Source of the DNA: Flavobacteriaceae bacterium
GTDB taxonomy: Bacteria; Bacteroidota; Bacteroidia; Flavobacteriales; Flavobacteriaceae
Assembly (NCBI GenBank): GCA_021648755.1
Contig: JAKISG010000010.1
Span: forward strand, 7,017 to 71,016
Direction of reading: 5' to 3'
Length of the DNA: 64,000 nucleotides
Shown here: piece by piece, positions 1-64,000 of the stretch
How positions within the stretch are numbered: position 1 is the stretch's first letter
Layout: the number at the start of each line of letters is the position of its first letter
Translations under genes and position numbers: made by a program
The notes under the pieces: model-generated
Told to the model about the DNA's origin: nothing
The model's database searches: none
What the model saw: only the letters and a program-made list of their open reading frames with translations

Positions 1-65
1 AAAAAAAGAAACGAATCTGTGTATAATCCGTTAAAAATCCGTGTGTTCTAATAAAATAAATATCT

Positions 66-2222
66 ATGTCAAAAAACCAAAGACAATTATCTAAAACATT
101 AGCCTTACAACACGACCAATCTGACTGTGGTGTTGCCTGTTTATTATCCATAATAAAATATTACAAAGGTAATAACTCATTAGAAACATTACGAGAAATA
201 AGTGGTACAACAAGGCAAGGGACTACTTTGTTGGGTTTATACCAAGCCGCCAACAGTTTAGGTTTTGAAGCAAGTGGTAATGAAGCAGATATACAAGCAT
301 TAATAGACCATAAAGAACCTTTAATATTACATGCAGTTATTGAGGAGCGTTTGCAACATTATCTAGTTTGCTATGGTTTTGAAAATAATAAATTTATAAT
401 TGGTGATCCTTCAAAAGGTATAACAACTTACACTAAAGAAGAGTTAGAAAAAATTTGGAAATCAAAAACCTGTTTAACACTTACACCAAATGCAAACTTT
501 ATAAAAGCCACGGAAACAAAAAAATCTAAAAAAGAATGGTTTTTAAAATTGCTTAAAAAAGATTACCAATTATTAGGTATTAGTATGGCTTTTGGTTTGG
601 TGGTTGCTTTATTAGGTATGGCAATGGCAATTTTTTCACAAAAACTAATAGATGATATTTTGCCGTCTCATGATACTAAAAAATTAATAACAGGTATTGG
701 TTTGTTAGCATTTATATTGTTGGTTAGGGTCGCTTTCACCACGTTGCGCGAGTTCTTTCTAATAAAACAATCTAAAGACTTTAATAATAGAATAATTGAT
801 ACTTTTTATAGTTCGTTATTACACTTACCAAAACCTTTTTTTGATACTCGTAAAATAGGCGAACTAGTTGCACGTTTAAATGATACAAACCGAGTACAAC
901 GTGTTATAAAACTAATAGCAAGTAATTTTGTAATAGATATTTTGGTTACGTTAGTTTCTTTTGGTTTTTTGTTTTATTATTCTTGGGAAGTTGGCGTTAT
1001 TGCTTTGGTCAGTTTACCAATTTACTTTTTAATTATTTATCGTTTTAATAAACAAATTATAAATGCTCAAAAAGAAGTGATGCAAAGTTACGCCTTAAAC
1101 GAAAGTAATTATATTACATCTATGCAAGGTATTGCAACGATTAAGAATTTTAATAGACAAAATTTGTTTCAAAAAGTAAATCAACTTATTTATGGAAACT
1201 TTCAAAATAAAATTTTTAATTTAGGTAAAATAAACATTAAACTTGCTTTATTATCTGGTATTTCAGGTGTTTTATTTTTGATTGTTATTTTAGGCTATAC
1301 ATCTTATCTAGTTTATAATGAAACTATGACTTTAGGTATGTTAATAGCTGTGCTTGGTATTGTAGGTTCGTTGTTGCCAAGTATTACCAATTTAGCATTA
1401 ATTGCCATACCAATTAATGAGGCAAAAATAGCCTTTAATCGTATGTTTGAATTTGCAAGTATTAAAAAAGAAAACCAAGGAACTATAAAAATAATCAATT
1501 TTAAATCCCTAGAGATTAAAGACATGTCTTTTAGATTTGCGGGTAGAGGTCAGTTACTAAAAAATATAAATATTACCATTAATAAAGGCGAATTTATTGC
1601 AGTTGTTGGCGAAAGTGGAAGTGGTAAAAGCACTTTAGGACAAGTTTTACAACAATTTTATATGTTTGAAAATGGGACGATAACAGTTAATGATGAATTT
1701 GAATTAAAAGATATTTCAACATCACATTGGCGAGATTTGGTTGGTGTAATTCCACAAGAAATACATATTTTTTCTGGTAATGTTATCGATAATATTTTAT
1801 TAGGAGCAGAAGATAAACCTGAAAATGTAGTTAAATTTTGCCAAGAAAATGGTTTTGAAAAATTTATTGCACAATTACCACAAGGTTACGCAACTCTATT
1901 AGGTGAAGAGGGTATTAATTTATCTGGCGGACAAAAGCAAATAATAGCATTAGCAAGGGTTTTGTATAAAAAACCACAGTTTTTAATTTTAGATGAGGCA
2001 ACTTCTGCAATGGGTAGAAATACAGAAAAGTTTACCATGCAATTACTTAAAAATTTAAAACAAGATATTGCAGTATTGTTTATTTCGCATAGATTACACA
2101 CCTTAAAAAATATTGCAGACCGAATTTACGTGTTAGAAAACGGTGCTATTTCATCTACAGGAAATCATCAAAAGTTATTAGAAACATCAAATTTTTATAG
2201 TGAATTTTGGAAAGAATTATGA
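66..2222 (+). CDS. Peptidase C39 domain-containing ABC transporter (leader-peptide processing/bacteriocin exporter, LagD/CvaB/SunT-like)
   Basis: 718-aa ORF. N-terminal papain-like C39 motif QSDCGVACLLSI (catalytic Cys), multi-TM core, Walker A GESGSGKST, ABC signature LSGGQKQ, Walker B FLILDEATSA, H-loop SHRL. Confidence 0.9.
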   Translation: MSKNQRQLSKTLALQHDQSDCGVACLLSIIKYYKGNNSLETLREISGTTRQGTTLLGLYQAANSLGFEASGNEADIQALIDHKEPLILHAVIEERLQHYLVCYGFENNKFIIGDPSKGITTYTKEELEKIWKSKTCLTLTPNANFIKATETKKSKKEWFLKLLKKDYQLLGISMAFGLVVALLGMAMAIFSQKLIDDILPSHDTKKLITGIGLLAFILLVRVAFTTLREFFLIKQSKDFNNRIIDTFYSSLLHLPKPFFDTRKIGELVARLNDTNRVQRVIKLIASNFVIDILVTLVSFGFLFYYSWEVGVIALVSLPIYFLIIYRFNKQIINAQKEVMQSYALNESNYITSMQGIATIKNFNRQNLFQKVNQLIYGNFQNKIFNLGKINIKLALLSGISGVLFLIVILGYTSYLVYNETMTLGMLIAVLGIVGSLLPSITNLALIAIPINEAKIAFNRMFEFASIKKENQGTIKIINFKSLEIKDMSFRFAGRGQLLKNINITINKGEFIAVVGESGSGKSTLGQVLQQFYMFENGTITVNDEFELKDISTSHWRDLVGVIPQEIHIFSGNVIDNILLGAEDKPENVVKFCQENGFEKFIAQLPQGYATLLGEEGINLSGGQKQIIALARVLYKKPQFLILDEATSAMGRNTEKFTMQLLKNLKQDIAVLFISHRLHTLKNIADRIYVLENGAISSTGNHQKLLETSNFYSEFWKEL

Positions 2223-2235
2223 TCTAAGTATCTAG

Positions 2236-2808
2236 TCAGAATAAATTTTTAAGTACTACTTCTTCAATAACCTGCGGAAAATTTGCCATTTCTAAAACTG
2301 CTATTTTTTTTGCCACATCATTTGCCACATCATTTTTACCAATCTCAAACTGCTTTTGAAAAATAATAAGACCTTCATCATAATTTTCATTTACAAAATG
2401 AATGGTAATTCCACTTTCTTTTTCGTTATTATTAATGACTGCTCTGTGAATATGTATTCCGTACATGCCTTTACCTCCATATTTTGGCAATAGTGCAGGG
2501 TGGATATTTATTATTTTATTTGAAAATATTTTTACAATATTCTTTGGTATTTTTAATAAAAATCCTGCTAACACAATATAATCCGCTTCTTTTTTTAAGA
2601 AACTTATTATTTTATTGGTTTGGTATAAATCATCTTTCTTAAAAATTAAACAAGTAACATTCCGTTTTTTAGAACGCTCAATTACTTTGGCATTTTTATT
2701 GTTAGTAAGAACATAGGTAACGATAGCAGTTTTCTTTTTTTGAAAAAAATCTATAACATTTGCCGTATTAGTTCCAGAACCAGACGCAAAAATAACAATA
2801 CGTAGCAT
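2236..2808 (-). CDS. purN: Phosphoribosylglycinamide formyltransferase
   Basis: 190 aa. N-terminal IVIFASGSGTN and HPALLPKYGGKGMYG motifs typical of PurN. Convergent with the ABC gene. Confidence 0.9.
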   Translation of the reverse strand: MLRIVIFASGSGTNTANVIDFFQKKKTAIVTYVLTNNKNAKVIERSKKRNVTCLIFKKDDLYQTNKIISFLKKEADYIVLAGFLLKIPKNIVKIFSNKIINIHPALLPKYGGKGMYGIHIHRAVINNNEKESGITIHFVNENYDEGLIIFQKQFEIGKNDVANDVAKKIAVLEMANFPQVIEEVVLKNLF

Positions 2809-2948
2809 AAAGAGTTAACAGTTATTATTCCTCACAAAAAAAAGGATTATTATTAACAAATTGAGAATTAAAATTAAAAACTTATATTTTTTTACTATTT
2901 TAGAACTCAATAAAATTGGTGCAGATAGTAAATTAGAAATTAATTGTT

Positions 2949-2956
2949 TACTTTTG
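2949..2956 (+). promoter_or_regulatory. Candidate Bacteroidota -7 promoter box (TAnnTTTG) for acpP
   Basis: TACTTTTG lies 37 nt upstream of the acpP ATG. The same 11-mer TTACTTTTGCC recurs upstream of rplM. Confidence 0.4.
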
Positions 2957-2992
2957 CCCTGTAATTAAAAAATAAAATTAAAAATTAAAATT

Positions 2993-3226
2993 ATGTCAGA
3001 CATTACATCAAGAGTAAAGGCAATTATCGTTGACAAATTAGGTGTTGACGAAAATGAAGTAACAACAGAAGCTAACTTTACAAACGATTTAGGAGCAGAT
3101 TCATTAGATACTGTAGAATTAATTATGGAATTTGAAAAAGAATTCGATATTCAGATTCCAGATGACCAAGCAGAAAACATTGCTACAGTAGGTCAAGCAG
3201 TTACTTATATAGAAGGAGCTAAATAG
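2993..3226 (+). CDS. acpP: Acyl carrier protein
   Basis: 77 aa with the phosphopantetheine-attachment motif [16 protein letters not shown]. Confidence 0.97.
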
Positions 3227-3253
3227 TAATAAATTTACTAAACTAATTAAATT

Positions 3254-3290
3254 ATGAGTATTTCCTTTTTGGTAGTACTCATTTTTTTTT
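3254..3290 (+). terminator. Rho-independent terminator/attenuator after acpP
   Basis: Stem ATGAGTA (3254-3260) pairs with TACTCAT (3276-3282), followed by a T9 run. Confidence 0.55.
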
Positions 3291-3421
3291 AAATTTTTTA
3301 AAAGATTAATTTTTTGCTAAACCAATATTAACAGTCATTTAGCCTTTTTGTGACAAAAACTCTTGCAGGTTTAGGTAATAAGAAAATAAAGTTTTTTTAT
3401 TTTAGTTCAATTATAATTCAT

Positions 3422-3429
3422 TATATTTG
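3422..3429 (+). promoter_or_regulatory. Candidate -7 box (TATATTTG) for fabF
   Basis: Exact TAnnTTTG match 22 nt upstream of ATG 3451. It overlaps the TTG start (3427) used in the ORF track, which argues for the ATG start. Confidence 0.35.
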
Positions 3430-3450
3430 GATTTTTATTTAAGTTTAAAC

Positions 3451-4704
3451 ATGAAATTAAAACGAGTTGTAGTAACAGGGTTAGGAGCATTAACACCAAT
3501 TGGTAATAATATTAGAGAATATTGGGATGCTTTGTTAAGCGGTGTAAGTGGTGCTGCACCAATTACTTATTTTGATGCTTCTAAGTTTAAAACTCGATTT
3601 GCTTGTGAACTTAAAAACTTTGAAGTAACCGACTTTATGCATCGTAAAGAAGCAAGAAGAATGGATAAATTTACACAATATGCTTTAGTTGCTACAGACG
3701 AGGCGATATTAGACGCTGGTTTAGATTTAGAGAAGGAAGATTTATCACGTATTGGTGTGATTTGGGGAGCAGGAATTGGAGGGTTAGAAACTTTTCAAAA
3801 TGAAGTTTTAAATTTTGCAAAAGGAGATGGTACGCCTAGATTTAATCCGTTTTTTATACCAAAAATGATTGCAGATATTGCTCCAGGACAAATTTCTATA
3901 AAATATGGATTTAGAGGTCCAAATTTTGCAACAGTTTCAGCTTGTGCATCATCAGCAAACGCAATGATAGATGCTTTTAACTATATTCGTTTGGGTCAAG
4001 CAGACATTTTTGTAACTGGTGGTTCTGAGGCAGCGGTTACTCTTGCGGGCATGGGAGGATTTAATTCAATGCATGCACTTTCAACTAGAAATGACGACCC
4101 AAAAACGGCATCAAGACCATTTGATAAGGATAGAGATGGTTTTGTTTTAGGAGAAGGAGCAGGGGCTCTAATATTAGAAGAATACGAGCACGCAAAAGCA
4201 AGAGGAGCAAAAATATACGCTGAATTATTAGGCGGAGGTTTGTCTGCAGATGCATATCATATTACAGCGCCACATCCAGAGGGATTAGGAGCTTTAGCAG
4301 TGATGCAAAATTGTTTAAAAGATGCTGGTTTACAGCCAAAAGATGTAGATGCTATAAATATGCACGGTACTTCTACAGGTTTAGGAGATATTGCTGAATC
4401 TAAAGCAATTGTTAAAGTTTTCGGAAATCACGCATACAATATCAATATTAATTCTACTAAATCGATGACTGGTCATTTATTAGGTGCTGCAGGTGTTGTT
4501 GAAGCAATAGCTTCAATATTAGCGATTAAAAACAAAATTATACCACCAACAATAAATCACTTCACAGATGATGATCAAATTGACTCTAAACTAAATTTCA
4601 CATTTAATAAGCCTCAAAAACGAGAAGTTAAAGTAGTTATGAGTAACACGTTTGGTTTCGGTGGTCATAATGCATGTGTTTTATTTAAAAAAATGGAAAA
4701 TTAA
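3451..4704 (+). CDS. fabF: Beta-ketoacyl-ACP synthase II
   Basis: Starts MKLKRVVVTGLGALTPIG. Active-site region SACASS, HGTST and GHLLGAAG motifs. Immediately downstream of acpP. Confidence 0.95.
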   Translation: MKLKRVVVTGLGALTPIGNNIREYWDALLSGVSGAAPITYFDASKFKTRFACELKNFEVTDFMHRKEARRMDKFTQYALVATDEAILDAGLDLEKEDLSRIGVIWGAGIGGLETFQNEVLNFAKGDGTPRFNPFFIPKMIADIAPGQISIKYGFRGPNFATVSACASSANAMIDAFNYIRLGQADIFVTGGSEAAVTLAGMGGFNSMHALSTRNDDPKTASRPFDKDRDGFVLGEGAGALILEEYEHAKARGAKIYAELLGGGLSADAYHITAPHPEGLGALAVMQNCLKDAGLQPKDVDAINMHGTSTGLGDIAESKAIVKVFGNHAYNININSTKSMTGHLLGAAGVVEAIASILAIKNKIIPPTINHFTDDDQIDSKLNFTFNKPQKREVKVVMSNTFGFGGHNACVLFKKMEN

Positions 4705-4713
4705 ACATTGTTT

Positions 4714-5481
4714 ATGAATTTTTTAAAAAAATTTAAAAGATCACACAGCAAAGAAGATGAAGATTTTTTAATTTCTTTAAAAAGAATATTGGGCTATAAA
4801 CCTAAAAATATATTTTATTATAAGAAAGCATTTACTCACAGTTCTGTCAAAGAAATTAAAGTAGGTAAGCCGTATAATTATGAACGGTTAGAGTTTTTAG
4901 GAGATTCGTTTTTAGACGCAATAGTAGCTAGTTTTTTATATAAAAACGCCCCTTTAAAAGATGAAGGCTATTTAACGCAAATGCGTTCTAAAATTGTAAG
5001 TAGAGAAAGTTTGAATAGAATAGGTAGAGATTTAGAACTTACTGAGTTTGTTAAAAGCACAGTTGCTAAAGAAAATTTTGGAAATAATATTTATGGTAAT
5101 ATTTTTGAAGCCTTGATAGGTGCCGTTTATTTAGATAAAGGTTATGAAGGTTGTCACAAATTTATTACAAAAACAGTAATAAAACCTTATGTTAATATCA
5201 AGCAATTAGAAGGTAAAATAACAAGTTATAAGAGTGTGTTAATTGAGTGGTGTCAAAAATATAAAAAGACTATAAATTTTGATGCATATGAAGACAATGC
5301 TAATGAAAAAAGAAATCACTTTTCTGTAAAACTGTCTATAGATAACAAAATAATCTCTAAAGGAAGAGCAACTTCAAAGAAAAAAGCAGAAGAAATTGCT
5401 TCAAAAAGAGCATATTATACATTGCAACATAAGATAGAAAATAAATCAAAAATGTTAATAAACCCAAAAGTACAAATTTAA
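4714..5481 (+). CDS. rnc: Ribonuclease III
   Basis: RNase III signature ERLEFLGDSFLD and a C-terminal dsRBD (KSVLIEWCQK...SKKKAEE). ATG 4714 preferred over TTG 4708. Confidence 0.92.
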   Translation: MNFLKKFKRSHSKEDEDFLISLKRILGYKPKNIFYYKKAFTHSSVKEIKVGKPYNYERLEFLGDSFLDAIVASFLYKNAPLKDEGYLTQMRSKIVSRESLNRIGRDLELTEFVKSTVAKENFGNNIYGNIFEALIGAVYLDKGYEGCHKFITKTVIKPYVNIKQLEGKITSYKSVLIEWCQKYKKTINFDAYEDNANEKRNHFSVKLSIDNKIISKGRATSKKKAEEIASKRAYYTLQHKIENKSKMLINPKVQI

Positions 5482-6899
5482 CTAATTTTTAAGCCTATTT
5501 TATTACCTTTTAAAAGCATAAAATCATAGCAATCTTCATATTTATTAGAAATTACACCATCTAAAATAGCTTCTTTTATAGCATTTTTAATTAGCCCTAT
5601 TTCACGACAAGGCTTTAGGTTAAATGTTTCCATAATTAGTTTACCAGAAATTGGTGGTTGAAAATTACGTATTTGGTCTCGCTCTTCGACTTCTTTTATT
5701 TTTTGACGAACAATTTTAAAATTGTTCATATATTTAGCCATTTTTTTTTGGTTTTTTGTAGTGATATCTGCTTCGCAATGCGTCATTAAATCATCTATCA
5801 AATCACCTGCATCAAAAATTAAACGCCTTATTGCTGAGTCGGTTACATCTGCTGCTAAAATAATGGGTCTAGAACTTAAAAATACCAATTTTTGAACATA
5901 CTTCATTTTATCGTTTAATGGCATTTTTAAGCGTTTAAAAATGTGATATACCATTTTTGAGCCTTCAAATTCGTGTGTATGAAAAGTCCAGCCGTGTTCT
6001 TTGTCAAATCGTTTGGTTGTTGCTTTGCCAATATCATGTAATAAAGCTGTCCAACGTAGCCAAAGATTATCTGTAGTTTTTGCAATATTATCAACAACTT
6101 CTAAAGTATGATAAAAATTATCTTTATGTCCTTGGTTTTCTACATATTCTATTCCTTGTAAATTGGTTAATTCAGGTAAAATTAATTTTAACAAACCCGT
6201 TTTAAAAAGTAAATATAACCCTTTTGAAGGTTTTTTACTTAATAAAATTTTATGTAGTTCGGTTACAATTCTTTCTTGGGTAACGATTTCTAACCTATTG
6301 GCATTATTAGTAATTGCTTGTAGTGAACTTTCTTCAATCGTAAAATTTAATTGTGATGCAAATCGGATTGCTCTCAACATTCTTAAAGGGTCATCAGAAT
6401 AAGTTATGCTTGGCTCTAATGGTGTTCTAATAAGTTTGTTTTTTAAATCTTTAACGCCGTTAAAAGGATCTAATAATTCTCCGTAATTTGCTTTATTTAA
6501 ACTTATAGCTAATGCGTTTATGGTAAAGTCTCTACGATTTTGATCATCTTTTAAAGTTCCACACTCAATAGTAGGGTTTCTGCTTTTGTTTGAATAGGAT
6601 TCTTTTCTAGCACCAACAAATTCGATTTCAATAGTATTGTATTTTAACATTGCCGTACCATAAGTTTTAAAGATTTGTACTTTAGGCTTGTTAGGTAATA
6701 ATGATGCTACTTTCTTAGCTAAATCAATGCCGCTACCAATGGCAACAATATCTATATCTTTTGATTTGCCTCTTTGTAAAATATAATCGCGTACAAAACC
6801 GCCAATTACATAAGCTTCTAATTTGGTTTGCGATACTGCTTGTGTAATGAAATTAAAAACATTGTGTTGCAGTGCTTTTTTATAATTATTAGTATTCAT
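5478..6899 (-). CDS. cca: CCA tRNA nucleotidyltransferase / poly(A) polymerase-family protein with HD domain
   Basis: 473 aa. Pol-beta nucleotidyltransferase motif GGFVRDYIL...KDIDIV and an HD region LLHDIGK. Its 3' end overlaps rnc by 4 nt (convergent). Confidence 0.8.
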   Translation of the reverse strand: MNTNNYKKALQHNVFNFITQAVSQTKLEAYVIGGFVRDYILQRGKSKDIDIVAIGSGIDLAKKVASLLPNKPKVQIFKTYGTAMLKYNTIEIEFVGARKESYSNKSRNPTIECGTLKDDQNRRDFTINALAISLNKANYGELLDPFNGVKDLKNKLIRTPLEPSITYSDDPLRMLRAIRFASQLNFTIEESSLQAITNNANRLEIVTQERIVTELHKILLSKKPSKGLYLLFKTGLLKLILPELTNLQGIEYVENQGHKDNFYHTLEVVDNIAKTTDNLWLRWTALLHDIGKATTKRFDKEHGWTFHTHEFEGSKMVYHIFKRLKMPLNDKMKYVQKLVFLSSRPIILAADVTDSAIRRLIFDAGDLIDDLMTHCEADITTKNQKKMAKYMNNFKIVRQKIKEVEERDQIRNFQPPISGKLIMETFNLKPCREIGLIKNAIKEAILDGVISNKYEDCYDFMLLKGNKIGLKIS

Positions 6900-7456
6900 T
6901 ACTTTCTTATAAATTCAATTTTTTGATTAACTAATTGTATTATATTTGATGGTTTTATATCTTTTGATTGATTCGGTAAAGAAACAACAAAATCTACACT
7001 ATTTATGATGATTTTAGATATGCTTCCAAAACTCATTGGTGTTGGTTTGCTTGAAATATTTGCTGAAGTAGAAACAATAGGCTTATTAAAAGCAGTCAAT
7101 AAATCTTTTATAAACCCTTTATTTACAATTCTAATTGCAACGGTATTATTATTTGCAATTACATTTTTTGCCAAATTTTTTGGATTATTATATATTACTG
7201 TTGTTGGTTTTTTAGTGTTTTTTAAATAATCTTTTATCTGTTCTGGTATTTCTTCAACATATTTTTTTAGCATATCAAAACTATGCACTAAAATAATTAG
7301 ACTTTTACTTTCTTCTCGTTGTTTAATTTTATATATTTTTTTTACAGCAGATTCACTTGTTGCATCACACCCTATACCATAAACGGTATCGGTCGGGTAA
7401 AGAATTGTGCCATCTTTAATAAGAGTGGCTTTAGATTTTACAACTAATGTTTTCAT
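6899..7456 (-). CDS. tsaC: L-threonylcarbamoyladenylate synthase (YrdC/Sua5 family)
   Basis: 185 aa with YPTDTVYGIGCDA and STSAN motifs. The stop overlaps the downstream ATG (TAATG), suggesting translational coupling. Confidence 0.85.
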   Translation of the reverse strand: MKTLVVKSKATLIKDGTILYPTDTVYGIGCDATSESAVKKIYKIKQREESKSLIILVHSFDMLKKYVEEIPEQIKDYLKNTKKPTTVIYNNPKNLAKNVIANNNTVAIRIVNKGFIKDLLTAFNKPIVSTSANISSKPTPMSFGSISKIIINSVDFVVSLPNQSKDIKPSNIIQLVNQKIEFIRK

Positions 7457-7917
7457 TTTATTAAAACTAAGATTTTTTTAATTTTTTTATGATTCGCAAG
7501 TTAATTTAAAAATTTAAAATACTAAAGTTTAGTTTTTTTTAATTTTTTTCTAAGATTGGGTTTTTAAAGTAACACATTTAAAAGTTAAACTCTTTCGATA
7601 CAATTTTATTAGGAGCATTTAAAAAAACGCAATAGTTTTAATAATAACTTAAAAAAATAATTTAATAATTCATCTTTTTTAATTAGGTTTGCATCAATTT
7701 GTTAAATTGAAATGCTTTGAAAAATAAGAGTCTAAAAAACAAGCCTTACTTTTTTTCATAGAAAAGAAAAATTTATAATCTTTTTTTAGGTGCTTTTAAT
7801 AGACTTCTTTGAAGTCTTAAAAATAAAGTTGACAAAATTAATAATGCGTAACGCAGATTAAAAACTTAAAAGTATTGTAGAAATAGGAAAAATAAATTTT
7901 CTAAATATCTAATAAAA

Positions 7918-9777
7918 ATGGAAGAAATGAAAACAAACAAGTTTGGATTTAATTTCAAATATCTTAAGGGTGATTTACTTGGAGGAATTACCGCAGGTAT
8001 CGTTGCCTTACCTTTAGCACTTGCCTTTGGTGTAAGTTCGGGTTTAGGACCAAGTGCTGGTTTATACGGTGCTATTTTTGTAAGTTTTTTTGCCTCCCTT
8101 TTTGGTGGAACAAACACGCAAATATCTGGACCAACAGCGCCAATGACTGCAGTAAGTATGGTTGTAATTGCAGGTATTGTTGCCACTTTTAATGGCGATG
8201 TTACCAAAGCGTTACCAGCCATACTAACCGTTTTTTTGCTTGCAGGGTTAATGCAAATAGGTCTAGGTTTTATTGGTTTAGGTAAGTATATAAAATATAT
8301 TCCATATCCTGTTGTATCAGGATTTATGACAGCAATTGGAGTTATTATTTTAGTAACACAAATATTACCTTCGGTAGGTTATTACCCCAAAGAAGATACT
8401 GAATATGTAAATCAATTTAAACCTTATGCAGCAGAAGTTATTTTAGGTAATATTCTAAAAGATAAAACAGGAGACGGTATATTAGTATTAGAAGACTTTA
8501 AAGAAACTATAGATAGTGCTGAAAAAATAACTCAAGTTCAAATTTTAAAAGAATCAAAGGCTTTAGCAGGTAAAAATGCATCTGGTGTTTTAGGAGCATT
8601 TAAAGTACTACCAAGAGCATTAAAAAATATTAATTGGTTAGAACTACTTTTAGCACTAGGTACTATTTTTATAGTTTACGGTTTTAAACGAATAACAACA
8701 AAAGTACCAAGTGCATTAGTTGCCTTATTGGTAATGTCTGGTATCGCAATTGGTTTTAATTTAAGTTATAGACCTATTGAAGAAATACCAGGTGGCTTAC
8801 CAATACCAAATTTAGCTATTTTTTCTGATTTTAATTTTAGTAGTATTTCCCCTTTTATATTTACAGCATTAACATTGACTTTACTAGGTGCTATTGATTC
8901 GTTATTAACATCGGTTGTAGCAGATAATATGACTAAAACGAAGCATAAACCTAACAAAGAATTAATAGGACAAGGTATTGGTAATACTATTGGTGCTATT
9001 TTTGGTGGTATTCCAGGAGCAGGAGCAACTATTAGAACAGTTGTAAATATTAACGCTGGAGGAAAAACCAAATTATCAGGTATGATTGCTGGTGTTTTAT
9101 TATTGGTAATTTTATTAGTCTTAGGCCCAATTGCATCGCAAATACCTGCAGCAGTATTAGCAGGGATATTAATTACTGTTGGTATTGGTGTTATGGATTA
9201 TAAAGGTCTAAAAGCAATACCATACATGCCAAGACCTGAAGTAATTATAATGCTTATTGTATTGATTTTATCTTCGGTTTGGAATTTAGTTTACGCTGTT
9301 GGTATTGGTCTAGTAATTGCTTCATTGGTGTTTATGAAAAAAATGGGTGGTTTAATAGAAAAACGTTCTGATGTAAAATCGTTAAGTAAGGAAAAAGCTT
9401 GGGTAGATGAAAAAAATTTCCCAGAAGAATTAGCTAAAATAGTATTTGTTAAACATATAAAAGGCCCATTATTTTTTGGTTCTACAAGTGATTTTCAGGC
9501 ACTTTCTAAACAAATACCAGCAACAGCATCAATTATTATTATCCGTATGGGAAGAATGCAATATATGGATCAATCGGGTTTGTATGCAATGGAAGATGTT
9601 TTGATAGATTTAGTTAGAGATGACAAAAAAATACTCTTTGTAAATTTAATTAAACAACCTAAATATATGTTAGAGCGTATAGATATTATTCCAAATTTAG
9701 TGCCTAAAGAGCAGATATTTGATAATTTTGAAGCCTGTACAAGTTGGATTAAAAACAATGTAAAAAATGAAAAATAA
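7918..9777 (+). CDS. SulP-family inorganic anion transporter with C-terminal STAS domain
   Basis: 619 aa, polytopic. SulP-type N-terminus (DLLGGITAGIVALPLALAFG) and a soluble C-terminal STAS-like region. Confidence 0.9.
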   Translation: MEEMKTNKFGFNFKYLKGDLLGGITAGIVALPLALAFGVSSGLGPSAGLYGAIFVSFFASLFGGTNTQISGPTAPMTAVSMVVIAGIVATFNGDVTKALPAILTVFLLAGLMQIGLGFIGLGKYIKYIPYPVVSGFMTAIGVIILVTQILPSVGYYPKEDTEYVNQFKPYAAEVILGNILKDKTGDGILVLEDFKETIDSAEKITQVQILKESKALAGKNASGVLGAFKVLPRALKNINWLELLLALGTIFIVYGFKRITTKVPSALVALLVMSGIAIGFNLSYRPIEEIPGGLPIPNLAIFSDFNFSSISPFIFTALTLTLLGAIDSLLTSVVADNMTKTKHKPNKELIGQGIGNTIGAIFGGIPGAGATIRTVVNINAGGKTKLSGMIAGVLLLVILLVLGPIASQIPAAVLAGILITVGIGVMDYKGLKAIPYMPRPEVIIMLIVLILSSVWNLVYAVGIGLVIASLVFMKKMGGLIEKRSDVKSLSKEKAWVDEKNFPEELAKIVFVKHIKGPLFFGSTSDFQALSKQIPATASIIIIRMGRMQYMDQSGLYAMEDVLIDLVRDDKKILFVNLIKQPKYMLERIDIIPNLVPKEQIFDNFEACTSWIKNNVKNEK

Positions 9778-10453
9778 AATTATTAATTACTTATTTATTA
9801 TTATTTTCTTTTTACCATTTTCATTTGTTGCACAAAACGAAGCAGGTAATTGGTTAATGTATTTTGGAACGAATAAAATAAGTGAAAAATTTAGTATCCA
9901 TACTGAATTTCAATACAGAAATCATACTATTGCTAGTATAGATACAGAACAATTATTACTACGAACAGGTTTAAATTACCATCTTTCTAATAAAGCAATT
10001 GCAACTGCTGGTTATGCCTACATACCATCTTATACTTTTGAGTCTGACCAAAAATCTCCAGAAGTAGAAGAACACCGTATATGGCAACAATTTATTTTAA
10101 CAAATAAAGTTGGAAAAATAAAATTTGAGCACAGATATCGATTAGAGCAACGTTTTGTAAATAATAATTATAAAAATCGTTTTAGATATAGAATAATGCT
10201 CTTTTTACCATTAAACAAACCTACTATAGAAAAAGGAACTCTATTTTTAGGACTGTATGATGAGGTTTTTATTAATGATAGAAGTACTTTTTTTGATCGT
10301 AATAGACTTTATGGAGGTTTAGGATATCAAGTCCATAAAAATTTAAGTCTGCAAACAGGTGTTTTACATCAACAAGTAAACAATTTAGGAAAACTTTATT
10401 TGCAATTTGCAGTTATTTTTAATACCGATTTAAGAAAAAATATAAATAAATAA
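9767..10453 (+). CDS. DUF2490-like outer-membrane-type protein
   Basis: 228 aa with a signal peptide ([11 protein letters not shown]) and alternating beta-strand-like pattern rich in Y/R/F. Overlaps the sulP end by 11 nt. Family assignment is from memory. Confidence 0.55.
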
Positions 10454-10463
10454 AAAATTAATT

Positions 10464-11918
10464 ATGTTAAAAAACTTTTTAGGTGACAGTCCGTTATGGT
10501 ATAAATATACCATTCTTGGGTTTCTGCTTTTTAATATTATTGCTTATTTTACTCTAGGTAAGACAATTACTTCGTGGATTATTATTGCTGAATTCATATT
10601 TACTTTAGCAATGGCATTAAAATGTTACCCATTAATTTCTGGCGGATTACTTGCTATACAAGTTTTAGCATTAAACCTTACAACAGCAAAGAATGCATAT
10701 AATGAAGTATCACAAAATTTAGAAGTAATTCTACTTTTAATGTTTATGGTTGCTGCAATTTATTTTATGAAACCATTATTGATGTTTGTGTTTAGTAAAA
10801 TTTTCATTAAAGTAAAATCAAAATTAAAACTATCTTTATTGTTTGTGATTTTATCTGCCGTGTTGTCTGCATTTTTAGATGCACTTACTGTAACCGCAGT
10901 ACTAATAAGTGTTACTGCTGGTTTTTACGGTGTATATCATAAAATACATTCTAGTGATTTAGATCAGGATATACGAAAACAACTAAGTGAAGAAAATTTA
11001 GAACAATTTAGAAGTTTTTTAAGAAGTTTAATTATGCATGGTGTTGTTGGTACTGCATTAGGCGGTGTCATGACTATAGTTGGTGAACCACAAAATTTAT
11101 TAATTGGCGAAAAATTAGGCTGGAATTTTATAGACTTCTTTAAACAAATGGACGTTATAACTATTCCTGTTTTCTTTGCAGGCTTGCTTACAACTATAAT
11201 CTTGGAGAAATTTAAATTATTTGGTTTTGGTGCAGAGTTACCAGCAGTAGCCAGAAAAATCATTGAAAATTATACTGTTAATGAAGACGAAAGTCGTACA
11301 AAAAAAGAGAAAAATAACTTGATAGTACAAGCAGTTGCAATGGTATTATTGATAATTGGTCTAGCACTACATCTTGCACCTGTTGGCTTTATAGGTTTAG
11401 CACTTATCATATTTCAAACTGCTTTTATGGGGATTACCGATGAGCATCATATAGGTCCTGCTTTTGAAGAAGCATTACCATTTACAGCATTATTAGTAGT
11501 CTTTTTTGTAATTGTAGCTATGATTCACGATCAACATTTATTTAAACCAGTTATAGAATACGCTTTGGCAATGCATCCGTCTAAACAACCAACAATGTTT
11601 TATATTGCAAACGGGGTTCTTTCTGCAATAAGTGATAATGTTTTTGTAGCAACAGTTTATATTAACGAAGTACAAGCAGCTTTTAATGCACAAGAAATTA
11701 CGCGGGAGCAATATGAAAAATTAGCAATTGCAATAAATACAGGTACAAACTTACCTAGTGTCGCTACACCGAACGGACAAGCAGCATTTTTGTTTTTATT
11801 AACATCATCTTTAGCCCCATTAATTAATCTATCTTATGGTAAAATGGTAAAGATGGCATTTCCATACGCCGTAGTTTTAGGAGGTGTTGGTTTACTTGGT
11901 ATAATGTATTTATTATAG
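10464..11918 (+). CDS. nhaB: Na+/H+ antiporter NhaB
   Basis: 484 aa. N-terminus [12 protein letters not shown]...[16 protein letters not shown] closely mirrors E. coli NhaB. Confidence 0.9.
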
Positions 11919-11941
11919 AAATAAAAAATATTTTTTTAACT

Positions 11942-11972
11942 AAAAGTCTAAACATATCGGTTAGACTTTTTT
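11942..11972. terminator. Bidirectional hairpin terminator between convergent nhaB and porin genes
   Basis: Stem AAAAGTCTA (11942-11950) pairs with TAGACTTTT (11962-11970), flanked by an A-run and a T-run. Confidence 0.55.
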
Positions 11973-12007
11973 ATTAAATTATATTTATTTAGAAATTGAA
12001 TCTAGGT

Positions 12008-13219
12008 TTAAAAATCTAACTGTAAACGCACTTGAAAAATAGATGCATTTCCCTGATTAATTACATTAATAAATATATGATTAAATGCAATTTTAGTAAC
12101 AGGGTTTAAGTACCAATTTACGCCTAAAGTAATATTAGTTTGTTCTCCTCCAAGAATATCTTTACTAGTATAGTCTGAATTAGAATAACGCAATGCTGCT
12201 TCCCAAGCACCAAGACCTTTATACTCTTTACGTCCAAAATTATTTTTTGGTTTTAATCTATCAAAACCACCATAAGAACTTTTATACTTTTTATGTTCAC
12301 CTGTTAAGAAATAACTTATTTGCGCATAGTAACTTGCAAAATTATACGAAATATTTGCATTTACTTTAGATGTTAAATACTCTGCTTGTGCGATAAATGG
12401 CCCTTGTGTAAAAACGGCTTCTATATTAATTAAATTTACGTGATCTACATCTTCAATAATACCAGTATCTATATATTCTATGCCACTTAAATGTGACTCA
12501 GGCTTAGATGTTATATTATATTCTCTTATTGCAGAAACTCGATAACTATACCCTAAGCCTAGGTGTAAAAGTTGCTTTTTAATTACGTTATTAATAGGTA
12601 AGCCAGTTACTCTTCCTGTAAAAACATAACCATCATTTGCTTTTTCATCATTTCCCGTTTTACTATCTGCATTTCTAAAAAGTGCCGCTTGATAACTAAT
12701 TCTATTATCCTTAAATTCATTCATTAATAAAACTCCTTGGTTTCGTGTTGGTGCATAATCACTAATTAAAGAACGTTCCATAAAAGTAAGATACTTACTA
12801 CTTGTTAACATCTCAAAACGAAAAGGTTCTTTAACATAACCTACTCTAATTGTGCCAATAATAGGAATATTTTTAATACCTAAGTAAACATCTTTTAAAG
12901 CAACGATACCACCTTCAAAAGCTAAATCTAATTTAAATTCTGTATGGTCATAAACCGTACCCGAAAAAAAGAGTCTTGCACGTCTAATTTCTACGGCACT
13001 TGTAGTTTCTAATTCACCAAAACGAAAATCTAAATCATTATCTTGTTGCATAAAAGCATGATCTAACATTAAACGACCGCCAAATTTAAATTTTAAACTT
13101 TTATCTTTATTTTCTACCTTAAAACCTTTATCCCATTTAAATAAAAACGGATTTTCTTGAGCAGTTAAAATATTTAAATTTAGTAAAATAATAATAAGTG
13201 CAATTTTATTCAATTTCAT
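12008..13219 (-). CDS. Outer-membrane porin (phosphate-selective OprO/OprP-like family)
   Basis: 403 aa with a signal peptide, beta-barrel-like alternating pattern, and terminal F (…QLDF). Confidence 0.6.
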   Translation of the reverse strand: MKLNKIALIIILLNLNILTAQENPFLFKWDKGFKVENKDKSLKFKFGGRLMLDHAFMQQDNDLDFRFGELETTSAVEIRRARLFFSGTVYDHTEFKLDLAFEGGIVALKDVYLGIKNIPIIGTIRVGYVKEPFRFEMLTSSKYLTFMERSLISDYAPTRNQGVLLMNEFKDNRISYQAALFRNADSKTGNDEKANDGYVFTGRVTGLPINNVIKKQLLHLGLGYSYRVSAIREYNITSKPESHLSGIEYIDTGIIEDVDHVNLINIEAVFTQGPFIAQAEYLTSKVNANISYNFASYYAQISYFLTGEHKKYKSSYGGFDRLKPKNNFGRKEYKGLGAWEAALRYSNSDYTSKDILGGEQTNITLGVNWYLNPVTKIAFNHIFINVINQGNASIFQVRLQLDF

Positions 13220-13365
13220 TTTTTATTATTTATTTTTCTGCGAAAATATTCATTTTATTTTTTATACAAATTTTTTAATGTTACCTTAAGGTTAAATAAT
13301 CATACTGTAAACCTTATGTTTGTTAAAATTATTTAGACCTATTTAATACCTAGACAATTTTTATA

Positions 13366-14262
13366 CTACTTTCGTGGGTGAAACTGTTCTATTACTTCCT
13401 TTAAAAAACTACGATCAACATGCATGTAAATTTCTGTAGTTGTAATGCTTTGATGACCTAACATTTGTTGTATGGCACGTAAATCTGCACCGTTTTCTAA
13501 CAAATGAGTTGCAAAAGAATGTCTAAAAGTATGCGGACTTACTTTTTTTTCTATTCCAGCCTTTATAACTAAATCTTTAATTATCATAAAAATCATATTT
13601 CTAGATAGTTGTTTTCCTCGTCGATTTAAAAATAAAGTATCTTCAAATTCTTTTACAGGGTTTATATGATTTCTAATTTCGGATATATATAATAAAATAT
13701 ACTTTTGACTTTGTAAATTAATAGGCACAAATCGTTGTTTGTTTCCTTTACCAATGACTCTAATAAACCCTTCTTCAAAGAATAAATCAGAAAGCTGTAA
13801 GGTAATTAACTCAGTTACACGTAAACCACAACTATATAATATTTCTAAAATAGTGCGATTTCTTTCTCCTTGTGAATGGCTTAAATCTATTTGAGCAATG
13901 ATTAAATCTATTTCTTTTGTTGAGATAGTATCTGGTAATTTTCTGCCAATTCTAGGAGCCTCTATTAATTCTACAGGGTTTAATTTACGATAACCTTCAA
14001 AAATTAAATAATTAAAAAAACTTTTTAAACCAGAAATTAATCTTGATTGTGATCTTGGATTTAATTTTTTAGATGCAGTGTAAATAAACTGTTGTATAGT
14101 TTTTTCCATAATTTCAATAGGCGAAATTAGAATATCATTAACTTCCAAATAGTGAATTAGTTTATTTATATCACGCGCATAACTTTCTATAGAGTTTTGT
14201 GATAACCCTCTTTCAATTTTAAGGTATAAAGTATAGTCATTAATTGCATTATTCCATTTCAT
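13366..14262 (-). CDS. xerD: Tyrosine site-specific recombinase XerD
   Basis: 298 aa. Catalytic R...HxxR...Y pattern (GLRVTEL, HTFRHSFATHLLENGADLRAIQQMLGH, TEIYMHV). Confidence 0.88.
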   Translation of the reverse strand: MKWNNAINDYTLYLKIERGLSQNSIESYARDINKLIHYLEVNDILISPIEIMEKTIQQFIYTASKKLNPRSQSRLISGLKSFFNYLIFEGYRKLNPVELIEAPRIGRKLPDTISTKEIDLIIAQIDLSHSQGERNRTILEILYSCGLRVTELITLQLSDLFFEEGFIRVIGKGNKQRFVPINLQSQKYILLYISEIRNHINPVKEFEDTLFLNRRGKQLSRNMIFMIIKDLVIKAGIEKKVSPHTFRHSFATHLLENGADLRAIQQMLGHQSITTTEIYMHVDRSFLKEVIEQFHPRK

Positions 14263-14388
14263 ATGTTAAAATTAGTTTTAGTTTTTGACATCTCAAAAAA
14301 CGTTTTTTTTATAAAAACTTTATAATGTATCTAAAATTACAAATAAAATTATACTTTTGTGCAAATTAACCCAACAAATTTAAAAAAA

Positions 14389-14958
14389 ATGATAAAGAAA
14401 GTTTTATTAATTTTAGTTCTATTTTTAAGTATTTCTATAAGTGCTCAAACCTATTTTGGTTTTAAAGTAGGTGCAAATTTCGCAAATTTTTCAGGTGATG
14501 TAGAGAACAATGGTATTAAACCGTCTTTTCATGTTGGTGGTGTTGTTGAAGTGCAGATAAACGATTTCTTTTCTGTACAGCCAGAAGTATTGTTTTCAAT
14601 GCAAGGTTATCAAGATAAAGATGATGCATTATTAAAATACAATTACCATTATGTAAATGTACCAATTATGGTTAAATATTTTGTAAATGAAAATTTTAGT
14701 ATTGATGCTGGACCACAAGTAGGGATGCTTTTAGCTGCAAAAATTAGTACTGGTACTGAAGAGTTAACCGATGTAAAAGACTTATCAAATACGTTTGATT
14801 ATGGTGTTAATCTAGGCGGAAGTTATGAAATGGATAACGGTATGAATATTAATATTAGGTATAATTACGGTTTAGCAAATGTATTTGACAATGAAAGTAA
14901 TGACTTAAAAGCAAATAATACGGTTATTCAAGTTTCTTTAGGCTATAAATTTTATTAA
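14389..14958 (+). CDS. Small outer-membrane beta-barrel (porin-family) protein
   Basis: Signal peptide MIKKVLLILVLFLSISISAQ, eight-strand-like pattern, C-terminal YKFY. ATG 14389 preferred over the upstream GTG start (14359) in the ORF track. Confidence 0.75.
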   Translation: MIKKVLLILVLFLSISISAQTYFGFKVGANFANFSGDVENNGIKPSFHVGGVVEVQINDFFSVQPEVLFSMQGYQDKDDALLKYNYHYVNVPIMVKYFVNENFSIDAGPQVGMLLAAKISTGTEELTDVKDLSNTFDYGVNLGGSYEMDNGMNINIRYNYGLANVFDNESNDLKANNTVIQVSLGYKFY

Positions 14959-15065
14959 AATTTTATAAGTAAAATACGTTAAGTGTTTATGACAAATGAG
15001 TGCGCAAACATTTAGTAACTTGCTTATGATACTAGTTCTATAAGTAATTTACCTAACAATGCTTA

Positions 15066-15103
15066 TGATTAGTATTGGCTATCGTTTTAGCTAATACTAA
15101 TTA
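15066..15103 (+). terminator. Strong hairpin (possible T-run-less terminator) downstream of the OMP gene
   Basis: TTAGTATTGGCT (15069-15080) pairs with AGCTAATACTAA (15089-15100) with one G-U pair. The stem is extendable by 3 bp. There is no T-run. Confidence 0.35.
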
Positions 15104-15171
15104 GTGATGTAGTATAAAAAAGACTTAAAATTTTTCATTTTTTGATGCTTAATATTTCGTAACTTTACCAA

Positions 15172-15609
15172 ATGAAACTAGCAATAATAAACGGTCCAAA
15201 TTTAAATTTACTAGGGAAAAGAGAAACATCTATTTATGGAAATACTAGTTTTGAAAAATATTTTAAGCAACTTCAAAAAGAGTACCCTAAAATTGAAATT
15301 GTATATTTTCAAAGTAATATAGAAGGCGAAATTATGAATAAATTACATCAAGTTGGTTTTGATTATGATGGCATTATTTTAAATGCAGCTGCGTATACAC
15401 ATACCTCTATAGGTATTGGAGATGCGATTAAAGCAATTACAACAGCAGTAATAGAAGTACATATTTCTAATGTAAGGTGTCGTGAAAAATTTCGTCATAA
15501 ATCTTTTATAACACCACATTGTAAAGGCTTAATTATGGGGTTTGGTCTAGTAAGTTATAAATTAGCAATTGAAGCGTTTACGAAAGAAACACTAAAATTT
15601 AATCTATAA
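15172..15609 (+). CDS. aroQ: Type II 3-dehydroquinate dehydratase
   Basis: 145 aa with INGPNLNLLGKRE and AAYTHTSIGIGDA motifs. Confidence 0.93.
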   Translation: MKLAIINGPNLNLLGKRETSIYGNTSFEKYFKQLQKEYPKIEIVYFQSNIEGEIMNKLHQVGFDYDGIILNAAAYTHTSIGIGDAIKAITTAVIEVHISNVRCREKFRHKSFITPHCKGLIMGFGLVSYKLAIEAFTKETLKFNL

Positions 15610-15610
15610 A

Positions 15611-16153
15611 ATGTGTTTAGAAGAAGAACAAGTAATATTAGTAAATAGAAACGATAAACAGATTGGCTTAATGTCAAAAATGGAAGCGCATGAAAAAGCA
15701 ATTTTACATCGTGCATTTTCGGTATTTATATTTAATGATAAAAAGGAATTACTTTTACAGCAAAGGGCAAGTCACAAATATCATTCGCCAAATAAATGGA
15801 CAAATACATGTTGTAGTCATCAAAGAGAGGGAGAGACCAATATCCAAGCAGGAAAAAGACGTTTGCAAGAAGAGATGGGGTTTTATTGTGAACTAAAAGA
15901 AGTTTTTAGTTTTATATATAAGGCGCCCTTTGATAACGGGCTAACTGAGCACGAATTAGATCATGTAATGATTGGTTCCTACAATGAAAATCCAATAATT
16001 AATATAGAAGAAGTAAAAGGTTTTTGTTGGCTTTCTATTGCAGGTGTTAAAGAAGATATAGCTAATAACCCAGATAAATATACGATTTGGTTTAAAATAA
16101 TTCTTGATGCGTATCTTTATCAAATAAAAAAAACTAAAAAATTAAATGTTTAA
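15611..16153 (+). CDS. idi: Isopentenyl-diphosphate delta-isomerase, type 1 (Nudix fold)
   Basis: 180 aa with LHRAFSVFIFN, the WTNTCCSH active-site Cys, and the E-rich Nudix-like segment RRLQEEMG. Confidence 0.88.
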   Translation: MCLEEEQVILVNRNDKQIGLMSKMEAHEKAILHRAFSVFIFNDKKELLLQQRASHKYHSPNKWTNTCCSHQREGETNIQAGKRRLQEEMGFYCELKEVFSFIYKAPFDNGLTEHELDHVMIGSYNENPIINIEEVKGFCWLSIAGVKEDIANNPDKYTIWFKIILDAYLYQIKKTKKLNV

Positions 16154-16167
16154 ACAAGAAAAGATAA

Positions 16168-16581
16168 ATGCCAAAAGTAACAACACATAGAAAAGCACAC
16201 TTCAACGCAGCACATAGATTATATAACAACAAATGGACAGATGCTAAAAACGTAGCAGTATTTGGCAAATGTGCAAACCCTAATTACCATGGTCATAATT
16301 ACGATTTAATAGTTTCGGTTACAGGCGAAATTAATGCAGAAACAGGTTTTGTTATAGATATAAAAATTTTAAAAGAATTAATTAAAATTGAAATTGAAGA
16401 TTATTTTGATCATAAAAATTTAAATAAAGAGATCCCTGAATTTAAAACATTAAACCCAACTGCTGAAAATATTTCTATAGTAATTTGGAATAAATTACGA
16501 TTAAAAATGAATACTAAACTAGATTTAAAAATTACTTTGTATGAAACTGCTCGTAATTTTGTAACTTACTCAGGAAAATAA
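16168..16581 (+). CDS. queD: 6-carboxy-5,6,7,8-tetrahydropterin synthase
   Basis: 137 aa with FNAAHRL...HGHNY zinc/His motifs of the PTPS/QueD family. Confidence 0.9.
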   Translation: MPKVTTHRKAHFNAAHRLYNNKWTDAKNVAVFGKCANPNYHGHNYDLIVSVTGEINAETGFVIDIKILKELIKIEIEDYFDHKNLNKEIPEFKTLNPTAENISIVIWNKLRLKMNTKLDLKITLYETARNFVTYSGK

Positions 16582-16622
16582 CTTACTGATATTAAATATA
16601 TAATGTAAAATAACTAAAAAAT

Positions 16623-17159
16623 ATGCAAAAAACACTATTTAATTTATTACTTTTTCTATTGTTAATAATAGCTACAGTTAATATAAATGCACAAAAAACA
16701 AAATTAAAAGTTGGCAATAAAATACCAGACTTTACATTACTCAACCAATATGGTGATGAATTTAACTCTAAAGATTATTACGGAAAACAATCTCTTGTAA
16801 TCTTTTTTTACCCCAAAGATAACGCACCAATCTGTACTTTACAAGTTATTTCATTTAGAGATAGTTATTCAGAGTTTAGAGAATTGAATGCAAAAGTTGT
16901 TGGTATAAACCCAGAATACCTAATGAATCACACTGAATTTTCAAAAGCTAATAACTTACAGTATCCGATTCTAGCAGATAAAAATAACACAGTGCAAAAA
17001 CTATTTGGTGTACCATGGTTTTCTGTATCAAAAAGACCCAAAAGATATACTTTTATAGTTAATAAATACGGAGTTATTAAACACGTATATTATAATAAAA
17101 AAGATGCTGAAAGTCATGTTACAGAAGCCTTAAAGGCGCTACATAAATGCTGTTCTTAA
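16623..17159 (+). CDS. Secreted Bcp/redoxin-family peroxiredoxin
   Basis: Signal peptide plus a thioredoxin fold with FFYPKDNAPICTLQ (peroxidatic Cys). Confidence 0.8.
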   Translation: MQKTLFNLLLFLLLIIATVNINAQKTKLKVGNKIPDFTLLNQYGDEFNSKDYYGKQSLVIFFYPKDNAPICTLQVISFRDSYSEFRELNAKVVGINPEYLMNHTEFSKANNLQYPILADKNNTVQKLFGVPWFSVSKRPKRYTFIVNKYGVIKHVYYNKKDAESHVTEALKALHKCCS

Positions 17160-17361
17160 GTAAGTAAGCTAATTCTCTTCGAACACCTCTGTCAGAATTA
17201 AAAATAAAATTAGTCTTAATCTTTCTGTTCTTAGATGCTAATTACCCAAGTTTTTAAAATAGTATTTTTAGTAGTTATATCTTGACTAATGTGTAATTAT
17301 TTTGTTTGAACGAATTGTAACTAAAGGTATGCAAACCTAAAAGTCAATATTCAGAAACGTT

Positions 17362-18681
17362 TTATCCAAAAATTAAATGGTAAATATCGCTACCAAATAC
17401 GAGAACCATTAAACTCATAATAATTACAAAACCAATAACTTGAGCAATTTCCATAACCCTTTCGGTTGCTGGTCTTCCTGAAATCATTTCGTAAAGTAAG
17501 AATATAATATGACCGCCATCTAAAGCAGGAATAGGTAAGAGATTTAAAAACGCTAGCCAAACAGAAAACATAGCAGTAAATTTCCAAATAAATAACCAAT
17601 CCCATGATTGAGGCATCATAGAAACGATACCTATTGGACCTTTTACATGTTTATACCCTTTCGTTTTTTTATTAAAAATTAACTTAAATTGTCTTACTTG
17701 TTTTATCAAAATAGCCACTGTTTGAGACAAGCCCTTAGGAATTGATTGTGCAAATGAATATTCATCCGTAGTAATAAAGCTTTTATAGGTAGCCAAATCA
17801 CGCACTATTCCTATTCTAGAACTATCAGGCACAAAAACATTTAAATTAATAATTTGGTTATTTCTATTTATAGTTAGATGCAAACTATCATTTTTAGTTT
17901 TTTGAATACTTGCAACTAAATCATCCCAATATTTTACAGGCTTACTATTAACCATCGTTATTAAATCTCCTTTTTGAATATTTGCAATACTTGCTTGTGA
18001 ATTTGGAGTTACCGATTCAATAACAGGAGGAAAAGCAGGAGCAATAAAATTTTTACCTTGACTTTCTAAAACTAATTTTTTAACCTCATCTTTTAATTCA
18101 AAAGAAACATTTTTACCATTTCTAAGAACAGTCATTTTATCACCTAACAAAATGTCAAAAGGTAAATGGTCAAACTTTTTTATTTTTTTACCATCAACCG
18201 AAATAATCTTATCTCCTTTTTTAAGACCTAATTTTTCACCAATTTCATCTACATAAATACCATATTTAAGTTTACTGTTATCTATATAAGTGTCGCCTTT
18301 TGTTACTAATAATGCACTATAAATAAACCAAGCTAAAAAGAAATTTACAGTAACACCACCAATCATAATAATAAAGCGCTGCCATGCAGGTTTTGAACGA
18401 AACTCCCATGGTTTTGGCGGTAATTTTAGTTGCTCCTTATCCATGCTTTCATCAATCATGCCTGCTATTTTTACATAACCACCAAAAGGAATCCAGCCAA
18501 TGCCATAAACAGTATCGCCAATTTTCTTTTTAAATAAAGAAAACTTATAATCAAAAAATAAATAAAATTTTTCAACTTTAGTTTTAAATAATTTTGCAGG
18601 TATAAAGTGTCCTAATTCATGAAGAATTACTAAGATTGATATAATTAGTACGAATTGCGTAATTTGGATAAATACAGTCAT
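17362..18681 (-). CDS. rseP: RIP metalloprotease RseP (site-2 protease)
   Basis: HELGHF zinc motif in TM1, PDZ-like central region, C-terminal NLLPIPALDGG. Start moved to ATG 18681 (MTVFIQ...), since the 23 upstream codons look non-coding. Confidence 0.9.
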   Translation of the reverse strand: MTVFIQITQFVLIISILVILHELGHFIPAKLFKTKVEKFYLFFDYKFSLFKKKIGDTVYGIGWIPFGGYVKIAGMIDESMDKEQLKLPPKPWEFRSKPAWQRFIIMIGGVTVNFFLAWFIYSALLVTKGDTYIDNSKLKYGIYVDEIGEKLGLKKGDKIISVDGKKIKKFDHLPFDILLGDKMTVLRNGKNVSFELKDEVKKLVLESQGKNFIAPAFPPVIESVTPNSQASIANIQKGDLITMVNSKPVKYWDDLVASIQKTKNDSLHLTINRNNQIINLNVFVPDSSRIGIVRDLATYKSFITTDEYSFAQSIPKGLSQTVAILIKQVRQFKLIFNKKTKGYKHVKGPIGIVSMMPQSWDWLFIWKFTAMFSVWLAFLNLLPIPALDGGHIIFLLYEMISGRPATERVMEIAQVIGFVIIMSLMVLVFGSDIYHLIFG

Positions 18682-18890
18682 TGTAGTAAAATTAATATAA
18701 AAACGCACAAAAGTAAAACTTTTAGTTAGGTAAAAAAAATTCAAACGCACTTTATAAAGGACAAGACAAATAAAAGAGATATAAAAAACATATTATTATG
18801 AAAAAATTTGATATATTTTTTTTTAATGCGTTTACTCTAGTTTTTATATTATAATTATATATTATATTCGCACATTAAATTACAAGTCTA

Positions 18891-20165
18891 ATGTTACAAG
18901 TATCATTTATAAAAGAAAACAAAGAAGCTGTTTTAAAAGGATTAGCAGTTCGCAACTTTACAAATGCAGCAAAAATTATTGATACAGTAATCACAATCGA
19001 TGAAAATCGTAAGAATACTCAAACTGAATTAGATAAGATTTTAGCAGAAGCAAATAAGATTGCAAAAGAAATTGGAAATTTATTTAAAAACGGCGAAGTA
19101 GAAAAAGCAAATACACATAAAAAGAGATCAGGTGAATTAAAAATTATTTCAATCAAATTAAAAGAAAAATTAACCATTGTAAACACGAATTTAAACGAAT
19201 TACTATATCAAATTCCAAATATTCCAAATATTTTAGTGCCTAAAGGAAATAGTGAAAAAGATAATGAAATTACTTTTCAAGAAGGCGAAATCCCAAAATT
19301 ATACGATGGTGCGTTACCACATTGGGAACTGGCAAAAAAACACGACATTATTGATTTTGAATTAGGTACTAAGATTACAGGAGCAGGTTTTCCTGTTTAT
19401 AAAGGTAAAGGTGCAAAATTACAACGTGCATTAATCAATTATTTTTTAGATAAAAATACTAGTGCAGGCTATGATGAAGTACAAGTACCACATTTAGTTA
19501 ATGAAACATCTGCTTTTGGTACAGGACAGTTACCAGATAAAGAAGGACAAATGTATCACGATGTAAAAGATAATTTGTATTTGATACCAACAGCCGAAGT
19601 GCCGATTACCAATATTTTTAGAGACGTACTATTGAAAGAAGAAGATTTTCCGATTTGTAAAACAGGGTACACACCTTGTTTTAGAAGAGAAGCAGGTTCT
19701 TACGGTGCACATGTTCGAGGTTTAAATAGATTACATCAATTTGACAAAGTAGAAATTGTACGTATCGAACACCCAGATAAATCGTATAAAGCTTTAGATG
19801 GTATGGTAGATCATATCGTAGAAATTCTACGTGAATTAAAACTGCCATTTCGTATTTTAAGATTATGTGGAGGTGATATAGGATTTACTTCGGCGCTTAC
19901 TTATGATTTTGAAGTATTTTCCACAGCACAAAATAGATGGTTAGAAATAAGTTCCGTTTCAAATTTTGAAAACTTTCAGGCAAACCGATTAAAATTACGT
20001 TATAAAGATACTAATGGTAAAAAAAAATTAGCACATACCCTTAACGGAAGCTCTTTAGCGTTGCCAAGAGTCCTAGCAAGTATTTTAGAAAACTATCAAA
20101 CACCAAACGGAATTAAAATACCTAGAGTTCTAGTAAAATATACAGGTTTTGAAATAATTGATTAA
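18891..20165 (+). CDS. serS: Serine--tRNA ligase
   Basis: 424 aa with an N-terminal coiled-coil arm and class II motifs (PTAEVP, CFRREAGS, NGSSLALPR). Confidence 0.96.
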   Translation: MLQVSFIKENKEAVLKGLAVRNFTNAAKIIDTVITIDENRKNTQTELDKILAEANKIAKEIGNLFKNGEVEKANTHKKRSGELKIISIKLKEKLTIVNTNLNELLYQIPNIPNILVPKGNSEKDNEITFQEGEIPKLYDGALPHWELAKKHDIIDFELGTKITGAGFPVYKGKGAKLQRALINYFLDKNTSAGYDEVQVPHLVNETSAFGTGQLPDKEGQMYHDVKDNLYLIPTAEVPITNIFRDVLLKEEDFPICKTGYTPCFRREAGSYGAHVRGLNRLHQFDKVEIVRIEHPDKSYKALDGMVDHIVEILRELKLPFRILRLCGGDIGFTSALTYDFEVFSTAQNRWLEISSVSNFENFQANRLKLRYKDTNGKKKLAHTLNGSSLALPRVLASILENYQTPNGIKIPRVLVKYTGFEIID

Positions 20166-20170
20166 TTCTT

Positions 20171-20311
20171 TTAATTTGCAACAACCACAGTCATCAATTT
20201 TTTATATTGACTCACTTCTTTTAAAGCACTTACATAAGCCGTAATTTGACCAGTAACCATAAAATTGATCGCTTTGTTTTTTGCAGTTTCGTATAAAATT
20301 TTAAAATCCAT
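20171..20311 (-). CDS. Candidate 46-aa small protein (below the ORF-track cutoff)
   Basis: Manual translation gives MDFKILYETAKNKAINFMVTGQITAYVSALKEVSQYKKLMTVVVAN. ATG start and TAA stop 5 nt from the serS stop. Composition looks protein-like, but there is no homology evidence. Confidence 0.35.
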   Translation of the reverse strand: MDFKILYETAKNKAINFMVTGQITAYVSALKEVSQYKKLMTVVVAN

Positions 20312-20521
20312 AATTTTTTAAGTTTAATTTAAATTGATTATCTACTTATAAAACAAATTACATGCCAAAATGTTACCTATCTTAAACCCTTTTAGATTTA
20401 AGGTATTAAAAGTATTTTCTTTAAATTTATATTTCATTAACATTTGTTTGCTTATTTTTGAAGTGTAAACATAATAAACTCGGAATAGTTTTTGATTAAA
20501 AACCCTAATAGTATAATAACA

Positions 20522-22309
20522 ATGCAAAAAATACTTCTAGTACTTTTCGTTCTTACAATTACTTTTGTACATTCACAAAATGTACAACTAGCCAATGATT
20601 ACTTTAGAAAAGGAGAGTATGATAAATCAGCAATGATTTATAAAAAATTATATAAAAAAAACACAAATAATAGAACTTACTTTAAACGATTATTAACATG
20701 TTACCAAGAAAAAGAAAACTTTGAAAAAGCAAAAGAATTAATAGAAAAGCAAAAAATAAATTTTCCTAAACAATATTATCTCCATGTAGAATTAGGTTAT
20801 AATTACCAATTACAAAATAAAAATACAGAAGCAATACTGTTATATCAAAAAGCAATAGGCAAAGTAAAAGAATACCCAAACTCAGCAAACTTAACAGGTA
20901 GGTCTTTTCGTGAAAATCACCTACTAGATTATGCATTACAAGCCTATGAAATTGCAATGAAAAAAAGTCCAAAGTCTAGATTTGGTATTTATATAGCATC
21001 AATTTATGGTGAAAAAACAGAAATTGATAAAATGTTTAATACGTATTTAGACATGGTAAATAACGATCCAAATTATTACGCTTCGATACAACGTTATATA
21101 GCAAAATTTATAACAGATGATAGCGAAAACGAAAATAATAAAATTTTCAAAAAATTAGTATTAAACCGTCTACAAGACAACCCTTTAGATGCTTGGAATA
21201 ATTTATTGAGTTGGTTATATATGCAACAAAAAGACTATACTAAATCATTAGTACAAGAAAAAGCAATTTTTAAACGTTCCTCAAGCAGTTTAAAAAAAAT
21301 ATTTGATTTAGCAACGATAACTTTAGCAGCAAAAGATTATGATACAGCAACAAAAGCATACACATTTATTTTAGAGAATACAGATAGTCAAATTGAAATT
21401 ATAAGAGCAAAACAAAATTTATTACGTATTGAAGTTGAAACTGTAAAAACGCAAGAAAAATTAAATAAGATAAAAACTAAATTTAACACTTTGTTTATAG
21501 AATATGGTAAAGGTAGTAGTACCCTAAATTTACAAATTGCTTATGCAGATTTTTTAACCTTTAAATTAGATAAACCTAATGAAGCGATTATAGTATTAAA
21601 AGAAGTATCAAAAGTTGCAGTTTCAAAATATATAAAAGGTAATATTAAAATAAAACTGGCAGATATTTTAGTTTATACAGATAAATTTAATCAAGCATTG
21701 ATAACATACACACAAGTACAAAGTGATTTAAAAGGGAGCGAAGTTGCTCAAATAGCAAGACTAAAAATAGCGAAAACATCATATTATAAAGGCGATTTTG
21801 ATTGGGCAAGAATACAATTAAAAGTATTAAAATCGGCTACTTCAAAGTTAATTTCTAATGACGCATTAAAATTAAATTTATTAATAGGAGATAACATTGC
21901 AGAGGACACTATTAGAATAGCCTTAAAAAAATATGCAAAGGCAGACCTATTATCCTTTCAAAATAAAAACAAACAAGCAATAGATACCTTATCTATTTTA
22001 TTAAAAGAATTTAAAGGGCATGCCATAGAAGATGAAGCACTATTAAAGCAAGCAGAATTATATAAAAAAACAAATCAATATGCCTTTGCAGAAAATAATT
22101 ATCAGAAAATAATTACACTAAAAAAAGACGGTATTTTAGTAGATGATGCTTTATATAGTTTAGGAAATTTGTATAAAAACGAATTAAATGATACAGAAAA
22201 AGCAAAAGAAATGTACCAAAAAATAATATTTGATTTTGTAAGTAGTATTTATTTAGTAGATGCAAGAAAAAAATTTAGAGAATTACGTGGAGATAAAAGT
22301 ATAGAATAA
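20522..22309 (+). CDS. Tetratricopeptide-repeat protein with signal peptide
   Basis: MQKILLVLFVLTITFVHSQ signal sequence and many TPR-like A/Y/L repeats (ANDYFRKGEYDKSAMIYKKL, etc.). ATG 20522 preferred. Confidence 0.8.
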   Translation: MQKILLVLFVLTITFVHSQNVQLANDYFRKGEYDKSAMIYKKLYKKNTNNRTYFKRLLTCYQEKENFEKAKELIEKQKINFPKQYYLHVELGYNYQLQNKNTEAILLYQKAIGKVKEYPNSANLTGRSFRENHLLDYALQAYEIAMKKSPKSRFGIYIASIYGEKTEIDKMFNTYLDMVNNDPNYYASIQRYIAKFITDDSENENNKIFKKLVLNRLQDNPLDAWNNLLSWLYMQQKDYTKSLVQEKAIFKRSSSSLKKIFDLATITLAAKDYDTATKAYTFILENTDSQIEIIRAKQNLLRIEVETVKTQEKLNKIKTKFNTLFIEYGKGSSTLNLQIAYADFLTFKLDKPNEAIIVLKEVSKVAVSKYIKGNIKIKLADILVYTDKFNQALITYTQVQSDLKGSEVAQIARLKIAKTSYYKGDFDWARIQLKVLKSATSKLISNDALKLNLLIGDNIAEDTIRIALKKYAKADLLSFQNKNKQAIDTLSILLKEFKGHAIEDEALLKQAELYKKTNQYAFAENNYQKIITLKKDGILVDDALYSLGNLYKNELNDTEKAKEMYQKIIFDFVSSIYLVDARKKFRELRGDKSIE

Positions 22310-22327
22310 TTTTAAAAATAAAGACTA

Positions 22328-22651
22328 ATGTACATATATAATGTTACCATAAATATAGAAGAAGCAGTTCATGATAAATGGTTAAAATGGATGCAAGAAA
22401 AACACATACCAGAAATGCTAAATTTGGGTAAGTTTCACAAGGCATTAATGACTAGGGTAATTGAAGAAAGAAAGGAAGGAATTACATATTCTATTCAATA
22501 CACAACCGACAGTAAAGAAACTTTAGAAAAATATTATAACAAAGAAGCAAAAAAAATGAGACAAAAAAGTATTCAATTATTTGCTGGTAAATTTGTCGCT
22601 TTTAGAACAGAATTAGAAGTTATTTTTGAAAGTATAAATTTTAAGAATTAA
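22328..22651 (+). CDS. DUF4286-family protein
   Basis: 107 aa. MYIYNVTINIEEAVHDKWLKWMQEKHIPEM resembles the conserved Bacteroidota DUF4286 N-terminus (from memory). Confidence 0.7.
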   Translation: MYIYNVTINIEEAVHDKWLKWMQEKHIPEMLNLGKFHKALMTRVIEERKEGITYSIQYTTDSKETLEKYYNKEAKKMRQKSIQLFAGKFVAFRTELEVIFESINFKN

Positions 22652-22732
22652 ATAAGTAGATTTTCAGGTATTTTTAAATATTTAATTTAATCTTTGTGAA
22701 AACTTTATGACATTAAGAAACTATAAAACTTT

Positions 22733-23515
22733 GTGATTTTGCAAGAAAAAGTAAAACCAAAAAAACACCTAGGACAACATTTTTTAACTGATGAAAACAT
22801 CGCAAAAAAAATTGCAGATACTTTAGTTGGTAAGAATTATAAAGATATTTTAGAAATAGGTCCAGGAATGGGTGTTTTAACTAAATACTTATTAGAAAAC
22901 GGGAACTATAAAACCTCAGTAATAGAGATTGACAGAGAGTCCGTTGCATATCTAAAAGAAAATTATAAAGATTTAAAAAATAGAATTTTTGAATCTAATT
23001 TTTTAAAAACTGATATACAAGAACTCTTTAGTAAAAAACAATTTGCTATAATTGGAAACTTCCCTTATAATATTTCTACACAAATTGTTTTTAAAACTTT
23101 AGAAAATAAGGATTATATACCCGAACTCTCTGGTATGTTTCAAAAAGAAGTCGCTGAACGCATTGCAGAAAAAAAAGGCTCAAAAAAATACGGAATTTTA
23201 TCGGTACTAACACAAGCATTTTACGATGTAGAGTACTTATTTACCGTACCACCAAGTGTATTTAATCCACCACCAAAAGTAGAATCAGGAGTTATAAGAT
23301 TAACACGAAAAAAAAACTTTATATTACCAGTAGAAGAAAAGTTTTTTTTCAAAGTTGTAAAAACGGCCTTTAACCAACGTAGAAAAATGTTACGTAAAAG
23401 TTTACAATCTTTTCAATTGTCATCAGAACTAAAACAGTCTGAGTTTTTTACAAAACGCCCAGAACAATTATCAGTAGATGAGTTTATTTATCTTACTAAA
23501 TTGTTAATACCTTAA
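22733..23515 (+). CDS. rsmA: 16S rRNA (adenine1518/1519-N6)-dimethyltransferase
   Basis: [16 protein letters not shown] (SAM site) and GNFPYNIST motifs. GTG start. Confidence 0.92.
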
Positions 23516-23707
23516 ATCAAAAGTCGTAACGAGGATTTGAAATGTACGCTAGTACCCTTTCATATCAAATGGTTTCATAAAATTTTTTATCAAATTTTTC
23601 TAAATTAGTATGACACAACATAGCCTGATGTCTATTTTACAAAAAAAAATGGTAAAAAAAGGACAAGTAGTCTCATTTTAAAGAAAATAAAAAAATAAGC
23701 ACAAAAT

Positions 23708-25342
23708 TTATTTTTCTAAAAACGGATATTTATAATCTGTTGGTGGCACAAAAGTTTCTTTAATTGTTCGGTTAGAAACCCATCGTAATAAATTCCATAC
23801 AGAACCTGCTTTGTCGTTTGTGCCAGAGCCACGGGCACCTCCAAAAGGTTGTTGACCGACAACAGCCCCTGTTGGTTTATCGTTAATATAAAAATTTCCT
23901 GCAGCATCTTCTAGAGCATCTGTAGCATAATCAATAATATATCGATCTGCGCTAAAAATAGCTCCTGTTAATGCATAAGGAGAAGTATTATTTAAAATTA
24001 CCAAACTTTCTTTCCAGTCTTCATCGTCATAAACAAAAATAGTTAAAATAGGTCCAAATAATTCAGTGCACATTGTCTTATAATCTGCTTTTTTAGCTAA
24101 AATAACAGTTGGCTCTATAAAATAACCTTTAGAATTATCGTAATTACCACCAATAATTACTGTAGCATCAGGATCTCTTTTAGCATCATCAATAAAATTA
24201 GCTAATTTATCAAATGCTCTACTATCAATTACTGCATTGATAAAATTACTGGTATCTTCTGGACTGCCCATTTTCATAGATTTCATTTCTGTTTCTAAAT
24301 GAATTTTTACCTCATTCCATTTAGATTTAGGAATATATGCTCTAGATGCCGCTGAACATTTTTGACCTTGATATTCAAAAGCACCGCGACTAAGGGCAGT
24401 ACCAACTTGTTTAGCATCTGCAGAAGCATGCATCCAAAGAAAATCTTTTCCGCCAGTTTCACCAACAATTCTTGGATAAGAACGGTATTTACCTTTATTT
24501 ACATTCGTACCAATATTATTCCAAAAACTATTAAATACTCCTGTCGAACCTGTAAAATGAATACCGCCAAAATCCTTATGGTCTAATAAAACATCAGTAA
24601 TCATTGCAGCATCTCCTGTAACCATATTAATAACACCATCTGGAACACCTGCTTCTTTAAAAAGTTCCATTAAAACTTGTGCAGAGTAAACTTGTGTTCT
24701 TGCTGGTTTCCAAATAATAACATTACCCATCATTGCTGGTGCTGCTGCTAAATTAGCAGCAATAGATGTAAAATTAAATGGCGTTATTGCATATATAAAC
24801 CCCTCTAAAGGTCTGTATTCCATTCTGTTCCATATTCCAGGAGCAGATAAAGGCTGATTTTGATAAATTTCAGTCATAAACTGCACATTAAACCTAAAGA
24901 AATCTATCAATTCACAAGCGGCGTCAATTTCTGCTTGCATTACATTTTTAGATTGCGCAATCATTGTTGCAGCATTTAATTTTGCTCTATATGGACCTGC
25001 CAATAAATCTGCTGCCTTTAGAAATATTGCAGCACGAGATTCCCAAGGCATATTTGCCCATTTTTTACGCGCTTCCATTGCCGTTTTTATAGCTAATTCT
25101 ATATGCTTTTTTTTAGCTTCGTGATATTTACCTACAGCGTGTTTAATATCATGTGGCGGATGAATTGAAACAGTATTTCCTGTCCTTATTTCTTCACGAC
25201 CAATATAAAACGGAATATCCACTTTTTCGTTATACATTTTTTTGTACATTGCTAATAACTCTTTACGCTCTTCACTATTTGGAGCGTACGATTTAACGGG
25301 TTCGTTTATTGGTATTGGTATGTTGTAAAATCCTGTTGCCAT
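23708..25342 (-). CDS. pruA: L-glutamate gamma-semialdehyde (1-pyrroline-5-carboxylate) dehydrogenase
   Basis: 544-aa aldehyde dehydrogenase with VGETGGKDF (catalytic Glu) and FEYQGQKCSAASR (catalytic Cys). Confidence 0.9.
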   Translation of the reverse strand: MATGFYNIPIPINEPVKSYAPNSEERKELLAMYKKMYNEKVDIPFYIGREEIRTGNTVSIHPPHDIKHAVGKYHEAKKKHIELAIKTAMEARKKWANMPWESRAAIFLKAADLLAGPYRAKLNAATMIAQSKNVMQAEIDAACELIDFFRFNVQFMTEIYQNQPLSAPGIWNRMEYRPLEGFIYAITPFNFTSIAANLAAAPAMMGNVIIWKPARTQVYSAQVLMELFKEAGVPDGVINMVTGDAAMITDVLLDHKDFGGIHFTGSTGVFNSFWNNIGTNVNKGKYRSYPRIVGETGGKDFLWMHASADAKQVGTALSRGAFEYQGQKCSAASRAYIPKSKWNEVKIHLETEMKSMKMGSPEDTSNFINAVIDSRAFDKLANFIDDAKRDPDATVIIGGNYDNSKGYFIEPTVILAKKADYKTMCTELFGPILTIFVYDDEDWKESLVILNNTSPYALTGAIFSADRYIIDYATDALEDAAGNFYINDKPTGAVVGQQPFGGARGSGTNDKAGSVWNLLRWVSNRTIKETFVPPTDYKYPFLEK

Positions 25343-25507
25343 TATCTATTATTTAAAAATATTCAATTAATTTTGTGACTACAAAGTTACTAATTTTTTT
25401 AGAGCTTACGAACTCTTTAGAGTTTAAAACCTCATTAGTAACATTAATTAAAAAACATAAATAGTAGCCTTAATTTTAAACAGTTAGGTTAAAAAAACTA
25501 AAAATTA

Positions 25508-26191
25508 ATGTGTACCGTAACTTACATACCAATAAATAAAACCGATTTTATCCTAACCTCAAGTAGAGATGTACCTTTTACAAGAGAAAAAGCTTTAGTT
25601 CCAAAAAAGTATATAGAAGATAATGTAGCAATTACTTACCCAAAAGATGGTCGTGCAAAAGGAACATGGATTGGCTACAGTTCAAAAAACAGACTGATTT
25701 GTTTGTTAAATGGCGGTTTTGAAAATCATATTTCTAAAAAATCATATCGAAAAAGTAGAGGTATTATTGTAAAAAATTTATTAAAAAAAGACACTATTTC
25801 TGCCGCTTTAAGCAAAATAGAATTAGAGAATATAGAGCCTTTTACTTTAATAATTGCTGATTGGAATGCAGAATTACAATTAATAGAATTTATTTGGGAT
25901 GGAAAAATAAAACACTTAAAAAACTTAAATCAAGAAAAACATATTTGGTCCTCTTCAACTTTGTATGATGAGAACATGAAACAATTAAGAAGAGGTTGGT
26001 TTTCAAAATGGACGCTTAAAGATAAAAAGAAAGACATCTTAAAATTTCATCATAAAGCAGGGCTAGGTAATTGTAATGTTGCTATTACTATGAAGCGTAA
26101 AAAAGTTGGAACGGTTAGTATAACTCAATTTTCTAAAATTGATGGAGAGATTTGTATGAATTATGAAGAGATAACAAATGCGAAAAATTGA
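25508..26191 (+). CDS. NRDE-family protein
   Basis: 227 aa starting MCTVTY (N-terminal nucleophile-type Cys2), typical of NRDE/TANGO2-like proteins. Confidence 0.72.
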   Translation: MCTVTYIPINKTDFILTSSRDVPFTREKALVPKKYIEDNVAITYPKDGRAKGTWIGYSSKNRLICLLNGGFENHISKKSYRKSRGIIVKNLLKKDTISAALSKIELENIEPFTLIIADWNAELQLIEFIWDGKIKHLKNLNQEKHIWSSSTLYDENMKQLRRGWFSKWTLKDKKKDILKFHHKAGLGNCNVAITMKRKKVGTVSITQFSKIDGEICMNYEEITNAKN

Positions 26192-26280
26192 CAATACATT
26201 TAGTACATCATTTATAATTTTGACGGTATATTTTATCTTTAAAAGTTTAAGAAAATAAAACATTTCATAAATTAACCTAT

Positions 26281-26667
26281 TTAATTTAAAATTGCAGGAA
26301 TCACCAATTGAGATGTAGGAATATACACTTTAAACTTTTCGGTAGTTGTAAAATTAATCATATTGTAAAGACCAGACATAGAGCCAATAGGCGAAGTCAA
26401 ATAACAAAACGAACCGTATATATATTTTGCTTTTGGAGTTAAAATTGGTTTTTTACCAATAACTCCATCACCTTCAATTATTTCAATAGCGCTTAAAGAA
26501 TCAAAAATATACCACCTTCTACTAATCAATTGTACCGAATCATTACTTTGATTTTCAATAGTTATTTCATAATTAAACAGATAATTTAATCGATAATTTT
26601 GATAATGCGTACCTTTAAAATTGGTTTTTATCGAAATTTTAATTCCGTTTGTTATTTGCTGAATCAT
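26281..26667 (-). CDS. apaG: ApaG (DUF525) protein
   Basis: 128 aa with an ApaG-like pattern (YEITIENQSNDSVQLISRRWYIFDS...EGDGVIGKKP). Confidence 0.85.
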   Translation of the reverse strand: MIQQITNGIKISIKTNFKGTHYQNYRLNYLFNYEITIENQSNDSVQLISRRWYIFDSLSAIEIIEGDGVIGKKPILTPKAKYIYGSFCYLTSPIGSMSGLYNMINFTTTEKFKVYIPTSQLVIPAILN

Positions 26668-26938
26668 TGGTTGGTATTGATTTAGTTTACAAATATAATT
26701 ATTTTTTTTAAAAAAAAACTGCTAAAAGTAAAAACGCTATATAAAAATAAAAAATTACTAGCAATAGGCTTGGTAAAAACCAACCAGAATAAAGTCAGCA
26801 TTTAATTTTAATTAAAATATTTTTCCCTAAATGTTATTTAGTTTTTAATGCGTTTTCCCTGAGATTAATCACCTCTAAAATTTGTTTTTATAAAAAAAAA
26901 TAATATATTCGTAAATTCTAAACAATTTAATAAGAACG

Positions 26939-27403
26939 ATGAGTAAAAAAATATACGTATTAGACGGCGCATTATTAGAATGTAACATGGGTTATAAACC
27001 CGCAAAATTATTAGTAACCGAAAACAAAAAAGTAAAAATACAAGGCAAATTTAAAGCAACCGATGCCGACATACAAGTACCACAAACCTTTGGTAAATGT
27101 AAACTAAAACCAACAAATAGCGGTCATTTACCCTGCGTACCAGGCTTACAAAAATGGACTAATACTAGTACAAAAGTAACCTTAGGCAAAAGTAAAAAGT
27201 TTTTGTTCGACTGCTCACAAACGATGTGCTCTACAGGCGGTCTAGTAAAAATAAAAGATCACGGACAAATAGATAGCATAGGTAGTATGCTAGAACAATT
27301 TAAAGAAATTGCCATGCTCATACCAGGAGCCATGCCAGGAGCCACCAACATACCAAAAGTAGTAGAACAATATTGGATGGATGAAGAGAGCAAGAAAAAA
27401 TAG
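26939..27403 (+). CDS. DUF4280 (PAAR-like) domain protein, probable spike-tip/delivery head of the downstream toxin
   Basis: 154 aa with no signal peptide. Pattern GALLECNMG...PAKL.V...V.I.GK..AT..D...P..FG.C...P....PC.P....W......V..G......DCS..MCSTGGLVKIKDHGQ matches the conserved Cys/Gly layout of DUF4280. The stop follows an A6 run, and the downstream frame is already open (see findings). Confidence 0.8.
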   Translation: MSKKIYVLDGALLECNMGYKPAKLLVTENKKVKIQGKFKATDADIQVPQTFGKCKLKPTNSGHLPCVPGLQKWTNTSTKVTLGKSKKFLFDCSQTMCSTGGLVKIKDHGQIDSIGSMLEQFKEIAMLIPGAMPGATNIPKVVEQYWMDEESKKK

Positions 27404-27441
27404 AAGAAGAAGAAAATAATAAAAATGTAAAAATATTTGTA

Positions 27442-29688
27442 ATGACCGAAAATATTGATGCAGGAGAAACACTAACTATTGAAATTGAAGAAAAAGAAGG
27501 TCAAGAATTTAACAAAGGAGAAAAAAAATTAACCTATACAAGCACAGTAAAAGCAAACGGTTCAAGTACACTAGATATAGAGATAAATAAAGACTGGCAA
27601 GAAGCCACAAATAGAACACTTGTATTAAAAAGAATACACACAGCAGAAATGACCTTTGAAGTTCACGAAGAACTAAAAATAGTTGACCCCAACGAAAAAA
27701 AAGTACTAGACGTCTATCTAGCCGAAAAAAAGATAAAATATGTAGATGAAGAAGATGGCGAATACACATACACCTTTAAAAACGATAAAAAGGCAGTAAA
27801 TAACCACGAAAAAAATGTGCTTTCCTCAGAAATATTTAGTGTAGTAAAAAAAACATTAGAAAGTTTAAATCAAAAACCAGCAACTGAATTTATAACCGAG
27901 GCATTAAAAACCAATAAAGAAGCAGGTAAAATTAAAGAAAGTTACAAAAAAGGCGAAACACTCACCTTTAAAGTATATAAACTAGAAAGGAAAAAAGAAG
28001 AACACTACCAAAAAATGAGTAGTGTAATTGGCGCCTCTATGGGCAACCAAATATATATAATAGCCAAAACAAAAAATTTAGAAGGCAAAAAAGTAAAGAT
28101 AAAGTTACATGAGAAAGAAGACGAGTTAAAACTACTAAAAGACAAAGACGCTATTTTGCCCGTATTAGTTTACGCAAAAAAAGAAGACAAAACAACCGAT
28201 ACCCAAGCCAGCGATTGGATAGAAATAGACATTAAAAAAGAAAAAGGAAAAAAAGAAACCGATAATGTCATACTAAGCCAAGGAGAAGAAGAAATAGAAG
28301 TAGGCATAAAAAAAATACAACTACGCCCAAAAACCGATAAAATGGCAAGCAAAGACGAAGAAGCCAGTAAAAGTTTTGAAGGATGGGCAGAGAAGTTGTA
28401 TATACGAGAAGATGAAACCGAAGCAGGAAAAAAAGCAAAAAAAGCAAAAGAAGAAGAAAAAACAATAACCCTAAATTTTGATAAAGATGCAATTAAAGAA
28501 AGTTTCCCTGAAAAAATAACATGGTTAAAAAGCAGTGAGATAGGTAAAGAAGAAATATACACCATTACAAAATACCTTAAAGGCGAAACTGAAGTTGACA
28601 AGAATAATATACGTTGGTCATTATATATACAAAGCAAAAAAAAGAATTACACCATTATAGACACCAAAACTAAAACTGATCTATACACGTATGCCAAAAC
28701 GGAACTCATTGATGGCAAAAATCAACTAACCATAATATTCGACAAAGCCCTAAAAGGTAAAAAAGTACAAATAGAACCCTTTAGAGAAGAAGCACCAAAA
28801 TTAAACACAAAAAATGATTATGTAAGTACAACGCTTATTAAAGAAAAAGCCACCCCAAAAATAACCAAACTAGACACTACCAAACTATGGTTACAAACCG
28901 AGTGTGATGATTGTAAAGAAAAGGAAAAAAAGAAAGAATTTTTAAAAGAGAATTATTTTAAATTAAAAACGCCAGATACTATTCATATTTATAGTGATGG
29001 GAAGATTAGTAAAACACCTCTAACATTATTAAAAAACATAAGATATGTTTATGTTGCTAGTGATGGTGAAGAGCATGATTTGGGTAAATATAATTTAATA
29101 GAAGCTCAAAAATGGAATTATGGTTCTTCAAGATATCATAGTGGATGGAAAAAAATCGTTACTATTGATAATAAAGGAAATGAAAAAGAAAAATATTTTG
29201 AATATGCTAAAGGAAAAGTTAAGTTAGTTAAATTCAAACTTCCTTTATCATATAATTATAATAATGTAAATATTAAATTAAAAGATAATTCAACAAGAGA
29301 ATACATAAATCCAGAAGCTTTTGCCTGTCTTATAGGAGCATTGGCAGAAGTTGGTTATGATGATATTACTTTAAACGGATTTACATCTAAAGACGGTACA
29401 GGAGCACCAAGTGTAACTCATTTTAATGGAATTGCAGGAGATTTTCGATATTTAAGAAAAGATAAAAAAATAGCCTCTCTCCATATTAATACAAGTCCAA
29501 ATCAACTTGATGTTGAACGACAAGAAAAGTTTATTGATGCTCTAGTAAAATTTGGCTGGAAAAATTTTTATAGTTATGATACAAAAATTGACAAGAAAGA
29601 TTTTATACTTAAAAAATCTACTCACCTTGCTAACCACCATCATCATCTACATTTAAGATATGAACAATTTAAACCAAATTATAAATAA
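27442..29688 (+). CDS. Polymorphic toxin: Lys/Glu-rich repeat-module N-region, conserved junction segment, and C-terminal LAS/M15-like zinc peptidase module (CT1)
   Basis: 748 aa with no signal peptide and no T9SS CTD. C-terminal motifs PSVTHFNGIAGD (H at 29419, D at 29440; SxHxxGxAxD type) and HLH (29644-29652). The frame is open upstream to 27385, so the true N-terminus is probably upstream or fused to the DUF4280 gene. Confidence 0.75.
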   Translation: MTENIDAGETLTIEIEEKEGQEFNKGEKKLTYTSTVKANGSSTLDIEINKDWQEATNRTLVLKRIHTAEMTFEVHEELKIVDPNEKKVLDVYLAEKKIKYVDEEDGEYTYTFKNDKKAVNNHEKNVLSSEIFSVVKKTLESLNQKPATEFITEALKTNKEAGKIKESYKKGETLTFKVYKLERKKEEHYQKMSSVIGASMGNQIYIIAKTKNLEGKKVKIKLHEKEDELKLLKDKDAILPVLVYAKKEDKTTDTQASDWIEIDIKKEKGKKETDNVILSQGEEEIEVGIKKIQLRPKTDKMASKDEEASKSFEGWAEKLYIREDETEAGKKAKKAKEEEKTITLNFDKDAIKESFPEKITWLKSSEIGKEEIYTITKYLKGETEVDKNNIRWSLYIQSKKKNYTIIDTKTKTDLYTYAKTELIDGKNQLTIIFDKALKGKKVQIEPFREEAPKLNTKNDYVSTTLIKEKATPKITKLDTTKLWLQTECDDCKEKEKKKEFLKENYFKLKTPDTIHIYSDGKISKTPLTLLKNIRYVYVASDGEEHDLGKYNLIEAQKWNYGSSRYHSGWKKIVTIDNKGNEKEKYFEYAKGKVKLVKFKLPLSYNYNNVNIKLKDNSTREYINPEAFACLIGALAEVGYDDITLNGFTSKDGTGAPSVTHFNGIAGDFRYLRKDKKIASLHINTSPNQLDVERQEKFIDALVKFGWKNFYSYDTKIDKKDFILKKSTHLANHHHHLHLRYEQFKPNYK
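28769..29059 (+). repeat. Junction repeat, copy 1 (inside the large toxin gene)
   Basis: 28801-29006 matches 30422-30627 at 205/206 nt by eye. The lead-in AAATAGAACC(C)TT(T)A is shared by all three copies. 28843-28894 and about 28912-29059 also match copy 3. Confidence 0.9.
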
Positions 29689-29695
29689 TGAAAAT

Positions 29696-30397
29696 ATGAA
29701 AAAAATAATTATATTGATATTTTTTGGGTATTTGTTTTTTTGTTGCAAACAAAAAGATAATTTAACATTAAATCAATCAAACATTAGTAAACAAAAAGAT
29801 AGTACAAAAGAATATTCTTTCTCACAAAAAAAAGATTCAACTATTTTTATCCCAGAGTTTGCTCTAATAAAACCAAAATACCAATCTAATTTTCTAAAAT
29901 TGGATAAAAAAAATATTGAAAAATATCAAAAAATTCAATTAAAAATAGGTAACTTTTCGGATTTTTTTTTAGGAAATACTGATGAAAATGATATTATTGG
30001 TCACCCTGATATAGATTATGATGGATTTACTTTATGGCATACTACATTTAAAGATAGAATTGAAATAGCTTTTTTTGCAAAAAAAATATTAAAATATTAT
30101 GGTTTTTTTATTGAGAAAGATAAATTATTATTAGTTACTGAAACGACTAGAAGAAATAATATTAAAACAACAGACTCTATATTTTTTGAAAACAATCATA
30201 TTCTTTTATGGAAAAATTCATCAAACAAATTTGTAACTAACCCTAATATAATAAAAGGAAAAGAAAACTATATACTAAGATTGATTAAAGAGATGAAAGA
30301 AATAGAAAATAATGAAATAGGATATATTGAAGAATACAACTACACAAAAGACTCATTATCATCTTTTGTAATAGCGAACTTAAAAAAGCATAAATAG
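29696..30397 (+). CDS. Lipoprotein, candidate cognate immunity protein for CT1
   Basis: MKKIIILIFFGYLFFCCKQ is a lipoprotein-type signal with Cys. It starts 7 nt after the toxin stop. I recognise no family. ATG 29696 preferred over 29660, which overlaps the toxin gene. Confidence 0.65.
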   Translation: MKKIIILIFFGYLFFCCKQKDNLTLNQSNISKQKDSTKEYSFSQKKDSTIFIPEFALIKPKYQSNFLKLDKKNIEKYQKIQLKIGNFSDFFLGNTDENDIIGHPDIDYDGFTLWHTTFKDRIEIAFFAKKILKYYGFFIEKDKLLLVTETTRRNNIKTTDSIFFENNHILLWKNSSNKFVTNPNIIKGKENYILRLIKEMKEIENNEIGYIEEYNYTKDSLSSFVIANLKKHK

Positions 30398-30627
30398 AAC
30401 CTTAGAGAGGTGAACCAGTTATTAAACACAAAAAATGATTATGTAAGTACAACGCTTATTAAAGAAAAAGCCACCCCAAAAATAACCAAACTAGACACTA
30501 CCAAACTATGGTTACAAACCGAGTGTGATGATTGTAAAGAAAACGAAAAAAAGAAAGAATTTTTAAAAGAGAATTATTTTAAATTAAAAACGCCAGATAC
30601 TATTCATATTTATAGTGATGGGAAGAT
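30392..30627 (+). repeat. Junction repeat, copy 2 (5' end of the orphan toxin ORF)
   Basis: See copy 1. The single mismatch is AAG/AAC, giving EKEKKK versus ENEKKK. Confidence 0.9.
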
Positions 30628-31393
30628 GGATAAAGTGAATTTTAAAAATCTTCTTTTTGGAAAAAAATTAAAATATATTTATGTAGATAAGGATGGTAAT
30701 CACCATAAGGTTTGTGAATGTGAACTATATGAAACTTGGAAAATGGGTAGTGGAAAATCAGATAGTACACTTATTCCTTCTGCCACAGAAAAGGCGAGTG
30801 CAACAGTAATAGATTATGTTGCAATGGGAGTATCTGGAGTAGATGCTCATAAGACTTGGGTACTTACAAATAATGACGTATATACCAAAGGAGAATTAAT
30901 AGCTGGATACACACACCTATATTATAAAGCTTCAACTGAAAAAGTAGTTATGGTTACTATACCTAGTAATCTTAATTATAGAAAGAATGATTTAAATATA
31001 AAATTTGAATTTAAAAGAACATTAAGAAAATTTAGTAGTCCTGAAATTTTTGCAGCTTTCATTGGAGTTCTCGCAGAATGCTCATATGTTGATGTAGTTT
31101 CTGAAGGCTCATCATATAGAAACGGAAGTAGTTACCCAAGTAAAACACATAATAATGGATTTGCAATAGATACTTGGTATTTTGGGCCAAACAGAAACTC
31201 AACAACAGGTAAAGTAAACTCATTAGATTTAACAAAACAACAAGACTTTATGGATGCATTTAAAAAATTTGGTTTTGATGATAGAATAAAAGGGTCAGAT
31301 AATAAATGTTCAAACTTAACGAACTATACTTTAAAAAATGGAAATCATAATGGGCACTTACATTGCGGCAAGTTAAATCCAAATTATAAATAA
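30410..31393 (+). CDS. Orphan toxin cassette: junction segment plus diverged LAS/M15-like peptidase module (CT2), lacking the N-terminal delivery region
   Basis: 327 aa from a GTG start 12 nt after the previous stop. The frame opens only after TAG 30395-30397. Motifs PSKTHNNGFAID (H 31148, D 31169) and HLH (31355-31363). It has the same C-terminal tail PNYK as CT1. Confidence 0.65.
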   Translation: MNQLLNTKNDYVSTTLIKEKATPKITKLDTTKLWLQTECDDCKENEKKKEFLKENYFKLKTPDTIHIYSDGKMDKVNFKNLLFGKKLKYIYVDKDGNHHKVCECELYETWKMGSGKSDSTLIPSATEKASATVIDYVAMGVSGVDAHKTWVLTNNDVYTKGELIAGYTHLYYKASTEKVVMVTIPSNLNYRKNDLNIKFEFKRTLRKFSSPEIFAAFIGVLAECSYVDVVSEGSSYRNGSSYPSKTHNNGFAIDTWYFGPNRNSTTGKVNSLDLTKQQDFMDAFKKFGFDDRIKGSDNKCSNLTNYTLKNGNHNGHLHCGKLNPNYK

Positions 31394-31401
31394 TTAAAAT
31401 T

Positions 31402-32400
31402 ATGTTAAAACTTATTTCTATTATACTAATTATTTTCACCTCTTGTAAGGAGATAGATAATATGCATTCAAAAAAAAATGAATTAAATAATCATATTGCA
31501 AATAAAGATACAAATATTTCTTATGAAAAAACAGCATTCTTTGATACAATAAAACAATATCCTTTGCCTTTTGGTAAAAAATTAGTACTAACAAATTTTC
31601 CAGAAAAATGGGAATACCCTTCTATTTATGAAGAGGTAGATGACAGGAGAAAAGGAAAATATGAAATTATACTAAATTCTTTAAACTCATATTTAGATAA
31701 ATTTATGTATAAAACTTCTTTAAAAATCAATAAAGAAAAATACTCTTATAATTATTTTATAAATTCTGCAAATAAATATTTTAACTATTATGAAGATTAT
31801 ACTTTCTATAATGTTAGATGGAAAATTGAAGAAGTAAAAAATGTTTCTATTGGAAAAATTAAGAATTTTGTGAAAAATATAGAAGTCATTATTACTAAGA
31901 ACTCAACAAGTTCTAACTATTTAAACATTGTTACAATAGATTCGAAAAGAAACATTATTGATGGTATTAACATTGGGTATTCAGAGAATGTTTTTGAATT
32001 CTCACATTCAGGAAAATATTACTTCATTGATAGAAATAGAATTATTCATCTAAAATCTTTTCTTTCGCTTGAAACGGAAACTCGATTTCAGCGTTATGAA
32101 AAATATCAAATCCTTTCAACAGGAAAAATAGTACGTTATTTTAATAAAAATTCAGGTCAATTCAGTAGTAAAGAAGAAAGCGGAAATATACAAAATCATA
32201 CAAAAGAAGGCATATGGATAGAAACTAAACCCAATATGTATGTTGAAGAACATACCTATGTTAAAGCCAAATACAAAAAAGGACTCCCTTTTGGTATTTG
32301 GAGATACTATAATTTAATAAATAACACTAAAAAAGGAGACAAACTTCTAATGACAGAAGAATACGATAAAAATGGTAAATTATTAAAAAAAATGTTTTAA
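31402..32400 (+). CDS. Lipoprotein, candidate immunity protein for CT2 (C-terminal MORN/YwqK-like repeats)
   Basis: MLKLISIILIIFTSCKE lipobox. Starts 8 nt after the CT2 stop. Unrelated to the first lipoprotein. The C-terminus EGIWIE...YKKGLPFGIWRYYN...EEYDKNGKLL resembles MORN-variant repeats of YwqK-type immunity proteins (tentative). Confidence 0.6.
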   Translation: MLKLISIILIIFTSCKEIDNMHSKKNELNNHIANKDTNISYEKTAFFDTIKQYPLPFGKKLVLTNFPEKWEYPSIYEEVDDRRKGKYEIILNSLNSYLDKFMYKTSLKINKEKYSYNYFINSANKYFNYYEDYTFYNVRWKIEEVKNVSIGKIKNFVKNIEVIITKNSTSSNYLNIVTIDSKRNIIDGINIGYSENVFEFSHSGKYYFIDRNRIIHLKSFLSLETETRFQRYEKYQILSTGKIVRYFNKNSGQFSSKEESGNIQNHTKEGIWIETKPNMYVEEHTYVKAKYKKGLPFGIWRYYNLINNTKKGDKLLMTEEYDKNGKLLKKMF

Positions 32401-32407
32401 AATAATA

Positions 32408-32736
32408 AAAATAGAACCCTTTAAAAAATAAAAACCAGATATTGACAACAAAAAAGACTATGTAAGAACAAGTATCATAACAGAAAAAGCCACCCCAAAA
32501 ATAACCAAACTAGACACTACCAAACTATGGTTACCTGTAAAGAAAGCGAAAAAAAGAAAGAATTTTTAAAAGATAATTATTTTAATTTGAGAACGCCAGA
32601 TACTATTCATATTTATAGTGATGGGAAAATTAGTAAAACACCTCTAACATTATTAAAAAATATAAGATATGTTTATGTTGCTAATTTTGATAAAGATATT
32701 TACGCTTTTTATGCACCTAAAATCTACAAATGTTAA
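32408..32736 (+). pseudogene. Degenerate third junction/CT1-type cassette remnant
   Basis: It has the lead-in AAATAGAACCCTTTA and a 52-nt exact match to copy 1 (32483-32534). A 17-nt to 1-nt replacement at 32535 shifts the frame, giving a stop at 32567-32569. Homology to the CT1 5' part (ISKTPLTLLKNIRYVYVA) ends at 32683, and there is no peptidase module. The ORF-track ORF 32527-32736 starts at an out-of-frame ATG. Confidence 0.65.
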
Positions 32737-32891
32737 AGTTAGAGGCTATGTATTTTGGGTCAGATAATTGGTGAAAATGGCACCCTCTTTTAATTTTTTT
32801 TTCTTTTTAAATTCCTTTAAATCATCCAGGTGGTTTAAAAATGATATATAACACTTGGAATTAATTATATAAATCTAATTACATTTGCAAT

Positions 32892-33683
32892 ATGAACAAA
32901 AGATTTTTTTACATTATCCGAATGCAATTTTTAGGTTTCCGCTTTCATGGATGGCAAAAACAACAAGATGTAAAAACCTTACAAGGCCATGTAGAAAAAA
33001 CGTTAAAGTTTGTTTTAGGAAAAAGTAAAGCAAAAGTATTAGGTTCAGGAAGAACAGATGCTAAAGTATCTGCAAATGATTTTCCGATGGAGATGTTTGT
33101 CTACGAAGAAATAACAGATTTAAATCAATTTTTATTAGAATTTAATACCAATTTACCAAACGATATTAAGGCACTATCAATTATTGAAACTAATGAAGTA
33201 TTTAATATAATTAAGGACTCAAAAGTAAAAGAATATTTGTATTTTTTTTCATTTGGATCAAAAAATCACCCATTTGCTGCACCAATTCTAACCTGTTTTT
33301 ACGAAGATTTAAATTTAGAAGTTATGCAAAAAGGAGCAGCGCTTTTTCAAGGAAAACATTGGTTTAAACATTATTGTACTAAACCTACTGAGTTTGCAAA
33401 TTACAATCGTGAAATAACGCTTAGTGAAATTGTAGAAAACACGATTTATACGGCTAATTTTTTTCCAAAAAAATCGTATGTTTATCGAGTGAAAAGCAAA
33501 GGTTTTTTGCGTAATCAGATTCGTTTAATGATGGGTACACTTTTTAGATTAGGTCAAGGAGAAATAGCGTTAAGTTTTATAGAAAAATCATTAATAGAAC
33601 ATAATATTGATAGACCTTTACCGTTTGTTGCTCCAGCATCTGGTTTGATATTAAATAGCGTGGAATTTGAGTCATTAGGGTAA
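32892..33683 (+). CDS. truA: tRNA pseudouridine(38-40) synthase
   Basis: 263 aa with FHGWQKQ and GSGRTDAKVSA (catalytic Asp) motifs. Confidence 0.85.
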   Translation: MNKRFFYIIRMQFLGFRFHGWQKQQDVKTLQGHVEKTLKFVLGKSKAKVLGSGRTDAKVSANDFPMEMFVYEEITDLNQFLLEFNTNLPNDIKALSIIETNEVFNIIKDSKVKEYLYFFSFGSKNHPFAAPILTCFYEDLNLEVMQKGAALFQGKHWFKHYCTKPTEFANYNREITLSEIVENTIYTANFFPKKSYVYRVKSKGFLRNQIRLMMGTLFRLGQGEIALSFIEKSLIEHNIDRPLPFVAPASGLILNSVEFESLG

Positions 33684-33736
33684 AAAAAACAAGAAATCGT
33701 AAGTATAAAATAAAATTTAATAATTTATGAAAATTT

Positions 33737-34102
33737 ATGTCTAAAAAAGAAAAGTGGCTAAAAATTCAAACAAAAATATCCAACCAATTTGGTGGCGGAG
33801 AAGTTTTAAATATTGATGCAATAACTTATTTAATTGGTGTACAAGAATTAGGAAAAGGGCATCAAAAATTTAAAAAAGATGAAAAAATAGCATTAATGCA
33901 TATTGCAGTTTGTCGTTTGTTAGAACCTTACGGCTATTATGAATTTGATTATTTTGATGAAGACGGATGGCCGCATTACAACTTAATAAAAGAATTGCCT
34001 TTTTTAAAAAGTGGCGAACAAACTGTTTTATTAAAAGAAGCAATAGTATATTATTTTGAAAATACTCAGGTTCTATCTTCCAAAAAACAAGAAATTAATT
34101 AG
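33737..34102 (+). CDS. Hypothetical protein
   Basis: 121-aa ORF with protein-like composition. I recognise no motif. Confidence 0.5.
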   Translation: MSKKEKWLKIQTKISNQFGGGEVLNIDAITYLIGVQELGKGHQKFKKDEKIALMHIAVCRLLEPYGYYEFDYFDEDGWPHYNLIKELPFLKSGEQTVLLKEAIVYYFENTQVLSSKKQEIN

Positions 34103-34136
34103 TGCAAATACCTTTTGTTAATAACCTATAAAATTT

Positions 34137-35348
34137 GTGTCAAAAGAATATCTAATATCCGTAAAAGAAGTAACTAAAATTATTTTAGAGAACTTCGAAA
34201 ACTTTGGTGTCGAGAAAGTAAATTTTCAAAATACATTACATAGAGTTTTAAAAGAGCCTATTGTAGCAGACAGAGATTTTCCTCCATTTAACCGAGTTAG
34301 TATGGACGGAATTGCCATAGATTTTGATCAATTTCCTGGCCAAAAAAGTTTTACAATTGAAGGAGTTCAAGCGGCAGGCTCACCACAACTGTCTTTACAA
34401 AATAAAAAAAACTGTATTGAAACGATGACTGGCGCAATATTACCTAAAGGAACAAATGCCGTTATTCCTTACGAATTAATTATCATTAAAAATGATGTAG
34501 CAACCATAAACACTTCAGAAATAAAATATTTTCAAAACATACATAAACAAGCTAAAGATCGAAAAAAAAAGAATTTAATATTAACCAAAAATACACTAAT
34601 AAGTAGTGCAGATATTGGTGTTATAGCAACTGTTGGAAAACACGAAGTTACTGTGGCAAAACAGCCAAAGGTAATGATTATTTCTACAGGTGATGAATTA
34701 GTTGATGTTAACAAAACCCCACTAAATTACCAAATTAGACGTTCTAACGTTTATACCTTAGTTTCCCTTTTAGAAAATTTAAATATACAAGCAGCAACCA
34801 TTCATATTGCAGATGATAAAATAGCCTTAAAAAAAATAATCAAAGACTTATTAAATAACTATGATGTATTACTTTTTAGCGGGGCAGTTAGTAAAGGTAA
34901 ATTTGATTTTATACCAGAAATTTTAGATAAATTAGAAGTTAAAAAAATATTTCATAAAGTAAGCCAACGACCAGGAAAACCTTTTTGGTTTGGTAAAAAA
35001 GACAAAAAAACAATTTTTGCATTTCCAGGTAATCCTGTTTCTACTTATGTAAGTTGTTTGCGTTATTTTTATCCTTGGTATAAAAAATCAGTTGGATTAG
35101 ATTATAAAAATAACAACTACGCAGTTTTGGATCAAGATTATACTTTTAAACCAAATTTGACCTGCTTTTTACAAGTTAAATTAACTAATAGAGAAGGTAA
35201 AATATATGCAACTCCACTAATAGGGCATGGATCAGGTGATTTAGCTAACCTAGCAGATGTTGATGGTTTTTTAGAAATACCAAAAGGAAAAAATTTGTTT
35301 TTAAAAGGCGAAGTTTTTAATTACTTACCATTTAGACAGACTTTATAA
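34137..35348 (+). CDS. moeA: Molybdopterin molybdenumtransferase
   Basis: 403 aa with SMDGIAI, ISTGDELV and SGAVSKGKFDF motifs. GTG start. Confidence 0.85.
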   Translation: MSKEYLISVKEVTKIILENFENFGVEKVNFQNTLHRVLKEPIVADRDFPPFNRVSMDGIAIDFDQFPGQKSFTIEGVQAAGSPQLSLQNKKNCIETMTGAILPKGTNAVIPYELIIIKNDVATINTSEIKYFQNIHKQAKDRKKKNLILTKNTLISSADIGVIATVGKHEVTVAKQPKVMIISTGDELVDVNKTPLNYQIRRSNVYTLVSLLENLNIQAATIHIADDKIALKKIIKDLLNNYDVLLFSGAVSKGKFDFIPEILDKLEVKKIFHKVSQRPGKPFWFGKKDKKTIFAFPGNPVSTYVSCLRYFYPWYKKSVGLDYKNNNYAVLDQDYTFKPNLTCFLQVKLTNREGKIYATPLIGHGSGDLANLADVDGFLEIPKGKNLFLKGEVFNYLPFRQTL

Positions 35349-35416
35349 AGTAAAGAAAATAGACAAAATAGTAAACTTTATGAAAAACTTTGCGACCTTT
35401 GTGAGAAATAATAAAT

Positions 35417-35890
35417 ATGTCAGAATTCTCACACATAAATAAAAAAAATTATCCAAAAATGGTATATGTTGGTGCTAAAAAAATCACTAAACGAACCGCT
35501 ATTGCTAAAGCAGAAATGTTTTTAGGAAAAGAGATAATAGCTCATTTTAAAAATGATGAGTTAACTACTAAAAAAGGACCTGTTTTTCAAACTGCGATTA
35601 TTGCAGGAATACAAGCTGTAAAAAAAACATCAGAACTTATACCAATGTGTCACCCGTTACTAATTAATGGAGTTGATATTGATATTAGCATTATAGATAT
35701 CAAAAATATCGAAATAATTTGTAAAGTAGAAATCGAAGGTAAAACAGGTGTAGAAATGGAAGCTTTAACTGGCGTAAATATTACAGCATTAACTATTTAT
35801 GATATGTGTAAAAGTATTTCAAAAAACATATTAATAAAAGAGATAAAGTTACTTAAAAAAACAGGAGGTAAGAGTGATTTTAATATCTAA
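35417..35890 (+). CDS. moaC: Cyclic pyranopterin monophosphate synthase
   Basis: 157 aa with GAKKITKRTAIA and LIPMCHPL motifs. Confidence 0.92.
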   Translation: MSEFSHINKKNYPKMVYVGAKKITKRTAIAKAEMFLGKEIIAHFKNDELTTKKGPVFQTAIIAGIQAVKKTSELIPMCHPLLINGVDIDISIIDIKNIEIICKVEIEGKTGVEMEALTGVNITALTIYDMCKSISKNILIKEIKLLKKTGGKSDFNI

Positions 35891-36142
35891 TTTCATTCAA
35901 AATCAATAAAAAATTTGAGGATTTTATGAATCCAAAATTTTAAAGTTACACTTATTGATTGAATACTACGAAAAATAAATCAACTTCCAACGAATAATTC
36001 AGTCAAAAAATAAATGTGTCAATTAAAAATTGAGGCTTGATTTTAAATCAAATTTAGTACTATAATTTGAAAAAAGGAATCGGCTATAAGTTAGTGAACC
36101 CTAAGAAATTTATACTTTTCAGGGTAGTTAAGTATAATATTA

Positions 36143-37906
36143 TTATTCTACTTCATAAACTATAGGTAAAGTATATAGTATTGGTTCGCTTTTTCCATTT
36201 TTACGACCAGGCTTCATTTTTGGTAATAAACTCACTACTCTTAACGCTTCTTTCTCTAAAACTTTATGCTGACCTCTTATTTTAAGAACATTAACGTTAC
36301 CGTTTCTATCTATAATAAATGAAACATTTATTCTTTTTCGACCTTTATCTAAATCTAAATCTTGAGTTAGTCTAGTATTAAATTTATTACTAATAAATTT
36401 TGTTATTTTAGACATTAAACACTTCTTTTTAAACACTTCACTACCTTTCTTTTCACAACCTGGATAAATAGGAGATTTTTCAATAGTGGTTAAAGTCTCT
36501 ATTTTTGGTTTTTTGACAGGCTCTAACTTTTTAGGTTCTAATTTTTCTGGTTCATCAATAATTTTCGGTTCTTCTTTTTCTACTAAAGCATTTGTTAAAT
36601 CATTCTTACTATTTACGAAGTTGTCTAAATTATTGTTTGTAACTGTTTGTAGAGCCTTAACTGGCTTTTTATTTAATTTCTTTAGCGATGGTTTAACAGT
36701 TTTCTTTGATTTTGACTTTTCTTCTTTATCTTTATCTTTTGAATTATCACTTTCTAAAGTGATTTGATTTGCATTTGCAATTGAATCTATATAGCGTTGA
36801 CTTTGAAAATCTAATAATTGATTATTTGCATCTGCCAATTCAATAGAGTCTTTATACCTTCTGTTTTCATATTCGGACAATGTTTTATCCTTGTCATTTT
36901 TTTTTAATGAATTTTTATTCAGATAATTCCATGATAAAAAAATTATGGATAAAAAAATTAACCCTCCTAGCGCATACATTAAGTAATTAAGTTTTGAGTT
37001 TTGAGCTTTTTTCTCTTTTACTTCATGATCTCTCTTTTCTTTCTTTTTTTTCTTTTTTTTCTTTTTTACTATAGTTGGAATTACTTCGGAAACAATATTA
37101 TTAGTTGCTTTTTTTTTATCAACTTTTTCAATAACATCATTAATTTCAAAAAAAGTAGCATCATTGTCCTCTGTCTCTATATCTTTTAATTTGGTTTTAA
37201 CAATGTTAACGTTTTTAACGATATCTAATTTACGTTCAATAAGATTATCATCTTTATGGTCAAAATCATCTTCTAACTTAACTATTTCTTTTATTAAATC
37301 TTGTTTTTTATTATCAGTGATATTTTCGCTTATTAGAGAAATAACTTTACCCTTTTCTTCTTCTTCTTCTTCTTTTACATTTACATTTACATTTTTAACT
37401 TCTATGTTTTCCTTTTTGACATTTTCCTTTTTTTCTACTTTCTCTACATTTTCTTCTTCTTCTTCTTCTTCTTCTTCTTCATTTTTAACTTCTATGTTTT
37501 CCTTTTTGACATTTTCCTTTTTTTCTACCTTCTCTACATTTTCTTCTTCTTTTTCTTTCTCTTCTTCTTCATTTTTAACTTCTATATTTTCCTTTTTGAC
37601 ATTTTCCTTTTTTTCTACCTTCTCTACATTTTCTTCTTCTTTTTCTTTCTCTTCTTTTACATTTTTAACTTCTATGTTTTCCTTTTTGACATCCTCCCTT
37701 TTTTCTACCTTCTCTTCTTCTTTCTCTTCTTTTACATTTTTGACATTCTTTTTCGCTTCTGAATTTTCAGTTATTTGACTATCCGTAAATTTTTTTTTGT
37801 TCTTTATTTTTGCAGCCTCTAAGGCTGCTAATTTTTGTTCTAAATCAAATCTTATCTTTTCAATTTTTGATTTAGCGTCATCCATACTTTCATTGTTAGA
37901 ACTCAT
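36143..37906 (-). CDS. TonB C-terminal-domain protein with a long, repetitive Glu/Lys-rich cytoplasmic N-terminal region
   Basis: 587 aa. C-terminal ~90 aa are TonB-CTD-like (YPGCEKKGSE...VSFIIDRNGNV...ALRVVSLLPKMKPGRKNGK). A single mid-protein TM (LMYALGGLIFLSIIFLSW) is preceded by a poly-Lys run. The N-terminal ~300 aa are charged tandem repeats. Confidence 0.75.
   Translation of the reverse strand: MSSNNESMDDAKSKIEKIRFDLEQKLAALEAAKIKNKKKFTDSQITENSEAKKNVKNVKEEKEEEKVEKREDVKKENIEVKNVKEEKEKEEENVEKVEKKENVKKENIEVKNEEEEKEKEEENVEKVEKKENVKKENIEVKNEEEEEEEEEENVEKVEKKENVKKENIEVKNVNVNVKEEEEEEKGKVISLISENITDNKKQDLIKEIVKLEDDFDHKDDNLIERKLDIVKNVNIVKTKLKDIETEDNDATFFEINDVIEKVDKKKATNNIVSEVIPTIVKKKKKKKKKEKRDHEVKEKKAQNSKLNYLMYALGGLIFLSIIFLSWNYLNKNSLKKNDKDKTLSEYENRRYKDSIELADANNQLLDFQSQRYIDSIANANQITLESDNSKDKDKEEKSKSKKTVKPSLKKLNKKPVKALQTVTNNNLDNFVNSKNDLTNALVEKEEPKIIDEPEKLEPKKLEPVKKPKIETLTTIEKSPIYPGCEKKGSEVFKKKCLMSKITKFISNKFNTRLTQDLDLDKGRKRINVSFIIDRNGNVNVLKIRGQHKVLEKEALRVVSLLPKMKPGRKNGKSEPILYTLPIVYEVE
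37391..37750 (-). repeat. Four in-frame 90-bp tandem repeats within the TonB-like gene
   Basis: The unit ATTTTTAACTTCTATGTTTTCCTTTTTGACATTTTCC... recurs at 37391, 37481, 37571 and 37661. It encodes a ~30-aa unit ENVEKVEKKENVKKENIEVKNEEEEKEKEE. The first unit carries (TTC)10 at 37451-37480, which encodes Glu10. Confidence 0.92.
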
Positions 37907-38171
37907 ATGTTAAATCATTTAAAACTGTTTATTAATCTTTTTTATAAAATAATTTGAGGCAAATATAAAAAATTTCTTACTAATAAATAGTTTTTTATCT
38001 TAAAATAAAGTAGGTAAATTACATCACAATTATAATTCTACTAAAGTTCTTGATAAATTTAAAGTTAAATAAAAATTTGCAAATACCTCTAAACTTTGCA
38101 TAAAATAATCATTAACAATAATTATTTTCTTATTTTTGCAATTTCTAAATCAAAAACACACTATCTAAATT

Positions 38172-39251
38172 ATGTTAAAAAATATACTATTTGTACTAAT
38201 AATCGCATTAGTATCTTCTTGTAGTACTTCTAAGAATGTTAACACTAATACCCTTTCTGTTGAAAAAAGTACTGAAACTATTGTGAAAAACACAACAATA
38301 TCACCAGATATAAAACGATTAGATTTAAAAGAAATTACTCATTATGCAAGTACAATTACACAAAAAGATTTAAAAAAACATGTAACAATATTGGCCTCTG
38401 ATGAATTTGAAGGCAGAATGACTGGTGAAAAAGGACAAAAAATGGCTGCAAATTACATGAAAGAATTTTATAAAAAAATAGGTGTTGAGCCAGGTATTAC
38501 AAAAACAAAAAAATATTTTCAAACCATACCAAAAAAATTTTTAAAAGGCAGATCAAATGGCGATACAGAAAATGTATTAGGGTTTATTTATGGTAGTGAA
38601 AAGCCAGAAGAATTAATAATTATTTCAGCACATTATGACCATCTGGGTATTAAAGGAAACAAAGTATATAATGGTGCTGATGATAATTGCTCTGGAACCT
38701 CTGCAGTTTTAGAAATAGCTCAAGCTTTTAGAAAAGCAGTTGAAGAAGGCAAAGGACCAAAACGCTCGATCTTATTCATAAACTTTACTGCCGAAGAACT
38801 TGGTTTATTCGGCTCTTCATATTATACTACAAACCCAGTTTATCCGTTAAAAAACACAGTAGTCAATTTAAATATTGATATGGTAGGTCGTGTAGATGAT
38901 AGACATAAGGATAACCCTAATTTTATATACTTAATTGGCGCTGATAAAATTAGTACAGAATTACATCATATATCAGAAGCCGTAAATAAAAAATATACCC
39001 ATTTAGAATTAGATTATAAATATAATGATGAAAATGACCCAAATCGTTTTTATTATAGGTCAGACCACTATAATTTTGCTAAAAACGGAATTCCAATAAT
39101 ATTTTATTTCAATGGTGTACATGATGATTATCATAAAGAAAGTGATACTGTTGACAAAATAAACTTTGAAATTTTAGAAAAAAGAACAAAATTAGTATTT
39201 TTTACTGCTTGGGAAATCGCAAATCGCGAAGAACGCATTAAGATTGATTAA
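38172..39251 (+). CDS. M28-family zinc aminopeptidase lipoprotein
   Basis: Lipobox LVSSCS. M28 motifs SAHYDHLG, GADDNCSGTSAVLE, EELGLFGS. Confidence 0.85.
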   Translation: MLKNILFVLIIALVSSCSTSKNVNTNTLSVEKSTETIVKNTTISPDIKRLDLKEITHYASTITQKDLKKHVTILASDEFEGRMTGEKGQKMAANYMKEFYKKIGVEPGITKTKKYFQTIPKKFLKGRSNGDTENVLGFIYGSEKPEELIIISAHYDHLGIKGNKVYNGADDNCSGTSAVLEIAQAFRKAVEEGKGPKRSILFINFTAEELGLFGSSYYTTNPVYPLKNTVVNLNIDMVGRVDDRHKDNPNFIYLIGADKISTELHHISEAVNKKYTHLELDYKYNDENDPNRFYYRSDHYNFAKNGIPIIFYFNGVHDDYHKESDTVDKINFEILEKRTKLVFFTAWEIANREERIKID

Positions 39252-39305
39252 ATAACTCGATACGTATGCAACTATATAGCATGCCTATTATAAAAATAAT
39301 ATAAC

Positions 39306-40382
39306 ATATACACCGTAGTAGACATAGAAACAACAGGAGGAGAATTCAATGAAGAAGGAATTACTGAAATTGCTATCTTTAAATTTGATGGTAATAATGT
39401 CATTGATACATTTATTAGTTTAATTAATCCAGAAAAAGAAATCCAACCTTTTGTAGTTAACCTAACGGGTATTAATAATAAAATGTTAATCAACGCACCC
39501 AAATTTTATGAAGTTGCTAAACGGATTCTTGAAATTACTGAAAACACTATTTTAATAGCTCACAATGCTAGTTTTGATTATCGAGTAATACAGACAGAAT
39601 TTAGTCGCTTAGGTTATAATTTTAAAAGAGAGACACTTTGTACTGTACAGTTGAGTAAAAAAATATTCCCTAACTTACCCAAATATAAATTAGGCGCCCT
39701 TTGTCACTCTTTAGGAATACCAATTTATAATAGACATAGAGCAGAAGGAGATGCATTTGCAACAGTAAAACTTTTTGAACAGTTATTACATAAAGATGTT
39801 GCTAAAGAAATTATTATTAAAGCCATAAAACCAATTAGCACAAAACTATCTGATAGGTTATTACAAATTTTAACAGATTTACCATCTAAAACAGGCTTAT
39901 TTTATTTTTACAATAACGAAGGTAAAATTTTATATATTAATAAAAGTAAAAACATAAAAAAAACAATAAATAACCTGTTTTTAAGAGAAGTAAAAAAGAT
40001 TAAAAATTTAGTTTCTAAAACAGAAAACATAAGTTTTGATTTATTAGGTAATGATTTAATGTGTGATTTAAAATTACATAAAGAATTAAAATTACACCAA
40101 CCAAGATACAACCAAAATCGAAAACAAAAACTGAATCTTAACAATTTTAGTAATGCGAACATGCTTATTATTGATAATGGAAGGCATAATGCCGAACAAT
40201 CTGTAATATTGATAGAAAACAATACATATATTGGCAATACTTTCGTAGATTTAAACTACCAAATAAATAATATTAAAATTTTACGTAGCTTGGTAAACTT
40301 AGAAATTAACGATAATCATAATAATTTTTTAATTAAAAATTACTTACAAAAAAATAAAGTAAAAAGAATAATCCGTTTTTAA
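39306..40382 (+). CDS. DnaQ-like 3'-5' exonuclease fused to a GIY-YIG-like domain (start codon unresolved)
   Basis: The frame is open from 39300 and encodes YTVVDIETTGG (ExoI), HNASFDY (ExoII) and HRAEGDA (ExoIII), then GLFYFYNNEGKILYINKSKNIKK (GIY-YIG-like). The first in-frame ATG/GTG/TTG is 39483, downstream of ExoI. 39306 is an ATA codon. Confidence 0.65.
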   Translation: MYTVVDIETTGGEFNEEGITEIAIFKFDGNNVIDTFISLINPEKEIQPFVVNLTGINNKMLINAPKFYEVAKRILEITENTILIAHNASFDYRVIQTEFSRLGYNFKRETLCTVQLSKKIFPNLPKYKLGALCHSLGIPIYNRHRAEGDAFATVKLFEQLLHKDVAKEIIIKAIKPISTKLSDRLLQILTDLPSKTGLFYFYNNEGKILYINKSKNIKKTINNLFLREVKKIKNLVSKTENISFDLLGNDLMCDLKLHKELKLHQPRYNQNRKQKLNLNNFSNANMLIIDNGRHNAEQSVILIENNTYIGNTFVDLNYQINNIKILRSLVNLEINDNHNNFLIKNYLQKNKVKRIIRF

Positions 40383-40383
40383 A

Positions 40384-41211
40384 TTGAATAAAAAAACAAC
40401 CAATAAAAATTGGAAACCTCGTTTACACGAAATCATTTACGAGGCTGATACTAAAGAAGGTAAACTTTTTGATATTATTTTATTGTTTTTAATTTTAACA
40501 AGTATAATCTTAGTTATGCTTGAAAGTGTTCAAAGCTTTAATAATAAATATGCCTCTTTTTTTAATATTGCAGAATGGATAATTACGATATTATTTACGA
40601 TAGAATATTTTGCAAGAATTATTTCAATTAAAAAACCAAAATCATATATTTTTAGTTTTTACGGAATCATTGATTTACTTTCGACTATCCCTATGTATTT
40701 AGCCATATTTTTTACAGGCTCACATGCTTTAATTGCTTTACGAGCTTTACGCTTAATGCGCGTTTTTAGAATATTAAAACTAACTCGTTTTATTGGCGCA
40801 TCAAACAATTTAATGGAAGCTTTAAGAGCAAGTAGAGCTAAAATCTATGTATTTTTAAGTTTTGTTGTTGTTCTATGCATTATTCTAGGTACAATAATGT
40901 ATTTAATTGAAGGCGAAGAAAATGGTTTTACAAGCATACCTAGATCTGCATATTGGGCAATAGTTACCTTAACCACTGTTGGTTATGGCGATATTGCGCC
41001 ACACACCCCTTTAGGTCAATTTGTGGCCAGTTTAATTATGATTTTGGGTTATGGTATTATCGCAATACCAACAGGAATTGTATCTGCCGAAATGACCAAA
41101 AAAGGGCACAAAAAAATACAGGTTAATACCCAATCTTGTTCAAATTGTACAAATGAAAACCATAATGATAATGCGAAATTTTGCTATAAATGCGGCGAAA
41201 AATTAGACTAA
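40384..41211 (+). CDS. Voltage-gated-type K+ channel with C-terminal zinc ribbon
   Basis: S4-like RALRLMRVFRILKLTRF, selectivity filter TLTTVGYGD, C-terminal CSNC...CYKCG. TTG start directly after the upstream stop. Confidence 0.85.
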   Translation: MNKKTTNKNWKPRLHEIIYEADTKEGKLFDIILLFLILTSIILVMLESVQSFNNKYASFFNIAEWIITILFTIEYFARIISIKKPKSYIFSFYGIIDLLSTIPMYLAIFFTGSHALIALRALRLMRVFRILKLTRFIGASNNLMEALRASRAKIYVFLSFVVVLCIILGTIMYLIEGEENGFTSIPRSAYWAIVTLTTVGYGDIAPHTPLGQFVASLIMILGYGIIAIPTGIVSAEMTKKGHKKIQVNTQSCSNCTNENHNDNAKFCYKCGEKLD

Positions 41212-41309
41212 ACTTGGTCTCGAAACCAAACATTATGTATTAAAATCAACAAAAACAATATAAAATCAACAAAAATTATAGTAGAGATTTTTATTAAATT
41301 GAAAACTTT

Positions 41310-42224
41310 ATGAATAAAAAGAATAAATACATAATTACTATAGTTGGTACAACTGCCATTGGCAAAACCGCTTTAGGTATTAAGGTAGCAAATTATTTTA
41401 ACTGTGAAATTATTTCAGCAGATTCTCGTCAGTTTTTTAAAGAAATGAATATTGGTACAGCAGTCCCAACTAAAGAAGAACAGCGCCAAGTAAAACACCA
41501 TTTTATTCAAAATTTATCTATTTTTGAGAACTATTCTGTAGGCGATTTTGAAAAAGATGCGCTACATAAAATTAAAGAACTTCATATAAATAATGACTTT
41601 ATAGTTTTACTTGGAGGAAGTGGTTTGTATATAGATGCAGTTTTAAAAGGCTTAGATTATTTTCCGAAAGTAGATACCCTAATAAGAGAAAATCTAAAAC
41701 AAGATTTAGCTAAAAATGGAATTGAAACACTTCAAAACAGATTAAAAAAATTAGATATAGTTTCTTATAAAACAATTGAAATTAATAACCCACAACGCTT
41801 AATACGTGCTTTAGAGATTTGTATAGGTTCAGGTAAACCGTATTCTTTATTTTTAAATAAAGAAAAAGGAATTGAAAGAAATTTTAAATCTATAAAAATT
41901 GGATTAACAGCAGAAAGACAATTAATTTATAAGCGTATAAATAAACGTGTTGATTTTATGGTAGAAAAAGGCTTAGTTGTAGAGGCAAAAAAATTACATC
42001 AATTTAAACACTTAAATGCACTAAAAACAGTAGGTTATAAAGAATTATTTACGCATTTTGAAGATAAAATAACATTAGATTTTGCCATCGAAGAAATTAA
42101 AAAAAATACAAGACGTTTTGCAAAAAGACAAATAACTTGGTTTAAAAGAGACCCTAAAATTAAATGGTTTGACTATACAGAAAATCACAAAAATATAATT
42201 AACTATTTAGCCCCACTTTTATAA
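41310..42224 (+). CDS. miaA: tRNA dimethylallyltransferase
   Basis: P-loop VGTTAIGKT, plus DSRQFFKEMNIGTA and a C-terminal RRFAKRQITWF. Confidence 0.93.
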   Translation: MNKKNKYIITIVGTTAIGKTALGIKVANYFNCEIISADSRQFFKEMNIGTAVPTKEEQRQVKHHFIQNLSIFENYSVGDFEKDALHKIKELHINNDFIVLLGGSGLYIDAVLKGLDYFPKVDTLIRENLKQDLAKNGIETLQNRLKKLDIVSYKTIEINNPQRLIRALEICIGSGKPYSLFLNKEKGIERNFKSIKIGLTAERQLIYKRINKRVDFMVEKGLVVEAKKLHQFKHLNALKTVGYKELFTHFEDKITLDFAIEEIKKNTRRFAKRQITWFKRDPKIKWFDYTENHKNIINYLAPLL

Positions 42225-42307
42225 TATAATTTTTAGTGCTAAAAAGAAGGAAAATAAATTTGAAAAAATTATATGGAAGTATTATTTGTCAAACAAATAA
42301 ATAATGT

Positions 42308-42315
42308 TACTTTTG
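42308..42315 (+). promoter_or_regulatory. Candidate -7 box (TACTTTTG) for the rplM-rpsI operon
   Basis: Exact TAnnTTTG match 47 nt upstream of the GTG start, within the 11-mer TTACTTTTGCC shared with the acpP promoter. Confidence 0.4.
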
Positions 42316-42361
42316 CCAACTCTTTAGAGTAAAGAGGAATATTTTAATAAAAATTATACGT

Positions 42362-42817
42362 GTGAACACATTAAGTTACAAAACAGTATCTGCTAACAAA
42401 GCAACCGTAAATAAAGAGTGGTTAATTGTTGATGCTGAAGGAGAAGTCTTAGGCAGATTAGCATCTAGAGTTGCAAAACTAATTAGAGGTAAATACAAAC
42501 CTAACTTTACACCTCACGTTGATTGCGGAGACAATGTTGTCGTAATCAATGCTGAGAAGATAAAATTAACGGGTAAAAAATGGACGGATAAAATCTATAT
42601 GCGTCATACAGGTTACCCAGGAGGACAAAGAACGTTAACTGCCATCCAAATGTTTGACAAAGACCCAATTAGATTAGTAGAGAAAGCAGTTAAAGGTATG
42701 TTGCCAAAGAATAAACTAGGTAGTGCAATTTATAAAAATTTGTATGTTTATGTGGGTAATGAACATAAACAAGAAGCACAAAACCCTAAAATAATTAATT
42801 TAAAAGATTTAAAGTAA
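42362..42817 (+). CDS. rplM: 50S ribosomal protein L13
   Basis: 151 aa. NTLSYKTVSANKATVNKEWLIVDAEG is typical of L13. GTG start. Confidence 0.96.
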   Translation: MNTLSYKTVSANKATVNKEWLIVDAEGEVLGRLASRVAKLIRGKYKPNFTPHVDCGDNVVVINAEKIKLTGKKWTDKIYMRHTGYPGGQRTLTAIQMFDKDPIRLVEKAVKGMLPKNKLGSAIYKNLYVYVGNEHKQEAQNPKIINLKDLK

Positions 42818-42818
42818 T

Positions 42819-43205
42819 ATGGATACTATTCATAAAATAGGTAGAAGAAAAACAGCAGTTGCTCGTGTATATATGAGTGAAGGTTCAGGTAAAATGACTG
42901 TAAATAATAAAGATGTGAATGATTATTTCACTACAGGTACTTTACAGTTTAAATTAAATCAACCATTTGTACTTACTGAAAATGTTGCTAAATTTGATAT
43001 TTCAGTAAATGTTTTTGGAGGAGGGATTACTGGTCAAGCAGAAGCAATTCGCTTAGCAATTTCTAGAGCACTTTGCGAATTAGATGAAGAAAATAGAAAA
43101 ATGTTAAAACCAGAAGGTTTATTAACTAGAGATCCAAGAATGGTAGAACGTAAAAAGTTCGGTCAGAAAAAAGCACGTAAGAAATTCCAATTCTCTAAAC
43201 GTTAA
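42819..43205 (+). CDS. rpsI: 30S ribosomal protein S9
   Basis: 128 aa with GRRKTAVARV and a C-terminal LTRDPRMVERKKFGQKKARKKFQFSKR. Confidence 0.96.
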   Translation: MDTIHKIGRRKTAVARVYMSEGSGKMTVNNKDVNDYFTTGTLQFKLNQPFVLTENVAKFDISVNVFGGGITGQAEAIRLAISRALCELDEENRKMLKPEGLLTRDPRMVERKKFGQKKARKKFQFSKR

Positions 43206-43352
43206 ATACTTTAGTCTGAACCTTGAGTTTGGTACAATCTAAAATAGAAAAATCAGAAATTAAAAAAGTTTAGCATCCAAATAAATGAGACTCTAAAAAC
43301 AAAGACTACTTATTTATTGCTAAAAATATAAACGGAACGTAAACTAAATAAA

Positions 43353-44081
43353 ATGAAAAAAATAGAAGTAAAAAATTTGCTAGACGCAGGTGTTCACTTT
43401 GGACATTTAACAAGAAAATGGAATCCTAATATGGCTTCTTACATCTACACAGAACGTAAAGGTGTTCATATTATCGATTTATACAAAACTGTCGCAAAAA
43501 TTGAAGAATCGCAAAAAGCACTTCAAAAAATAGCAGCATCAGGTAGAAAAATTTTATATGTTTCTACTAAAAAACAAGCCAAAGAAATTATCGCAAAAAA
43601 TGCAGGATCAGTTAATATGCCATATATCGCTGAAAGATGGCCAGGTGGGATGCTAACTAACTTTGTTACTATTCGTAAAGCAGTTAAGAAAATGAGTGTT
43701 ATTGATAGAATGAAAGTAGATGGCTCTTTTGACGCTTTATCAAAAAGAGAAAAATTACAAATTAACCGTACAAGACTAAAATTAGAAAAAAACTTAGGCT
43801 CTATTACTGATATGACTCGTTTACCAGGAGCATTAATTGTAGTAGATATTAAAAGAGAACATATTGCAATTGCAGAAGCACGTAAATTAAACATTCCTAT
43901 TTTTGCAATGGTAGATACTAATTCTGACCCTAGATTAATTGATTTTGTACTACCGTCTAATGATGATGCATCAAAATCTATCGAAGAAGTTTTAAGTTAT
44001 CTAACCGAAGCTATTTCTGAAGGTCTCGCTGAAAGAAAAGCAGGTAAAGAGAAAGAAGTAAAAGAAGAATCAAAAAGTTAA
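43353..44081 (+). CDS. rpsB: 30S ribosomal protein S2
   Basis: 242 aa with LLDAGVHFGH and VDTNSDP motifs. Confidence 0.96.
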   Translation: MKKIEVKNLLDAGVHFGHLTRKWNPNMASYIYTERKGVHIIDLYKTVAKIEESQKALQKIAASGRKILYVSTKKQAKEIIAKNAGSVNMPYIAERWPGGMLTNFVTIRKAVKKMSVIDRMKVDGSFDALSKREKLQINRTRLKLEKNLGSITDMTRLPGALIVVDIKREHIAIAEARKLNIPIFAMVDTNSDPRLIDFVLPSNDDASKSIEEVLSYLTEAISEGLAERKAGKEKEVKEESKS

Positions 44082-44156
44082 ATTTATAGAAATGATATTT
44101 CCTCTAAATTCGTTAACTGACGAAAAACAGAAATTTCACTTATAATTATAAAAATA

Positions 44157-44190
44157 AATGCCGATCCGATACCTACTGGACGGCATTTTT
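44157..44190 (+). terminator. Rho-independent terminator/attenuator between rpsB and tsf
   Basis: AATGCCG (44157-44163) pairs with CGGCATT (44181-44187), followed by a T-run. Confidence 0.6.
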
Positions 44191-44249
44191 AAAATGGAAT
44201 TAATTAATAACAGATGCTACAATAATAACAGCATAAAAAAATCAAAAAA

Positions 44250-45215
44250 ATGTCAAAAATAAGCGCAGCAGACGTAAAAAAATTAAGAGAGGCAACAGGT
44301 GCTGGTATGATGGACTGTAAAAATGCATTAATAGAAGCAAATGGTAATTTTGAAGAAGCAATATCTGTACTTCGTAAAAAAGGACAAAAAGTTGCTGCAA
44401 AAAGAGCAGATAGAGAATCTAGCGAAGGTATTGCAATTGCAAAAGTAAATGCAACTAATACAGTCGGTGTTGCTATTGTTTTAGCATGTGAAACTGATTT
44501 TGTTGGTAAAAATGATTCCTTTAAAGAATTAGCATCACAATTTGCAGATATCGCTATGAACCATACTGACAGAGACTCATTTTTAGCTGCTGATTTTGAT
44601 GGTATGACTGTTGCCGAAAAATTAATTGAACAAACAGGAGTTATTGGTGAAAAAATTGAAATTCCTGCTTTTGAAAGAATAGAAGCAAACTATGTAGGCT
44701 CATATATTCACGGTAATAAAATTGCTGCTATTGTTGGTTTAAACAATACTGTTGATAAAGCAGACGTATTAACTAAAGATTTAGCAATGCAAGCAGCTTC
44801 TATGGGAGCAACTACATTATCTTATAAAGATTTTACAGCTACATTTATTGCTAATGAAACCGAAGCAAGAATTGCAGTTATAGAAAAAGAAAATGAAGAA
44901 TTAGAACGTTTAGGTAAGCATCTTAAAAATGTGCCCCAATATATTTCTAGAGCACAATTATCTGATGCCGTTTTAGCACAAGCAGAAGAAGATGCAAAAA
45001 AACAATTAGCTGCAGAAGGTAAACCAGAAAAAATTTGGAATAATATCTTACCAGGTAAAATACAACGCTTTATTTCTGATAATACAACTTTAGATCAAGA
45101 ACAATGTCTATTAGATCAAAATTTTATTAAAGATGAAAAGAAAAGTGTTACAGATTATATAAAAACTTATGGTGATGTTGCTGTTTCTAGTTTTAAACGT
45201 GTCACTTTAGGATAG
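44250..45215 (+). CDS. tsf: Translation elongation factor Ts
   Basis: 321 aa. N-terminal UBA-like VKKLREATGAGMMDCKNAL. Confidence 0.95.
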   Translation: MSKISAADVKKLREATGAGMMDCKNALIEANGNFEEAISVLRKKGQKVAAKRADRESSEGIAIAKVNATNTVGVAIVLACETDFVGKNDSFKELASQFADIAMNHTDRDSFLAADFDGMTVAEKLIEQTGVIGEKIEIPAFERIEANYVGSYIHGNKIAAIVGLNNTVDKADVLTKDLAMQAASMGATTLSYKDFTATFIANETEARIAVIEKENEELERLGKHLKNVPQYISRAQLSDAVLAQAEEDAKKQLAAEGKPEKIWNNILPGKIQRFISDNTTLDQEQCLLDQNFIKDEKKSVTDYIKTYGDVAVSSFKRVTLG

Positions 45216-45317
45216 TTATATTAGAAAATTAAAATAATACATAAGCGAAAAATTCATTTTTAAATGCATATAAAATAATATATTTTTTTATATTTGCACG
45301 CTCAAAAGAGGATACTT

Positions 45318-45851
45318 ATGAAGAATAATAAAGAGTATGTTATACTTTTTAAAGGACTAAAAATAGGGATCCATCAATTTGAATATAAAATAAATAAAAA
45401 GTTCTTTGATTCCTTTACATACAGTGACTTTATTGATACAAATGTAAAAGTTCATTTAGAGTTAATAAAAAAAAACACATTATTAGAACTGTTTTTTAAA
45501 CTTGAAGGAACAGTTCGTGTTAATTGTGATGTTTCTGGTGAAGAATATAATCAACCTATATTTGGCAAACTTAATATAATAGTTAAATATGGAAAAAAGT
45601 ATAATAATGATGATGAGGTAATATTAATACTACCATACGGTGAATTTGAATTAGACGTAGCGCAATATATTTATGAAATTATCATACTATCTACACCATC
45701 TAAACGGGTACATCCAGGAGTTATAGATAAAACATTAAAATCTGATATCCTAGACAAACTAGAAGAATTTAAGAGTACAAAAAATAAAAAAGAAAAAACA
45801 GACCCTAGATGGGATCAGTTAAAAAAACTATTAACAGGTAAAAATATATAG
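45318..45851 (+). CDS. DUF177 (YceD-family) protein
   Basis: Conserved position immediately upstream of rpmF. CDVSGE motif. ATG 45318 preferred over the ORF-track start. Confidence 0.8.
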
Positions 45852-45853
45852 AA

Positions 45854-46057
45854 ATGGCACATCCTAAAAGAAAAATATCTAAACAAAGAAGAGATAAAAG
45901 AAGAACGCACTATAAGGCAGTACCTTCTCAAATTGCTATTGACCCAACGACAGGTGAGGCACATTTATCGCATAGAGCTCATTGGTTTGAAGGTAAACTT
46001 TATTATCGCGGTCAAGTTGTAATTGATGCTGATTCTGAAGAAGAAAACATCGCATAA
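45854..46057 (+). CDS. rpmF: 50S ribosomal protein L32
   Basis: 67 aa. [19 protein letters not shown] is typical of L32. Confidence 0.93.
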
Positions 46058-46508
46058 TAAAAGAATCGTAGAAAAATAATTGCTTTTAATTTTTTTAGAT
46101 ATTCCCTAGATATTCAAATAAAAAATAGTAGAAGCAAATCAAAATACTAAAGGTATGTGATTAAAAATAGTTGGTAGTTTTCTCCAATAATATTTTTTAT
46201 ATTTCACGAATTAATCCGAAAAGGGTATAGAGCTATCTTTATACAGTAAGAAAAAGGATTGATTTAGTTTAATTAATTACATAAATCTGTTGTTACTTTA
46301 AAATTAGGAAGAATTAATAAAACGATGCCTAACAAAAAACGTAATTGCAATTTTTGTAATATATTACAAATATACTTACGCATATTAAAATCAGACTGCC
46401 AGTAATATGATGAAACCTAAATTGAATAAAAATAGAATTTTTCTGATTTTAATTTCGACCTTATGGCAAGTAAAATTTTAAATAAAAACTAGAAATAAGC
46501 TAAATGTG

Positions 46509-47570
46509 TTAATACTGATAAACAATAGCATTAATATTCATACCAGCACCAACAGAAGCTAAAATAATAGCATCGCCTTTATTAATTTGATGATTTTCTA
46601 ATTTGCCTTTTAAAATTAAATCTAGTAAAGTAGGAACTGTTGCAACCGAACTATTGCCTAATTTATGAATACTCATTGGCATAATATCTTTAGGCATTTC
46701 TTGATTGTAAAGATCATAAAAGCGTTTAATTATTGCTTCATCCATTTTTTCATTGGCTTGGTGAATTAATATTTTTTTTATGTTTTCTATTTGCAGACCA
46801 CTTTTATTAAGTGCAATTTTCATTGCATTTGGTACATTAATAAGTGCAAATTCATAAATTTTTCTTCCATGCATTTTTATAAAACTAATATTTTCATCAA
46901 TTTCAGGATTATACGATTTTCCGAAGTAAAGATAATAGGCTTCCTTTAGAGCAAATGTTTGTGTTGCATGACTTAGAATACCAACATTATTATTAGTGTT
47001 AATTTCTAAAATACAAGCACCTGCACCATCAGCATAAATCATAGAATCACGATCGTATTTATCTACGACTCTAGATAAAGTTTCAGAACCAATAACTAAA
47101 CACTTTTTTGCCATACCTGACTTTATAAAAGCATTGGCTTGTATAACACCTTCAATCCAACCAGGACACCCAAATACAATATCATAAGCAACACAATTAG
47201 GATTTTTAATACCTAAATTATGCTTCACTCTAGAAGCAATACTTGGTAGAAAATCAGATTGATCTTGGTTATAATTAATATTTCCGAAATTTTGACCTAA
47301 AATTATATAATCAATTTCTTCAATATTAATGTTTGCCTGTTCTATTGCTTTTTTTGCAGCAAATGTTGCCATATCACTATTTTTCATTTCAGGTTTTAAA
47401 TACCTTCTTTCTTCAATACCAGTAATGGCTTTAAATTTTTTAATAATGACTTCATTTGAATTTGGAATTTTAGAAAAATTTTCATTGTAAAATTCACTAT
47501 TTAAAAAATTTGTATTTTTTTTTATTAAGTCTGGAATAAAGCTTCCAGTTCCTGTAATAATTGGTTGCAT
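46509..47570 (-). CDS. Beta-ketoacyl-ACP synthase III family protein
   Basis: 353-aa thiolase-fold protein. Active-site Cys context FGCPGW, HQAN and GNSSVATVP motifs. Confidence 0.85.
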   Translation of the reverse strand: MQPIITGTGSFIPDLIKKNTNFLNSEFYNENFSKIPNSNEVIIKKFKAITGIEERRYLKPEMKNSDMATFAAKKAIEQANINIEEIDYIILGQNFGNINYNQDQSDFLPSIASRVKHNLGIKNPNCVAYDIVFGCPGWIEGVIQANAFIKSGMAKKCLVIGSETLSRVVDKYDRDSMIYADGAGACILEINTNNNVGILSHATQTFALKEAYYLYFGKSYNPEIDENISFIKMHGRKIYEFALINVPNAMKIALNKSGLQIENIKKILIHQANEKMDEAIIKRFYDLYNQEMPKDIMPMSIHKLGNSSVATVPTLLDLILKGKLENHQINKGDAIILASVGAGMNINAIVYQY

Positions 47571-47816
47571 AGGTTAGTTTTTAAAGTTCTACCGTTGTTT
47601 TTTTAGCTCATGATGTTCATTTTTTACCACCAGATATTTTAATTTTCTATGATAAACGCCTTAAATAAATATTTAGTAAAAAAATAACTCCTGCTGATGC
47701 AGAAATAATATTTGGATTTACATTACATATTAAATTTTAGAGTTATTTAGATTAACGAAAGTAGTAATAAATTAATATAAAACCTATTTTTAGCAAAAAA
47801 AGATGTTACAGATAAT

Positions 47817-48194
47817 TTATAGTTGTGAAATTTTTAACTGCATTACTGTAGCAATAGATAAAGCTCTAGTTTTTGCTGCATGTGCTAATTCACCTTTAAA
47901 ATTTTCATCTATTGCGTTATTAAAATGATTTAACCAAATTTTAAAATGTCTTGGTAAAAAAGGTTTTTTTAAATGTAATAATAGGTGTGGTTGCATAGCA
48001 TTACGTTTATACGCACCAGAATAGAAAAGCATATTATCCCAAAAATCAACTAGAACTTGTAAATGTTCTTCTAACTCATCTTTTTTAACTATTTCATCAA
48101 AAAAATGCTTTATACCCTTGTCTATTAATAGTTTTTTATAAAATTCAGAAACTAATAAGTATAAATCAACTCTATTTTCAATTTCTTTAATCAT
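47817..48194 (-). CDS. Truncated-hemoglobin-like (group III) globin
   Basis: 125 aa, all-helical, with FYKKLL...HFF...H pattern. Family assignment is from memory. Confidence 0.6.
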   Translation of the reverse strand: MIKEIENRVDLYLLVSEFYKKLLIDKGIKHFFDEIVKKDELEEHLQVLVDFWDNMLFYSGAYKRNAMQPHLLLHLKKPFLPRHFKIWLNHFNNAIDENFKGELAHAAKTRALSIATVMQLKISQL

Positions 48195-48202
48195 ATTAAT
48201 TT

Positions 48203-48688
48203 TTAAAGAAATGTTTTATCAAACCCAAGTGGAAGTAAATTTTTTAAGGAAGGAGATTCAATTATTTTACCGGTTTCTCCCATAAACAGAAGTGTAATGT
48301 CTTTAGTTTGTTTTATTTCATATTCGGCTATTACCTGTCTGCAAGAGCCACAAGGAGCAACAGGTTGATTAACTTTTTGATTATTTGATTTTGCAGAAAT
48401 AACTATTTTTAAAATATCAATATTTGGATATTTTGAAGCAGCATAATATAATGCTACTCTTTCTGCGCATAAACCTGAAGGATAAGCAGCATTTTCTTGA
48501 TTGCTACCTGTAATTACTTTTCCGTTGGCTAATAAAACAACTGTGCCAACTAAAAAATTGGAGTAAGGAGCATATGCTGTATCTCTTATATTAATTGCTT
48601 TTTTAAATAAAATAATATCTCCCTTAGATAATTCACTCAAATCATTATAAACTGTAAAAGAAGTTGTAACGTTTATTTTTTTCATCAA
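48203..48688 (-). CDS. cdd: Cytidine deaminase
   Basis: CAERVAL and PCGSCRQ zinc-binding motifs. Confidence 0.9.
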   Translation of the reverse strand: MMKKINVTTSFTVYNDLSELSKGDIILFKKAINIRDTAYAPYSNFLVGTVVLLANGKVITGSNQENAAYPSGLCAERVALYYAASKYPNIDILKIVISAKSNNQKVNQPVAPCGSCRQVIAEYEIKQTKDITLLFMGETGKIIESPSLKNLLPLGFDKTFL

Positions 48689-48717
48689 AAATTACCTAAG
48701 GTATAAATTTTTTTTAT

Positions 48718-49863
48718 TTAAAATTCTTCAAAGAGGTCTCCAAAATCAAAGGAAATCGAAAAACGTAATGTATTTTCTAATGGATTATTAACATCTGAGG
48801 AATTCAATAAGTAAGAAACGTCAATTTTACTAGATTTAAATTTAAAGCCAGCACCAAGAGTAAAAAACCTTCTTGCACCTTTAGTTTCGCTTTCATTAAA
48901 ATAACCTAATCTAAAAGCAAAAGTTTTATCATATTCATACTCTGCACCCAAAGACCAAGTAAACTCTTCTAATTCTTCGCTAAATCCGTCTGGAGCATCT
49001 CCAAACGATTGAAATATACCTGTGAAGAAATCTACATCATTGTCTTTACCTTCTAAAATACCATCACCATCAATATCTCTTTGTGGTGTTGGTACTAATA
49101 ATTTAGTAAATTCAATACTAGATTTAATAGTACTAAGATCGTCTAAAATAAAATCAAATCCACCGCCTAAACGCATATTTGTTGGTATAAAACTTTGTCG
49201 CCCACCTACTGTTAACTCAACTTTAGGTCCTATATTTGCAATACTCATACCTGCTCTCCAACGACCATTAAAATCACCATAATTTAATTCTTCTGATTGG
49301 TAATATGCACCTAAATCAACTGCAAAAGTATTTATAGTTTGTAAATCAGAGTCATCTATTACTCTTATGGATAAATCAGAGCGTAAATAACGCATAGTTA
49401 CAGCCATAGAGATACCGTCATTTAATTTTAGAGCATAAGAGACGTCAAAAGATAAATCATTTGGGTTTTCAGAACCAGTTGCTAGTCCTGTATTATCGGT
49501 TAGTTCAATAGTGCCTAGTGAGAAATAAGTTAAACTAGCAGCCCAAGCACTACGCTCGTTTAATTTATTTGTAAAAGTAACATTTCCTAAAAAAACATCA
49601 TTAGTTAAATTTCTTAACCAAGGTGTATAATTAACACCAACTGTAAATTGAGATTCTCCAAAAGCAAGTTTTGCAGCATTGTGATGTTGTGAATACGCAT
49701 CTGGTGATGTGGCAACACCCATATCACCGAGACCTCCTGATCTAGCATCTGGTGAAATTAATTCAAAAGGAATTGCTGTTGTTAGTGTACTAACTTGTGC
49801 TGTAATATTATTTTGAACTAGTAAAATAATAGCAAATAATACTTTATAAAATATTTTTTTCAT
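48718..49863 (-). CDS. porV: Type IX secretion system outer-membrane shuttle protein PorV (LptO)
   Basis: 381-aa beta-barrel with the conserved N-terminus AIPFELISPDARSGGLGDMGVATS. Located immediately downstream of porU. Confidence 0.88.
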   Translation of the reverse strand: MKKIFYKVLFAIILLVQNNITAQVSTLTTAIPFELISPDARSGGLGDMGVATSPDAYSQHHNAAKLAFGESQFTVGVNYTPWLRNLTNDVFLGNVTFTNKLNERSAWAASLTYFSLGTIELTDNTGLATGSENPNDLSFDVSYALKLNDGISMAVTMRYLRSDLSIRVIDDSDLQTINTFAVDLGAYYQSEELNYGDFNGRWRAGMSIANIGPKVELTVGGRQSFIPTNMRLGGGFDFILDDLSTIKSSIEFTKLLVPTPQRDIDGDGILEGKDNDVDFFTGIFQSFGDAPDGFSEELEEFTWSLGAEYEYDKTFAFRLGYFNESETKGARRFFTLGAGFKFKSSKIDVSYLLNSSDVNNPLENTLRFSISFDFGDLFEEF

Positions 49864-49929
49864 TTATAAGGGTTTTTTCTATTTATGATATTCATTTATT
49901 TTTCTATTAAGGTTACAAAGTTAAAAAAA

Positions 49930-52900
49930 TTATTGTAGTATGACTAATTTTTCAAATTTTTCTGACTGTAGTCCGTTTGAAAGAACTTTTACATTTAATT
50001 TATAGATATAGACACCTTTGCCTATTTTATTACCAAAATCATCTAGACCATTCCAAACAATAGATCTAGAGTGTGTGCCATTGTTTAGTACAGTCTGGTT
50101 TAAGGTCTTAATTAATCTGCCTGAAACTGTAAAAATTTGCACCTGTGCTTCTAAGGTTTCACTAGGTTTGTTATGATTAAACCAAAACTCAGTATAATTT
50201 ATAAATGGGTTAGGATAATTTAAAACATTGTCTAGAACTAAATCATTATCACTAACAACCACAAAGTTTAACGTTGCTTCTGATGAATTATTGTACGTGT
50301 CCCAAGATTTAAATGTAATGGTATGTAAGCCTACTTCTAAATTTCTAAAGGGAAATTTTACTTTACCTTTTCTAAAGTCATTTAATTCAGTTTCATAAAA
50401 ATCATTCATAATAATAGGATTTGTTGCATCACCATCTAAAATTGCAATAATATCATGATCTACTGCTGTTAATGAGGTGTTTATACCAGATTCATCTTCT
50501 AAAACAGCTAAAAATAAAGGGGATTCATTGGTGTTACCTCCATCTACAAATGATTCATCATTCATAAATAATTTTATGGTTGGTCCGATAGTATCTTCTG
50601 GAGCATCTTCATTTATACCACCAATAATAATAGACGTATTATAGCCTGATTTATCTATGATTTGGTTGTCAGAATAAAAACTAAGTTTAGCATTTCCGTA
50701 TGCAATCCTAATATCTCTTGGCGCAATAAAATCAAATTTCCATTCGCCATTAATTACAGAAGCTCTACCATTAAATATTTTACTTTCTCTGCTATCAAAT
50801 ACCATTGTATTTGGGCTACCAGTATAATTATCGTTATTTAATGTTTCTCTGTCTGTTGATTTGTCATAAATAGTTACAAAAAGTTCCCCGTTAAAATCTG
50901 GAATTAAATGGTTGTTATTATCGGTTATAATTCCTTTAAAATAAACATGAGATAATGCTTTTATAGTGTCTAACTGTTGATCTATAGGTGTATCGTTCAT
51001 TTCGGTAATCCTTACACTTGGCTTTGCAATAGGTAATTTCATTGCAGGGTCTCCAAAAAAGTAAATAAAAAACCGTTGTCTAAAATCAGTATTTTGATTT
51101 TTAGTTTTCATTAAACTCTCCGCAATTGTTAAATTATCGTTAGTATCAAATTCTAATAAATTATTAATTAAACCAACATTAAACCTTCCACCAGAATTGA
51201 TATACACAGCGCGAGTTGTTGTTAACATATTTACAGAACCACCATTTGCATTTGAAAATAAGAATTCACCTGCAGTATTTCTATTTGGATTATCTAATCT
51301 TGAAAATTCACAAGTAACCGTTATAAAGAGAGGTAATGTTTCTTTATTATGCCAGTTTTGTACTTGTGGTACATCTAAAATACGTTCGCTTGCCCAGCCA
51401 TTCTCACCACCATGTCCAAAATAATTTAGAATAAGAGAACCTCTCTCAATGGCATTAGTTATAGCCTCTTTTACGGTAGGGTACCGTTCACCACCCGCAT
51501 TAATCTCTTGCACAAATGCATCTGCATATATTTTCGTTATATTATAAACAGGCTTATTATCTTTAATATTATCTGCTATTAACTCTGTATTTTCTTGTAA
51601 GTCAAAATTATAACTCTCGTTATCTAAATCATCGGCGACTAAAGAAATATGACTTCTCCATTTACCAAATGCTTCTTTTTGATAATAAGATAATGTTCTA
51701 TCGATTGCAGATTTTGCTTCTATACTATTTTTAACAGGCATTCTCCCTGTTGCAACATCTTTCATATCATTTATTAAATTTGCATTTCTAGAAAAAAAAC
51801 CTTCATTATCATCCATCATACCAAAAAAATCGTCGGTTACAAATGATTCGGCTAAATCAAGACTATTAACCGACTGAAATGCAACTATATCTATAGGGCC
51901 ATTATTTTCTTCAATATTTTTAAAATCAAAAGAAGTATCACCAAACAACAATACATACTTTATTCTTTTTTCTGTTGTCGAAGCGTTTAGGTATAAATGC
52001 CTTATAAAATCTCTAATTGCAGTCACATCTTTTGCTCCTGAACTAAATTCATTATAAATTTTTTCAGGATTAAGAATCAAAGTAGTAAAACCAGAATTTT
52101 GTTTGTGATAATCTGCTAATCGTTGTGCTTCACTTCTCAACTCATCAGTTGTTATAATTAAATAATCAATATCTTTAATAGCATGTAGATTCTGATTTTC
52201 AACGAGCCTATTTTGAATTATTTCAGGCTCGTAATAATCATTTTCATTTAAAATAAGATACTCATTTAAAATACCTCCAGATGTTTTAAAACTAAAATCA
52301 TTTCCTGTAGATTGGTTGCTTACTTGACTTACATTTATTTTGTCAGTTACATTCCAAATTTGAAAAATATTGGAACTATTTTGAATTTGATATGCAACAA
52401 CACCTGTTTGGCTTGCTGCCTGATAGTTTCTAAAAGAAAATTGTTTGTCTCTAGCAATTAAATTTTTAACACCATTAACCTCAATATAATCTAAATAAGC
52501 TCTAGTTGACGGGTTATTATTACTATCATAGACAACTTCAATATTTAAAGATTCATTTGTTGCAGTAAAATTAGCATTTCCAGTATTTGTCTTACCAACC
52601 TGAGTGCTTGGATTTGGGTTAGAGATAAAATAACTAAAAAGATTTTGACCTTCTATATTTAATGTAAAATTACAACTAGCAGTAGCGCCGCTTTTCATTT
52701 TAATATTAATAGGTTTAGTAAGGTCTAAATCTGTAAAATTAAAAGTAAAAACTTGGGTATTTTCTATCTGAAAACTTTCGCCATAAAATTCTTGTCCAAA
52801 ACTATCAAAGTTAAGTACATCTTTTTCGTGCAACATCGTATCATTAAAAGTAGTAACAGTTAAATCAGGTGTAGTATTGATACTGGCTTGTGTTTGAATC

Positions 52901-53769
52901 CTTTTGCCTAAATCATCTGCAACAGTAATATAATAATAAGCTTTATCACTATAAATATTAGTTTGATGTGTTGCTAAATTGTTATTTATATCATGTTTCC
53001 AAATATCTGGACCTTGCGCATAAAATAAAATATAATCATTACTATCAAAACTCCCATCCTCTTCACCACTAAAATAAATAGCATTTTCTTGAATATCATC
53101 ATACCTAAAATCACTATTTAATTCATTTAGCATAGCGCCACCGTTGCCGTAAATTTTAATATTTTTAGGGTTAACACCAGTATTTAAACCTAAACTCCTA
53201 ATAAAAGAACGGCTTAACTTATAAACACCAGTTGTATCAACTGCAAATTTATACCAATTACCAAAAGAAAAAGGAGAGTCATGAACGGTAGAAAATGATT
53301 TTGTTTTTGTTTTTGGAGTTAATTGATATTCTATTTCAAAAGATTCTATTTTTTTAAGAATACCATCTGACAATAGTAAAGGTGTGATATTTAATACTGC
53401 AAAAGACTCATTTCTTGTGTTTTTTATTTCAAAACTACTTTTTAATTTGGTAGGAAAATGTTGCTGACTTTCTTTATGAAATGTTTTTTTTGAAGCCGTT
53501 TTGTACACTATATTTTTAACTTTAAAAGACATCACTTTTAAATTACTATTTACTTTCCAAGAACTGCTATAAGTAGGTAAAAAATAATGATCAAAAGAAC
53601 CACCTTCTACTGTTGGTATGATAGTCGAAGTGTTACTTTTAGTAGAAATTACAGCAAATTCAGTTTTATCTTTCCAATGTAATTGAAAACTTTTTGATTT
53701 TTTTTGCCCGTAATTATTTAATACAATTAATCCTATTAATATAAAGGATAGATAAATTTTGTTTTGCAT
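49930..53769 (-). CDS. porU: Type IX secretion system sortase PorU (C25-peptidase-like)
   Basis: 1279 aa with a signal peptide. Size and porU-porV pairing divergent from gldJ are typical of Flavobacteriia. C-terminal T9SS-type sorting-domain-like end (…VYIYKLNV…KLVILQ). Confidence 0.85.
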   Translation of the reverse strand: MQNKIYLSFILIGLIVLNNYGQKKSKSFQLHWKDKTEFAVISTKSNTSTIIPTVEGGSFDHYFLPTYSSSWKVNSNLKVMSFKVKNIVYKTASKKTFHKESQQHFPTKLKSSFEIKNTRNESFAVLNITPLLLSDGILKKIESFEIEYQLTPKTKTKSFSTVHDSPFSFGNWYKFAVDTTGVYKLSRSFIRSLGLNTGVNPKNIKIYGNGGAMLNELNSDFRYDDIQENAIYFSGEEDGSFDSNDYILFYAQGPDIWKHDINNNLATHQTNIYSDKAYYYITVADDLGKRIQTQASINTTPDLTVTTFNDTMLHEKDVLNFDSFGQEFYGESFQIENTQVFTFNFTDLDLTKPINIKMKSGATASCNFTLNIEGQNLFSYFISNPNPSTQVGKTNTGNANFTATNESLNIEVVYDSNNNPSTRAYLDYIEVNGVKNLIARDKQFSFRNYQAASQTGVVAYQIQNSSNIFQIWNVTDKINVSQVSNQSTGNDFSFKTSGGILNEYLILNENDYYEPEIIQNRLVENQNLHAIKDIDYLIITTDELRSEAQRLADYHKQNSGFTTLILNPEKIYNEFSSGAKDVTAIRDFIRHLYLNASTTEKRIKYVLLFGDTSFDFKNIEENNGPIDIVAFQSVNSLDLAESFVTDDFFGMMDDNEGFFSRNANLINDMKDVATGRMPVKNSIEAKSAIDRTLSYYQKEAFGKWRSHISLVADDLDNESYNFDLQENTELIADNIKDNKPVYNITKIYADAFVQEINAGGERYPTVKEAITNAIERGSLILNYFGHGGENGWASERILDVPQVQNWHNKETLPLFITVTCEFSRLDNPNRNTAGEFLFSNANGGSVNMLTTTRAVYINSGGRFNVGLINNLLEFDTNDNLTIAESLMKTKNQNTDFRQRFFIYFFGDPAMKLPIAKPSVRITEMNDTPIDQQLDTIKALSHVYFKGIITDNNNHLIPDFNGELFVTIYDKSTDRETLNNDNYTGSPNTMVFDSRESKIFNGRASVINGEWKFDFIAPRDIRIAYGNAKLSFYSDNQIIDKSGYNTSIIIGGINEDAPEDTIGPTIKLFMNDESFVDGGNTNESPLFLAVLEDESGINTSLTAVDHDIIAILDGDATNPIIMNDFYETELNDFRKGKVKFPFRNLEVGLHTITFKSWDTYNNSSEATLNFVVVSDNDLVLDNVLNYPNPFINYTEFWFNHNKPSETLEAQVQIFTVSGRLIKTLNQTVLNNGTHSRSIVWNGLDDFGNKIGKGVYIYKLNVKVLSNGLQSEKFEKLVILQ

Positions 53770-53958
53770 ACTTTAAATAAACGTATTTTTAATTTGATTA
53801 TTTTATTTTTTATGTAAAATTATAATAAAGAATAAATACAAACGTTATTTAGCAACGATATTTAAGGTTGTTGTAAATTTAATATATAAATTACTTGTGT
53901 GAAAACATTATTATTGTAAATTGCGACACTTTTTAGAATATATAAAATAAAAAAAAGT

Positions 53959-55677
53959 ATGATAAATATGAAATTAAACAAGGGTATAAAATTTTTATTT
54001 TTGACGTTAATAATTATTTCATTAGCGAACTGTGGGGGTAAAAATAGAGGCACATCAAATTTAACGGGTTGGAAATTTAGTGATTATGATGGTGGAGCAG
54101 GTGCCAATTACAAAGGGCAAACAACACCTCTAGGAATGGTGCTTATAGAAGGTGGCGCTTTTACAATGGGGCATGTTCAAGATGATGTAATGTTTGACTG
54201 GAATACGACACCTGTTAAAATGCAAGTACGCTCATTTTATATAGATGAAGCGGAAGTAACAAACAGAGAGTATAGATTATTTTTACAATGGATGGAACAA
54301 ACCTACCCACCAAACAATGATAATTATAGAAACATCTACACTTCGGTTTTGCCAGACACTTTGGTTTGGCGTAATACTTTAGGTGATGCAGAATTGTTGA
54401 CAGAAACTTATTTACGCCACCCTTCTTATAACCAATATCCAGTTGTAGGTGTTTCTTGGGTGCAAGCAGTAGAATATTGTAAGTGGAGAACCAATATGGT
54501 TAATGAAAAAATATTGATGGATAAAGGTATTTTAAATCCGTTACACGAAATAGATAGTTTAAAAATAGAAGGTAAAAATCGTTTTGACACAGATGTTTAT
54601 TTGTCTGACCCAAACTTATTATTTGATGGTGATTCTACTATTTATAAAAGAGGACTGCCAGATTTAAAAGCAAAATCGAAAGGATCAAGAGGTAGAGGAA
54701 GTAGAGGTTCAAGGTCAAGAGGTAGTCGAGGGTCAAAAGGAGGATTTACAGGTAGACATGTAAAAGTTGCTGATGGTATTTTAACCCAAAAATTTAGACT
54801 ACCTTCTGAAGTTGAATGGGAATTTGCAGCAAAAGCTTTAGTAGAAAATAGAGAGTATAATACTTTACAAGGAAGAAAAAAATTCTCTTGGAATGGTAAA
54901 TACACCAGAAGTAAATCAAAAAGAACTAAAGGTGATCAGCAAGCAAACTTTAAATACGGTAAAGGGAACTATAGTGGTTTACCAGGTTGGAGTGATGACG
55001 GTGCCGATATTACAAATGCTATAAAATCATACAAACCAAACGCTCTTGGATTATATGATATGACTGGTAATGTGGCAGAATGGGTTTCAGACGTATATAG
55101 ACCAATAGTTGACAATGACGCTAATGACTTTAATTATTATAGAGGTAACTCTTATGAAAAAAAATTAATTGATGAAAATGGTAAAGTTGTAGTTGTTGAT
55201 TATAATTCTGTACAATATGATACTTTAGATAATGGTACCATTAAAGCAAAATTTTTACCAGGAAGTTTGAAATATATTCCGATTACAAAGTCAGATGCTT
55301 TTATGAGAGATAACTATGAGAAATCTTATAATGTAGATAGTAAAGATGGTGATATACAATCAACTAAAAAATTCTATATAGACGAAGAAGAATTAGAAAC
55401 AAAACCTAGAATGTATAATTCGCCTAAAATACCTAGAGAAATAGGAGAAAGTGGTTATAGAAGACAAGAATACGATAAAAAAATTAGAACTACTTTGATT
55501 AGTGATAAGACTAGAGTGTATAAAGGAGGCTCTTGGAAAGATAGATCTTATTGGTTAGACCCTTCTCAACGAAGATATTTACCACAATATATGGCTACTA
55601 ACTATATTGGCTTTAGATGCGCAACAGATAGATTAGGACCAATGACTAATACTAAAAGAAAAGCTTATCATAAATAA
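53959..55677 (+). CDS. gldJ: Gliding motility lipoprotein GldJ (FGE-sulfatase/SUMF1-like fold)
   Basis: Lipobox SLANCGG. SUMF1-like motifs (EVTNREY, PVVGVSW, NVAEWV, YKGGSW, IGFRCA). Followed by murF, as in Flavobacterium. Confidence 0.88.
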   Translation: MINMKLNKGIKFLFLTLIIISLANCGGKNRGTSNLTGWKFSDYDGGAGANYKGQTTPLGMVLIEGGAFTMGHVQDDVMFDWNTTPVKMQVRSFYIDEAEVTNREYRLFLQWMEQTYPPNNDNYRNIYTSVLPDTLVWRNTLGDAELLTETYLRHPSYNQYPVVGVSWVQAVEYCKWRTNMVNEKILMDKGILNPLHEIDSLKIEGKNRFDTDVYLSDPNLLFDGDSTIYKRGLPDLKAKSKGSRGRGSRGSRSRGSRGSKGGFTGRHVKVADGILTQKFRLPSEVEWEFAAKALVENREYNTLQGRKKFSWNGKYTRSKSKRTKGDQQANFKYGKGNYSGLPGWSDDGADITNAIKSYKPNALGLYDMTGNVAEWVSDVYRPIVDNDANDFNYYRGNSYEKKLIDENGKVVVVDYNSVQYDTLDNGTIKAKFLPGSLKYIPITKSDAFMRDNYEKSYNVDSKDGDIQSTKKFYIDEEELETKPRMYNSPKIPREIGESGYRRQEYDKKIRTTLISDKTRVYKGGSWKDRSYWLDPSQRRYLPQYMATNYIGFRCATDRLGPMTNTKRKAYHK

Positions 55678-55695
55678 GTAAATTGAAATATATGT

Positions 55696-55723
55696 AAAAA
55701 TCCCGTTTTAACGGGATTTTTTT
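55696..55723 (+). terminator. Rho-independent terminator after gldJ
   Basis: AAAAATCCCGT (55696-55706) pairs with ACGGGATTTTT (55711-55721), followed by a T-run. Confidence 0.8.
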
Positions 55724-55773
55724 ATGGTCTATTTTTTTTTGTTAAATTTAGGATTTATCCCTATTTTTACAAC

Positions 55774-57051
55774 ATGATTACAACATTATATACCTTGTTC
55801 TTAAAAAGTAAAGGCGTTAGTACAGATACTAGAAAAATTATAAAAAAATCCCTTTTTTTTGCCTTAAAAGGAGAAAAGTACAATGCAAATAAATTTGCTT
55901 TAGAGGCCTTAAAAAAAGGAGCATCTTATGCTGTGGTCGATGAAAAAAAATACCAAACAGATAAAAGAATTATTTTAGTAAACAATGTGTTAAAAGCATT
56001 ACAAAGCCTAGCAACACATCATAGAAAAGAGTTAGATATATCTATAATTTCATTAACTGGTAGTAACGGTAAAACTACAACAAAAGAACTTATAGATGCG
56101 GTACTTACAACAACGTTTAATACAACAGCAACAAAAGGTAATTTAAACAATCATATTGGTGTACCCCTAACTTTATTATCTATGACAAAACAAACGGAAA
56201 TAGGTGTAGTAGAATTCGGAGCAAACCACTCTAAAGAAATTGCCTTTTTATGTAATATAACAAAGCCAAACTATGGTTATATCACTAATTTTGGTAAAGC
56301 ACATTTAGAAGGTTTTGGCTCTTTAGAAGGTGTAATAAATGCAAAAACAGAATTATATACCTATTTAAAAGAAAATAAGCAAACTGTTTTTATAAATATA
56401 AACGATACAGTTCAAGTAGAAAGATCAAAAGGAATTAAAAAAATAATTACTTTTGGACAAAAAACAGCAACTTATACCATTGAGTTTGTAGATGCTAATC
56501 CGTTTGTTATTATTAAAGTAAACAATATAATAATAACAACTAAACTTATAGGGAGTTATAATTTTAGTAATATAGCCATTGCCATTACAATTGGGTTACA
56601 CTTTAAAATTAATATAGAAACAATAAAGAATGCTTTAGAAAATTATACACCAAATAATAATAGATCACAAATAATAGACTTAAAATCAAATAAAATTATT
56701 TTAGATGCCTATAATGCAAACCCAACAAGTATGCAATGTGCAATAGATAATTTTGATACTATAAAAGACACTCGTAAAATGGCTATTTTAGGTGATATGT
56801 TTGAATTAGGAGATTACGCTAAAACTGAGCATCAAAATATAGTAGACTTAGTAAATAAATCTACTATTGATAAAATTTATTTATTAGGTGAAAATTTTCA
56901 TAAAACTATAATTAATTCTGATAAAATTCAAAAATTCAAAACTTTTACCGCTTTTGAATCAGAATTTAAAAAACTAAAAATTACAAATATTTCCATATTA
57001 ATAAAAGCATCAAGAGGTATGGCTTTAGAGCGTGTTTTAGATTTAATTTAA
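55774..57051 (+). CDS. murF: UDP-N-acetylmuramoyl-tripeptide--D-alanyl-D-alanine ligase
   Basis: 425-aa Mur ligase with P-loop LTGSNGKTTTKE and DAYNANP. Confidence 0.9.
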   Translation: MITTLYTLFLKSKGVSTDTRKIIKKSLFFALKGEKYNANKFALEALKKGASYAVVDEKKYQTDKRIILVNNVLKALQSLATHHRKELDISIISLTGSNGKTTTKELIDAVLTTTFNTTATKGNLNNHIGVPLTLLSMTKQTEIGVVEFGANHSKEIAFLCNITKPNYGYITNFGKAHLEGFGSLEGVINAKTELYTYLKENKQTVFININDTVQVERSKGIKKIITFGQKTATYTIEFVDANPFVIIKVNNIIITTKLIGSYNFSNIAIAITIGLHFKINIETIKNALENYTPNNNRSQIIDLKSNKIILDAYNANPTSMQCAIDNFDTIKDTRKMAILGDMFELGDYAKTEHQNIVDLVNKSTIDKIYLLGENFHKTIINSDKIQKFKTFTAFESEFKKLKITNISILIKASRGMALERVLDLI

Positions 57052-57151
57052 GTTTTTTAAAATTTACTTCTAATTTGATTATTATACAACAATAAGTAAA
57101 ATTGATAACTTTATAAAGAATAGATATTTAATTATAGCAAGTAAAGTATAG

Positions 57152-57167
57152 TAATTTTGTAGATTTG
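57152..57167 (+). promoter_or_regulatory. Two adjacent candidate -7 boxes (TAATTTTG, TAGATTTG) for the peroxiredoxin gene
   Basis: Both are exact TAnnTTTG matches, 38-46 nt upstream of ATG 57205. Confidence 0.35.
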
Positions 57168-57204
57168 TACCTGTAAATAATAATAATTTTAAAATAATAT
57201 AATT

Positions 57205-57843
57205 ATGGCATTAGTAGGTAGAAAATTTCCAAATATTGCAGTAGATGCAATGAATGCAATGGGAGACACGTTTAAGGTAAATATCTTTGAAGAAGCAGTA
57301 AATAAAGGTAAAAAAGTATTACTTTTTTGGTATCCAAAAGACTTTACATTTGTTTGTCCAACAGAAATCAGAGCATTTCAAGATGCGTTAGCAGATTTTG
57401 AAAAAAGAAATACGATAGTTATCGGAGCATCTTGTGACACACCAGAGGTTCATTTTGCGTGGTTAAATACAAGTAAAGATGATGGAGGTATTGAAGGAGT
57501 GACTTTTCCGTTATTAGCAGATACAAATAGAAACTTATCTACATTGTTAGATATTTTAGATATTGAAGCAGGAGAATATGATGAAGAAAATGATTTAGTT
57601 CTAGTTGAAGGCTCTAACGTTACATTTAGAGCAACTTATTTAATTGATGAAGAAGGTAAAATCTTTCATGAAAGTGTAAATGATATGCCTTTAGGAAGAA
57701 ATGTAGCAGAATACTTACGTTTAGTAGATGCTTATACACATGTACAAGAAAAAGGAGAAGTGTGTCCAGCAAACTGGGAAGAAGGAAAAGACGCAATGAG
57801 TGCAACAAGAGATGGTGTTGCTGCATATTTAAGTTCACATTAA
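57205..57843 (+). CDS. Typical 2-Cys peroxiredoxin (AhpC/Tsa family)
   Basis: Peroxidatic Cys in FTFVCPTE and resolving Cys in GEVCPANW. Confidence 0.92.
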   Translation: MALVGRKFPNIAVDAMNAMGDTFKVNIFEEAVNKGKKVLLFWYPKDFTFVCPTEIRAFQDALADFEKRNTIVIGASCDTPEVHFAWLNTSKDDGGIEGVTFPLLADTNRNLSTLLDILDIEAGEYDEENDLVLVEGSNVTFRATYLIDEEGKIFHESVNDMPLGRNVAEYLRLVDAYTHVQEKGEVCPANWEEGKDAMSATRDGVAAYLSSH

Positions 57844-57853
57844 TATAAATTAG

Positions 57854-57892
57854 CAGTGTTCAGTTAACAAGTAAACTGTCAACTGAACACTG
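57854..57892 (+). terminator. 12-bp perfect hairpin between the peroxiredoxin and thioredoxin genes (terminator/attenuator or processing site)
   Basis: CAGTGTTCAGTT (57854-57865) pairs with AACTGAACACTG (57881-57892). There is no T-run. Confidence 0.5.
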
Positions 57893-57913
57893 AATAGTAA
57901 AAACTAGAAAAGC

Positions 57914-58222
57914 ATGTTAATAGAATTACAAGAAGATAATTTAGCAAAAATAATTGCAGATAACAATAAAGTTATGGTGCAATATATGGCAACTTGGTGT
58001 GGCAACTGTAGAATAATGAAACCTAAATTTAAGAAATTAGCAGATGAGAACGAAACCATACCTTTTGTTTTAGTAGATGCTGAGAAATTTCCAGAATCAA
58101 GAAAATTAGCAATAGTTGATAATTTACCAACTTTTGCCTCTTTTAAAGATGGTAAAAAACTAAATCAAACACAAACCAATAAGTTTGATGTTTTAAAAAG
58201 TTTAGTTAATGAAGTAGTTTAA
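57914..58222 (+). CDS. Thioredoxin-family protein
   Basis: 102 aa with the redox motif WCGNC. Confidence 0.85.
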   Translation: MLIELQEDNLAKIIADNNKVMVQYMATWCGNCRIMKPKFKKLADENETIPFVLVDAEKFPESRKLAIVDNLPTFASFKDGKKLNQTQTNKFDVLKSLVNEVV

Positions 58223-58252
58223 TAAAATAGTAGATCATCAGCCCAATTAACC

Positions 58253-58516
58253 ATGAAAATACCAATAATTAAACAGTTTACAACTTTTATAGAAAATAAT
58301 GATGAAGATTATTTAATTGAGACTATTGAGGTTTTAGAAAATTTAACAGAAGTACCTTCATTAAAAGAAGAAGAACTAGATGTTATAGGTGAGTTAATTT
58401 CTAATATGTACGGAGCACTAGAAGTACATAAAGAAATTAAAAAAGGATCTTCAAAAAGAGAAGCCCTTAACGGTTTTATGAAACGAGTTTTGGGCTCTAT
58501 TGATAAAAAACGCTAA
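58253..58516 (+). CDS. Hypothetical small acidic protein
   Basis: 87-aa ORF co-directional with the thioredoxin gene. I recognise no motif. Confidence 0.5.
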   Translation: MKIPIIKQFTTFIENNDEDYLIETIEVLENLTEVPSLKEEELDVIGELISNMYGALEVHKEIKKGSSKREALNGFMKRVLGSIDKKR

Positions 58517-58677
58517 TGCTTAGAAACAGTTAGATAAAAAAGACCTTTTAGTTATTGCATAAACCTCTAGACTACATCGTTAACTTTTGTTAAGTTCTAA
58601 ATCAGGAAAAATGTAATTTTTGATCATGTATTTAGAAAGAATATATTTTTTTGCTTAAAAACTATAGATTAAAGATT

Positions 58678-58685
58678 TATCTTTG
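58678..58685 (+). promoter_or_regulatory. Candidate -7 box (TATCTTTG) for pheT
   Basis: Exact TAnnTTTG match 28 nt upstream of ATG 58713. Confidence 0.3.
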
Positions 58686-58712
58686 CCTTTGAAAAAAAAT
58701 AAATAAAAACGA

Positions 58713-61139
58713 ATGAAAATAGCATATAATTGGCTTAAAGAATTTTTAGAATTTGATTTAGAGATTGAAAAAATAAGCGAATTACTTACAGATTTAGGAT
58801 TAGAAGTTGAAGGAATTAAAAAAATTGAATCTATAAAAGGAAGTTTAAAAGGAATTGTTGTTGGTAAAGTTTTGACCTGTGAGCAACACCCAAATGCAGA
58901 TAAATTAAAAGTAACAACGGTTGCTATTGGTACAAAAGAACCTATACAAATTGTTTGTGGTGCTAGTAATGTTTCGCAAGGACAAAATGTTGCAGTAGCA
59001 ACAGTTGGAGCAGTACTTTATAATGAAAATGAAGATTCGTTTACAATAAAAAAATCAAAAATAAGAGGAGAAGTTAGTAACGGAATGATTTGTGCTGAAG
59101 ACGAATTAGGCTTAGGTAAAAGCCATGACGGAATTATTGTTTTAGCTACAAATCTAAAGCCAGGAACACCCTTAGCAGAAGTATATAAAATAGAAACAGA
59201 TTTTGTTTTTGAAATTGGCTTGACACCAAATAGAGCAGATGCAATGAGTCACTACGGTGTTGCTAGAGATTTATGTGCTGGTTTATTACAAAAAGACATT
59301 AAAACTATTGTTATTACACCTTCGGTAAGTGATTTTTATGTCGAAGAAAGAACGAATAGAATAGAAATTGAAGTAACCAATACTACATTAATACCAAGAT
59401 ATGCAGGTGTTACCATCTCTAACATTAAAGTTAAAGACTCACCTAATTGGCTACAAAACAAATTAAAAATAATTGGCTTAACACCAATTAATAATATCGT
59501 TGATATTACAAATTATGTAATGCATAGTATTGGTCAACCATTACACGCTTTTGATATTAGTAAAATTGCTGGCGCTAAAATTGTGGTAAAAACACTACCA
59601 AATAAAACCAAAATCACTACATTAGATACTATAGAAAGAACATTACACCAAGACGATATTATAATATGTGATGCTAATGATAACCCGCTATGTATTGCAG
59701 GAGTTTATGGAGGATTAGACTCTGGTGTTACAGATAGTACAACTACAATATTTTTAGAAAGCGCTTATTTTGACCCAGTTTCTATTCGTAAAACAGCAAA
59801 AAGACATCAATTAAATACCGATGCTTCGTTTAGATTTGAAAGAGGAATTGACCCAAACTTAGTAGAAATTGCATTAAAATATGCAACACTATTAATTCAG
59901 AAAATTGCTGGCGGAAAAGTTACTTCAGAAATAACAGATATTTATCCAAATAAAATTGAAAATCATGAAATTTTAGTTTCGTTTGAAAATATCAATAAAC
60001 TAATAGGAAATAAAATATCAGCAGATACCATTAAAAATATTTTAGCATCGCTAGATATAAAAATAATTAGTCAAACAAAATCAAAATTAGGATTAATTGT
60101 ACCAGCATACAGAGTTGATGTAACTCGTGAAGCAGATATTGTAGAAGAAATATTACGAATTTATGGTTACAATAACATAAAAACTTCTGAGAAAGTAAAT
60201 ACATCAATACCCTATTTTGAAAAATACGATGCAAACACGCTACAAAATATTATTGCCAACCAATTAACCGCTTTGGGTTTTTATGAAACCATGACAAACT
60301 CTTTAACTAAACCAAACTATATAGAATTAGCTAATTTAAATAAAGAAGCAAATGTTACGATGTTAAACCCTTTAAGTAATGATTTGGCAACAATGCGACA
60401 AACTATGTTATTTAGTGGTTTAGAAGCAATAATTTATAATATAAATCGAAAAAAAAATAATTTAAAACTATTTGAATTTGGTAATACATATCATAAATTT
60501 AAAGATAATTATGAAGAACAAAAACATATAACCTTATTGGTTACTGGTAATAAAACAAATGATAATTGGATTACCACAAATCAAAAATCAGATTTCTTTT
60601 ACTTTAAAGGAATTGTAACTACTGTTTTAGAACGTTTAGGTTTTAACAATTTAAAAATTACACCAATAAAAAACACTGCTTTTTCTGAAGGAATTAATTT
60701 TAGTAAAGGCAAATTAAAACTAGTAGAATTTGGTTTAGTAAATCAAAAAATAATAAAAAAATTCGGAATTAAACAAGAAGTGCTTTTTGCTGACTTTGAT
60801 TTTAACGCAATACTGAAAATAATAAAAAAAGATAATTTTCCAGTTACTAATTTACCTAAATACCCTGTTGTTAAAAGAGATTTAGCCTTATTGATTGATG
60901 AAAAATGTAGTTTTAAAGAAATTTATAATATTGCATTTCAAACAGAGCAAAAACTATTAAAAACAGTAGACCTGTTTGACGTCTATAAAGGCAAAAATCT
61001 ACCAAAAGGTAAAAAATCTTATGCCGTAAGTTTTTTATTACAAGATAAAAATAAAACTTTAGAAGACAAACAAATAGATAAAATAATGCAAAAATTGCAA
61101 ACAACTTTTACGAAACAGTTGGGAGCAGAGTTAAGATAA
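58713..61139 (+). CDS. pheT: Phenylalanine--tRNA ligase beta subunit
   Basis: 808 aa. N-terminal MKIAYNWLKEF, tRNA-binding domain HPNADKLKV, B3/4 and B5 regions. Confidence 0.95.
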   Translation: MKIAYNWLKEFLEFDLEIEKISELLTDLGLEVEGIKKIESIKGSLKGIVVGKVLTCEQHPNADKLKVTTVAIGTKEPIQIVCGASNVSQGQNVAVATVGAVLYNENEDSFTIKKSKIRGEVSNGMICAEDELGLGKSHDGIIVLATNLKPGTPLAEVYKIETDFVFEIGLTPNRADAMSHYGVARDLCAGLLQKDIKTIVITPSVSDFYVEERTNRIEIEVTNTTLIPRYAGVTISNIKVKDSPNWLQNKLKIIGLTPINNIVDITNYVMHSIGQPLHAFDISKIAGAKIVVKTLPNKTKITTLDTIERTLHQDDIIICDANDNPLCIAGVYGGLDSGVTDSTTTIFLESAYFDPVSIRKTAKRHQLNTDASFRFERGIDPNLVEIALKYATLLIQKIAGGKVTSEITDIYPNKIENHEILVSFENINKLIGNKISADTIKNILASLDIKIISQTKSKLGLIVPAYRVDVTREADIVEEILRIYGYNNIKTSEKVNTSIPYFEKYDANTLQNIIANQLTALGFYETMTNSLTKPNYIELANLNKEANVTMLNPLSNDLATMRQTMLFSGLEAIIYNINRKKNNLKLFEFGNTYHKFKDNYEEQKHITLLVTGNKTNDNWITTNQKSDFFYFKGIVTTVLERLGFNNLKITPIKNTAFSEGINFSKGKLKLVEFGLVNQKIIKKFGIKQEVLFADFDFNAILKIIKKDNFPVTNLPKYPVVKRDLALLIDEKCSFKEIYNIAFQTEQKLLKTVDLFDVYKGKNLPKGKKSYAVSFLLQDKNKTLEDKQIDKIMQKLQTTFTKQLGAELR

Positions 61140-61192
61140 TAGTTTACTAACTTTTAAGGTTCATAAAACCCAAAAATCATAACCTTATTTTA

Positions 61193-62209
61193 ATGTATAG
61201 ACAACTAATAAGACCAATCCTATTTTTATTTGATGCTGAAAAAATACATCATTTTACGTTCTTTTTATTAAAATATGGATTTAAAATTCCGTTTCTAAAA
61301 TCTTTAGTACGTAAAAAATTTGAAGTAAATAATAAACACTTAGTAAAAACAGTTTTCGGATTAGATTTTAAAAATCCAGTAGGTTTAGCTGCAGGTTTCG
61401 ATAAAAACGCACTCCTAATTGATGAACTTGCTTGCTTTGGATTTGGATTTATAGAAATCGGTACAGTTACACCAAAACCCCAAATAGGTAACCCTAAGAA
61501 AAGACTATTTAGACTAAAAAAAGATCGAGCAATTATTAACAGAATGGGTTTTAATAATGATGGTGTAACCAGTATAGTTGAAAGACTAAAAAAAGTAAAA
61601 TCTACAATTATTATTGGTGGAAATATTGGTAAAAATAAAACAACACCAAATGAAAATGCAGTTAATGATTATGTTATTTGCTTCAATAAGCTATTTGAAT
61701 TTGTAGATTACTTTGTAGTTAATGTAAGTTCACCAAACACACCTAATTTAAGAGCCTTACAAGATAAAAAACCACTATCAAAAATATTAAATACATTACA
61801 AAACTTAAATAATAAAAAAAATAAGCCAAAACCAATATTGTTGAAAATTGCACCCGATTTAACCAATACACAACTAGATGATATTGTAGAAATTGTTACT
61901 ACAACAAAAATAGCAGGAGTAATTGCTACAAACACAACCACCAAAAGAGATAATCTGCAATCTGACAATAAAAGAGAGGCAGGAGGCTTAAGCGGAAAAC
62001 CTTTAACAAATAAAGCAACTCATGTAATTAACTATTTAGCAACTAAATCAAATAACGCGTTCCCGATAATTGGCGTTGGCGGAATTTATAATGAAATAGA
62101 TGCAAAAAATAAAATAGATGCAGGTGCAAATTTAGTGCAAGTCTTTTCAGGATTCATTTACCAAGGACCAAGTTTAGTAAAACAAATTTGTAAGTCAATA
62201 TCAATATAA
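61193..62209 (+). CDS. pyrD: Quinone-dependent dihydroorotate dehydrogenase (class 2)
   Basis: 338 aa with [21 protein letters not shown] and GVGGI motifs. Confidence 0.93.
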
Positions 62210-62339
62210 TACCAAGAACTTGACAGTCAATTAGGTCTTTGCAGTAGAAATACTCTTTCAAGACTTTACAAAACAATTTGAAATATATTTGCTCTAAATA
62301 TACTATTTTTAATTAATTTTGTACACTAAAACAAAAAAT

Positions 62340-63740
62340 ATGAATACTTACGATGTTACCGTTATTGGATCAGGCCCTGGAGGATATGTTGCAGCAATTA
62401 GATGTGCACAACTAGGATTAAAAACTGCAATTATAGAAAAATATAATACACTTGGTGGTACTTGTTTAAATGTTGGATGTATTCCATCAAAGGCATTATT
62501 AGACTCTTCGCATCATTATCACGATGCTTTGCATAATTTTGAAAAACACGGTATAAAAACAGGTAAATTAAGTGTTGATTTTAACCAAATGATAACACGT
62601 AAAAATGAGGTTGTTGCTCAAACTTGCGACGGTATTACCTTTTTAATGAATAAAAATAAAATTGATGTTTTTACAGGCGTAGGCAGTTTTAAAGACACCA
62701 CACATATTACCATTACTAAATCAGATAAATCTATAGAGACCATACAATCTAAACATACCATAATAGCAACTGGATCTAAACCAAGTACGTTACCTTTTAT
62801 TAAATTAGATAAAAAACGAGTAATAACTTCTACCGAGGCATTAAACTTAAAAAAAATACCAAAGCATTTAATAATCATTGGAGGTGGCGTTATTGGTCTA
62901 GAGTTAGGGTCGGTTTATAAACGTTTAGGAGCAGAGGTTTCCGTAATTGAATTTATGCCAGAAATTGTTGCAACTATGGATACGATGTTATCTAAAGAAT
63001 TAAAAAAATCACTTAGAAAGCAAGGTATTAAATTTTTTGTTTCTCATAAAGTAAATAATGTAAAATCAAACACAAAAGAAGTTACAGTTGCCGCAGCAAA
63101 TAAAAAAGGAGAAAATATAGTTTTTAAAGGCGATTACTGTTTAGTTTCTGTAGGGAGAAAACCTTATACTAATGGTTTAGGTTTAGAGAATGCAGGCGTA
63201 AAAATGACTGAAAGAGGACAGATAGAAACTAATGCACAATTACAAACTAATATTGCTAATATTTATGCCATTGGCGATGTTGTAAAAGGAGCAATGTTAG
63301 CACATAAAGCAAGTGAAGAAGGTGAATTTGTTGCCGAAGTAATTTCAGGTCAAAAACCACATATGGATTATAATTTAATTCCAGGCGTAGTTTATACCTG
63401 GCCAGAAGTTGCTACAGTAGGTAAAACAGAAGCCGAATTAAGAAAAGCAAAGACTGCTTATAAAGTGGGGTCTTTTCCGATGCGTGCCTTAGGTAGAGCA
63501 AGAGCAAGTATGGATTTAGAAGGACAGGTAAAAGTACTTGCCGATGCTAAAACCGATGAAATTTTAGGTGTTCACATGATTGGCGCTCGTGCTGCAGATA
63601 TGATTGCTGCTTGTGTTACTGCAATGGAATTTAGAGCCTCTAGTGAAGATATTGCAAGAACATCACATGCGCACCCTAGTTTTACTGAAGCTATAAAAGA
63701 GGCTTGTATGGCGGTAGAGGGTAGGGCGATACATTCTTAA
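62340..63740 (+). CDS. lpdA: Dihydrolipoyl dehydrogenase
   Basis: FAD motif VIGSGPGGY, redox disulfide GGTCLNVGCIPSK, C-terminal HAHPSFTE. ATG 62340 preferred. Confidence 0.93.
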   Translation: MNTYDVTVIGSGPGGYVAAIRCAQLGLKTAIIEKYNTLGGTCLNVGCIPSKALLDSSHHYHDALHNFEKHGIKTGKLSVDFNQMITRKNEVVAQTCDGITFLMNKNKIDVFTGVGSFKDTTHITITKSDKSIETIQSKHTIIATGSKPSTLPFIKLDKKRVITSTEALNLKKIPKHLIIIGGGVIGLELGSVYKRLGAEVSVIEFMPEIVATMDTMLSKELKKSLRKQGIKFFVSHKVNNVKSNTKEVTVAAANKKGENIVFKGDYCLVSVGRKPYTNGLGLENAGVKMTERGQIETNAQLQTNIANIYAIGDVVKGAMLAHKASEEGEFVAEVISGQKPHMDYNLIPGVVYTWPEVATVGKTEAELRKAKTAYKVGSFPMRALGRARASMDLEGQVKVLADAKTDEILGVHMIGARAADMIAACVTAMEFRASSEDIARTSHAHPSFTEAIKEACMAVEGRAIHS

Positions 63741-64000
63741 TTTGAAATTTCCGGAAATCAATATTTTTAATCATTGATTTGTGATACTCCTAAAAATGGA
63801 AATTTTAAAATCAAAATTTAATTTTGATATGTTTTTTTTAATAGGTATTACCAATTAAATTCGTAAAATTATAAATTTAGATACGCTTATTATGGATTGA
63901 AATATTAAATATAGCATAAGTATCTAAAACTAATAAACCTTTTATTATTCGATTTGGGTGAATATTTGCAATCCATTTTTTTGCATTATCAAATGCTTTT

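Follow-up and report, generated by a model that had tools for sequence, protein, structure and literature searches.

We conclude that the gene array between apaG and truA in this flavobacterial genome is probably (at about 0.7) an auxiliary effector module that belongs to a type VI secretion system of the Bacteroidota type (subtype iii, T6SS-iii) and was inserted at this site in this lineage. The initial annotation had read the locus as a polymorphic toxin/immunity array in which a PAAR-like DUF4280 gene comes first and orphan cassettes follow, and comparison with homologues bears this out: the carrier part is held in common, the C-terminal toxin modules (CTs) vary, and matching lipoproteins lie downstream. 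The array appears to be a known and fairly ordinary kind of bacterial weapon, though an unannotated one, namely a stray copy of putative cell-wall-degrading toxin/antidote cassettes.

The window, the whole 64-kb stretch of DNA analyzed, otherwise encodes housekeeping genes. All of the ORFs first reported for the array are present on the plus strand, and NCBI annotates the same genes (MCF6350368-372); Pfam matches and NCBI annotation likewise agree on the apaG and truA flanks (Table 1). The flanks are retained in the close relative represented by locus L008, with syntenic apaG at 73% and truA at 82% nucleotide identity. Because close relatives carry nothing but a small Rrf2 gene in the apaG-truA gap, the array is, judging from synteny, a lineage-specific insertion, and a core operon is ruled out. 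Searches with tblastn returned no T6SS, VgrG, or Hcp homologues in the 64 kb, and no tRNA genes occur in the window, as had been noted at the outset.

Table 1. Features of the apaG-truA interval (positions within the window).
Feature	Position	Strand	Description	Profile match
apaG	26281..26667	-	Conserved left flank of insertion	Pfam DUF525/ApaG, E=3.5e-27
DUF4280 PAAR-like core ORF, 154 aa	26939..27403	+		PF14107, E=9e-19, residues 7-110
Frame break AAG AAA AAA TAG	27392..27403	+	A6 run at 27395-27400	
DUF4280-tail-homologous segment	27433..27597	+	In the effector's frame; tblastn and HMM match	
Main effector ORF, 748 aa	27442..29688	+	Tail, carrier, junction, pre-toxin region, CT1	
Immunity candidate 1, 233-aa lipoprotein	29696..30397	+	Cognate to CT1 by sequence comparison	
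Orphan cassette, 327 aa	30410..31393	+	Junction copy and CT2 core, catalytic motifs intact	
Immunity candidate 2, 332-aa lipoprotein	31402..32400	+	Cognate to CT2 by sequence comparison	
Degraded third junction copy	~32410..32736	+	16-nt deletion, CT1-type start, truncated	
truA	32892..33683	+	Conserved right flank of insertion	Pfam PseudoU_synth_1

Structure models and fold matches divide the 748-aa ORF into the fused tail, a beta-rich carrier (~27613-28790), the junction (28800-29013), a pre-toxin region, and the CT1 core (29233-29685). Homologues of this protein were found in only 13 species-representative genomes, all of marine Flavobacteriaceae. The carrier is common to 30 homologues, whose CTs are of M23, GH19, or LAS type; two of them, P0002 and P0004, share an N-terminus and carry CT1 and CT2, respectively, so that P0004, a full-length protein, has as its resident CT the type that is displaced in the window (core at 30962-31390). 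CT1 and CT2 are paralogues that have diverged to 43% identity overall and to far lower identity outside the junction.

The toxin family, initially left open, can now be characterized by a predicted LAS/M15-type fold, by its invariant motifs, and by its size of at least 574 clusters, which are unannotated and in which the domain is almost always C-terminal. The proposed M15/LAS-clan relationship agrees with the motifs and the fold searches, and found no match in profile searches of Pfam, NCBIfam, and PDB. Two sets, of 14 and of 56 sequences, show no variation in H-x6-D and H-x-H, which belong to a group of invariant elements comprising R, S-x-x-H-x-N-G-x-x-x-D, and H-x-x-H-L-H. The AF2 model has a pLDDT of 76, and fold searches returned MepA, M15 L-Ala-D-Glu peptidases, VldE, LdcB, and hedgehog-N; every top match is either a LAS/M15 cell-wall peptidase or hedgehog-N, with Foldseek scores that are marginal (best E=2e-3 to 1e-2, TM about 0.5). 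Motifs and predicted fold together support a metallopeptidase-like module of LAS/M15 type. Its likeness to the LAS-clan zinc peptidases (M15 VanY/LdcB/phage L-Ala-D-Glu peptidases, M74 MepA, M23 lysostaphin, and the hedgehog N-domain) lies in the two metal-ligand motifs and the predicted small alpha/beta sandwich, and a bona fide M23 LAS domain occurs on sister effectors of the same carrier family. In contrast to those peptidases, the modules match no Pfam or NCBIfam LAS family at the sequence-profile level and form a family of C-terminal toxin modules of their own.

Three copies of the junction are present, the third of them broken, as first described. The resident copy (28800-29013) is 98% identical to that of the orphan cassette (30421-30634) and 64% identical, ungapped, to the third (32424-32637). 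In the DNA alignment, the homology begins directly after the preceding stop codon. The third copy lacks 16 nt between 32534 and 32535 and breaks off about 70 nt into CT1-type sequence. These alignments support a displaced orphan CT2/immunity pair followed by a degraded copy, and orphan arrays also occur in seven other loci.

Each of the two complete modules is followed by a lipoprotein gene. The 233-aa product begins with MKKIIILIFFGYLFFCC, which is lipobox-like, and the 332-aa product has the lipobox FTSC. The first shares 59% identity with the gene that follows the CT1-type effector P0002 (L006) and 44% with the one that follows a CT1-type orphan in Lacinutrix. The second shares 55% identity with the gene behind the CT2-type effector P0004 (L007), with further matches of 27-49% after CT2-type modules in L012, L013, L017, L020, L022, and L001. 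By these comparisons, the downstream lipoprotein tracks the toxin type from genome to genome, and we infer that the lipoproteins confer immunity.

Arrays of this type are normally kept beside a T6SS in marine Flavobacteriaceae, and the delivery route, which the initial annotation had considered open, is thus no mystery. All relatives with enough flanking sequence lie inside a T6SS-iii effector module: the upstream order is VgrG, Tle1/DUF2931, a 295-aa adaptor-like gene, and DUF4280, beside T6SS-iii core genes, in 12 of the 12 homologue loci with upstream flank. The genes flanking the DUF4280-carrier pair in relatives (Aquimarina, Olleya, Lacinutrix, Sungkyunkwania, and Dokdonia) encode VgrG, Hcp/TssD, TssN, TssB/C, ClpV, Tle1, and DUF2931. 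In T6SS-ii/iii, DUF4280 is well established as a PAAR-like tip (PMC13402684; PMC5014421), known from Francisella, F. johnsoniae, and B. fragilis in operons ordered adaptor, PAAR-like protein, effector, immunity (PMC13402684; PMC5014421; PMC5349215), and adaptor-PAAR-like-effector operons have been demonstrated experimentally in B. fragilis (PMC13402684; PMC5014421). At the window locus itself, T6SS delivery would depend on genes elsewhere in the genome. Outside the window, the sole T6SS core protein seen is the TssC sheath protein MCF6349785.1, which falls inside the accession block of this MAG. Its assignment to the same genome relies on GenBank accessions running strictly with gene order (MCF6350369.1, in the window, carries the tag L3J23_04990, which makes it roughly the 998th locus). 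A second DUF4280 protein, intact at 224 aa, has a nearby accession number and is probably encoded by this MAG too; no homologue of the 295-aa adaptor bearing this MAG's locus tag was retrieved.

We propose that in the relatives the VgrG spike would be capped by the DUF4280 protein, whose variable C-terminal tail, together with the upstream adaptor-like protein, would hold the beta-rich carrier; the last ~150 residues of the carrier protein would be the toxin. The toxin here, as a putative LAS/M15-type zinc peptidase, would cut peptidoglycan after injection into a neighbor's periplasm, while the producer would be shielded in its own periplasm by the lipoprotein encoded directly downstream. The cassette of junction, CT2, and second lipoprotein may be a silent spare that could replace CT1 and its immunity gene, with the nearly identical ~215 nt of the junction serving for homologous recombination; the third copy is a decayed remnant. 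The module in the window is noncanonical in that the loss of 1 nt from an A-run separates its DUF4280 core from its tail, and, if still in use, it would rely on a T6SS-iii encoded elsewhere in the genome.

The frame break is the point at which the initial gene anatomy needs revision: its ORFs stand, whereas the boundary between DUF4280 and the 748-aa protein does not, as the break and the fusion behind it were overlooked. The predicted DUF4280 domain was recovered by profile search, and the 154-aa ORF contains the full PAAR-like domain, without the usual ~70-aa linker and tail. Its core (Cys at 15, 54, 66, 92, and 97) is 67-71% identical to Aquimarina and Olleya DUF4280 cores and 93-95% identical to the paralogue P0299, probably from the same MAG, and it aligns to the solved structure of a DUF4280-headed protein (PDB 9jg8_B, E=3.7e-10). 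The first ~52 residues of the 748-aa ORF are homologous to the C-terminal tail of the relatives' DUF4280 proteins (residues 166-221 by tblastn; tail HMM match at P0001 residues 2-54). Core and tail are separated only by the 1-nt break, and linker and tail reappear once the frame is shifted back by one base behind the Lys codons. Comparison of the junction DNA shows that the stop and start separating the two genes in relatives are absent here, so that the tail is, as read from the alignment, in frame with and fused to the effector.

Since DUF4280 is cut from its tail and the effector's canonical start is lost, the module may be inactive; since VgrG and the adaptor are missing locally, it may be decaying. 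An unlikely alternative is that a dead T6SS effector fragment was copied into the apaG-truA gap and is no longer fired, the lipoprotein pair being retained, if anything, against neighbors' CT1- and CT2-type toxins. The degraded third copy would fit, and T6SS loci are known to leave orphan immunity islets (for example PMC7400221 and PMC10470768). However, the 748-aa and 327-aa ORFs are uninterrupted with every catalytic residue kept, the PAAR-like domain is whole, the tail-effector fusion has an ATG start, and the 98% identity of the junction copies suggests recent conversion rather than long decay.

It is improbable that the break is a switch or an artefact and that a single protein is the intended product, made because the assembly wrongly shows A6 in place of A7 or because the A-run undergoes slippage or phase variation. 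With the run repaired, the window would encode a 917-aa DUF4280-headed toxin resembling specialized PAAR and PAAR-like effectors such as the DUF4280-DUF3289 protein (PDB 9jg8). One added base gives exact colinearity with intact DUF4280 proteins, and only then does the YWM..(22 aa)..TENxDAG spacing equal that of P0299 and L005; the tail is already in frame, and three long proteins combine a DUF4280 head with this LAS CT (P0076, P0079, and P0133). Against this, no stimulatory RNA structure was found 3' of the A-run (z=-1.3), six A's are short for efficient transcriptional or translational slippage, and, unlike in specialized PAAR effectors, head and toxin-bearing part are separate ORFs as sequenced; all other carrier-family members are separate cargo proteins, with the tail fused in 0 of 29. 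Other delivery, as a T9SS- or Sec-secreted bacteriolysin, on an eCIS or phage-tail-like particle, or by lysis, is disfavored and very improbable: the window holds the T9SS genes porV/porU/gldJ (identified by reading translations) and PAAR-like domains also occur on eCIS (PMC8651086), but the toxin-bearing proteins have no signal peptide or T9SS C-terminal domain (the LAS core extends to the last residue), there are no PHROGs or phage matches, and the relatives adjoin T6SS-iii genes, never eCIS genes.

For the T6SS-iii effector module that we favor, the closest known systems are the B. fragilis Ate3-Pte3-Bte3-Bti3 operon and the F. johnsoniae Fjoh_3275 region, in which a DUF4280 gene is likewise directly followed by the genes for a cargo effector and its immunity protein. 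The relatives' loci share with them an adaptor-like gene, unannotated in the relatives, before DUF4280 and adjoining VgrG and core genes. In contrast, the window has neither adaptor nor VgrG, its DUF4280 tail is off the core and on the effector, its module sits among housekeeping genes, and carrier and toxin are unrelated to Bte3. The array also resembles Rhs, CdiA, and MafB loci in its conserved N-terminal part, swappable C-terminal toxins, short conserved junction before the toxin, cognate immunity gene directly downstream, and promoter-less orphan cassettes that keep the junction as a recombination handle. Unlike those systems, the window's proteins lack YD/Rhs repeats as well as VENN and PxxxxDPxGL motifs; the junction consists of a ...LWLQTxCD...TIHIYxDGK segment specific to the family, and the ~450-aa beta-rich carrier is limited to marine Flavobacteriaceae.

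The array between apaG and truA is, in mechanism and layout, a T6SS-iii PAAR-like cargo module joined to the orphan-cassette logic of Rhs, CdiA and MafB. A PAAR-like toxin array without secretion machinery is an apparent paradox, which we explain as T6SS-iii cargo displaced from its home cluster, and we put the probability that the module is deployed now, or was until very recently, through an apparatus encoded elsewhere at about 0.7. The new elements are a formerly unannotated carrier family (the beta-rich part of the effector before the junction), found in marine Flavobacteriaceae only and routinely trailing orphan toxin/immunity cassettes; an unannotated LAS-type toxin family that lacks a Pfam model, together with two candidate families of cognate lipoprotein immunity proteins; and a split-core/fused-tail variant of the PAAR-like protein. 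These elements leave the kind of system unchanged, and offer leads, both for annotation and on mechanism, to the study of how marine Bacteroidota compete with other bacteria. The first description of the gene string holds, with ORFs, coordinates, common strand and flanking genes all confirmed. In GenBank the same genes are consecutive (MCF6350367 to MCF6350374) on a 75,545-bp MAG contig, and the hypothetical proteins of the array carry locus tags L3J23_04990 to L3J23_05005. A sigma-70 promoter and terminator scan, which does not cover Bacteroidota promoters, gave counts at chance level.

Features of the toxin array and its flanks (positions in the window)
Feature	Position	Strand	Length	Remark
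apaG	26281-26667	-		left flank of array
DUF4280 ORF	26939-27403	+	154 aa	
Main effector ORF	27442-29688	+	748 aa	
Lipoprotein 1 ORF	29696-30397	+	233 aa	
Orphan cassette ORF	30410-31393	+	327 aa	
Lipoprotein 2 ORF	31402-32400	+	332 aa	
Short ORF in third junction copy	ends 32736			
truA	32892-33683			right flank of array

The cassettes share a repeated junction. Its first copy, at 28800-29013 within the effector, comes back at 30421-30634, 98% identical over 214 nt, and a degraded copy lies at 32424-32637. In a three-way DNA alignment, homology starts straight after the stop codon that closes the gene before it (AAATAGAACC...). Over ~215 nt copies 1 and 2 are near-identical, beyond which they part abruptly; the toxin core is CT1 in the effector (residues 598-748) and CT2 in the orphan (residues 185-327). 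Copy 3 has a 16-nt deletion and ends ~70 nt into CT1-type sequence. Both lipoprotein candidates open with a short hydrophobic N-terminus closing in Cys (LFFC and FTSC).

Relatives of the effector link each toxin core to one of these lipoproteins. Two homologues from two metagenomes, P0002 and P0004, are nearly identical over their N-terminal ~290 residues; P0002 ends in the CT1 type and P0004 in the CT2 type, so the window's CT2 orphan is of a type that is resident elsewhere. Lipoprotein 1 is 59% identical to the gene after P0002 (locus L006), and lipoprotein 2 is 55% identical to the gene after P0004 (locus L007). A CT1-type orphan in Lacinutrix (68%; L020) is followed by a gene with a 44% match to lipoprotein 1, and matches to lipoprotein 2 lie downstream of CT2-type modules in six other loci. 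Since further copies of the junction, some with CT and immunity genes and some without, recur across loci (L010, L011, L017, L020, L022, L001 and L004), orphan arrays are found regularly in this effector family. Among cultured relatives, the main effector of Aquimarina sediminis w01 is of the CT1 type, and Aquimarina sp. BL5 combines M23 with a LAS orphan. Alternative CTs, co-varying immunity genes and junction-bearing, 5'-truncated cassettes thus bear out the polymorphic toxin array with orphan cassettes proposed in the initial annotation. The logic is that of Rhs, CdiA and MafB loci, but here a family-specific junction stands in place of a known motif: a Pfam scan of the array proteins found no Rhs or PT-VENN, and no VENN, PxxxxDPxGL or DPxGL demarcation motif. 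As a separate observation, the gene at L007:3250-3816, after the CT2-type effector and its immunity gene, overlaps by 36 aa, at 100% identity, with the fragment of a gene at L006:2-193, upstream of the CT1-type effector. L006 and L007 are short contigs from different metagenomes, and may be parts of a single locus in which two paralogous, full-length effectors follow each other.

The delivery route is suggested by the setting of the carrier family in other genomes. Among 5.8 billion clusters, 29 are homologues of the 748-aa protein; these have the first ~60% in common and end in M23 (PF01551), GH19 (PF00182) or unannotated C-termini, and one carrier bears M23, GH19 and several LAS-type subtypes as alternative CTs. 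In the 185,579 species-representative genomes scanned there are only 13 carrier loci, all in marine Flavobacteriaceae (Aquimarina, Sungkyunkwania, Lacinutrix, a Dokdonia MAG and uncultured lineages). Every locus with an upstream flank (12/12) reads VgrG, Tle1-like plus DUF2931, a 295-aa unannotated gene, DUF4280 core plus tail, carrier effector and small gene, and TssN, Hcp/TssD, TssB/TssC and ClpV adjoin these genes in 7 of the loci. This gene order has the same adaptor/PAAR-like/effector/immunity layout as B. fragilis Ate3-Pte3-Bte3, for which that layout was shown experimentally (PMC13402684). The same paper cites DUF4280 as a PAAR-like tip for Francisella IglG and for Fjoh_3275 of F. johnsoniae (see also PMC5014421 and PMC5349215). 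We found no description of the carrier family in the literature. Its full-length AF2 model is of low confidence (pLDDT 66) and matches generic Ig-like beta-sandwiches only, so that no specific carrier fold can be named. Residues 86-113, 184-235, 304-351 and 397-432 of the window's effector, P0001 (window ~27700-28740), weakly match the tail region of an HMM made with full-length DUF4280 proteins, as do parts of P0076 and P0133, two long proteins headed by DUF4280. Repeated tail-like beta modules may make up the carrier, or the matches may reflect Lys/Glu compositional bias.

In the window itself, tblastn found no matches to VgrG, TssD, TssN, TssB/C, ClpV, Tle1, DUF2931 or the adaptor within 64 kb, and upstream of the PAAR-like gene there is apaG instead of an adaptor. 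The initial annotation had left the delivery route open and pointed to the rest of the genome for T6SS genes. One such gene probably lies there. The 120 matches listed for TssC, across which it is at least 80% identical, include P0289, a TssC (PF17541; MCF6349785.1) named 'MAG: Flavobacteriaceae bacterium'. Window proteins run from MCF6350342 to MCF6350401 in strict gene order, and MCF6350369.1 is locus L3J23_04990, about the 998th locus; the TssC accession is only 584 lower and therefore falls inside this genome's block. GenBank accession order thus argues strongly that TssC, the one component seen, comes from this MAG. There is also another DUF4280 protein, P0299 (MCF6350743.1; 224 aa; contig of 51,992 bp), which is intact and has kept both tail and stop; it lies 374 accessions past the window's effector and so probably, if not certainly, belongs to the same MAG. 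None of the 36 matches to the closest relative's 295-aa adaptor bears an L3J23 tag. The search beyond the window therefore recovered TssC, by accession order, and no L3J23-tagged adaptor; together with the T6SS-iii linkage of relatives' loci (12/12), the probable TssC argues against calling the route open.

The first array ORF matches DUF4280 in full (PF14107, E=9e-19, the whole profile being covered) with five Cys retained, confirming the PAAR-like head named in the initial annotation. What that annotation overlooked is a break in the DUF4280 frame and a fusion of the tail, the C-terminal part of relatives' DUF4280 proteins, to the effector. In relatives these proteins have 223-226 aa; residues 1-150 correspond to the window's 154-aa ORF, and residues 166-221 to window 27433-27597, which lies in another frame and supplies the N-terminal ~52 residues of the 748-aa ORF. 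The frame breaks at AAG AAA AAA TAG (27392-27403). One base back after the Lys codons, the reading becomes KKK-IEEEENNKNVKIFVMTENIDAG, with spacing exactly as in intact DUF4280 proteins, so a single base is missing from the A-run. Relatives have a tail stop codon and, 4-5 nt on, the effector ATG; in the window both are gone and the tail is in frame with the effector, so that the repaired A-run reads as one 917-aa protein. A tail at the N-terminus occurs in 0 of the other 29 carrier-family members. Programmed frameshifting is unsupported, because no RNA structure beyond chance (z=-1.3) follows the A-run.

Across loci, identity is 67-93% in the DUF4280 core, 22-67% in the tail, 29-59% in the carrier's first 120 residues and 55-71% in its remainder. 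Against P0299, the window's core is 93-95% identical and its tail only 37-42%, with the switch about ten residues upstream of the frame break. From these sequence comparisons we infer that the core serves the spike (VgrG), that the tail and carrier N-terminus may form a variable, effector-specific interface, and that the window module probably arose via recombination inside the DUF4280 core. The split-core/fused-tail variant likewise suggests that the tail is an effector-specific connector. It is a further and rather improbable step to see here a natural re-partitioning of the T6SS-iii spike tip, in which the tail, the protein's most variable part, was moved onto the effector when the stop and start codons were lost, and cut from the PAAR-like core at the A tract. 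If this were true and the module functional, the tail would be a docking element that works in cis with the core (canonical), with the effector (this locus) or, once a base is added to the A-run, within one long fusion; this might amount to a phase-variable switch from 'cargo' to 'specialised' effectors and back. The 95%/42% core/tail break with P0299 would then mark the core as a second recombination handle, able to swap whole tail-effector-immunity units. Several relatives have an extended DUF4280 protein. In Olleya sp. Bg11-27 (L004:4231-6425) it has 512 aa, with an extra C-terminal domain of ~290 aa, and is followed by its own 219-aa gene, so the module seems to carry a specialised PAAR-like toxin besides the cargo effector. 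Gaps of ~1.5 kb separate the DUF4280 tail and carrier in L013 and L015-L019.

The same frame break is the first sign of decay that would make the array a relic, retained at most for its immunity genes, along with the lost canonical start of the effector, the local lack of VgrG and adaptor, and the degraded third junction copy. We consider this the chief rival, though an unlikely one, as the ORFs are long and uninterrupted, the catalytic motifs of CT1 and CT2 are complete, the PAAR-like domain is complete and the junction has recently been homogenised. The little probability that is left is shared between an A-run switch or artefact and some other route of export. T9SS cargo is disfavoured, as there is no Sec signal (the N-terminus, MTENIDAGE..., is not hydrophobic) and no CTD match in Pfam, and the catalytic core extends to the effector's last residue; eCIS or phage-tail delivery is disfavoured too on finding no PHROGs, no phage matches and no sheath, tube or baseplate genes in the window, and phage, eCIS, defence-system and plasmid origins of the array are rejected as well.

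The alignment of 14 CT cores (A1) is invariant at R22, P27, G35, G49, S60, H63, N65, G66, D70, Y73, A103, G108, H137, H140 and L141, and nearly so at H142, giving the motifs S-x-x-H-x-N-G-x-x-x-D and H-x-x-H-L-H; R, H, D, H, H and H are invariant too in 56 distant members of the family. The LAS arrangement of the M15, M74 and hedgehog families is H-x6-D plus H-x-H. The zinc-ligand feature for which the cores were tested, H-x(3-6)-D plus H-x-H, is present, with H63, D70, H140 and H142 as predicted ligands. Searches of Pfam and NCBIfam gave no match at E<=1, and phmmer and profile searches of PDB sequences returned noise only (e.g., His-tags). In the PDB, the AlphaFold2 model of CT1 (pLDDT 76, pTM 0.75) matches MepA, RB49 L-alanoyl-D-glutamate peptidase, VldE, the N-domains of sonic, Indian and desert hedgehog, and LdcB, the best Foldseek match being marginal (E=0.012, TM 0.55). 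Its top viral match, also marginal, is a phage cell-wall hydrolase (E=2e-3, TM 0.52, rmsd 3.3), followed by similarly marginal matches to 'Peptidase M15A, C-terminal' proteins, an L-Ala-D-Glu peptidase and endolysins. All top matches are LAS enzymes (E=2e-3 to 1e-2, TM 0.5-0.55), and the lists obtained with this predicted structure, marginal in each score, are homogeneous and in agreement with the motifs. The LAS/M15 module of the initial annotation is thus backed by motifs and, marginally, by fold matches, with no curated-family profile match.

An exhaustive HMMER search places the CT family in at least 574 representative clusters at 50% identity (493 at E<=1e-10), where the domain is almost always extreme C-terminal, in proteins that range from 99 to about 1,400 aa; DUF4280 heads 3 of 56 long members. 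To judge by these architectures, the family acts like a toxin module that has been shuffled widely; it has no Pfam model. P0062 (1567 aa) is the only member with an internal LAS-type domain (residues 726-854), and single proteins among the 56 long members carry VanY, Amidase_3, LysM or SH3_3 and may be cell-wall enzymes of a housekeeping type with a relationship to the toxin domain. The substrate of CT1 and CT2 is probably peptidoglycan, to which the fold class points, as do M23 and GH19 as sister CTs and the fact that the immunity candidates are lipoproteins. The polymorphic-toxin-domain catalogue of 2012 includes NlpC/P60, L,D-peptidase and glycohydrolase toxins; with our search terms, no DD-peptidase/LAS-type domain was found in it. 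The sole plasmid matches, to the CT region alone at 31-32% identity, are in Bernardetia spp. (NZ_CP147013.1:41605-42126 and NZ_CP147019.1:37957-38586), so the LAS-type toxin domain also travels on Cytophagales plasmids.

The array is a lineage-specific insertion rather than a core operon, since it is absent from relatives that align on either side. In GCA_044240345.1 and GCA_036478895.1, chosen because their truA proteins fall in the same 90%-identity cluster as the window's, the order is P5C dehydrogenase, TANGO2, apaG, a 145-aa Rrf2 gene, truA and a 117-aa gene, with no toxin array; the window aligns to both on either side at 73-82% nucleotide identity and not between. The apaG-truA interval, for which the initial annotation had suggested such a comparison, is therefore not invariant. 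The Rrf2-family regulator fills the gap at L008:9478-9915 and L009:9478-9915, the relatives' apaG-truA regions. Alignment to the two relatives reveals no Rrf2 remnant in the window's gap, so the insertion replaced the Rrf2 gene or came after its loss. No integrase or tRNA in the window marks the site, and the other ORFs are housekeeping. An XerD-like tyrosine recombinase (13366-14262, minus strand; read from the translation only), 12.7 kb from the array, looks like housekeeping xerD rather than an island integrase. On the minus strand at 36143-37906, a 587-aa TonB_C protein has a long repetitive Glu/Lys-rich region (repeats ...EKVEKKENVKKENIEVKN...), and GC and AT skew there are strongly negative. 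At 66-2222 (plus strand) lies a peptidase-domain (C39-like) ABC transporter, so named by NCBI (MCF6350342.1), of the bacteriocin-exporter type.

What the first reader, a model, noticed from the sequence alone, without database searches (positions are those of the whole stretch)
27385..27444. DUF4280 gene and toxin gene look like one reading frame split at an A6 run (indel, phase switch or -1 frameshift)
The DUF4280 ORF ends ...GAG AGC AAG AAA AAA TAG, with the A6 run at 27395-27400 and the stop at 27401-27403. The frame of the downstream toxin ORF is already open from 27385. Read from 27400 in that frame, it gives IEEEENNKNVKIFV before the annotated Met (27442). That upstream stretch completes a sequence module: NVKIFVMTENIDAGETLTIEIEEKEG. 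The module recurs later in the same protein as NQIYIIAKTKNLEGKKVKIKLHEKED (aa 202-227) and NQLTIIFDKALKGKKVQIEPFREE (aa 427-450). So coding information appears to extend upstream of the annotated ATG. One extra A (A7), or a -1 slip of tRNA-Lys on AAA AAA next to the stop codon, would produce a single ~916-aa PAAR-like-repeat-toxin polypeptide. That is the usual architecture of specialised PAAR effectors. Possible explanations are a homopolymer sequencing error, a real inactivating or phase-variable indel, or programmed or transcriptional slippage.
Basis: seen in the sequence. Interest (0 to 1): 0.65.

Follow-up and report, generated by a model that had tools for sequence, protein, structure and literature searches.

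The report
Frameshifted, fused PAAR-like toxin gene
A bacterial "spike-tip" gene and the toxin gene behind it were fused into one long gene by a 20-base deletion, and that gene is now broken by one missing A in a run of A's; this is most likely an ordinary mutation or a sequencing slip, not a special decoding trick.

Summary
A6 (27395-27400) is followed by TAG (27401-03), and the toxin frame is open from 27385. Homology settles the core claim: about 90 DUF4280 homologues read gaplessly through this point, and one added A restores their register exactly (…YWMDEESKKK|IEEEENNKNVKIFVMTEN…). The annotated Met169 is an ancestral internal residue in the middle of a predicted beta-strand of an Ig-like module.

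In 24 related loci the DUF4280+module gene (222-229 aa) ends in a stop codon. A separate ATG then opens the cargo toxin gene −4 to +14 nt later. The window has lost both. Against its closest relative (L039, 72.6% nt identity) a clean 20-nt gap removes the TAG and the ATG, and this fuses module and toxin in frame. One independent natural fusion exists (P0026, 1270 aa).

So this is one 916-codon PAAR-like specialised effector gene of a Bacteroidota T6SS, split by a 1-nt indel. The site is not conserved as slippery, no stimulatory RNA structure follows it, and no other gene in the window is broken. No reads cover it.

Best reading: a real, recent frameshift (~0.6). Rivals: a homopolymer sequencing error (~0.27), recoding or phase variation (~0.07), and a selected two-gene arrangement (~0.06). 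Interest is modest.

The parts
26939..27403 (+). 5' part of the gene: DUF4280 (PAAR-like) domain, linker helix and first strand of the Ig-like module. As it stands it is a 154-codon ORF ending in TAG.
   Evidence: ORF list. Pfam PF14107 E 9e-19, residues 7-110. Four invariant Cys (C15, C54, C66, C97) in alignments A1, A2 and A4. Profile hit to PDB 9jg8_B (BtpeA), E 4.3e-13.
27395..27400 (+). A6 run, the site of the 1-nt deficit (inferred ancestral A7: AAG AAA AAA ATA = K K K I).
   Evidence: Sequence. Homologues read [EK]-[KR]-[IV]-[DN] in frame here. L004 has an in-frame A9, and L021, L023, L027, L028 and L038 an in-frame A6. YWM..KIFV is 63 nt in L039 and 62 nt in the window.
27401..27403 (+). 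TAG stop created by the frame break. It has no counterpart in any homologue.
27400..27441 (+). Fourteen codons (IEEEENNKNVKIFV) in the -1 frame between the stop and the annotated ATG. They are homologous to the module loop and the first half of strand 2.
   Evidence: NKN[AV]KIFV is conserved in the closest relatives P0035 and P0036. This segment is 57% identical to L039 at the amino-acid level, the same as the rest of the module.
27356..27597 (+). Ig-like beta module (fusion residues ~140-220), interrupted by the frameshift between strand 1 and strand 2.
   Evidence: Two AF2 models give the same strands: 140-147, 164-171, 178-185, 197-203, 209-214. Module pLDDT is 61-71 in model 2. Foldseek hits Ig-like adhesin repeats. 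phmmer hits Big_1, Big_13 and HYR repeat arrays.
27442..27444 (+). Annotated ATG (Met169). It is an internal residue of the module, not a conserved start.
   Evidence: It aligns with L, R, K or Q in most homologues and with M in the closest ones (FVMTEN in P0035, P0036, P0026, P0063). It lies inside predicted strand 164-171.
27598..27609 (+). Fusion junction CAAGAAGCCACA (Q221-E-A-T224). It replaces the tail, stop codon, spacer and ATG that separate the two genes in relatives.
   Evidence: All 23 genome loci plus L039 have stop, then -4 to +14 nt, then ATG here. Pairwise alignment with L039 shows one clean 20-nt gap that removes TAG and ATG.
27610..29001 (+). Cargo-effector N-terminal region. 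It begins with the conserved leader motif (here NRTLVLKRIHTAEMTF) and continues with ~450 residues shared with toxins that carry other C-terminal domains.
   Evidence: BLAST and tblastn against P0002-P0021 and the loci. N-terminal motif alignment. Alignment A3.
29002..29688 (+). C-terminal toxin domain (~228 aa). By motif it is a LAS-type zinc peptidase (S..H.NG...D and H..HLH invariant). This is an inference, not a database match.
   Evidence: Alignment A5 invariants. No Pfam or PDB sequence hit. Homologues carry M23 or GH19 domains in the same position.
28758..29006 (+). Recombination handle shared with the downstream orphan cassettes.
   Evidence: blastn: 95% identity to 30381-30627 and 83.5% identity to 32398-32696.
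29660..30397 (+). Probable cognate immunity gene. It overlaps the toxin's 3' end, and its N-terminus looks like a lipoprotein signal (read by eye).
   Evidence: ORF list. No family hit. Same position as the 205-231-aa genes after the toxin homologues.
30381..32736 (+). Orphan toxin C-terminal cassette (30410-31393) with a putative immunity gene (31402-32400), then a further truncated cassette remnant (32398-32736).
   Evidence: ORFs. DNA repeats. The orphan's C-terminal domain is 29% identical to the main toxin's and carries the same invariant H/D motifs.

Best explanation
The two ORFs are the pieces of one 916-codon gene for a specialised PAAR-like effector of a Bacteroidota type VI secretion system. 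Its parts, in order, are an N-terminal DUF4280 spike-tip domain, a short helix, an Ig-like module, a ~450-residue cargo region and a C-terminal cell-wall-targeting toxin domain. An immunity gene and orphan toxin cassettes follow it.

Shown: two changes set this locus apart from every relative examined.
1. A 20-nt deletion removed the stop codon of the DUF4280+module gene and the ATG of the cargo toxin gene, joining them in frame.
2. One A is missing from an inferred A7 tract 68 codons upstream. This creates TAG at 27401 and moves the rest of the gene into the -1 frame.

Inferred:
- The missing A is a real and evolutionarily recent, unprogrammed mutation.
- As encoded, the cell would make a 154-aa DUF4280 protein that retains the whole PAAR-like domain.
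- If translation restarts at Met169, 38 nt downstream, it would also make a 748-aa toxin that begins inside a beta-strand and lacks both a covalent link to the tip and an intact docking module. The effector would then be disabled or poorly loaded.
- A small fraction of full-length product from unprogrammed slippage on AAA AAA next to the stop is possible but not needed.
For: - One gene: the ~510-aa and 222-230-aa homologues align gaplessly across residue 154/155.
- In-frame reading elsewhere: 31 of 31 loci with the YWMD motif read the site in frame, some through A6 to A9 runs.
- Register: adding one A reproduces the consensus K-I register. YWM..KIFV is 63 nt in L039 and 62 nt in the window.
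- Domain integrity: the break falls in a loop inside a predicted Ig-like domain, and Met169 lies mid-strand.
- Fusion: 23 genome loci plus L039 all have stop, a short spacer and ATG where the window has 12 in-frame nt. The alignment with L039 shows a single 20-nt gap covering TAG and ATG, and 20 nt is exactly what puts the toxin (+2 frame in L039) into the DUF4280 frame.
- Precedent: P0026 (Ascidiimonas, 1270 aa) is a natural fusion, and BtpeA is a single-chain DUF4280 effector sitting on VgrG (PDB 9jg8).
- Recent: the 14 codons between the stop and the ATG are as conserved as the rest of the module, and the 748-codon toxin frame is intact over its full length against P0002 despite 26 A/T runs of 6 or more.
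- Real rather than error: 55 ORFs with 332 A/T runs of 6 or more stay open. Every adjacent ORF pair and large ORF tested is a complete gene.
- Not programmed: K-K is not conserved at the site and no RNA structure follows it (-5.3 kcal/mol, z -1.3).
Against: - No sequencing reads of this organism could be found, so A6 versus A7 is unverified.
- The source record and its sequencing technology are unknown.
- The good conservation after the break fits a sequencing error equally well.
- There are no expression or protein data.
- The structural argument rests on a medium-confidence model (mean pLDDT 57).
- AAA AAA followed by a stop codon is a known type of slippage-prone context (my own knowledge), so some read-through product cannot be excluded.
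Confidence: 0.6

Rival explanations
1. Homopolymer sequencing or assembly error. The organism really has A7 and an intact 916-codon fused gene, and the stop codon is an artefact.
For: The defect is exactly one base in a homopolymer, and restoring it gives perfect collinearity with all homologues. There is no decay after the break and the toxin frame is fully intact. The cargo gene has no start codon of its own, so an intact fusion is the simplest functional state.
Against: The rest of the window shows no other broken gene, although 332 A/T runs of 6 or more lie inside open ORFs and about 190 runs of 7 or more occur overall. That argues for an accurate assembly, in which an A7-to-A6 miscall is rare. 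Real frameshifts in accessory toxin loci are common (general knowledge).
Confidence: 0.27
2. Recoding or phase variation. The A-run next to the stop is used to produce two forms, either by ribosomal -1 or transcriptional slippage or by reversible A6/A7 length changes. One form is a free PAAR-like cap plus toxin, and the other is the covalently fused effector.
For: AAA AAA immediately before a stop allows perfect re-pairing of tRNA-Lys in the -1 frame (sequence; slippage at such sites is my own knowledge). Both products are plausible proteins: natural standalone DUF4280 genes of 135-142 aa exist, and so do natural fusions.
Against: The slippery sequence is unique to this locus, and homologues have varied codons here and read in frame. 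No downstream stimulatory structure is present. A6 is short for efficient transcriptional slippage or high-rate phase variation (general knowledge), and 145 other A6 runs lie in the same 64 kb. The split cuts an Ig-like domain rather than a domain boundary.
Confidence: 0.07
3. A selected, stable re-partition into two genes. The gene boundary has moved from after the module to before it, giving a 154-aa PAAR-like cap and a 748-aa module+toxin made from Met169. Both work.
For: The 154-aa product keeps the whole region found in natural 135-142-aa standalone DUF4280 proteins. An ATG lies 38 nt after the stop in an A/T-rich context. The near-invariant Arg of the cargo leader motif is replaced (EMTF for GR[ST]F), which hints at altered constraints.
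Against: Met169 is an inherited internal residue in mid-strand, so the 748-aa product would start with a truncated domain, and the 154-aa product would carry an orphan strand 1. No relative shares this arrangement among about 90 homologues or in 1.84 billion representative proteins. The untranslated 14 codons are still conserved.
Confidence: 0.06

Closest known systems
Bacteroides fragilis T6SS cargo complex BtpeA-BtaeB-BtapC on VgrG (PDB 9jg8/9jg9; also Pte3-Ate3-Bte3, PMC13402684)
   Same: A DUF4280 PAAR-like tip protein loads a cognate toxin onto VgrG in a Bacteroidota T6SS. BtpeA is itself a single chain of DUF4280 plus a toxin. The window's DUF4280 matches BtpeA by fold (E 5.7e-7) and by profile (E 4.3e-13). 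Relatives with the order DUF4280 protein (510 aa), 217-aa gene, toxin next to VgrG, Tle1 and DUF2931 genes resemble that three-part set.
   Different: Only the DUF4280 domain is demonstrably homologous. The window has an Ig-like module and a cargo region not matched to BtpeA, and no adaptor gene. It sits in an orphan island without VgrG or other T6SS genes in 64 kb. It is also frameshifted.
DUF4280 / IglG family of PAAR-like proteins (Rigard et al. 2016, PMC5014421)
   Same: Pfam PF14107 hit above the curated threshold, and four invariant cysteines.
   Different: IglG is a small stand-alone protein with its own N-terminal extension. Here the domain is the head of a long modular effector.
Specialised (evolved) PAAR effectors: a PAAR domain fused to a C-terminal toxin
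   Same: The restored 916-aa product has that layout. Natural single-chain relatives exist: P0026 (1270 aa) and P0034 (1145 aa).
   Different: In this family the fused state is the exception, with 24 loci holding two genes against 1 other fusion. Here it arose by a recognisable 20-nt deletion.
Polymorphic toxin loci with orphan C-terminal cassettes (Rhs, CdiA)
   Same: A conserved handle (28758-29006) is repeated at 95% and 83.5% identity in front of downstream promoterless toxin-tip plus immunity cassettes.
   Different: No Rhs/YD or CdiA repeats are present, and the carrier is a DUF4280-linked T6SS cargo protein.
Programmed -1 frameshifting or transcriptional slippage genes (dnaX, IS3-family transposases)
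   Same: A lysine-codon A-run where a -1 shift fuses two ORFs.
   Different: The site is not conserved in homologues, has no stimulatory structure and is only A6. The defining features are not met.

Membership tests
DUF4280 PAAR-like T6SS tip proteins | Match to Pfam PF14107 above the gathering score | tested here: met
   68.5 bits against a cut-off of 26.3, E 9e-19, profile positions 1-109 of 109.
DUF4280 PAAR-like T6SS tip proteins | Four conserved cysteines (essential in IglG according to PMC5014421, as cited in PMC13402684) | tested here: met
   C15, C54, C66 and C97 are invariant in alignments of 8, 27 and 62 sequences.
DUF4280 PAAR-like T6SS tip proteins | Fold like a solved VgrG-bound PAAR-like protein | tested here: met
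   Foldseek top hit 9jg8_B, E 5.7e-7, probability 1.0. Profile hit E 4.3e-13. Model pLDDT is about 70-78 over this domain.
DUF4280 PAAR-like T6SS tip proteins | Genomic association with VgrG or T6SS genes | tested here: inconclusive
   No T6SS gene was found among the ORFs tested in the 64-kb window. Homologues lie next to VgrG, TssD, Tle1-like and DUF2931 genes. The rest of this genome is not available.
Specialised PAAR(-like) effector (single polypeptide) | Tip domain and toxin domain in one uninterrupted ORF | tested here: not met
   As sequenced, a TAG at 27401 separates them. The feature is met only after adding one A.
Two-gene DUF4280+module / cargo effector pair (marine Flavobacteriaceae; defined here) | Stop codon after ..(K/E)(D/E)W.. 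and a separate cargo ATG within -4 to +14 nt | tested here: not met
   The window has 12 in-frame nt with no stop and no ATG. All 23 genome loci and L039 have them.
Two-gene DUF4280+module / cargo effector pair (marine Flavobacteriaceae; defined here) | Cargo N-terminal leader motif ..R.L.L.[IV]E..[GED]R[ST]F | tested here: inconclusive
   NRTLVLKRIH is present, but the near-invariant Arg (43 of 45 sequences) is Met in the window (AEMTF).
Programmed -1 ribosomal frameshift site | Slippery heptamer X XXY YYZ in the 0 frame | tested here: inconclusive
   The site is G AAA AAA. The A-site tRNA re-pairs perfectly and the P-site tRNA would face GAA. Alternatively the P-site tRNA alone could slip, with TAG in the A site. 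This is permissive but not canonical.
Programmed -1 ribosomal frameshift site | Downstream stimulatory RNA structure | tested here: not met
   MFE -5.3 kcal/mol and z -1.3 over 27401-27500. The only hairpin starts 25 nt after the site.
Programmed -1 ribosomal frameshift site | Conservation of the slippery site and two-frame organisation in homologues | tested here: not met
   In 31 of 31 loci the site is in frame, and the codons there vary.
Phase-variable (contingency) homopolymer | Tract-length heterogeneity within or between populations | not testable with these tools
   No run holds this locus, and no conspecific sequence was found.
LAS-type zinc peptidase toxin domain | H-x(3-6)-D and H-x-H metal-binding motifs and the matching fold | tested here: inconclusive
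   S..H.NG...D and H..HLH are invariant across 10 diverged homologues, but there is no Pfam or PDB sequence match. The fold was not modelled.
Polymorphic toxin locus with orphan cassettes | Repeated homology handle preceding alternative toxin-tip and immunity pairs | tested here: met
   28758-29006 matches 30381-30627 (95%) and 32398-32696 (83.5%). The orphan ORF is followed by its own putative immunity ORF.

The most novel reading that the evidence does not exclude
The A-run is a working switch. Reversible A6/A7 changes, or low-level slippage on AAA AAA beside the stop, would let the cell alternate between a free PAAR-like cap that can serve other cargo and a covalently toxin-loaded tip.

A related structural idea applies to the two-gene relatives. 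The five-strand Ig-like module of the tip protein may be completed by the conserved N-terminal strands of the cargo (RxLxLxIEAEGRTF), a donor-strand type of docking. That would explain why in-frame fusions arise and are tolerated.
Probability: 0.07. Interest if true: 0.6.

Novelty: new member of a known kind. Interest (0 to 1): 0.3.

Why it matters
The finding matters mainly for annotation. The 154-aa "DUF4280 protein" and the 748-aa "hypothetical protein" should be read as one disrupted gene for a PAAR-like specialised effector, and the annotated start of the toxin is not a real conserved start.

It also gives a clean example of how T6SS effectors change architecture. A 20-nt deletion turns a tip-plus-cargo gene pair into a single-chain effector, and this happened independently at least twice in Flavobacteriaceae.

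The survey brings out a widespread and apparently undescribed gene pair: DUF4280+Ig-like module, then a cargo gene with a conserved ~20-residue leader. It occurs in about 12 genera, and its loading mechanism could be tested.

The frameshift itself is an ordinary kind of lesion.

Tried and rejected
- **Reads:** two searches for public runs. The first found none, and the second found one metagenome (X1) holding 6% of the sampled words. Its contigs do not cover the locus, only short low-complexity matches near the A-run.
- **Source record:** neither window protein is on record for contig look-up.
- **Closer relatives in JGI metagenome contigs:** 263 pattern matches, none of them a relative.
- **First AF2 model** from 8 sequences: unusable, pLDDT 34.
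- **Toxin C-terminal domain:** no hit in Pfam, NCBIfam or PDB with the single sequence or the profile. The only 'hit' was a His-tag artefact.
- **Internal repeat claim:** only marginal scores.
- **Second broken gene:** the suspected case (RNase_T ORF at 39483) is not a frameshift. The missing N-terminal motif is in the same frame behind a non-canonical ATA.
- **TseV effectors** were considered as DUF4280 analogues and rejected, because they carry DUF4150.
- **Programmed frameshifting** was rejected on lack of site conservation and lack of RNA structure.
Full report
**1.

Read directly, the DUF4280 ORF (26939-27403, 154 codons) ends GAG AGC AAG AAA AAA TAG. A6 lies at 27395-27400 and TAG at 27401-03. 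In the frame of the next ORF a TGA lies at 27382-84, so that frame is open from 27385. From 27400 it reads IEEEENNKNVKIFV before the ATG at 27442. Pfam confirms DUF4280 (E 9e-19). The A-run itself is unremarkable: the window is 28% G+C and contains 145 A6 and 82 A7 runs.

**2. Homology shows that coding continues across the stop**

I searched with the conceptual 916-aa fusion and located the hits on it. This gave two classes.
- DUF4280 proteins of ~510 aa align without gaps to fusion residues 1-214, straight through the 154/155 junction, at 57-61% identity.
- Toxins of ~690 aa begin (their residues 4-8) at fusion residue ~222-233.

The alignment reads, for example, YWMDEESKKK|IEEEENNKNVKIFVMTENIDAGETL in the window against YWMDAEGKEK IDKKNFGEKASMYVLTENMDAGETV in P0022.

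A second search added about 61 proteins of 222-230 aa, all collinear to residue ~220. In all 31 fetched loci with the YWMD motif the site is read in frame as [EK]-[KR]-[IV]-[DN]. Some read it through long A-runs (L004: GAA AAA AAA ATA, A9). Adding one A to the window gives AAG AAA AAA ATA = K-K-K-I, exactly that register. In the closest relative (L039, 72.6% nt identity over 26939-28899) YWM..KIFV spans 63 nt, against 62 in the window. The annotated Met169 aligns with L, R, K or Q in most homologues and with an internal M (FVMTEN) in the nearest ones.

**3.

Relatives show two layouts.
- Next to VgrG, Tle1-like and DUF2931 genes: DUF4280 protein (~510 aa), a 217-aa gene, the toxin (~690 aa), then a small downstream gene.
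- In 23 genome loci from about 12 genera: a short DUF4280+module gene (222-229 aa) ending ..(K/E)(D/E)W.. and a stop (18 TAA, 3 TAG, 2 TGA). A separate ATG follows −4 to +14 nt later. It opens a cargo gene of 263-1089 aa with the N-terminal motif M..R.R.L.L.IEAEGR[ST]F.

L039 is of the second kind..GAC TGG AAA GAA ACA AAA AAT AAT GAA TAG ct ATG GCA AAT AGA ACA... The window reads GAC TGG CAA GAA GCC ACA AAT AGA ACA, with no stop and no ATG. The pairwise alignment shows one clean 20-nt gap covering both. In L039 the cargo gene is in frame +2 relative to the DUF4280 gene, so a 20-nt deletion places it in frame 0. The junction event alone therefore makes an in-frame fusion, and the missing A then shifts module and toxin together into the −1 frame.

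An independent natural fusion exists: P0026 (1270 aa, Ascidiimonas meishanensis) reads ..EEDWNKEK-ITSYNI-GSRTRKLSLQIEAEGRFFDF... An exhaustive search of 1.84 billion representative proteins found no protein spanning this module and this cargo.

**4. Structure**

A model from 62 sequences (mean pLDDT 57; 70-78 over DUF4280 and 61-71 over the module) and a poorer first model agree on these elements:
- strands 140-147, 164-171, 178-185, 197-203 and 209-214
- a short helix at 218-221
- a further strand at 228-235 formed by the cargo leader (low confidence)

The frameshift site lies in the loop between strands 1 and 2, and Met169 lies inside strand 2. The split therefore cuts a domain.

Foldseek's top hit is 9jg8_B, BtpeA of the B. 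fragilis BtpeA-BtaeB-BtapC cargo complex on VgrG (E 5.7e-7). The profile search gives the same chain at E 4.3e-13 over the DUF4280 domain. The module resembles Ig-like adhesin repeats. Published work in Bacteroidota describes cognate PAAR-like tip proteins and adaptors that load specific effectors (PMC13402684).

**5. The toxin and its surroundings**

The first ~450 residues of the cargo are shared with homologues that carry M23 or GH19 domains, or the same C-terminal domain as here. This C-terminal domain has no Pfam or PDB match. It does have invariant S..H.NG...D and H..HLH motifs across 10 diverged homologues. From these I infer a LAS-type zinc peptidase acting on the cell wall.

The toxin frame is intact over its full length against P0002. 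A 250-nt handle (28758-29006) recurs at 95% and 83.5% identity in front of an orphan toxin tip with its own putative immunity gene, and again in front of a truncated remnant. The island lies between apaG and truA-like housekeeping genes, and no T6SS core gene was found among the ORFs tested.

**6. Cause of the break**

- *Programmed frameshifting is not supported.* The slippery sequence is unique to this locus, the RNA downstream is unstructured (−5.3 kcal/mol, z −1.3), and A6 is short for transcriptional slippage (general knowledge).
- *The break is young or unreal.* The 14 codons between the stop and the ATG are as conserved as the rest of the module (57% aa identity), and the long toxin frame is undamaged.
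- *Error versus mutation cannot be settled.* No reads cover the site. The window otherwise looks accurate: 55 ORFs, 88% coding, 332 A/T runs of 6 or more inside open ORFs. All adjacent ORF pairs and large ORFs tested are complete genes, and one suspected second break proved to be a start-codon matter.

I therefore favour a real recent 1-nt deletion (about 0.6) over a homopolymer miscall (about 0.27). Small weights go to recoding or phase variation (0.07) and to a selected re-partition into two genes (0.06).

**7. Verdict**

The "single polypeptide" is not the family norm, however. It is the product of a lineage-specific 20-nt fusion event, and the evidence drawn from internal repeats is weak.

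The locus is a new member of a known kind: a DUF4280 PAAR-like specialised T6SS effector in a polymorphic toxin island, carrying an ordinary frameshift lesion. The more interesting by-products are the fusion mechanism and the widespread gene pair of DUF4280+Ig-module followed by leader-bearing cargo.

Noticed in passing
L004-L031 and L039 (e.g. L039:2766-3500; L014:7001-7720): A conserved gene pair occurs in about 12 genera of marine Flavobacteriaceae. A DUF4280+Ig-like module gene (222-229 aa) is followed within -4 to +14 nt by cargo genes of very different length and C-terminal domain. All the cargo genes start with the motif M..R.R.L.L.IEAEGR[ST]F. The low-confidence model places that leader as an extra strand after the module, which suggests docking by strand complementation.
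   Followed up: partly
L032:7001-10813 (P0026, Ascidiimonas meishanensis W6): An independent natural in-frame fusion of a DUF4280+module gene with its cargo (VasX_N-type, 1270 aa). The former stop and spacer are now read as ITSYNI; compare L023, L024 and L026.
   Followed up: partly
window 27634-27648 (fusion residues T233-F237, HTAEMTF): The near-invariant Arg of the cargo leader motif ([GED]R[ST]F in 43 of 45 sequences, including the closest relative's AAGRTF) is Met in the window, and the preceding Gly is Glu. This may reflect relaxed constraint after covalent fusion, or early decay.
   Followed up: partly
window 28758-29006, 30381-30627, 32398-32696: A repeated handle (95% and 83.5% identity) lies in front of an orphan toxin C-terminal cassette (30410-31393) with its own putative immunity gene (31402-32400), and in front of a truncated third copy (ORF 32527-32736). 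This is a toxin-tip swapping arrangement like Rhs/CdiA orphan modules.
   Followed up: partly
window 29002-29685 and 30410-31390: The toxin C-terminal domain family has no Pfam or PDB match. It has invariant S..H.NG...D and H..HLH motifs suggestive of a LAS-type zinc peptidase. It also occurs at the C-terminus of ~1065-aa GH19 proteins of Chryseobacterium (P0030-P0033).
   Followed up: partly
L001:5720-9997; L002:6001-10262: Relatives with the order DUF4280 protein (~510 aa, S/T-rich linker, conserved C-terminal domain ..FDTFGAGWEDGGADG..), a 217-aa gene, then the toxin, next to VgrG, Tle1-like and DUF2931 genes. This order recalls the BtpeA-BtapC-BtaeB set. Whether the 217-aa protein is an adaptor or an immunity protein was not examined.
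   Followed up: no
window 39306-40382: A DEDDh exonuclease (RNase_T) gene has its catalytic N-terminal motif (YTVVDIETTGG) upstream of the first ATG/GTG/TTG in the same frame. ATA at 39306 sits where the start Met is expected, so this is a non-canonical or mutated start rather than a frameshift.
   Followed up: partly
L004:7001-7675: At the site homologous to the window's A6, a Dokdonia MAG has an in-frame A9 run (GAA AAA AAA ATA). This position is recurrently A-rich in the family and so is prone to indels.
   Followed up: no
window 26939-27403: The 154-aa DUF4280 ORF did not appear among the hits of either protein search, although the 748-aa ORF of the same window did (P0001). The source may not have called it as a gene, or may have marked it as a pseudogene.
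   Followed up: no

Follow-up and report, generated by a model that had tools for sequence, protein, structure and literature searches.

A probable type VI polymorphic-toxin array with a near-identical junction repeat and an orphan toxin cassette in a marine Flavobacteriaceae bacterium

A large toxin gene in the 64-kb stretch of Flavobacteriaceae DNA analyzed here (referred to as the window) contains a 207-nt segment that recurs almost letter for letter in an orphan reading frame downstream. We asked what this repeat represents, how its two copies came to be nearly identical, and whether recombination between them could exchange the C-terminal tip of the toxin for that of the orphan.

Results

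At this locus a marine Flavobacteriaceae bacterium carries a polymorphic-toxin array, in which a gene for a DUF4280 (PAAR-like) protein is followed by the main toxin gene, a first immunity gene of the lipoprotein type, an orphan toxin tip, a second such immunity gene and a pseudogene remnant. All features lie on the plus strand:

26939-27403, plus strand: DUF4280 (PAAR-like spike-tip) protein, 154 aa (Pfam PF14107, E = 9e-19)
27442-29688, plus strand: main toxin gene, 748 aa, consisting of delivery region, junction and C-terminal tip CT1; ORF intact
27442-27606, plus strand: start of the toxin ORF, first ~52 codons, homologous to a C-terminal extension of the DUF4280 protein of relatives
28800-29006, plus strand: junction repeat copy 1, covering toxin residues 454-521; the swap point FKLKTP, common to the whole family, lies within it
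29007-29688, plus strand: CT1, a beta-rich subdomain and a predicted LAS/M15-like zinc-peptidase domain with a motif invariant in homologues
29696-30397, plus strand: immunity 1, putative lipoprotein with the N-terminus MKKIIILIFFGYLFFCCKQ; alternative ORF start at 29660
30381-30420, plus strand: decayed delivery-region remnant before copy 2, ~67% identical, with indels, to 28758-28799; holds the stop codon of immunity 1
30410-31393, plus strand: orphan ORF with GTG start, 327 aa, 5'-truncated, made up of junction copy 2 (30421-30627) and the tip CT2 (30628-31393), the latter 62% identical to the tip of a full-length toxin (P0004)
31402-32400, plus strand: immunity 2, putative lipoprotein, 332 aa, with the N-terminus MLKLISIILIIFTSCKE
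32398-32690, plus strand: third cassette remnant, a pseudogene consisting of a decayed junction and 55 nt from the start of a truncated CT1-type module

The ~52 codons with which the toxin ORF opens align with residues 170-221 of a DUF4280 protein, 224 aa long, from a Lacinutrix locus (L012; 35% identity, E = 4e-12). Neither the toxin, nor its CT1 or the orphan CT2 tip, nor either immunity protein matched a Pfam or NCBIfam family, even at E <= 10; both the delivery region and the toxin domain of the main-toxin family are without a curated model. The source is a metagenome-assembled genome, and the exact identity of the 207-nt repeat could reflect assembly.

Comparison of the window with itself aligns 28800-29006 with 30421-30627 at an offset of 1621, with 206 of 207 nucleotides identical; the sole mismatch, G at 28923 versus C at 30544, turns an AAG lysine codon into an AAC asparagine codon. 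A preceding sequence-only reading had described a 205/206 match over 28801-29006, with both copies in frame and a sharp loss of identity at their end. We obtained the same count, which extends to 206/207 from 28800. Each copy starts at codon position 1 of its own ORF (27442-29688 and 30410-31393), and identity ends abruptly at 29007/30628, beyond which CT1 and CT2 are 29% identical (E = 3e-25). The runner-up repeats in the window span 20-57 nt at 70-80% identity, and chance origin of the 207-nt repeat is excluded despite the low G+C content of the window (28%). In terms of protein, the repeat spans the ~55 codons that end the conserved delivery region and the first ~10 codons common to both M15-like tips.

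The same reading had taken both C-terminal modules for peptidases, in agreement with the LAS/M15-type zinc-peptidase motif that we find in each, the two tips having their catalytic motif in common. Across 24 diverse homologues of the CT domain, the patterns S..H..G...D and H..H.H are invariant (alignment positions S42, H45, G48, D52, H117, H120 and H122), so that the zinc motifs H-x(3-6)-D and H-x-H expected of LAS/M15 enzymes are both present. Peptidoglycan hydrolases of this group, amongst them phage L-alanoyl-D-glutamate endolysins, LdcB, VanXY and the Zn DD-peptidase, likewise carry H-x6-D and H-x-H; unlike these enzymes, the CT domain features an extra N-terminal beta-rich subdomain, and it matched no curated M15 model in Pfam at E <= 10. 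Sequence searches of the PDB yielded noise only with single tips, including His-tag matches, and no match with the 24-sequence CT profile. A two-domain CT1 model gave nothing significant in Foldseek searches against PDB and BFVD. For a model of the catalytic domain (pLDDT 66), the best Foldseek matches were nearly all LAS peptidases, although weak (E 0.14-3, TM ~0.4); the top matches, below significance, were the RB49 and LysECD7 endolysins, hedgehog-N, VldE, LdcB, 1lbu and VanXYc. We consider CT1 to be probably a LAS/M15-like zinc peptidase cutting peptidoglycan in the target periplasm. The toxin domain is widespread, occurring in 385 representative protein clusters, mainly at or close to the C-terminus.

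The two immunity proteins are unrelated in sequence, and each has its homologues behind the corresponding type of tip, as is characteristic of polymorphic toxins, in which the adjacent downstream immunity gene co-varies with the tip. Homologues of immunity 1 follow CT1-type toxins in two related loci (L014, 59%, E = 5e-86; L012, 44%), while the gene after the CT2-type toxin of another (L001) shares 55% identity with immunity 2 (E = 3e-114). We infer that the putative lipoproteins behind CT1 and CT2 neutralize their respective tips.

To place the main toxin within its family we aligned 30 homologues. All have approximately residues 56-510 in common while their C-termini differ, and conservation of the N-terminal ~510 aa extends across Flavobacteriaceae. 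The alignments part just after FKLKTP, which sits within the repeat and closes a family-wide junction motif, ...TKLWLxTxCD...FKLKTP. A search of relatives for alternative modules at this junction, suggested by the sequence-only reading, found tips of the M23 (PF01551) and GH19 (PF00182) families as well as both LAS/M15-like peptidase types. The family therefore exhibits the conserved N-terminus joined to unrelated variable tips at a sharp boundary that marks polymorphic toxins and, judged from these alignments, tips have been exchanged repeatedly at the FKLKTP boundary.

The genomic neighborhood points to type VI secretion. A PAAR-like protein, which like PAAR, vgrG or hcp neighbors is a mark of type VI cargo, is encoded adjacent to the toxin gene in the window. 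In 10 of 12 related loci retrieved by a genome scan, a DUF4280 gene with 67-69% identity lies upstream of the toxin gene, either directly or at ~1.7 kb, and in the other two the contig has no upstream sequence. The module is preceded by 2-3 hcp/TssD genes, vgrG and a Tle1-like + DUF2931 pair in Lacinutrix mariniflava and Aquimarina latercula, and by hcp, vgrG and DUF4280 in the orthologous loci L012 and L008. Within the 64-kb window itself, where housekeeping genes make up the flanks, neither core genes of a type VI system nor hcp or vgrG were found. By this context the main toxin is probably cargo of a Bacteroidetes-type type VI secretion system.

The arrangement of a main gene followed by orphan tips is not confined to the window. 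Downstream tips that are 5'-truncated and retain junction homology, a further trait of polymorphic toxins, are present here and in L002, L008, L010, L012 and L014, and the tandem main/orphan architecture also occurs in the isolates Lacinutrix mariniflava AKS432, Aquimarina latercula DSM 2041 and A. sediminis w01. In the L001 locus, a full-length gene carries a CT2-type tip and is followed by the immunity-2 homologue. The last ~180 nt of the L014 orphan junction are 92-99% identical to the junction of this full-length gene, an indirect sign of recombination between main genes and orphans. A simple derivation of L001 by deletion from an L014-like parent was considered and rejected: the N-terminal ~750 nt are 94-100% identical, whereas nucleotides 800-1100 reach only 51-61%.

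Two further claims of the sequence-only reading concern recombination, namely that the repeat copies were recently subject to gene conversion and that a crossover between them would fuse the delivery region in frame to CT2. Regarding the first, copies 1 and 2 differ at 1 of 207 positions in the core, with no synonymous difference, as compared to 14 of 43 (~33%) in the left flank (Fisher p = 3.5e-11). Because the near-identical 207-nt core lies between diverged flanks, recent gene conversion would best explain it. The geometry of the second also holds: a simulated 1,621-bp deletion produces an uninterrupted 776-aa fusion of N-terminus and CT2 with immunity 2 downstream, and a full-length CT2-type gene exists in nature. 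No match was found to an exact 46-mer joining the upstream side of the main gene to the repeat, which would mark recombinant strains, and a protein-guided scan of JGI metagenomes revealed no recombinant or near-identical strains.

A lead-in that had been noted before all three junction copies, AAATAGAACC, is indeed present at 28769, 30392 and 32409, but does not represent a separate signal. It is decayed coding for ...KKVQIEPFR..., and we rejected it as a recombination signal, since this is conserved delivery-region coding (QIEPF) that is also found in orphans of other genera. The third junction copy is patchy, with 64% ungapped identity and yet an identical core of 59 nt. Because it runs on for 55 nt into CT1-type sequence (54/55 matching CT1, no match to CT2), a continuation absent from the earlier reading, copy 3 is a truncated CT1-type cassette.

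Discussion

We consider it likely that the locus as a whole is a type VI polymorphic-toxin locus with an orphan cassette, in which the 207-nt repeat would be both product of and substrate for homologous recombination. The ~510-aa N-terminus would serve as the delivery part, exported via a Bacteroidetes-type type VI system, and CT1, the ~230 C-terminal amino acids, would degrade peptidoglycan in the periplasm of the target, with its lipoprotein immunity gene behind it. Recent gene conversion probably rendered both repeat copies nearly identical. Should the copies cross over by RecA-type recombination, 1,621 bp would be lost and CT2 put in frame on the delivery region, with immunity 2 standing behind the newly fused tip. 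Such switching is an inference, and neither it nor selection to maintain the repeat, which the sequence-only reading had offered as an alternative to conversion, found support in the sequences compared. Because a simple deletion takes immunity 1 away, recombinants would be sensitive to CT1-armed siblings; Rhs recombination in Salmonella poses the same problem (PMC3967940).

The orphan cassettes could instead be displaced leftovers, kept mainly for the protection that immunity 2 would afford against CT2-armed neighbors; the repeat would then have no role in switching and would owe its identity to very recent displacement or incidental conversion. Copy 3 is visibly decaying, with an in-frame stop codon, a frame-shifting 16-nt deletion and a truncation, and the junction repeats of the orphan arrays in L002, L008, L010 and L012 are less identical (84-93%). 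A scan of the array for sigma-70 promoters and terminators gave background levels, and the Bacteroidetes-type -7 motif was not found on its plus strand, which is weak negative evidence only; the orphan toxin would accordingly be probably silent, whereas read-through could still reach the closely packed immunity genes. On the other hand, the 327-codon ORF of CT2 is uninterrupted, in a genome of 28% G+C, and every catalytic residue is kept. The restriction of identity to the 207-nt tract, with flanks diverged on both sides, implies ongoing exchange, and the repeated exchange of tips at the same boundary in the family likewise speaks against mere debris. We regard this explanation as unlikely on its own, although it is partly compatible with the recombining cassette array that we favor.

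Considerably less probable is that the orphan CT2 is expressed alone, from the GTG at 30410 or an ATG at 30626, and forms an intracellular toxin-antitoxin-like module with immunity 2. An in-frame ATG (30626-30628) coincides with the end of the repeat, and there is a precedent in an orphan Rhs of Salmonella, reported to act as such a module (PMC7043789). However, CT2 has no signal peptide, whereas a peptidoglycan peptidase requires access to the periplasm; both immunity proteins are putative lipoproteins, and a promoter motif was not found. Least probable is an artefact of metagenome assembly that concatenated CT1 and CT2 strain variants or collapsed the repeat consensus: although the locus of this metagenome-assembled genome lies on one contig only and a 207-nt repeat exceeds typical k-mer length, copy 2 has its own decayed upstream context joined to the 3' end of the immunity 1 gene, copies 1 and 2 are told apart by a resolved mismatch, and the three isolates named above have the same tandem layout.

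The recombining array could be part of a larger picture, which we put forward only tentatively and hold to be rather improbable in its entirety. The family would then constitute a class of type VI cell-wall toxins, undescribed so far, that spans the Flavobacteriaceae, is associated with DUF4280 and has a demarcation motif of its own; frequent conversion would homogenize its silent cassettes, and switching would be regular and phase-variation-like rather than a rare accident. The tandem of two full-length genes inferred for L001 and L014 would represent a duplicated-locus intermediate, in which one copy recombined and both immunity genes were kept. Independent of this picture, as a recombination substrate the 206/207 repeat is unusually clean and suited to measuring how frequently a type VI arsenal is rewired, and the family offers uncharacterized putative pairs of peptidoglycan hydrolase and lipoprotein inhibitor.

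Several known systems follow a comparable logic. For CdiA-CT/CdiI, Poole et al. in 2011 reportedly described orphan modules, with tips marked by a pre-toxin motif and arrays that keep an upstream homology fragment. The present locus resembles them in its variable tips past a conserved motif and its orphan tip/immunity pairs with an upstream homology remnant, but unlike CdiA, which belongs to type V, it is a probable type VI locus and has neither VENN motif nor FHA repeats. In Neisseria, silent 3' mafB-CT cassettes with cognate immunity genes are said, by Jamet et al. in 2015, to lie downstream of the expressed mafB gene and to have a conserved junction motif; downstream cassettes with immunity genes and a common junction motif are found here as well, although the N-terminal domain is probably unrelated and the secretion mechanism probably different. 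TANFOR toxins are likewise polymorphic at the C-terminus and stem from the same phylum, but are linked to type IX secretion neighborhoods (PMC7073777), whereas the context here is DUF4280, hcp and vgrG and the toxin has no Pfam/NCBIfam match at all.

The closest parallel are the Rhs main/orphan loci of Salmonella Typhimurium and of bee-gut arrays, where a full-length type VI-associated toxin and its immunity gene are followed by a 5'-truncated tip with its own immunity gene, and truncated tip and main gene have a near-identical stretch in common. [quoted passage not shown] Unlike Rhs, our locus lacks YD/Rhs repeats and the PxxxxDPxGL demarcation motif, its delivery region is an unannotated ~510-aa family with a separate DUF4280 protein as PAAR-like partner, and its toxins are predicted periplasm-acting cell-wall enzymes with putative lipoprotein immunity. 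As the defining domains of TANFOR, Rhs and CdiA are absent, including the repeats and motifs that characterize the latter two, we rejected membership in any of the three. The principle of main gene and orphan cassette is thus already known from Rhs, CdiA and MafB; what is new is its extension, in marine Flavobacteriaceae, to a family of effectors other than Rhs.

A near-identical, in-frame junction repeat

A direct-repeat search of 24-36 kb returned one dominant repeat family, at 28800-29013, 30421-30634 (98% identity) and 32424-32637 (64%), which belongs to the following array:

27442-29688 (+), main toxin gene, 748 aa
28800-29006, junction copy 1
29007-29688, CT1, the C-terminal tip of the main toxin
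29696-30397, immunity 1
30410-31393, orphan, a 5'-truncated ORF of 327 aa with a GTG start
30421-30627, junction copy 2
30628-31393, CT2, the tip of the orphan
31402-32400, immunity 2
32398-32690, copy 3, a cassette remnant

Base-by-base comparison at an offset of 1621 found 206 of 207 positions equal between copies 1 and 2, the sole mismatch (28923, G versus C) exchanging Lys for Asn, and identity collapses at 29007. In its own ORF, each copy begins with the first base of a codon, which bears out the near-identical in-frame direct repeats described in the sequence-only reading, whose count of 205/206 over 28801-29006 is exact. To the left, homology extends for about 42 nt at ~67% identity with indels (28758-28799 versus 30381-30420), so that 1 of 207 positions differs in the tract against 14 of 43 in the flank (Fisher p = 3.5e-11). 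The identity extends to synonymous sites, so constraint on the protein cannot account for the tract; its simplest reading is recent gene conversion, or equally recent recombination, with end points at ~28800 and ~29006. With its final ~10 codons (DTIHIYSDGK) the repeat already covers the start common to the CT1/CT2 superfamily. The tips have a second, very short homology patch at their 3' ends: both end in ...PNYK*, and ~23 of 25 nt (CCAAATTATAAATAAT.AAAAT) are common across the toxin/immunity boundary (29665-29695 versus 31370-31400).

Copy 3 reads ...KIEPFKK*, followed by KPDIDNKKDYVRTSIITEKATPKITKLDTTKLWL, a 16-nt frame-shifting deletion and CKESEKKKEFLKDNYFNLRTPDTIHIYSDGK. It runs on past the junction for another 55 nt, 54 of which equal CT1, with no match to CT2, and ends abruptly at ~32686; the third copy recognized earlier is present and, on this evidence, is a CT1-type cassette cut short. 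In its 5' part copy 3 is closer to the family consensus than to the main gene of the window. A core of 59 nt is identical across all three copies, a mosaic that points to patchy conversion. The short lead-in AAATAGAACC before the copies (28769, 30392, 32409), pointed out earlier ahead of all three, encodes the conserved QIEPF and also occurs in orphans of relatives; we rejected it as a signal, since it is decayed QIEPF coding sequence. The array region's only + strand occurrence of TAnnTTTG, the Bacteroidetes -7 motif, lies at 32682-32689, exactly where the remnant is truncated; a further one is found at 32880, just 5' of truA.

Toxin tips and their immunity genes

The two tips, CT1 and CT2, align at 29% identity (E = 3e-25), and an exhaustive HMMER search placed their domain in 385 representative clusters. 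In most cases it reaches the C-terminal end of the protein or comes close to it (median of 9 residues following; more than 30 in 30 of ~165 proteins), and the N-terminal regions before it span roughly 0-1,600 residues, a distribution typical of a polymorphic-toxin tip. The residues S..H..G...D and H..H.H, which we take to be the zinc-site pattern of LAS/M15 peptidases, are invariant in 24 diverse members. PDB sequence searches with the single tips and with a profile gave no match. In the AlphaFold model of CT1 (pLDDT 76), an alpha/beta domain comes after a beta-rich subdomain; taken whole, the model has no significant structural neighbours. For a model of the catalytic domain only (pLDDT 66), the top structural matches are nearly all LAS enzymes (RB49 and LysECD7 L-alanoyl-D-glutamate endolysins, hedgehog-N, VldE, LdcB, Streptomyces Zn DD-peptidase, VanXYc). 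Because these scores are weak (E 0.14-3, TM ~0.4), we consider the domain a likely, predicted LAS-like peptidoglycan peptidase. The family's alternative tips, M23 and GH19, are all cell-wall hydrolases, consistent with this reading.

The two immunity ORFs show no relatedness to each other. Both open with lipoprotein-like signal sequences (...LFFCCKQ, ...IFTSCKE), as would fit putative inhibitors of periplasm-acting toxins, and start 7 nt (immunity 1, if ATG 29696) and 8 nt (immunity 2) after the toxin stop. They co-vary with the tips: the closest relative (P0002), of CT1 type, has an immunity-1 homologue as 3' neighbour (59% identical, E = 5e-86), the full-length homologue P0004, whose tip is of CT2 type and 62% identical, has an immunity-2 homologue behind it (55%, E = 3e-114), and a Lacinutrix CT1-type orphan precedes an immunity-1 homologue (44%).

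A family-wide swap point and orphan arrays in relatives

The 748-aa toxin matches no Pfam or NCBIfam family. A search of a large protein collection yielded 30 homologues; most belong to Aquimarina, Lacinutrix, Olleya, Sungkyunkwania or uncultured Flavobacteriaceae, and the source record of the window is a metagenome-assembled genome labelled "Flavobacteriaceae bacterium". Their N-terminal region is conserved through ...KKVQIEPFR...TKLWLxTxCD...FKLKTP, after which the C-termini are unrelated (peptidase M23, PF01551; glycoside hydrolase 19, PF00182; CT1-related; CT2-related), which places a family-wide swap point inside the repeat. Three Olleya and Aquimarina proteins (P0027, P0029, P0030), annotated at 450-493 aa, have M15-like tips but enter the family alignment only at about residue 300, and may thus be either truncated genes or orphans keeping much longer homology.

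We examined 13 related loci by tblastn and for repeats, and several have extra junction copies 3' of the main gene.

Extra junction copies in four related loci
L002: 299 nt at 91% identity and a third copy at 78%
L008 (Aquimarina latercula): 113 nt at 84%
L010: 104 nt at 93%
L012 (Lacinutrix mariniflava): five or six, one of them 9.5 kb away with 300 nt at 93%

Each of these copies has fragments of toxin tips and lipoprotein genes behind it. The L. mariniflava array (12800-21200), with several tip/lipoprotein pairs over ~10 kb, is far bigger than that of the window.

Two further loci, L001 and L014, are metagenome contigs from different archives. The L014 orphan starts 16 nt past the immunity gene of that locus. 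Over the last ~180 nt, its junction is 92-99% identical to that of the full-length CT2-type gene of L001, as against 54-86% for L014's own main junction. In L001 the toxin gene comes after the end of a DUF4280 gene, and the 3' end of the contig (3708-3817) shares 110 identical nt with the 5' end of L014 (1-110), so the full-length genes may stand in tandem. With contiguity taken from this overlap of two assemblies, the order may be toxin(CT2)-imm2-X-toxin(CT1)-imm1-orphan, the toxin genes being separated by immunity 2 and by a signal-peptide protein of 217 aa. Over the first ~750 nt the two genes are 94-100% identical and at nt 800-1100 only 51-61%; they are mosaic paralogues or alleles, and a recent parent-recombinant pair is ruled out.

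Genomic neighbourhood and putative delivery

Directly 5' of the toxin gene lies a DUF4280 ORF (26939-27403, E = 9e-19); members of this family are described as PAAR-like tips of the spike in type VI secretion and related contractile systems (PMC8651086; PMC5349215). A DUF4280 gene is also found upstream, directly or ~1.7 kb off, in 10 of 12 genome-scan loci, the other two being contigs without upstream sequence. The 64-kb window holds no hcp, vgrG or type VI core genes, and the island's flanks in it are all housekeeping (serS, ksgA, aldehyde dehydrogenase and apaG upstream; truA, moeA and moaC downstream). In L. mariniflava and A. latercula, the orthologous module stands directly behind 2-3 hcp (TssD, PF17642) and vgrG, the same stretch carrying a Tle1-like phospholipase with DUF2931, a conserved 295-aa ORF and then the DUF4280 gene. 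Because DUF4280 adjoins the toxin gene and hcp/vgrG precede the orthologous modules, type VI delivery is well supported by gene context in relatives and putative for the window genome.

The ~295-aa ORF directly 5' of the DUF4280 gene (L012 8614-9501, L008 6903-7790, L002 183-1061) has no Pfam/NCBIfam match and may be an adaptor or chaperone. The window locus lacks it and has apaG upstream instead. The toxin's first ~52 residues (27442-27606) are homologous to a DUF4280 C-terminal extension in relatives (e.g. L012 residues 170-221 of 224), so the boundary between PAAR-like gene and toxin gene varies among genomes, which may stem from fission/fusion or from a frameshift in this metagenome-assembled sequence. 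Elsewhere, the window encodes an ABC exporter that begins with a C39 peptidase domain (66-2222), of the type exporting bacteriocins or peptides, and a 1,279-aa peptidase C25 (gingipain-family) protein (49930-53769, -); the latter, with a weak sub-threshold FlgD-Ig-like match at its C-terminus (23.3 bits, cut-off 27), could be a type IX secretion substrate.

Potential for cassette switching

Joining 27442-29006 to 30628-31393 in silico gives an open 776-aa ORF with immunity 2 located 8 nt downstream. Minimal RecA substrates are ~25-50 nt long, and the perfect tracts of 123 and 83 nt within the repeat are thus sufficient for RecA-dependent recombination. The toxin-cassette switch proposed earlier accordingly stands in its anatomy and potential, but the proposal did not weigh the cost of losing immunity 1. 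In Salmonella Rhs, where recombination over 522 bp at 95% identity fuses the orphan tip to the delivery part, the main immunity gene is likewise lost, and prior locus duplication has been proposed (PMC3967940). No near-identical strain was present in the scanned public metagenomes. The -7 motif is absent from the + strand between 26601 and 32681 and intergenic gaps in the array measure 8-12 nt, weak hints that a separate promoter for the orphan is probably lacking and that immunity 2 is probably expressed by read-through.

The window locus follows the known main/orphan principle with a delivery region and a LAS-like toxin domain that are both unannotated, and switching appears in it as a potential only. 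Although a member of none of these families, the system is similar in its working to the main/orphan arrays of Rhs, CdiA and MafB.
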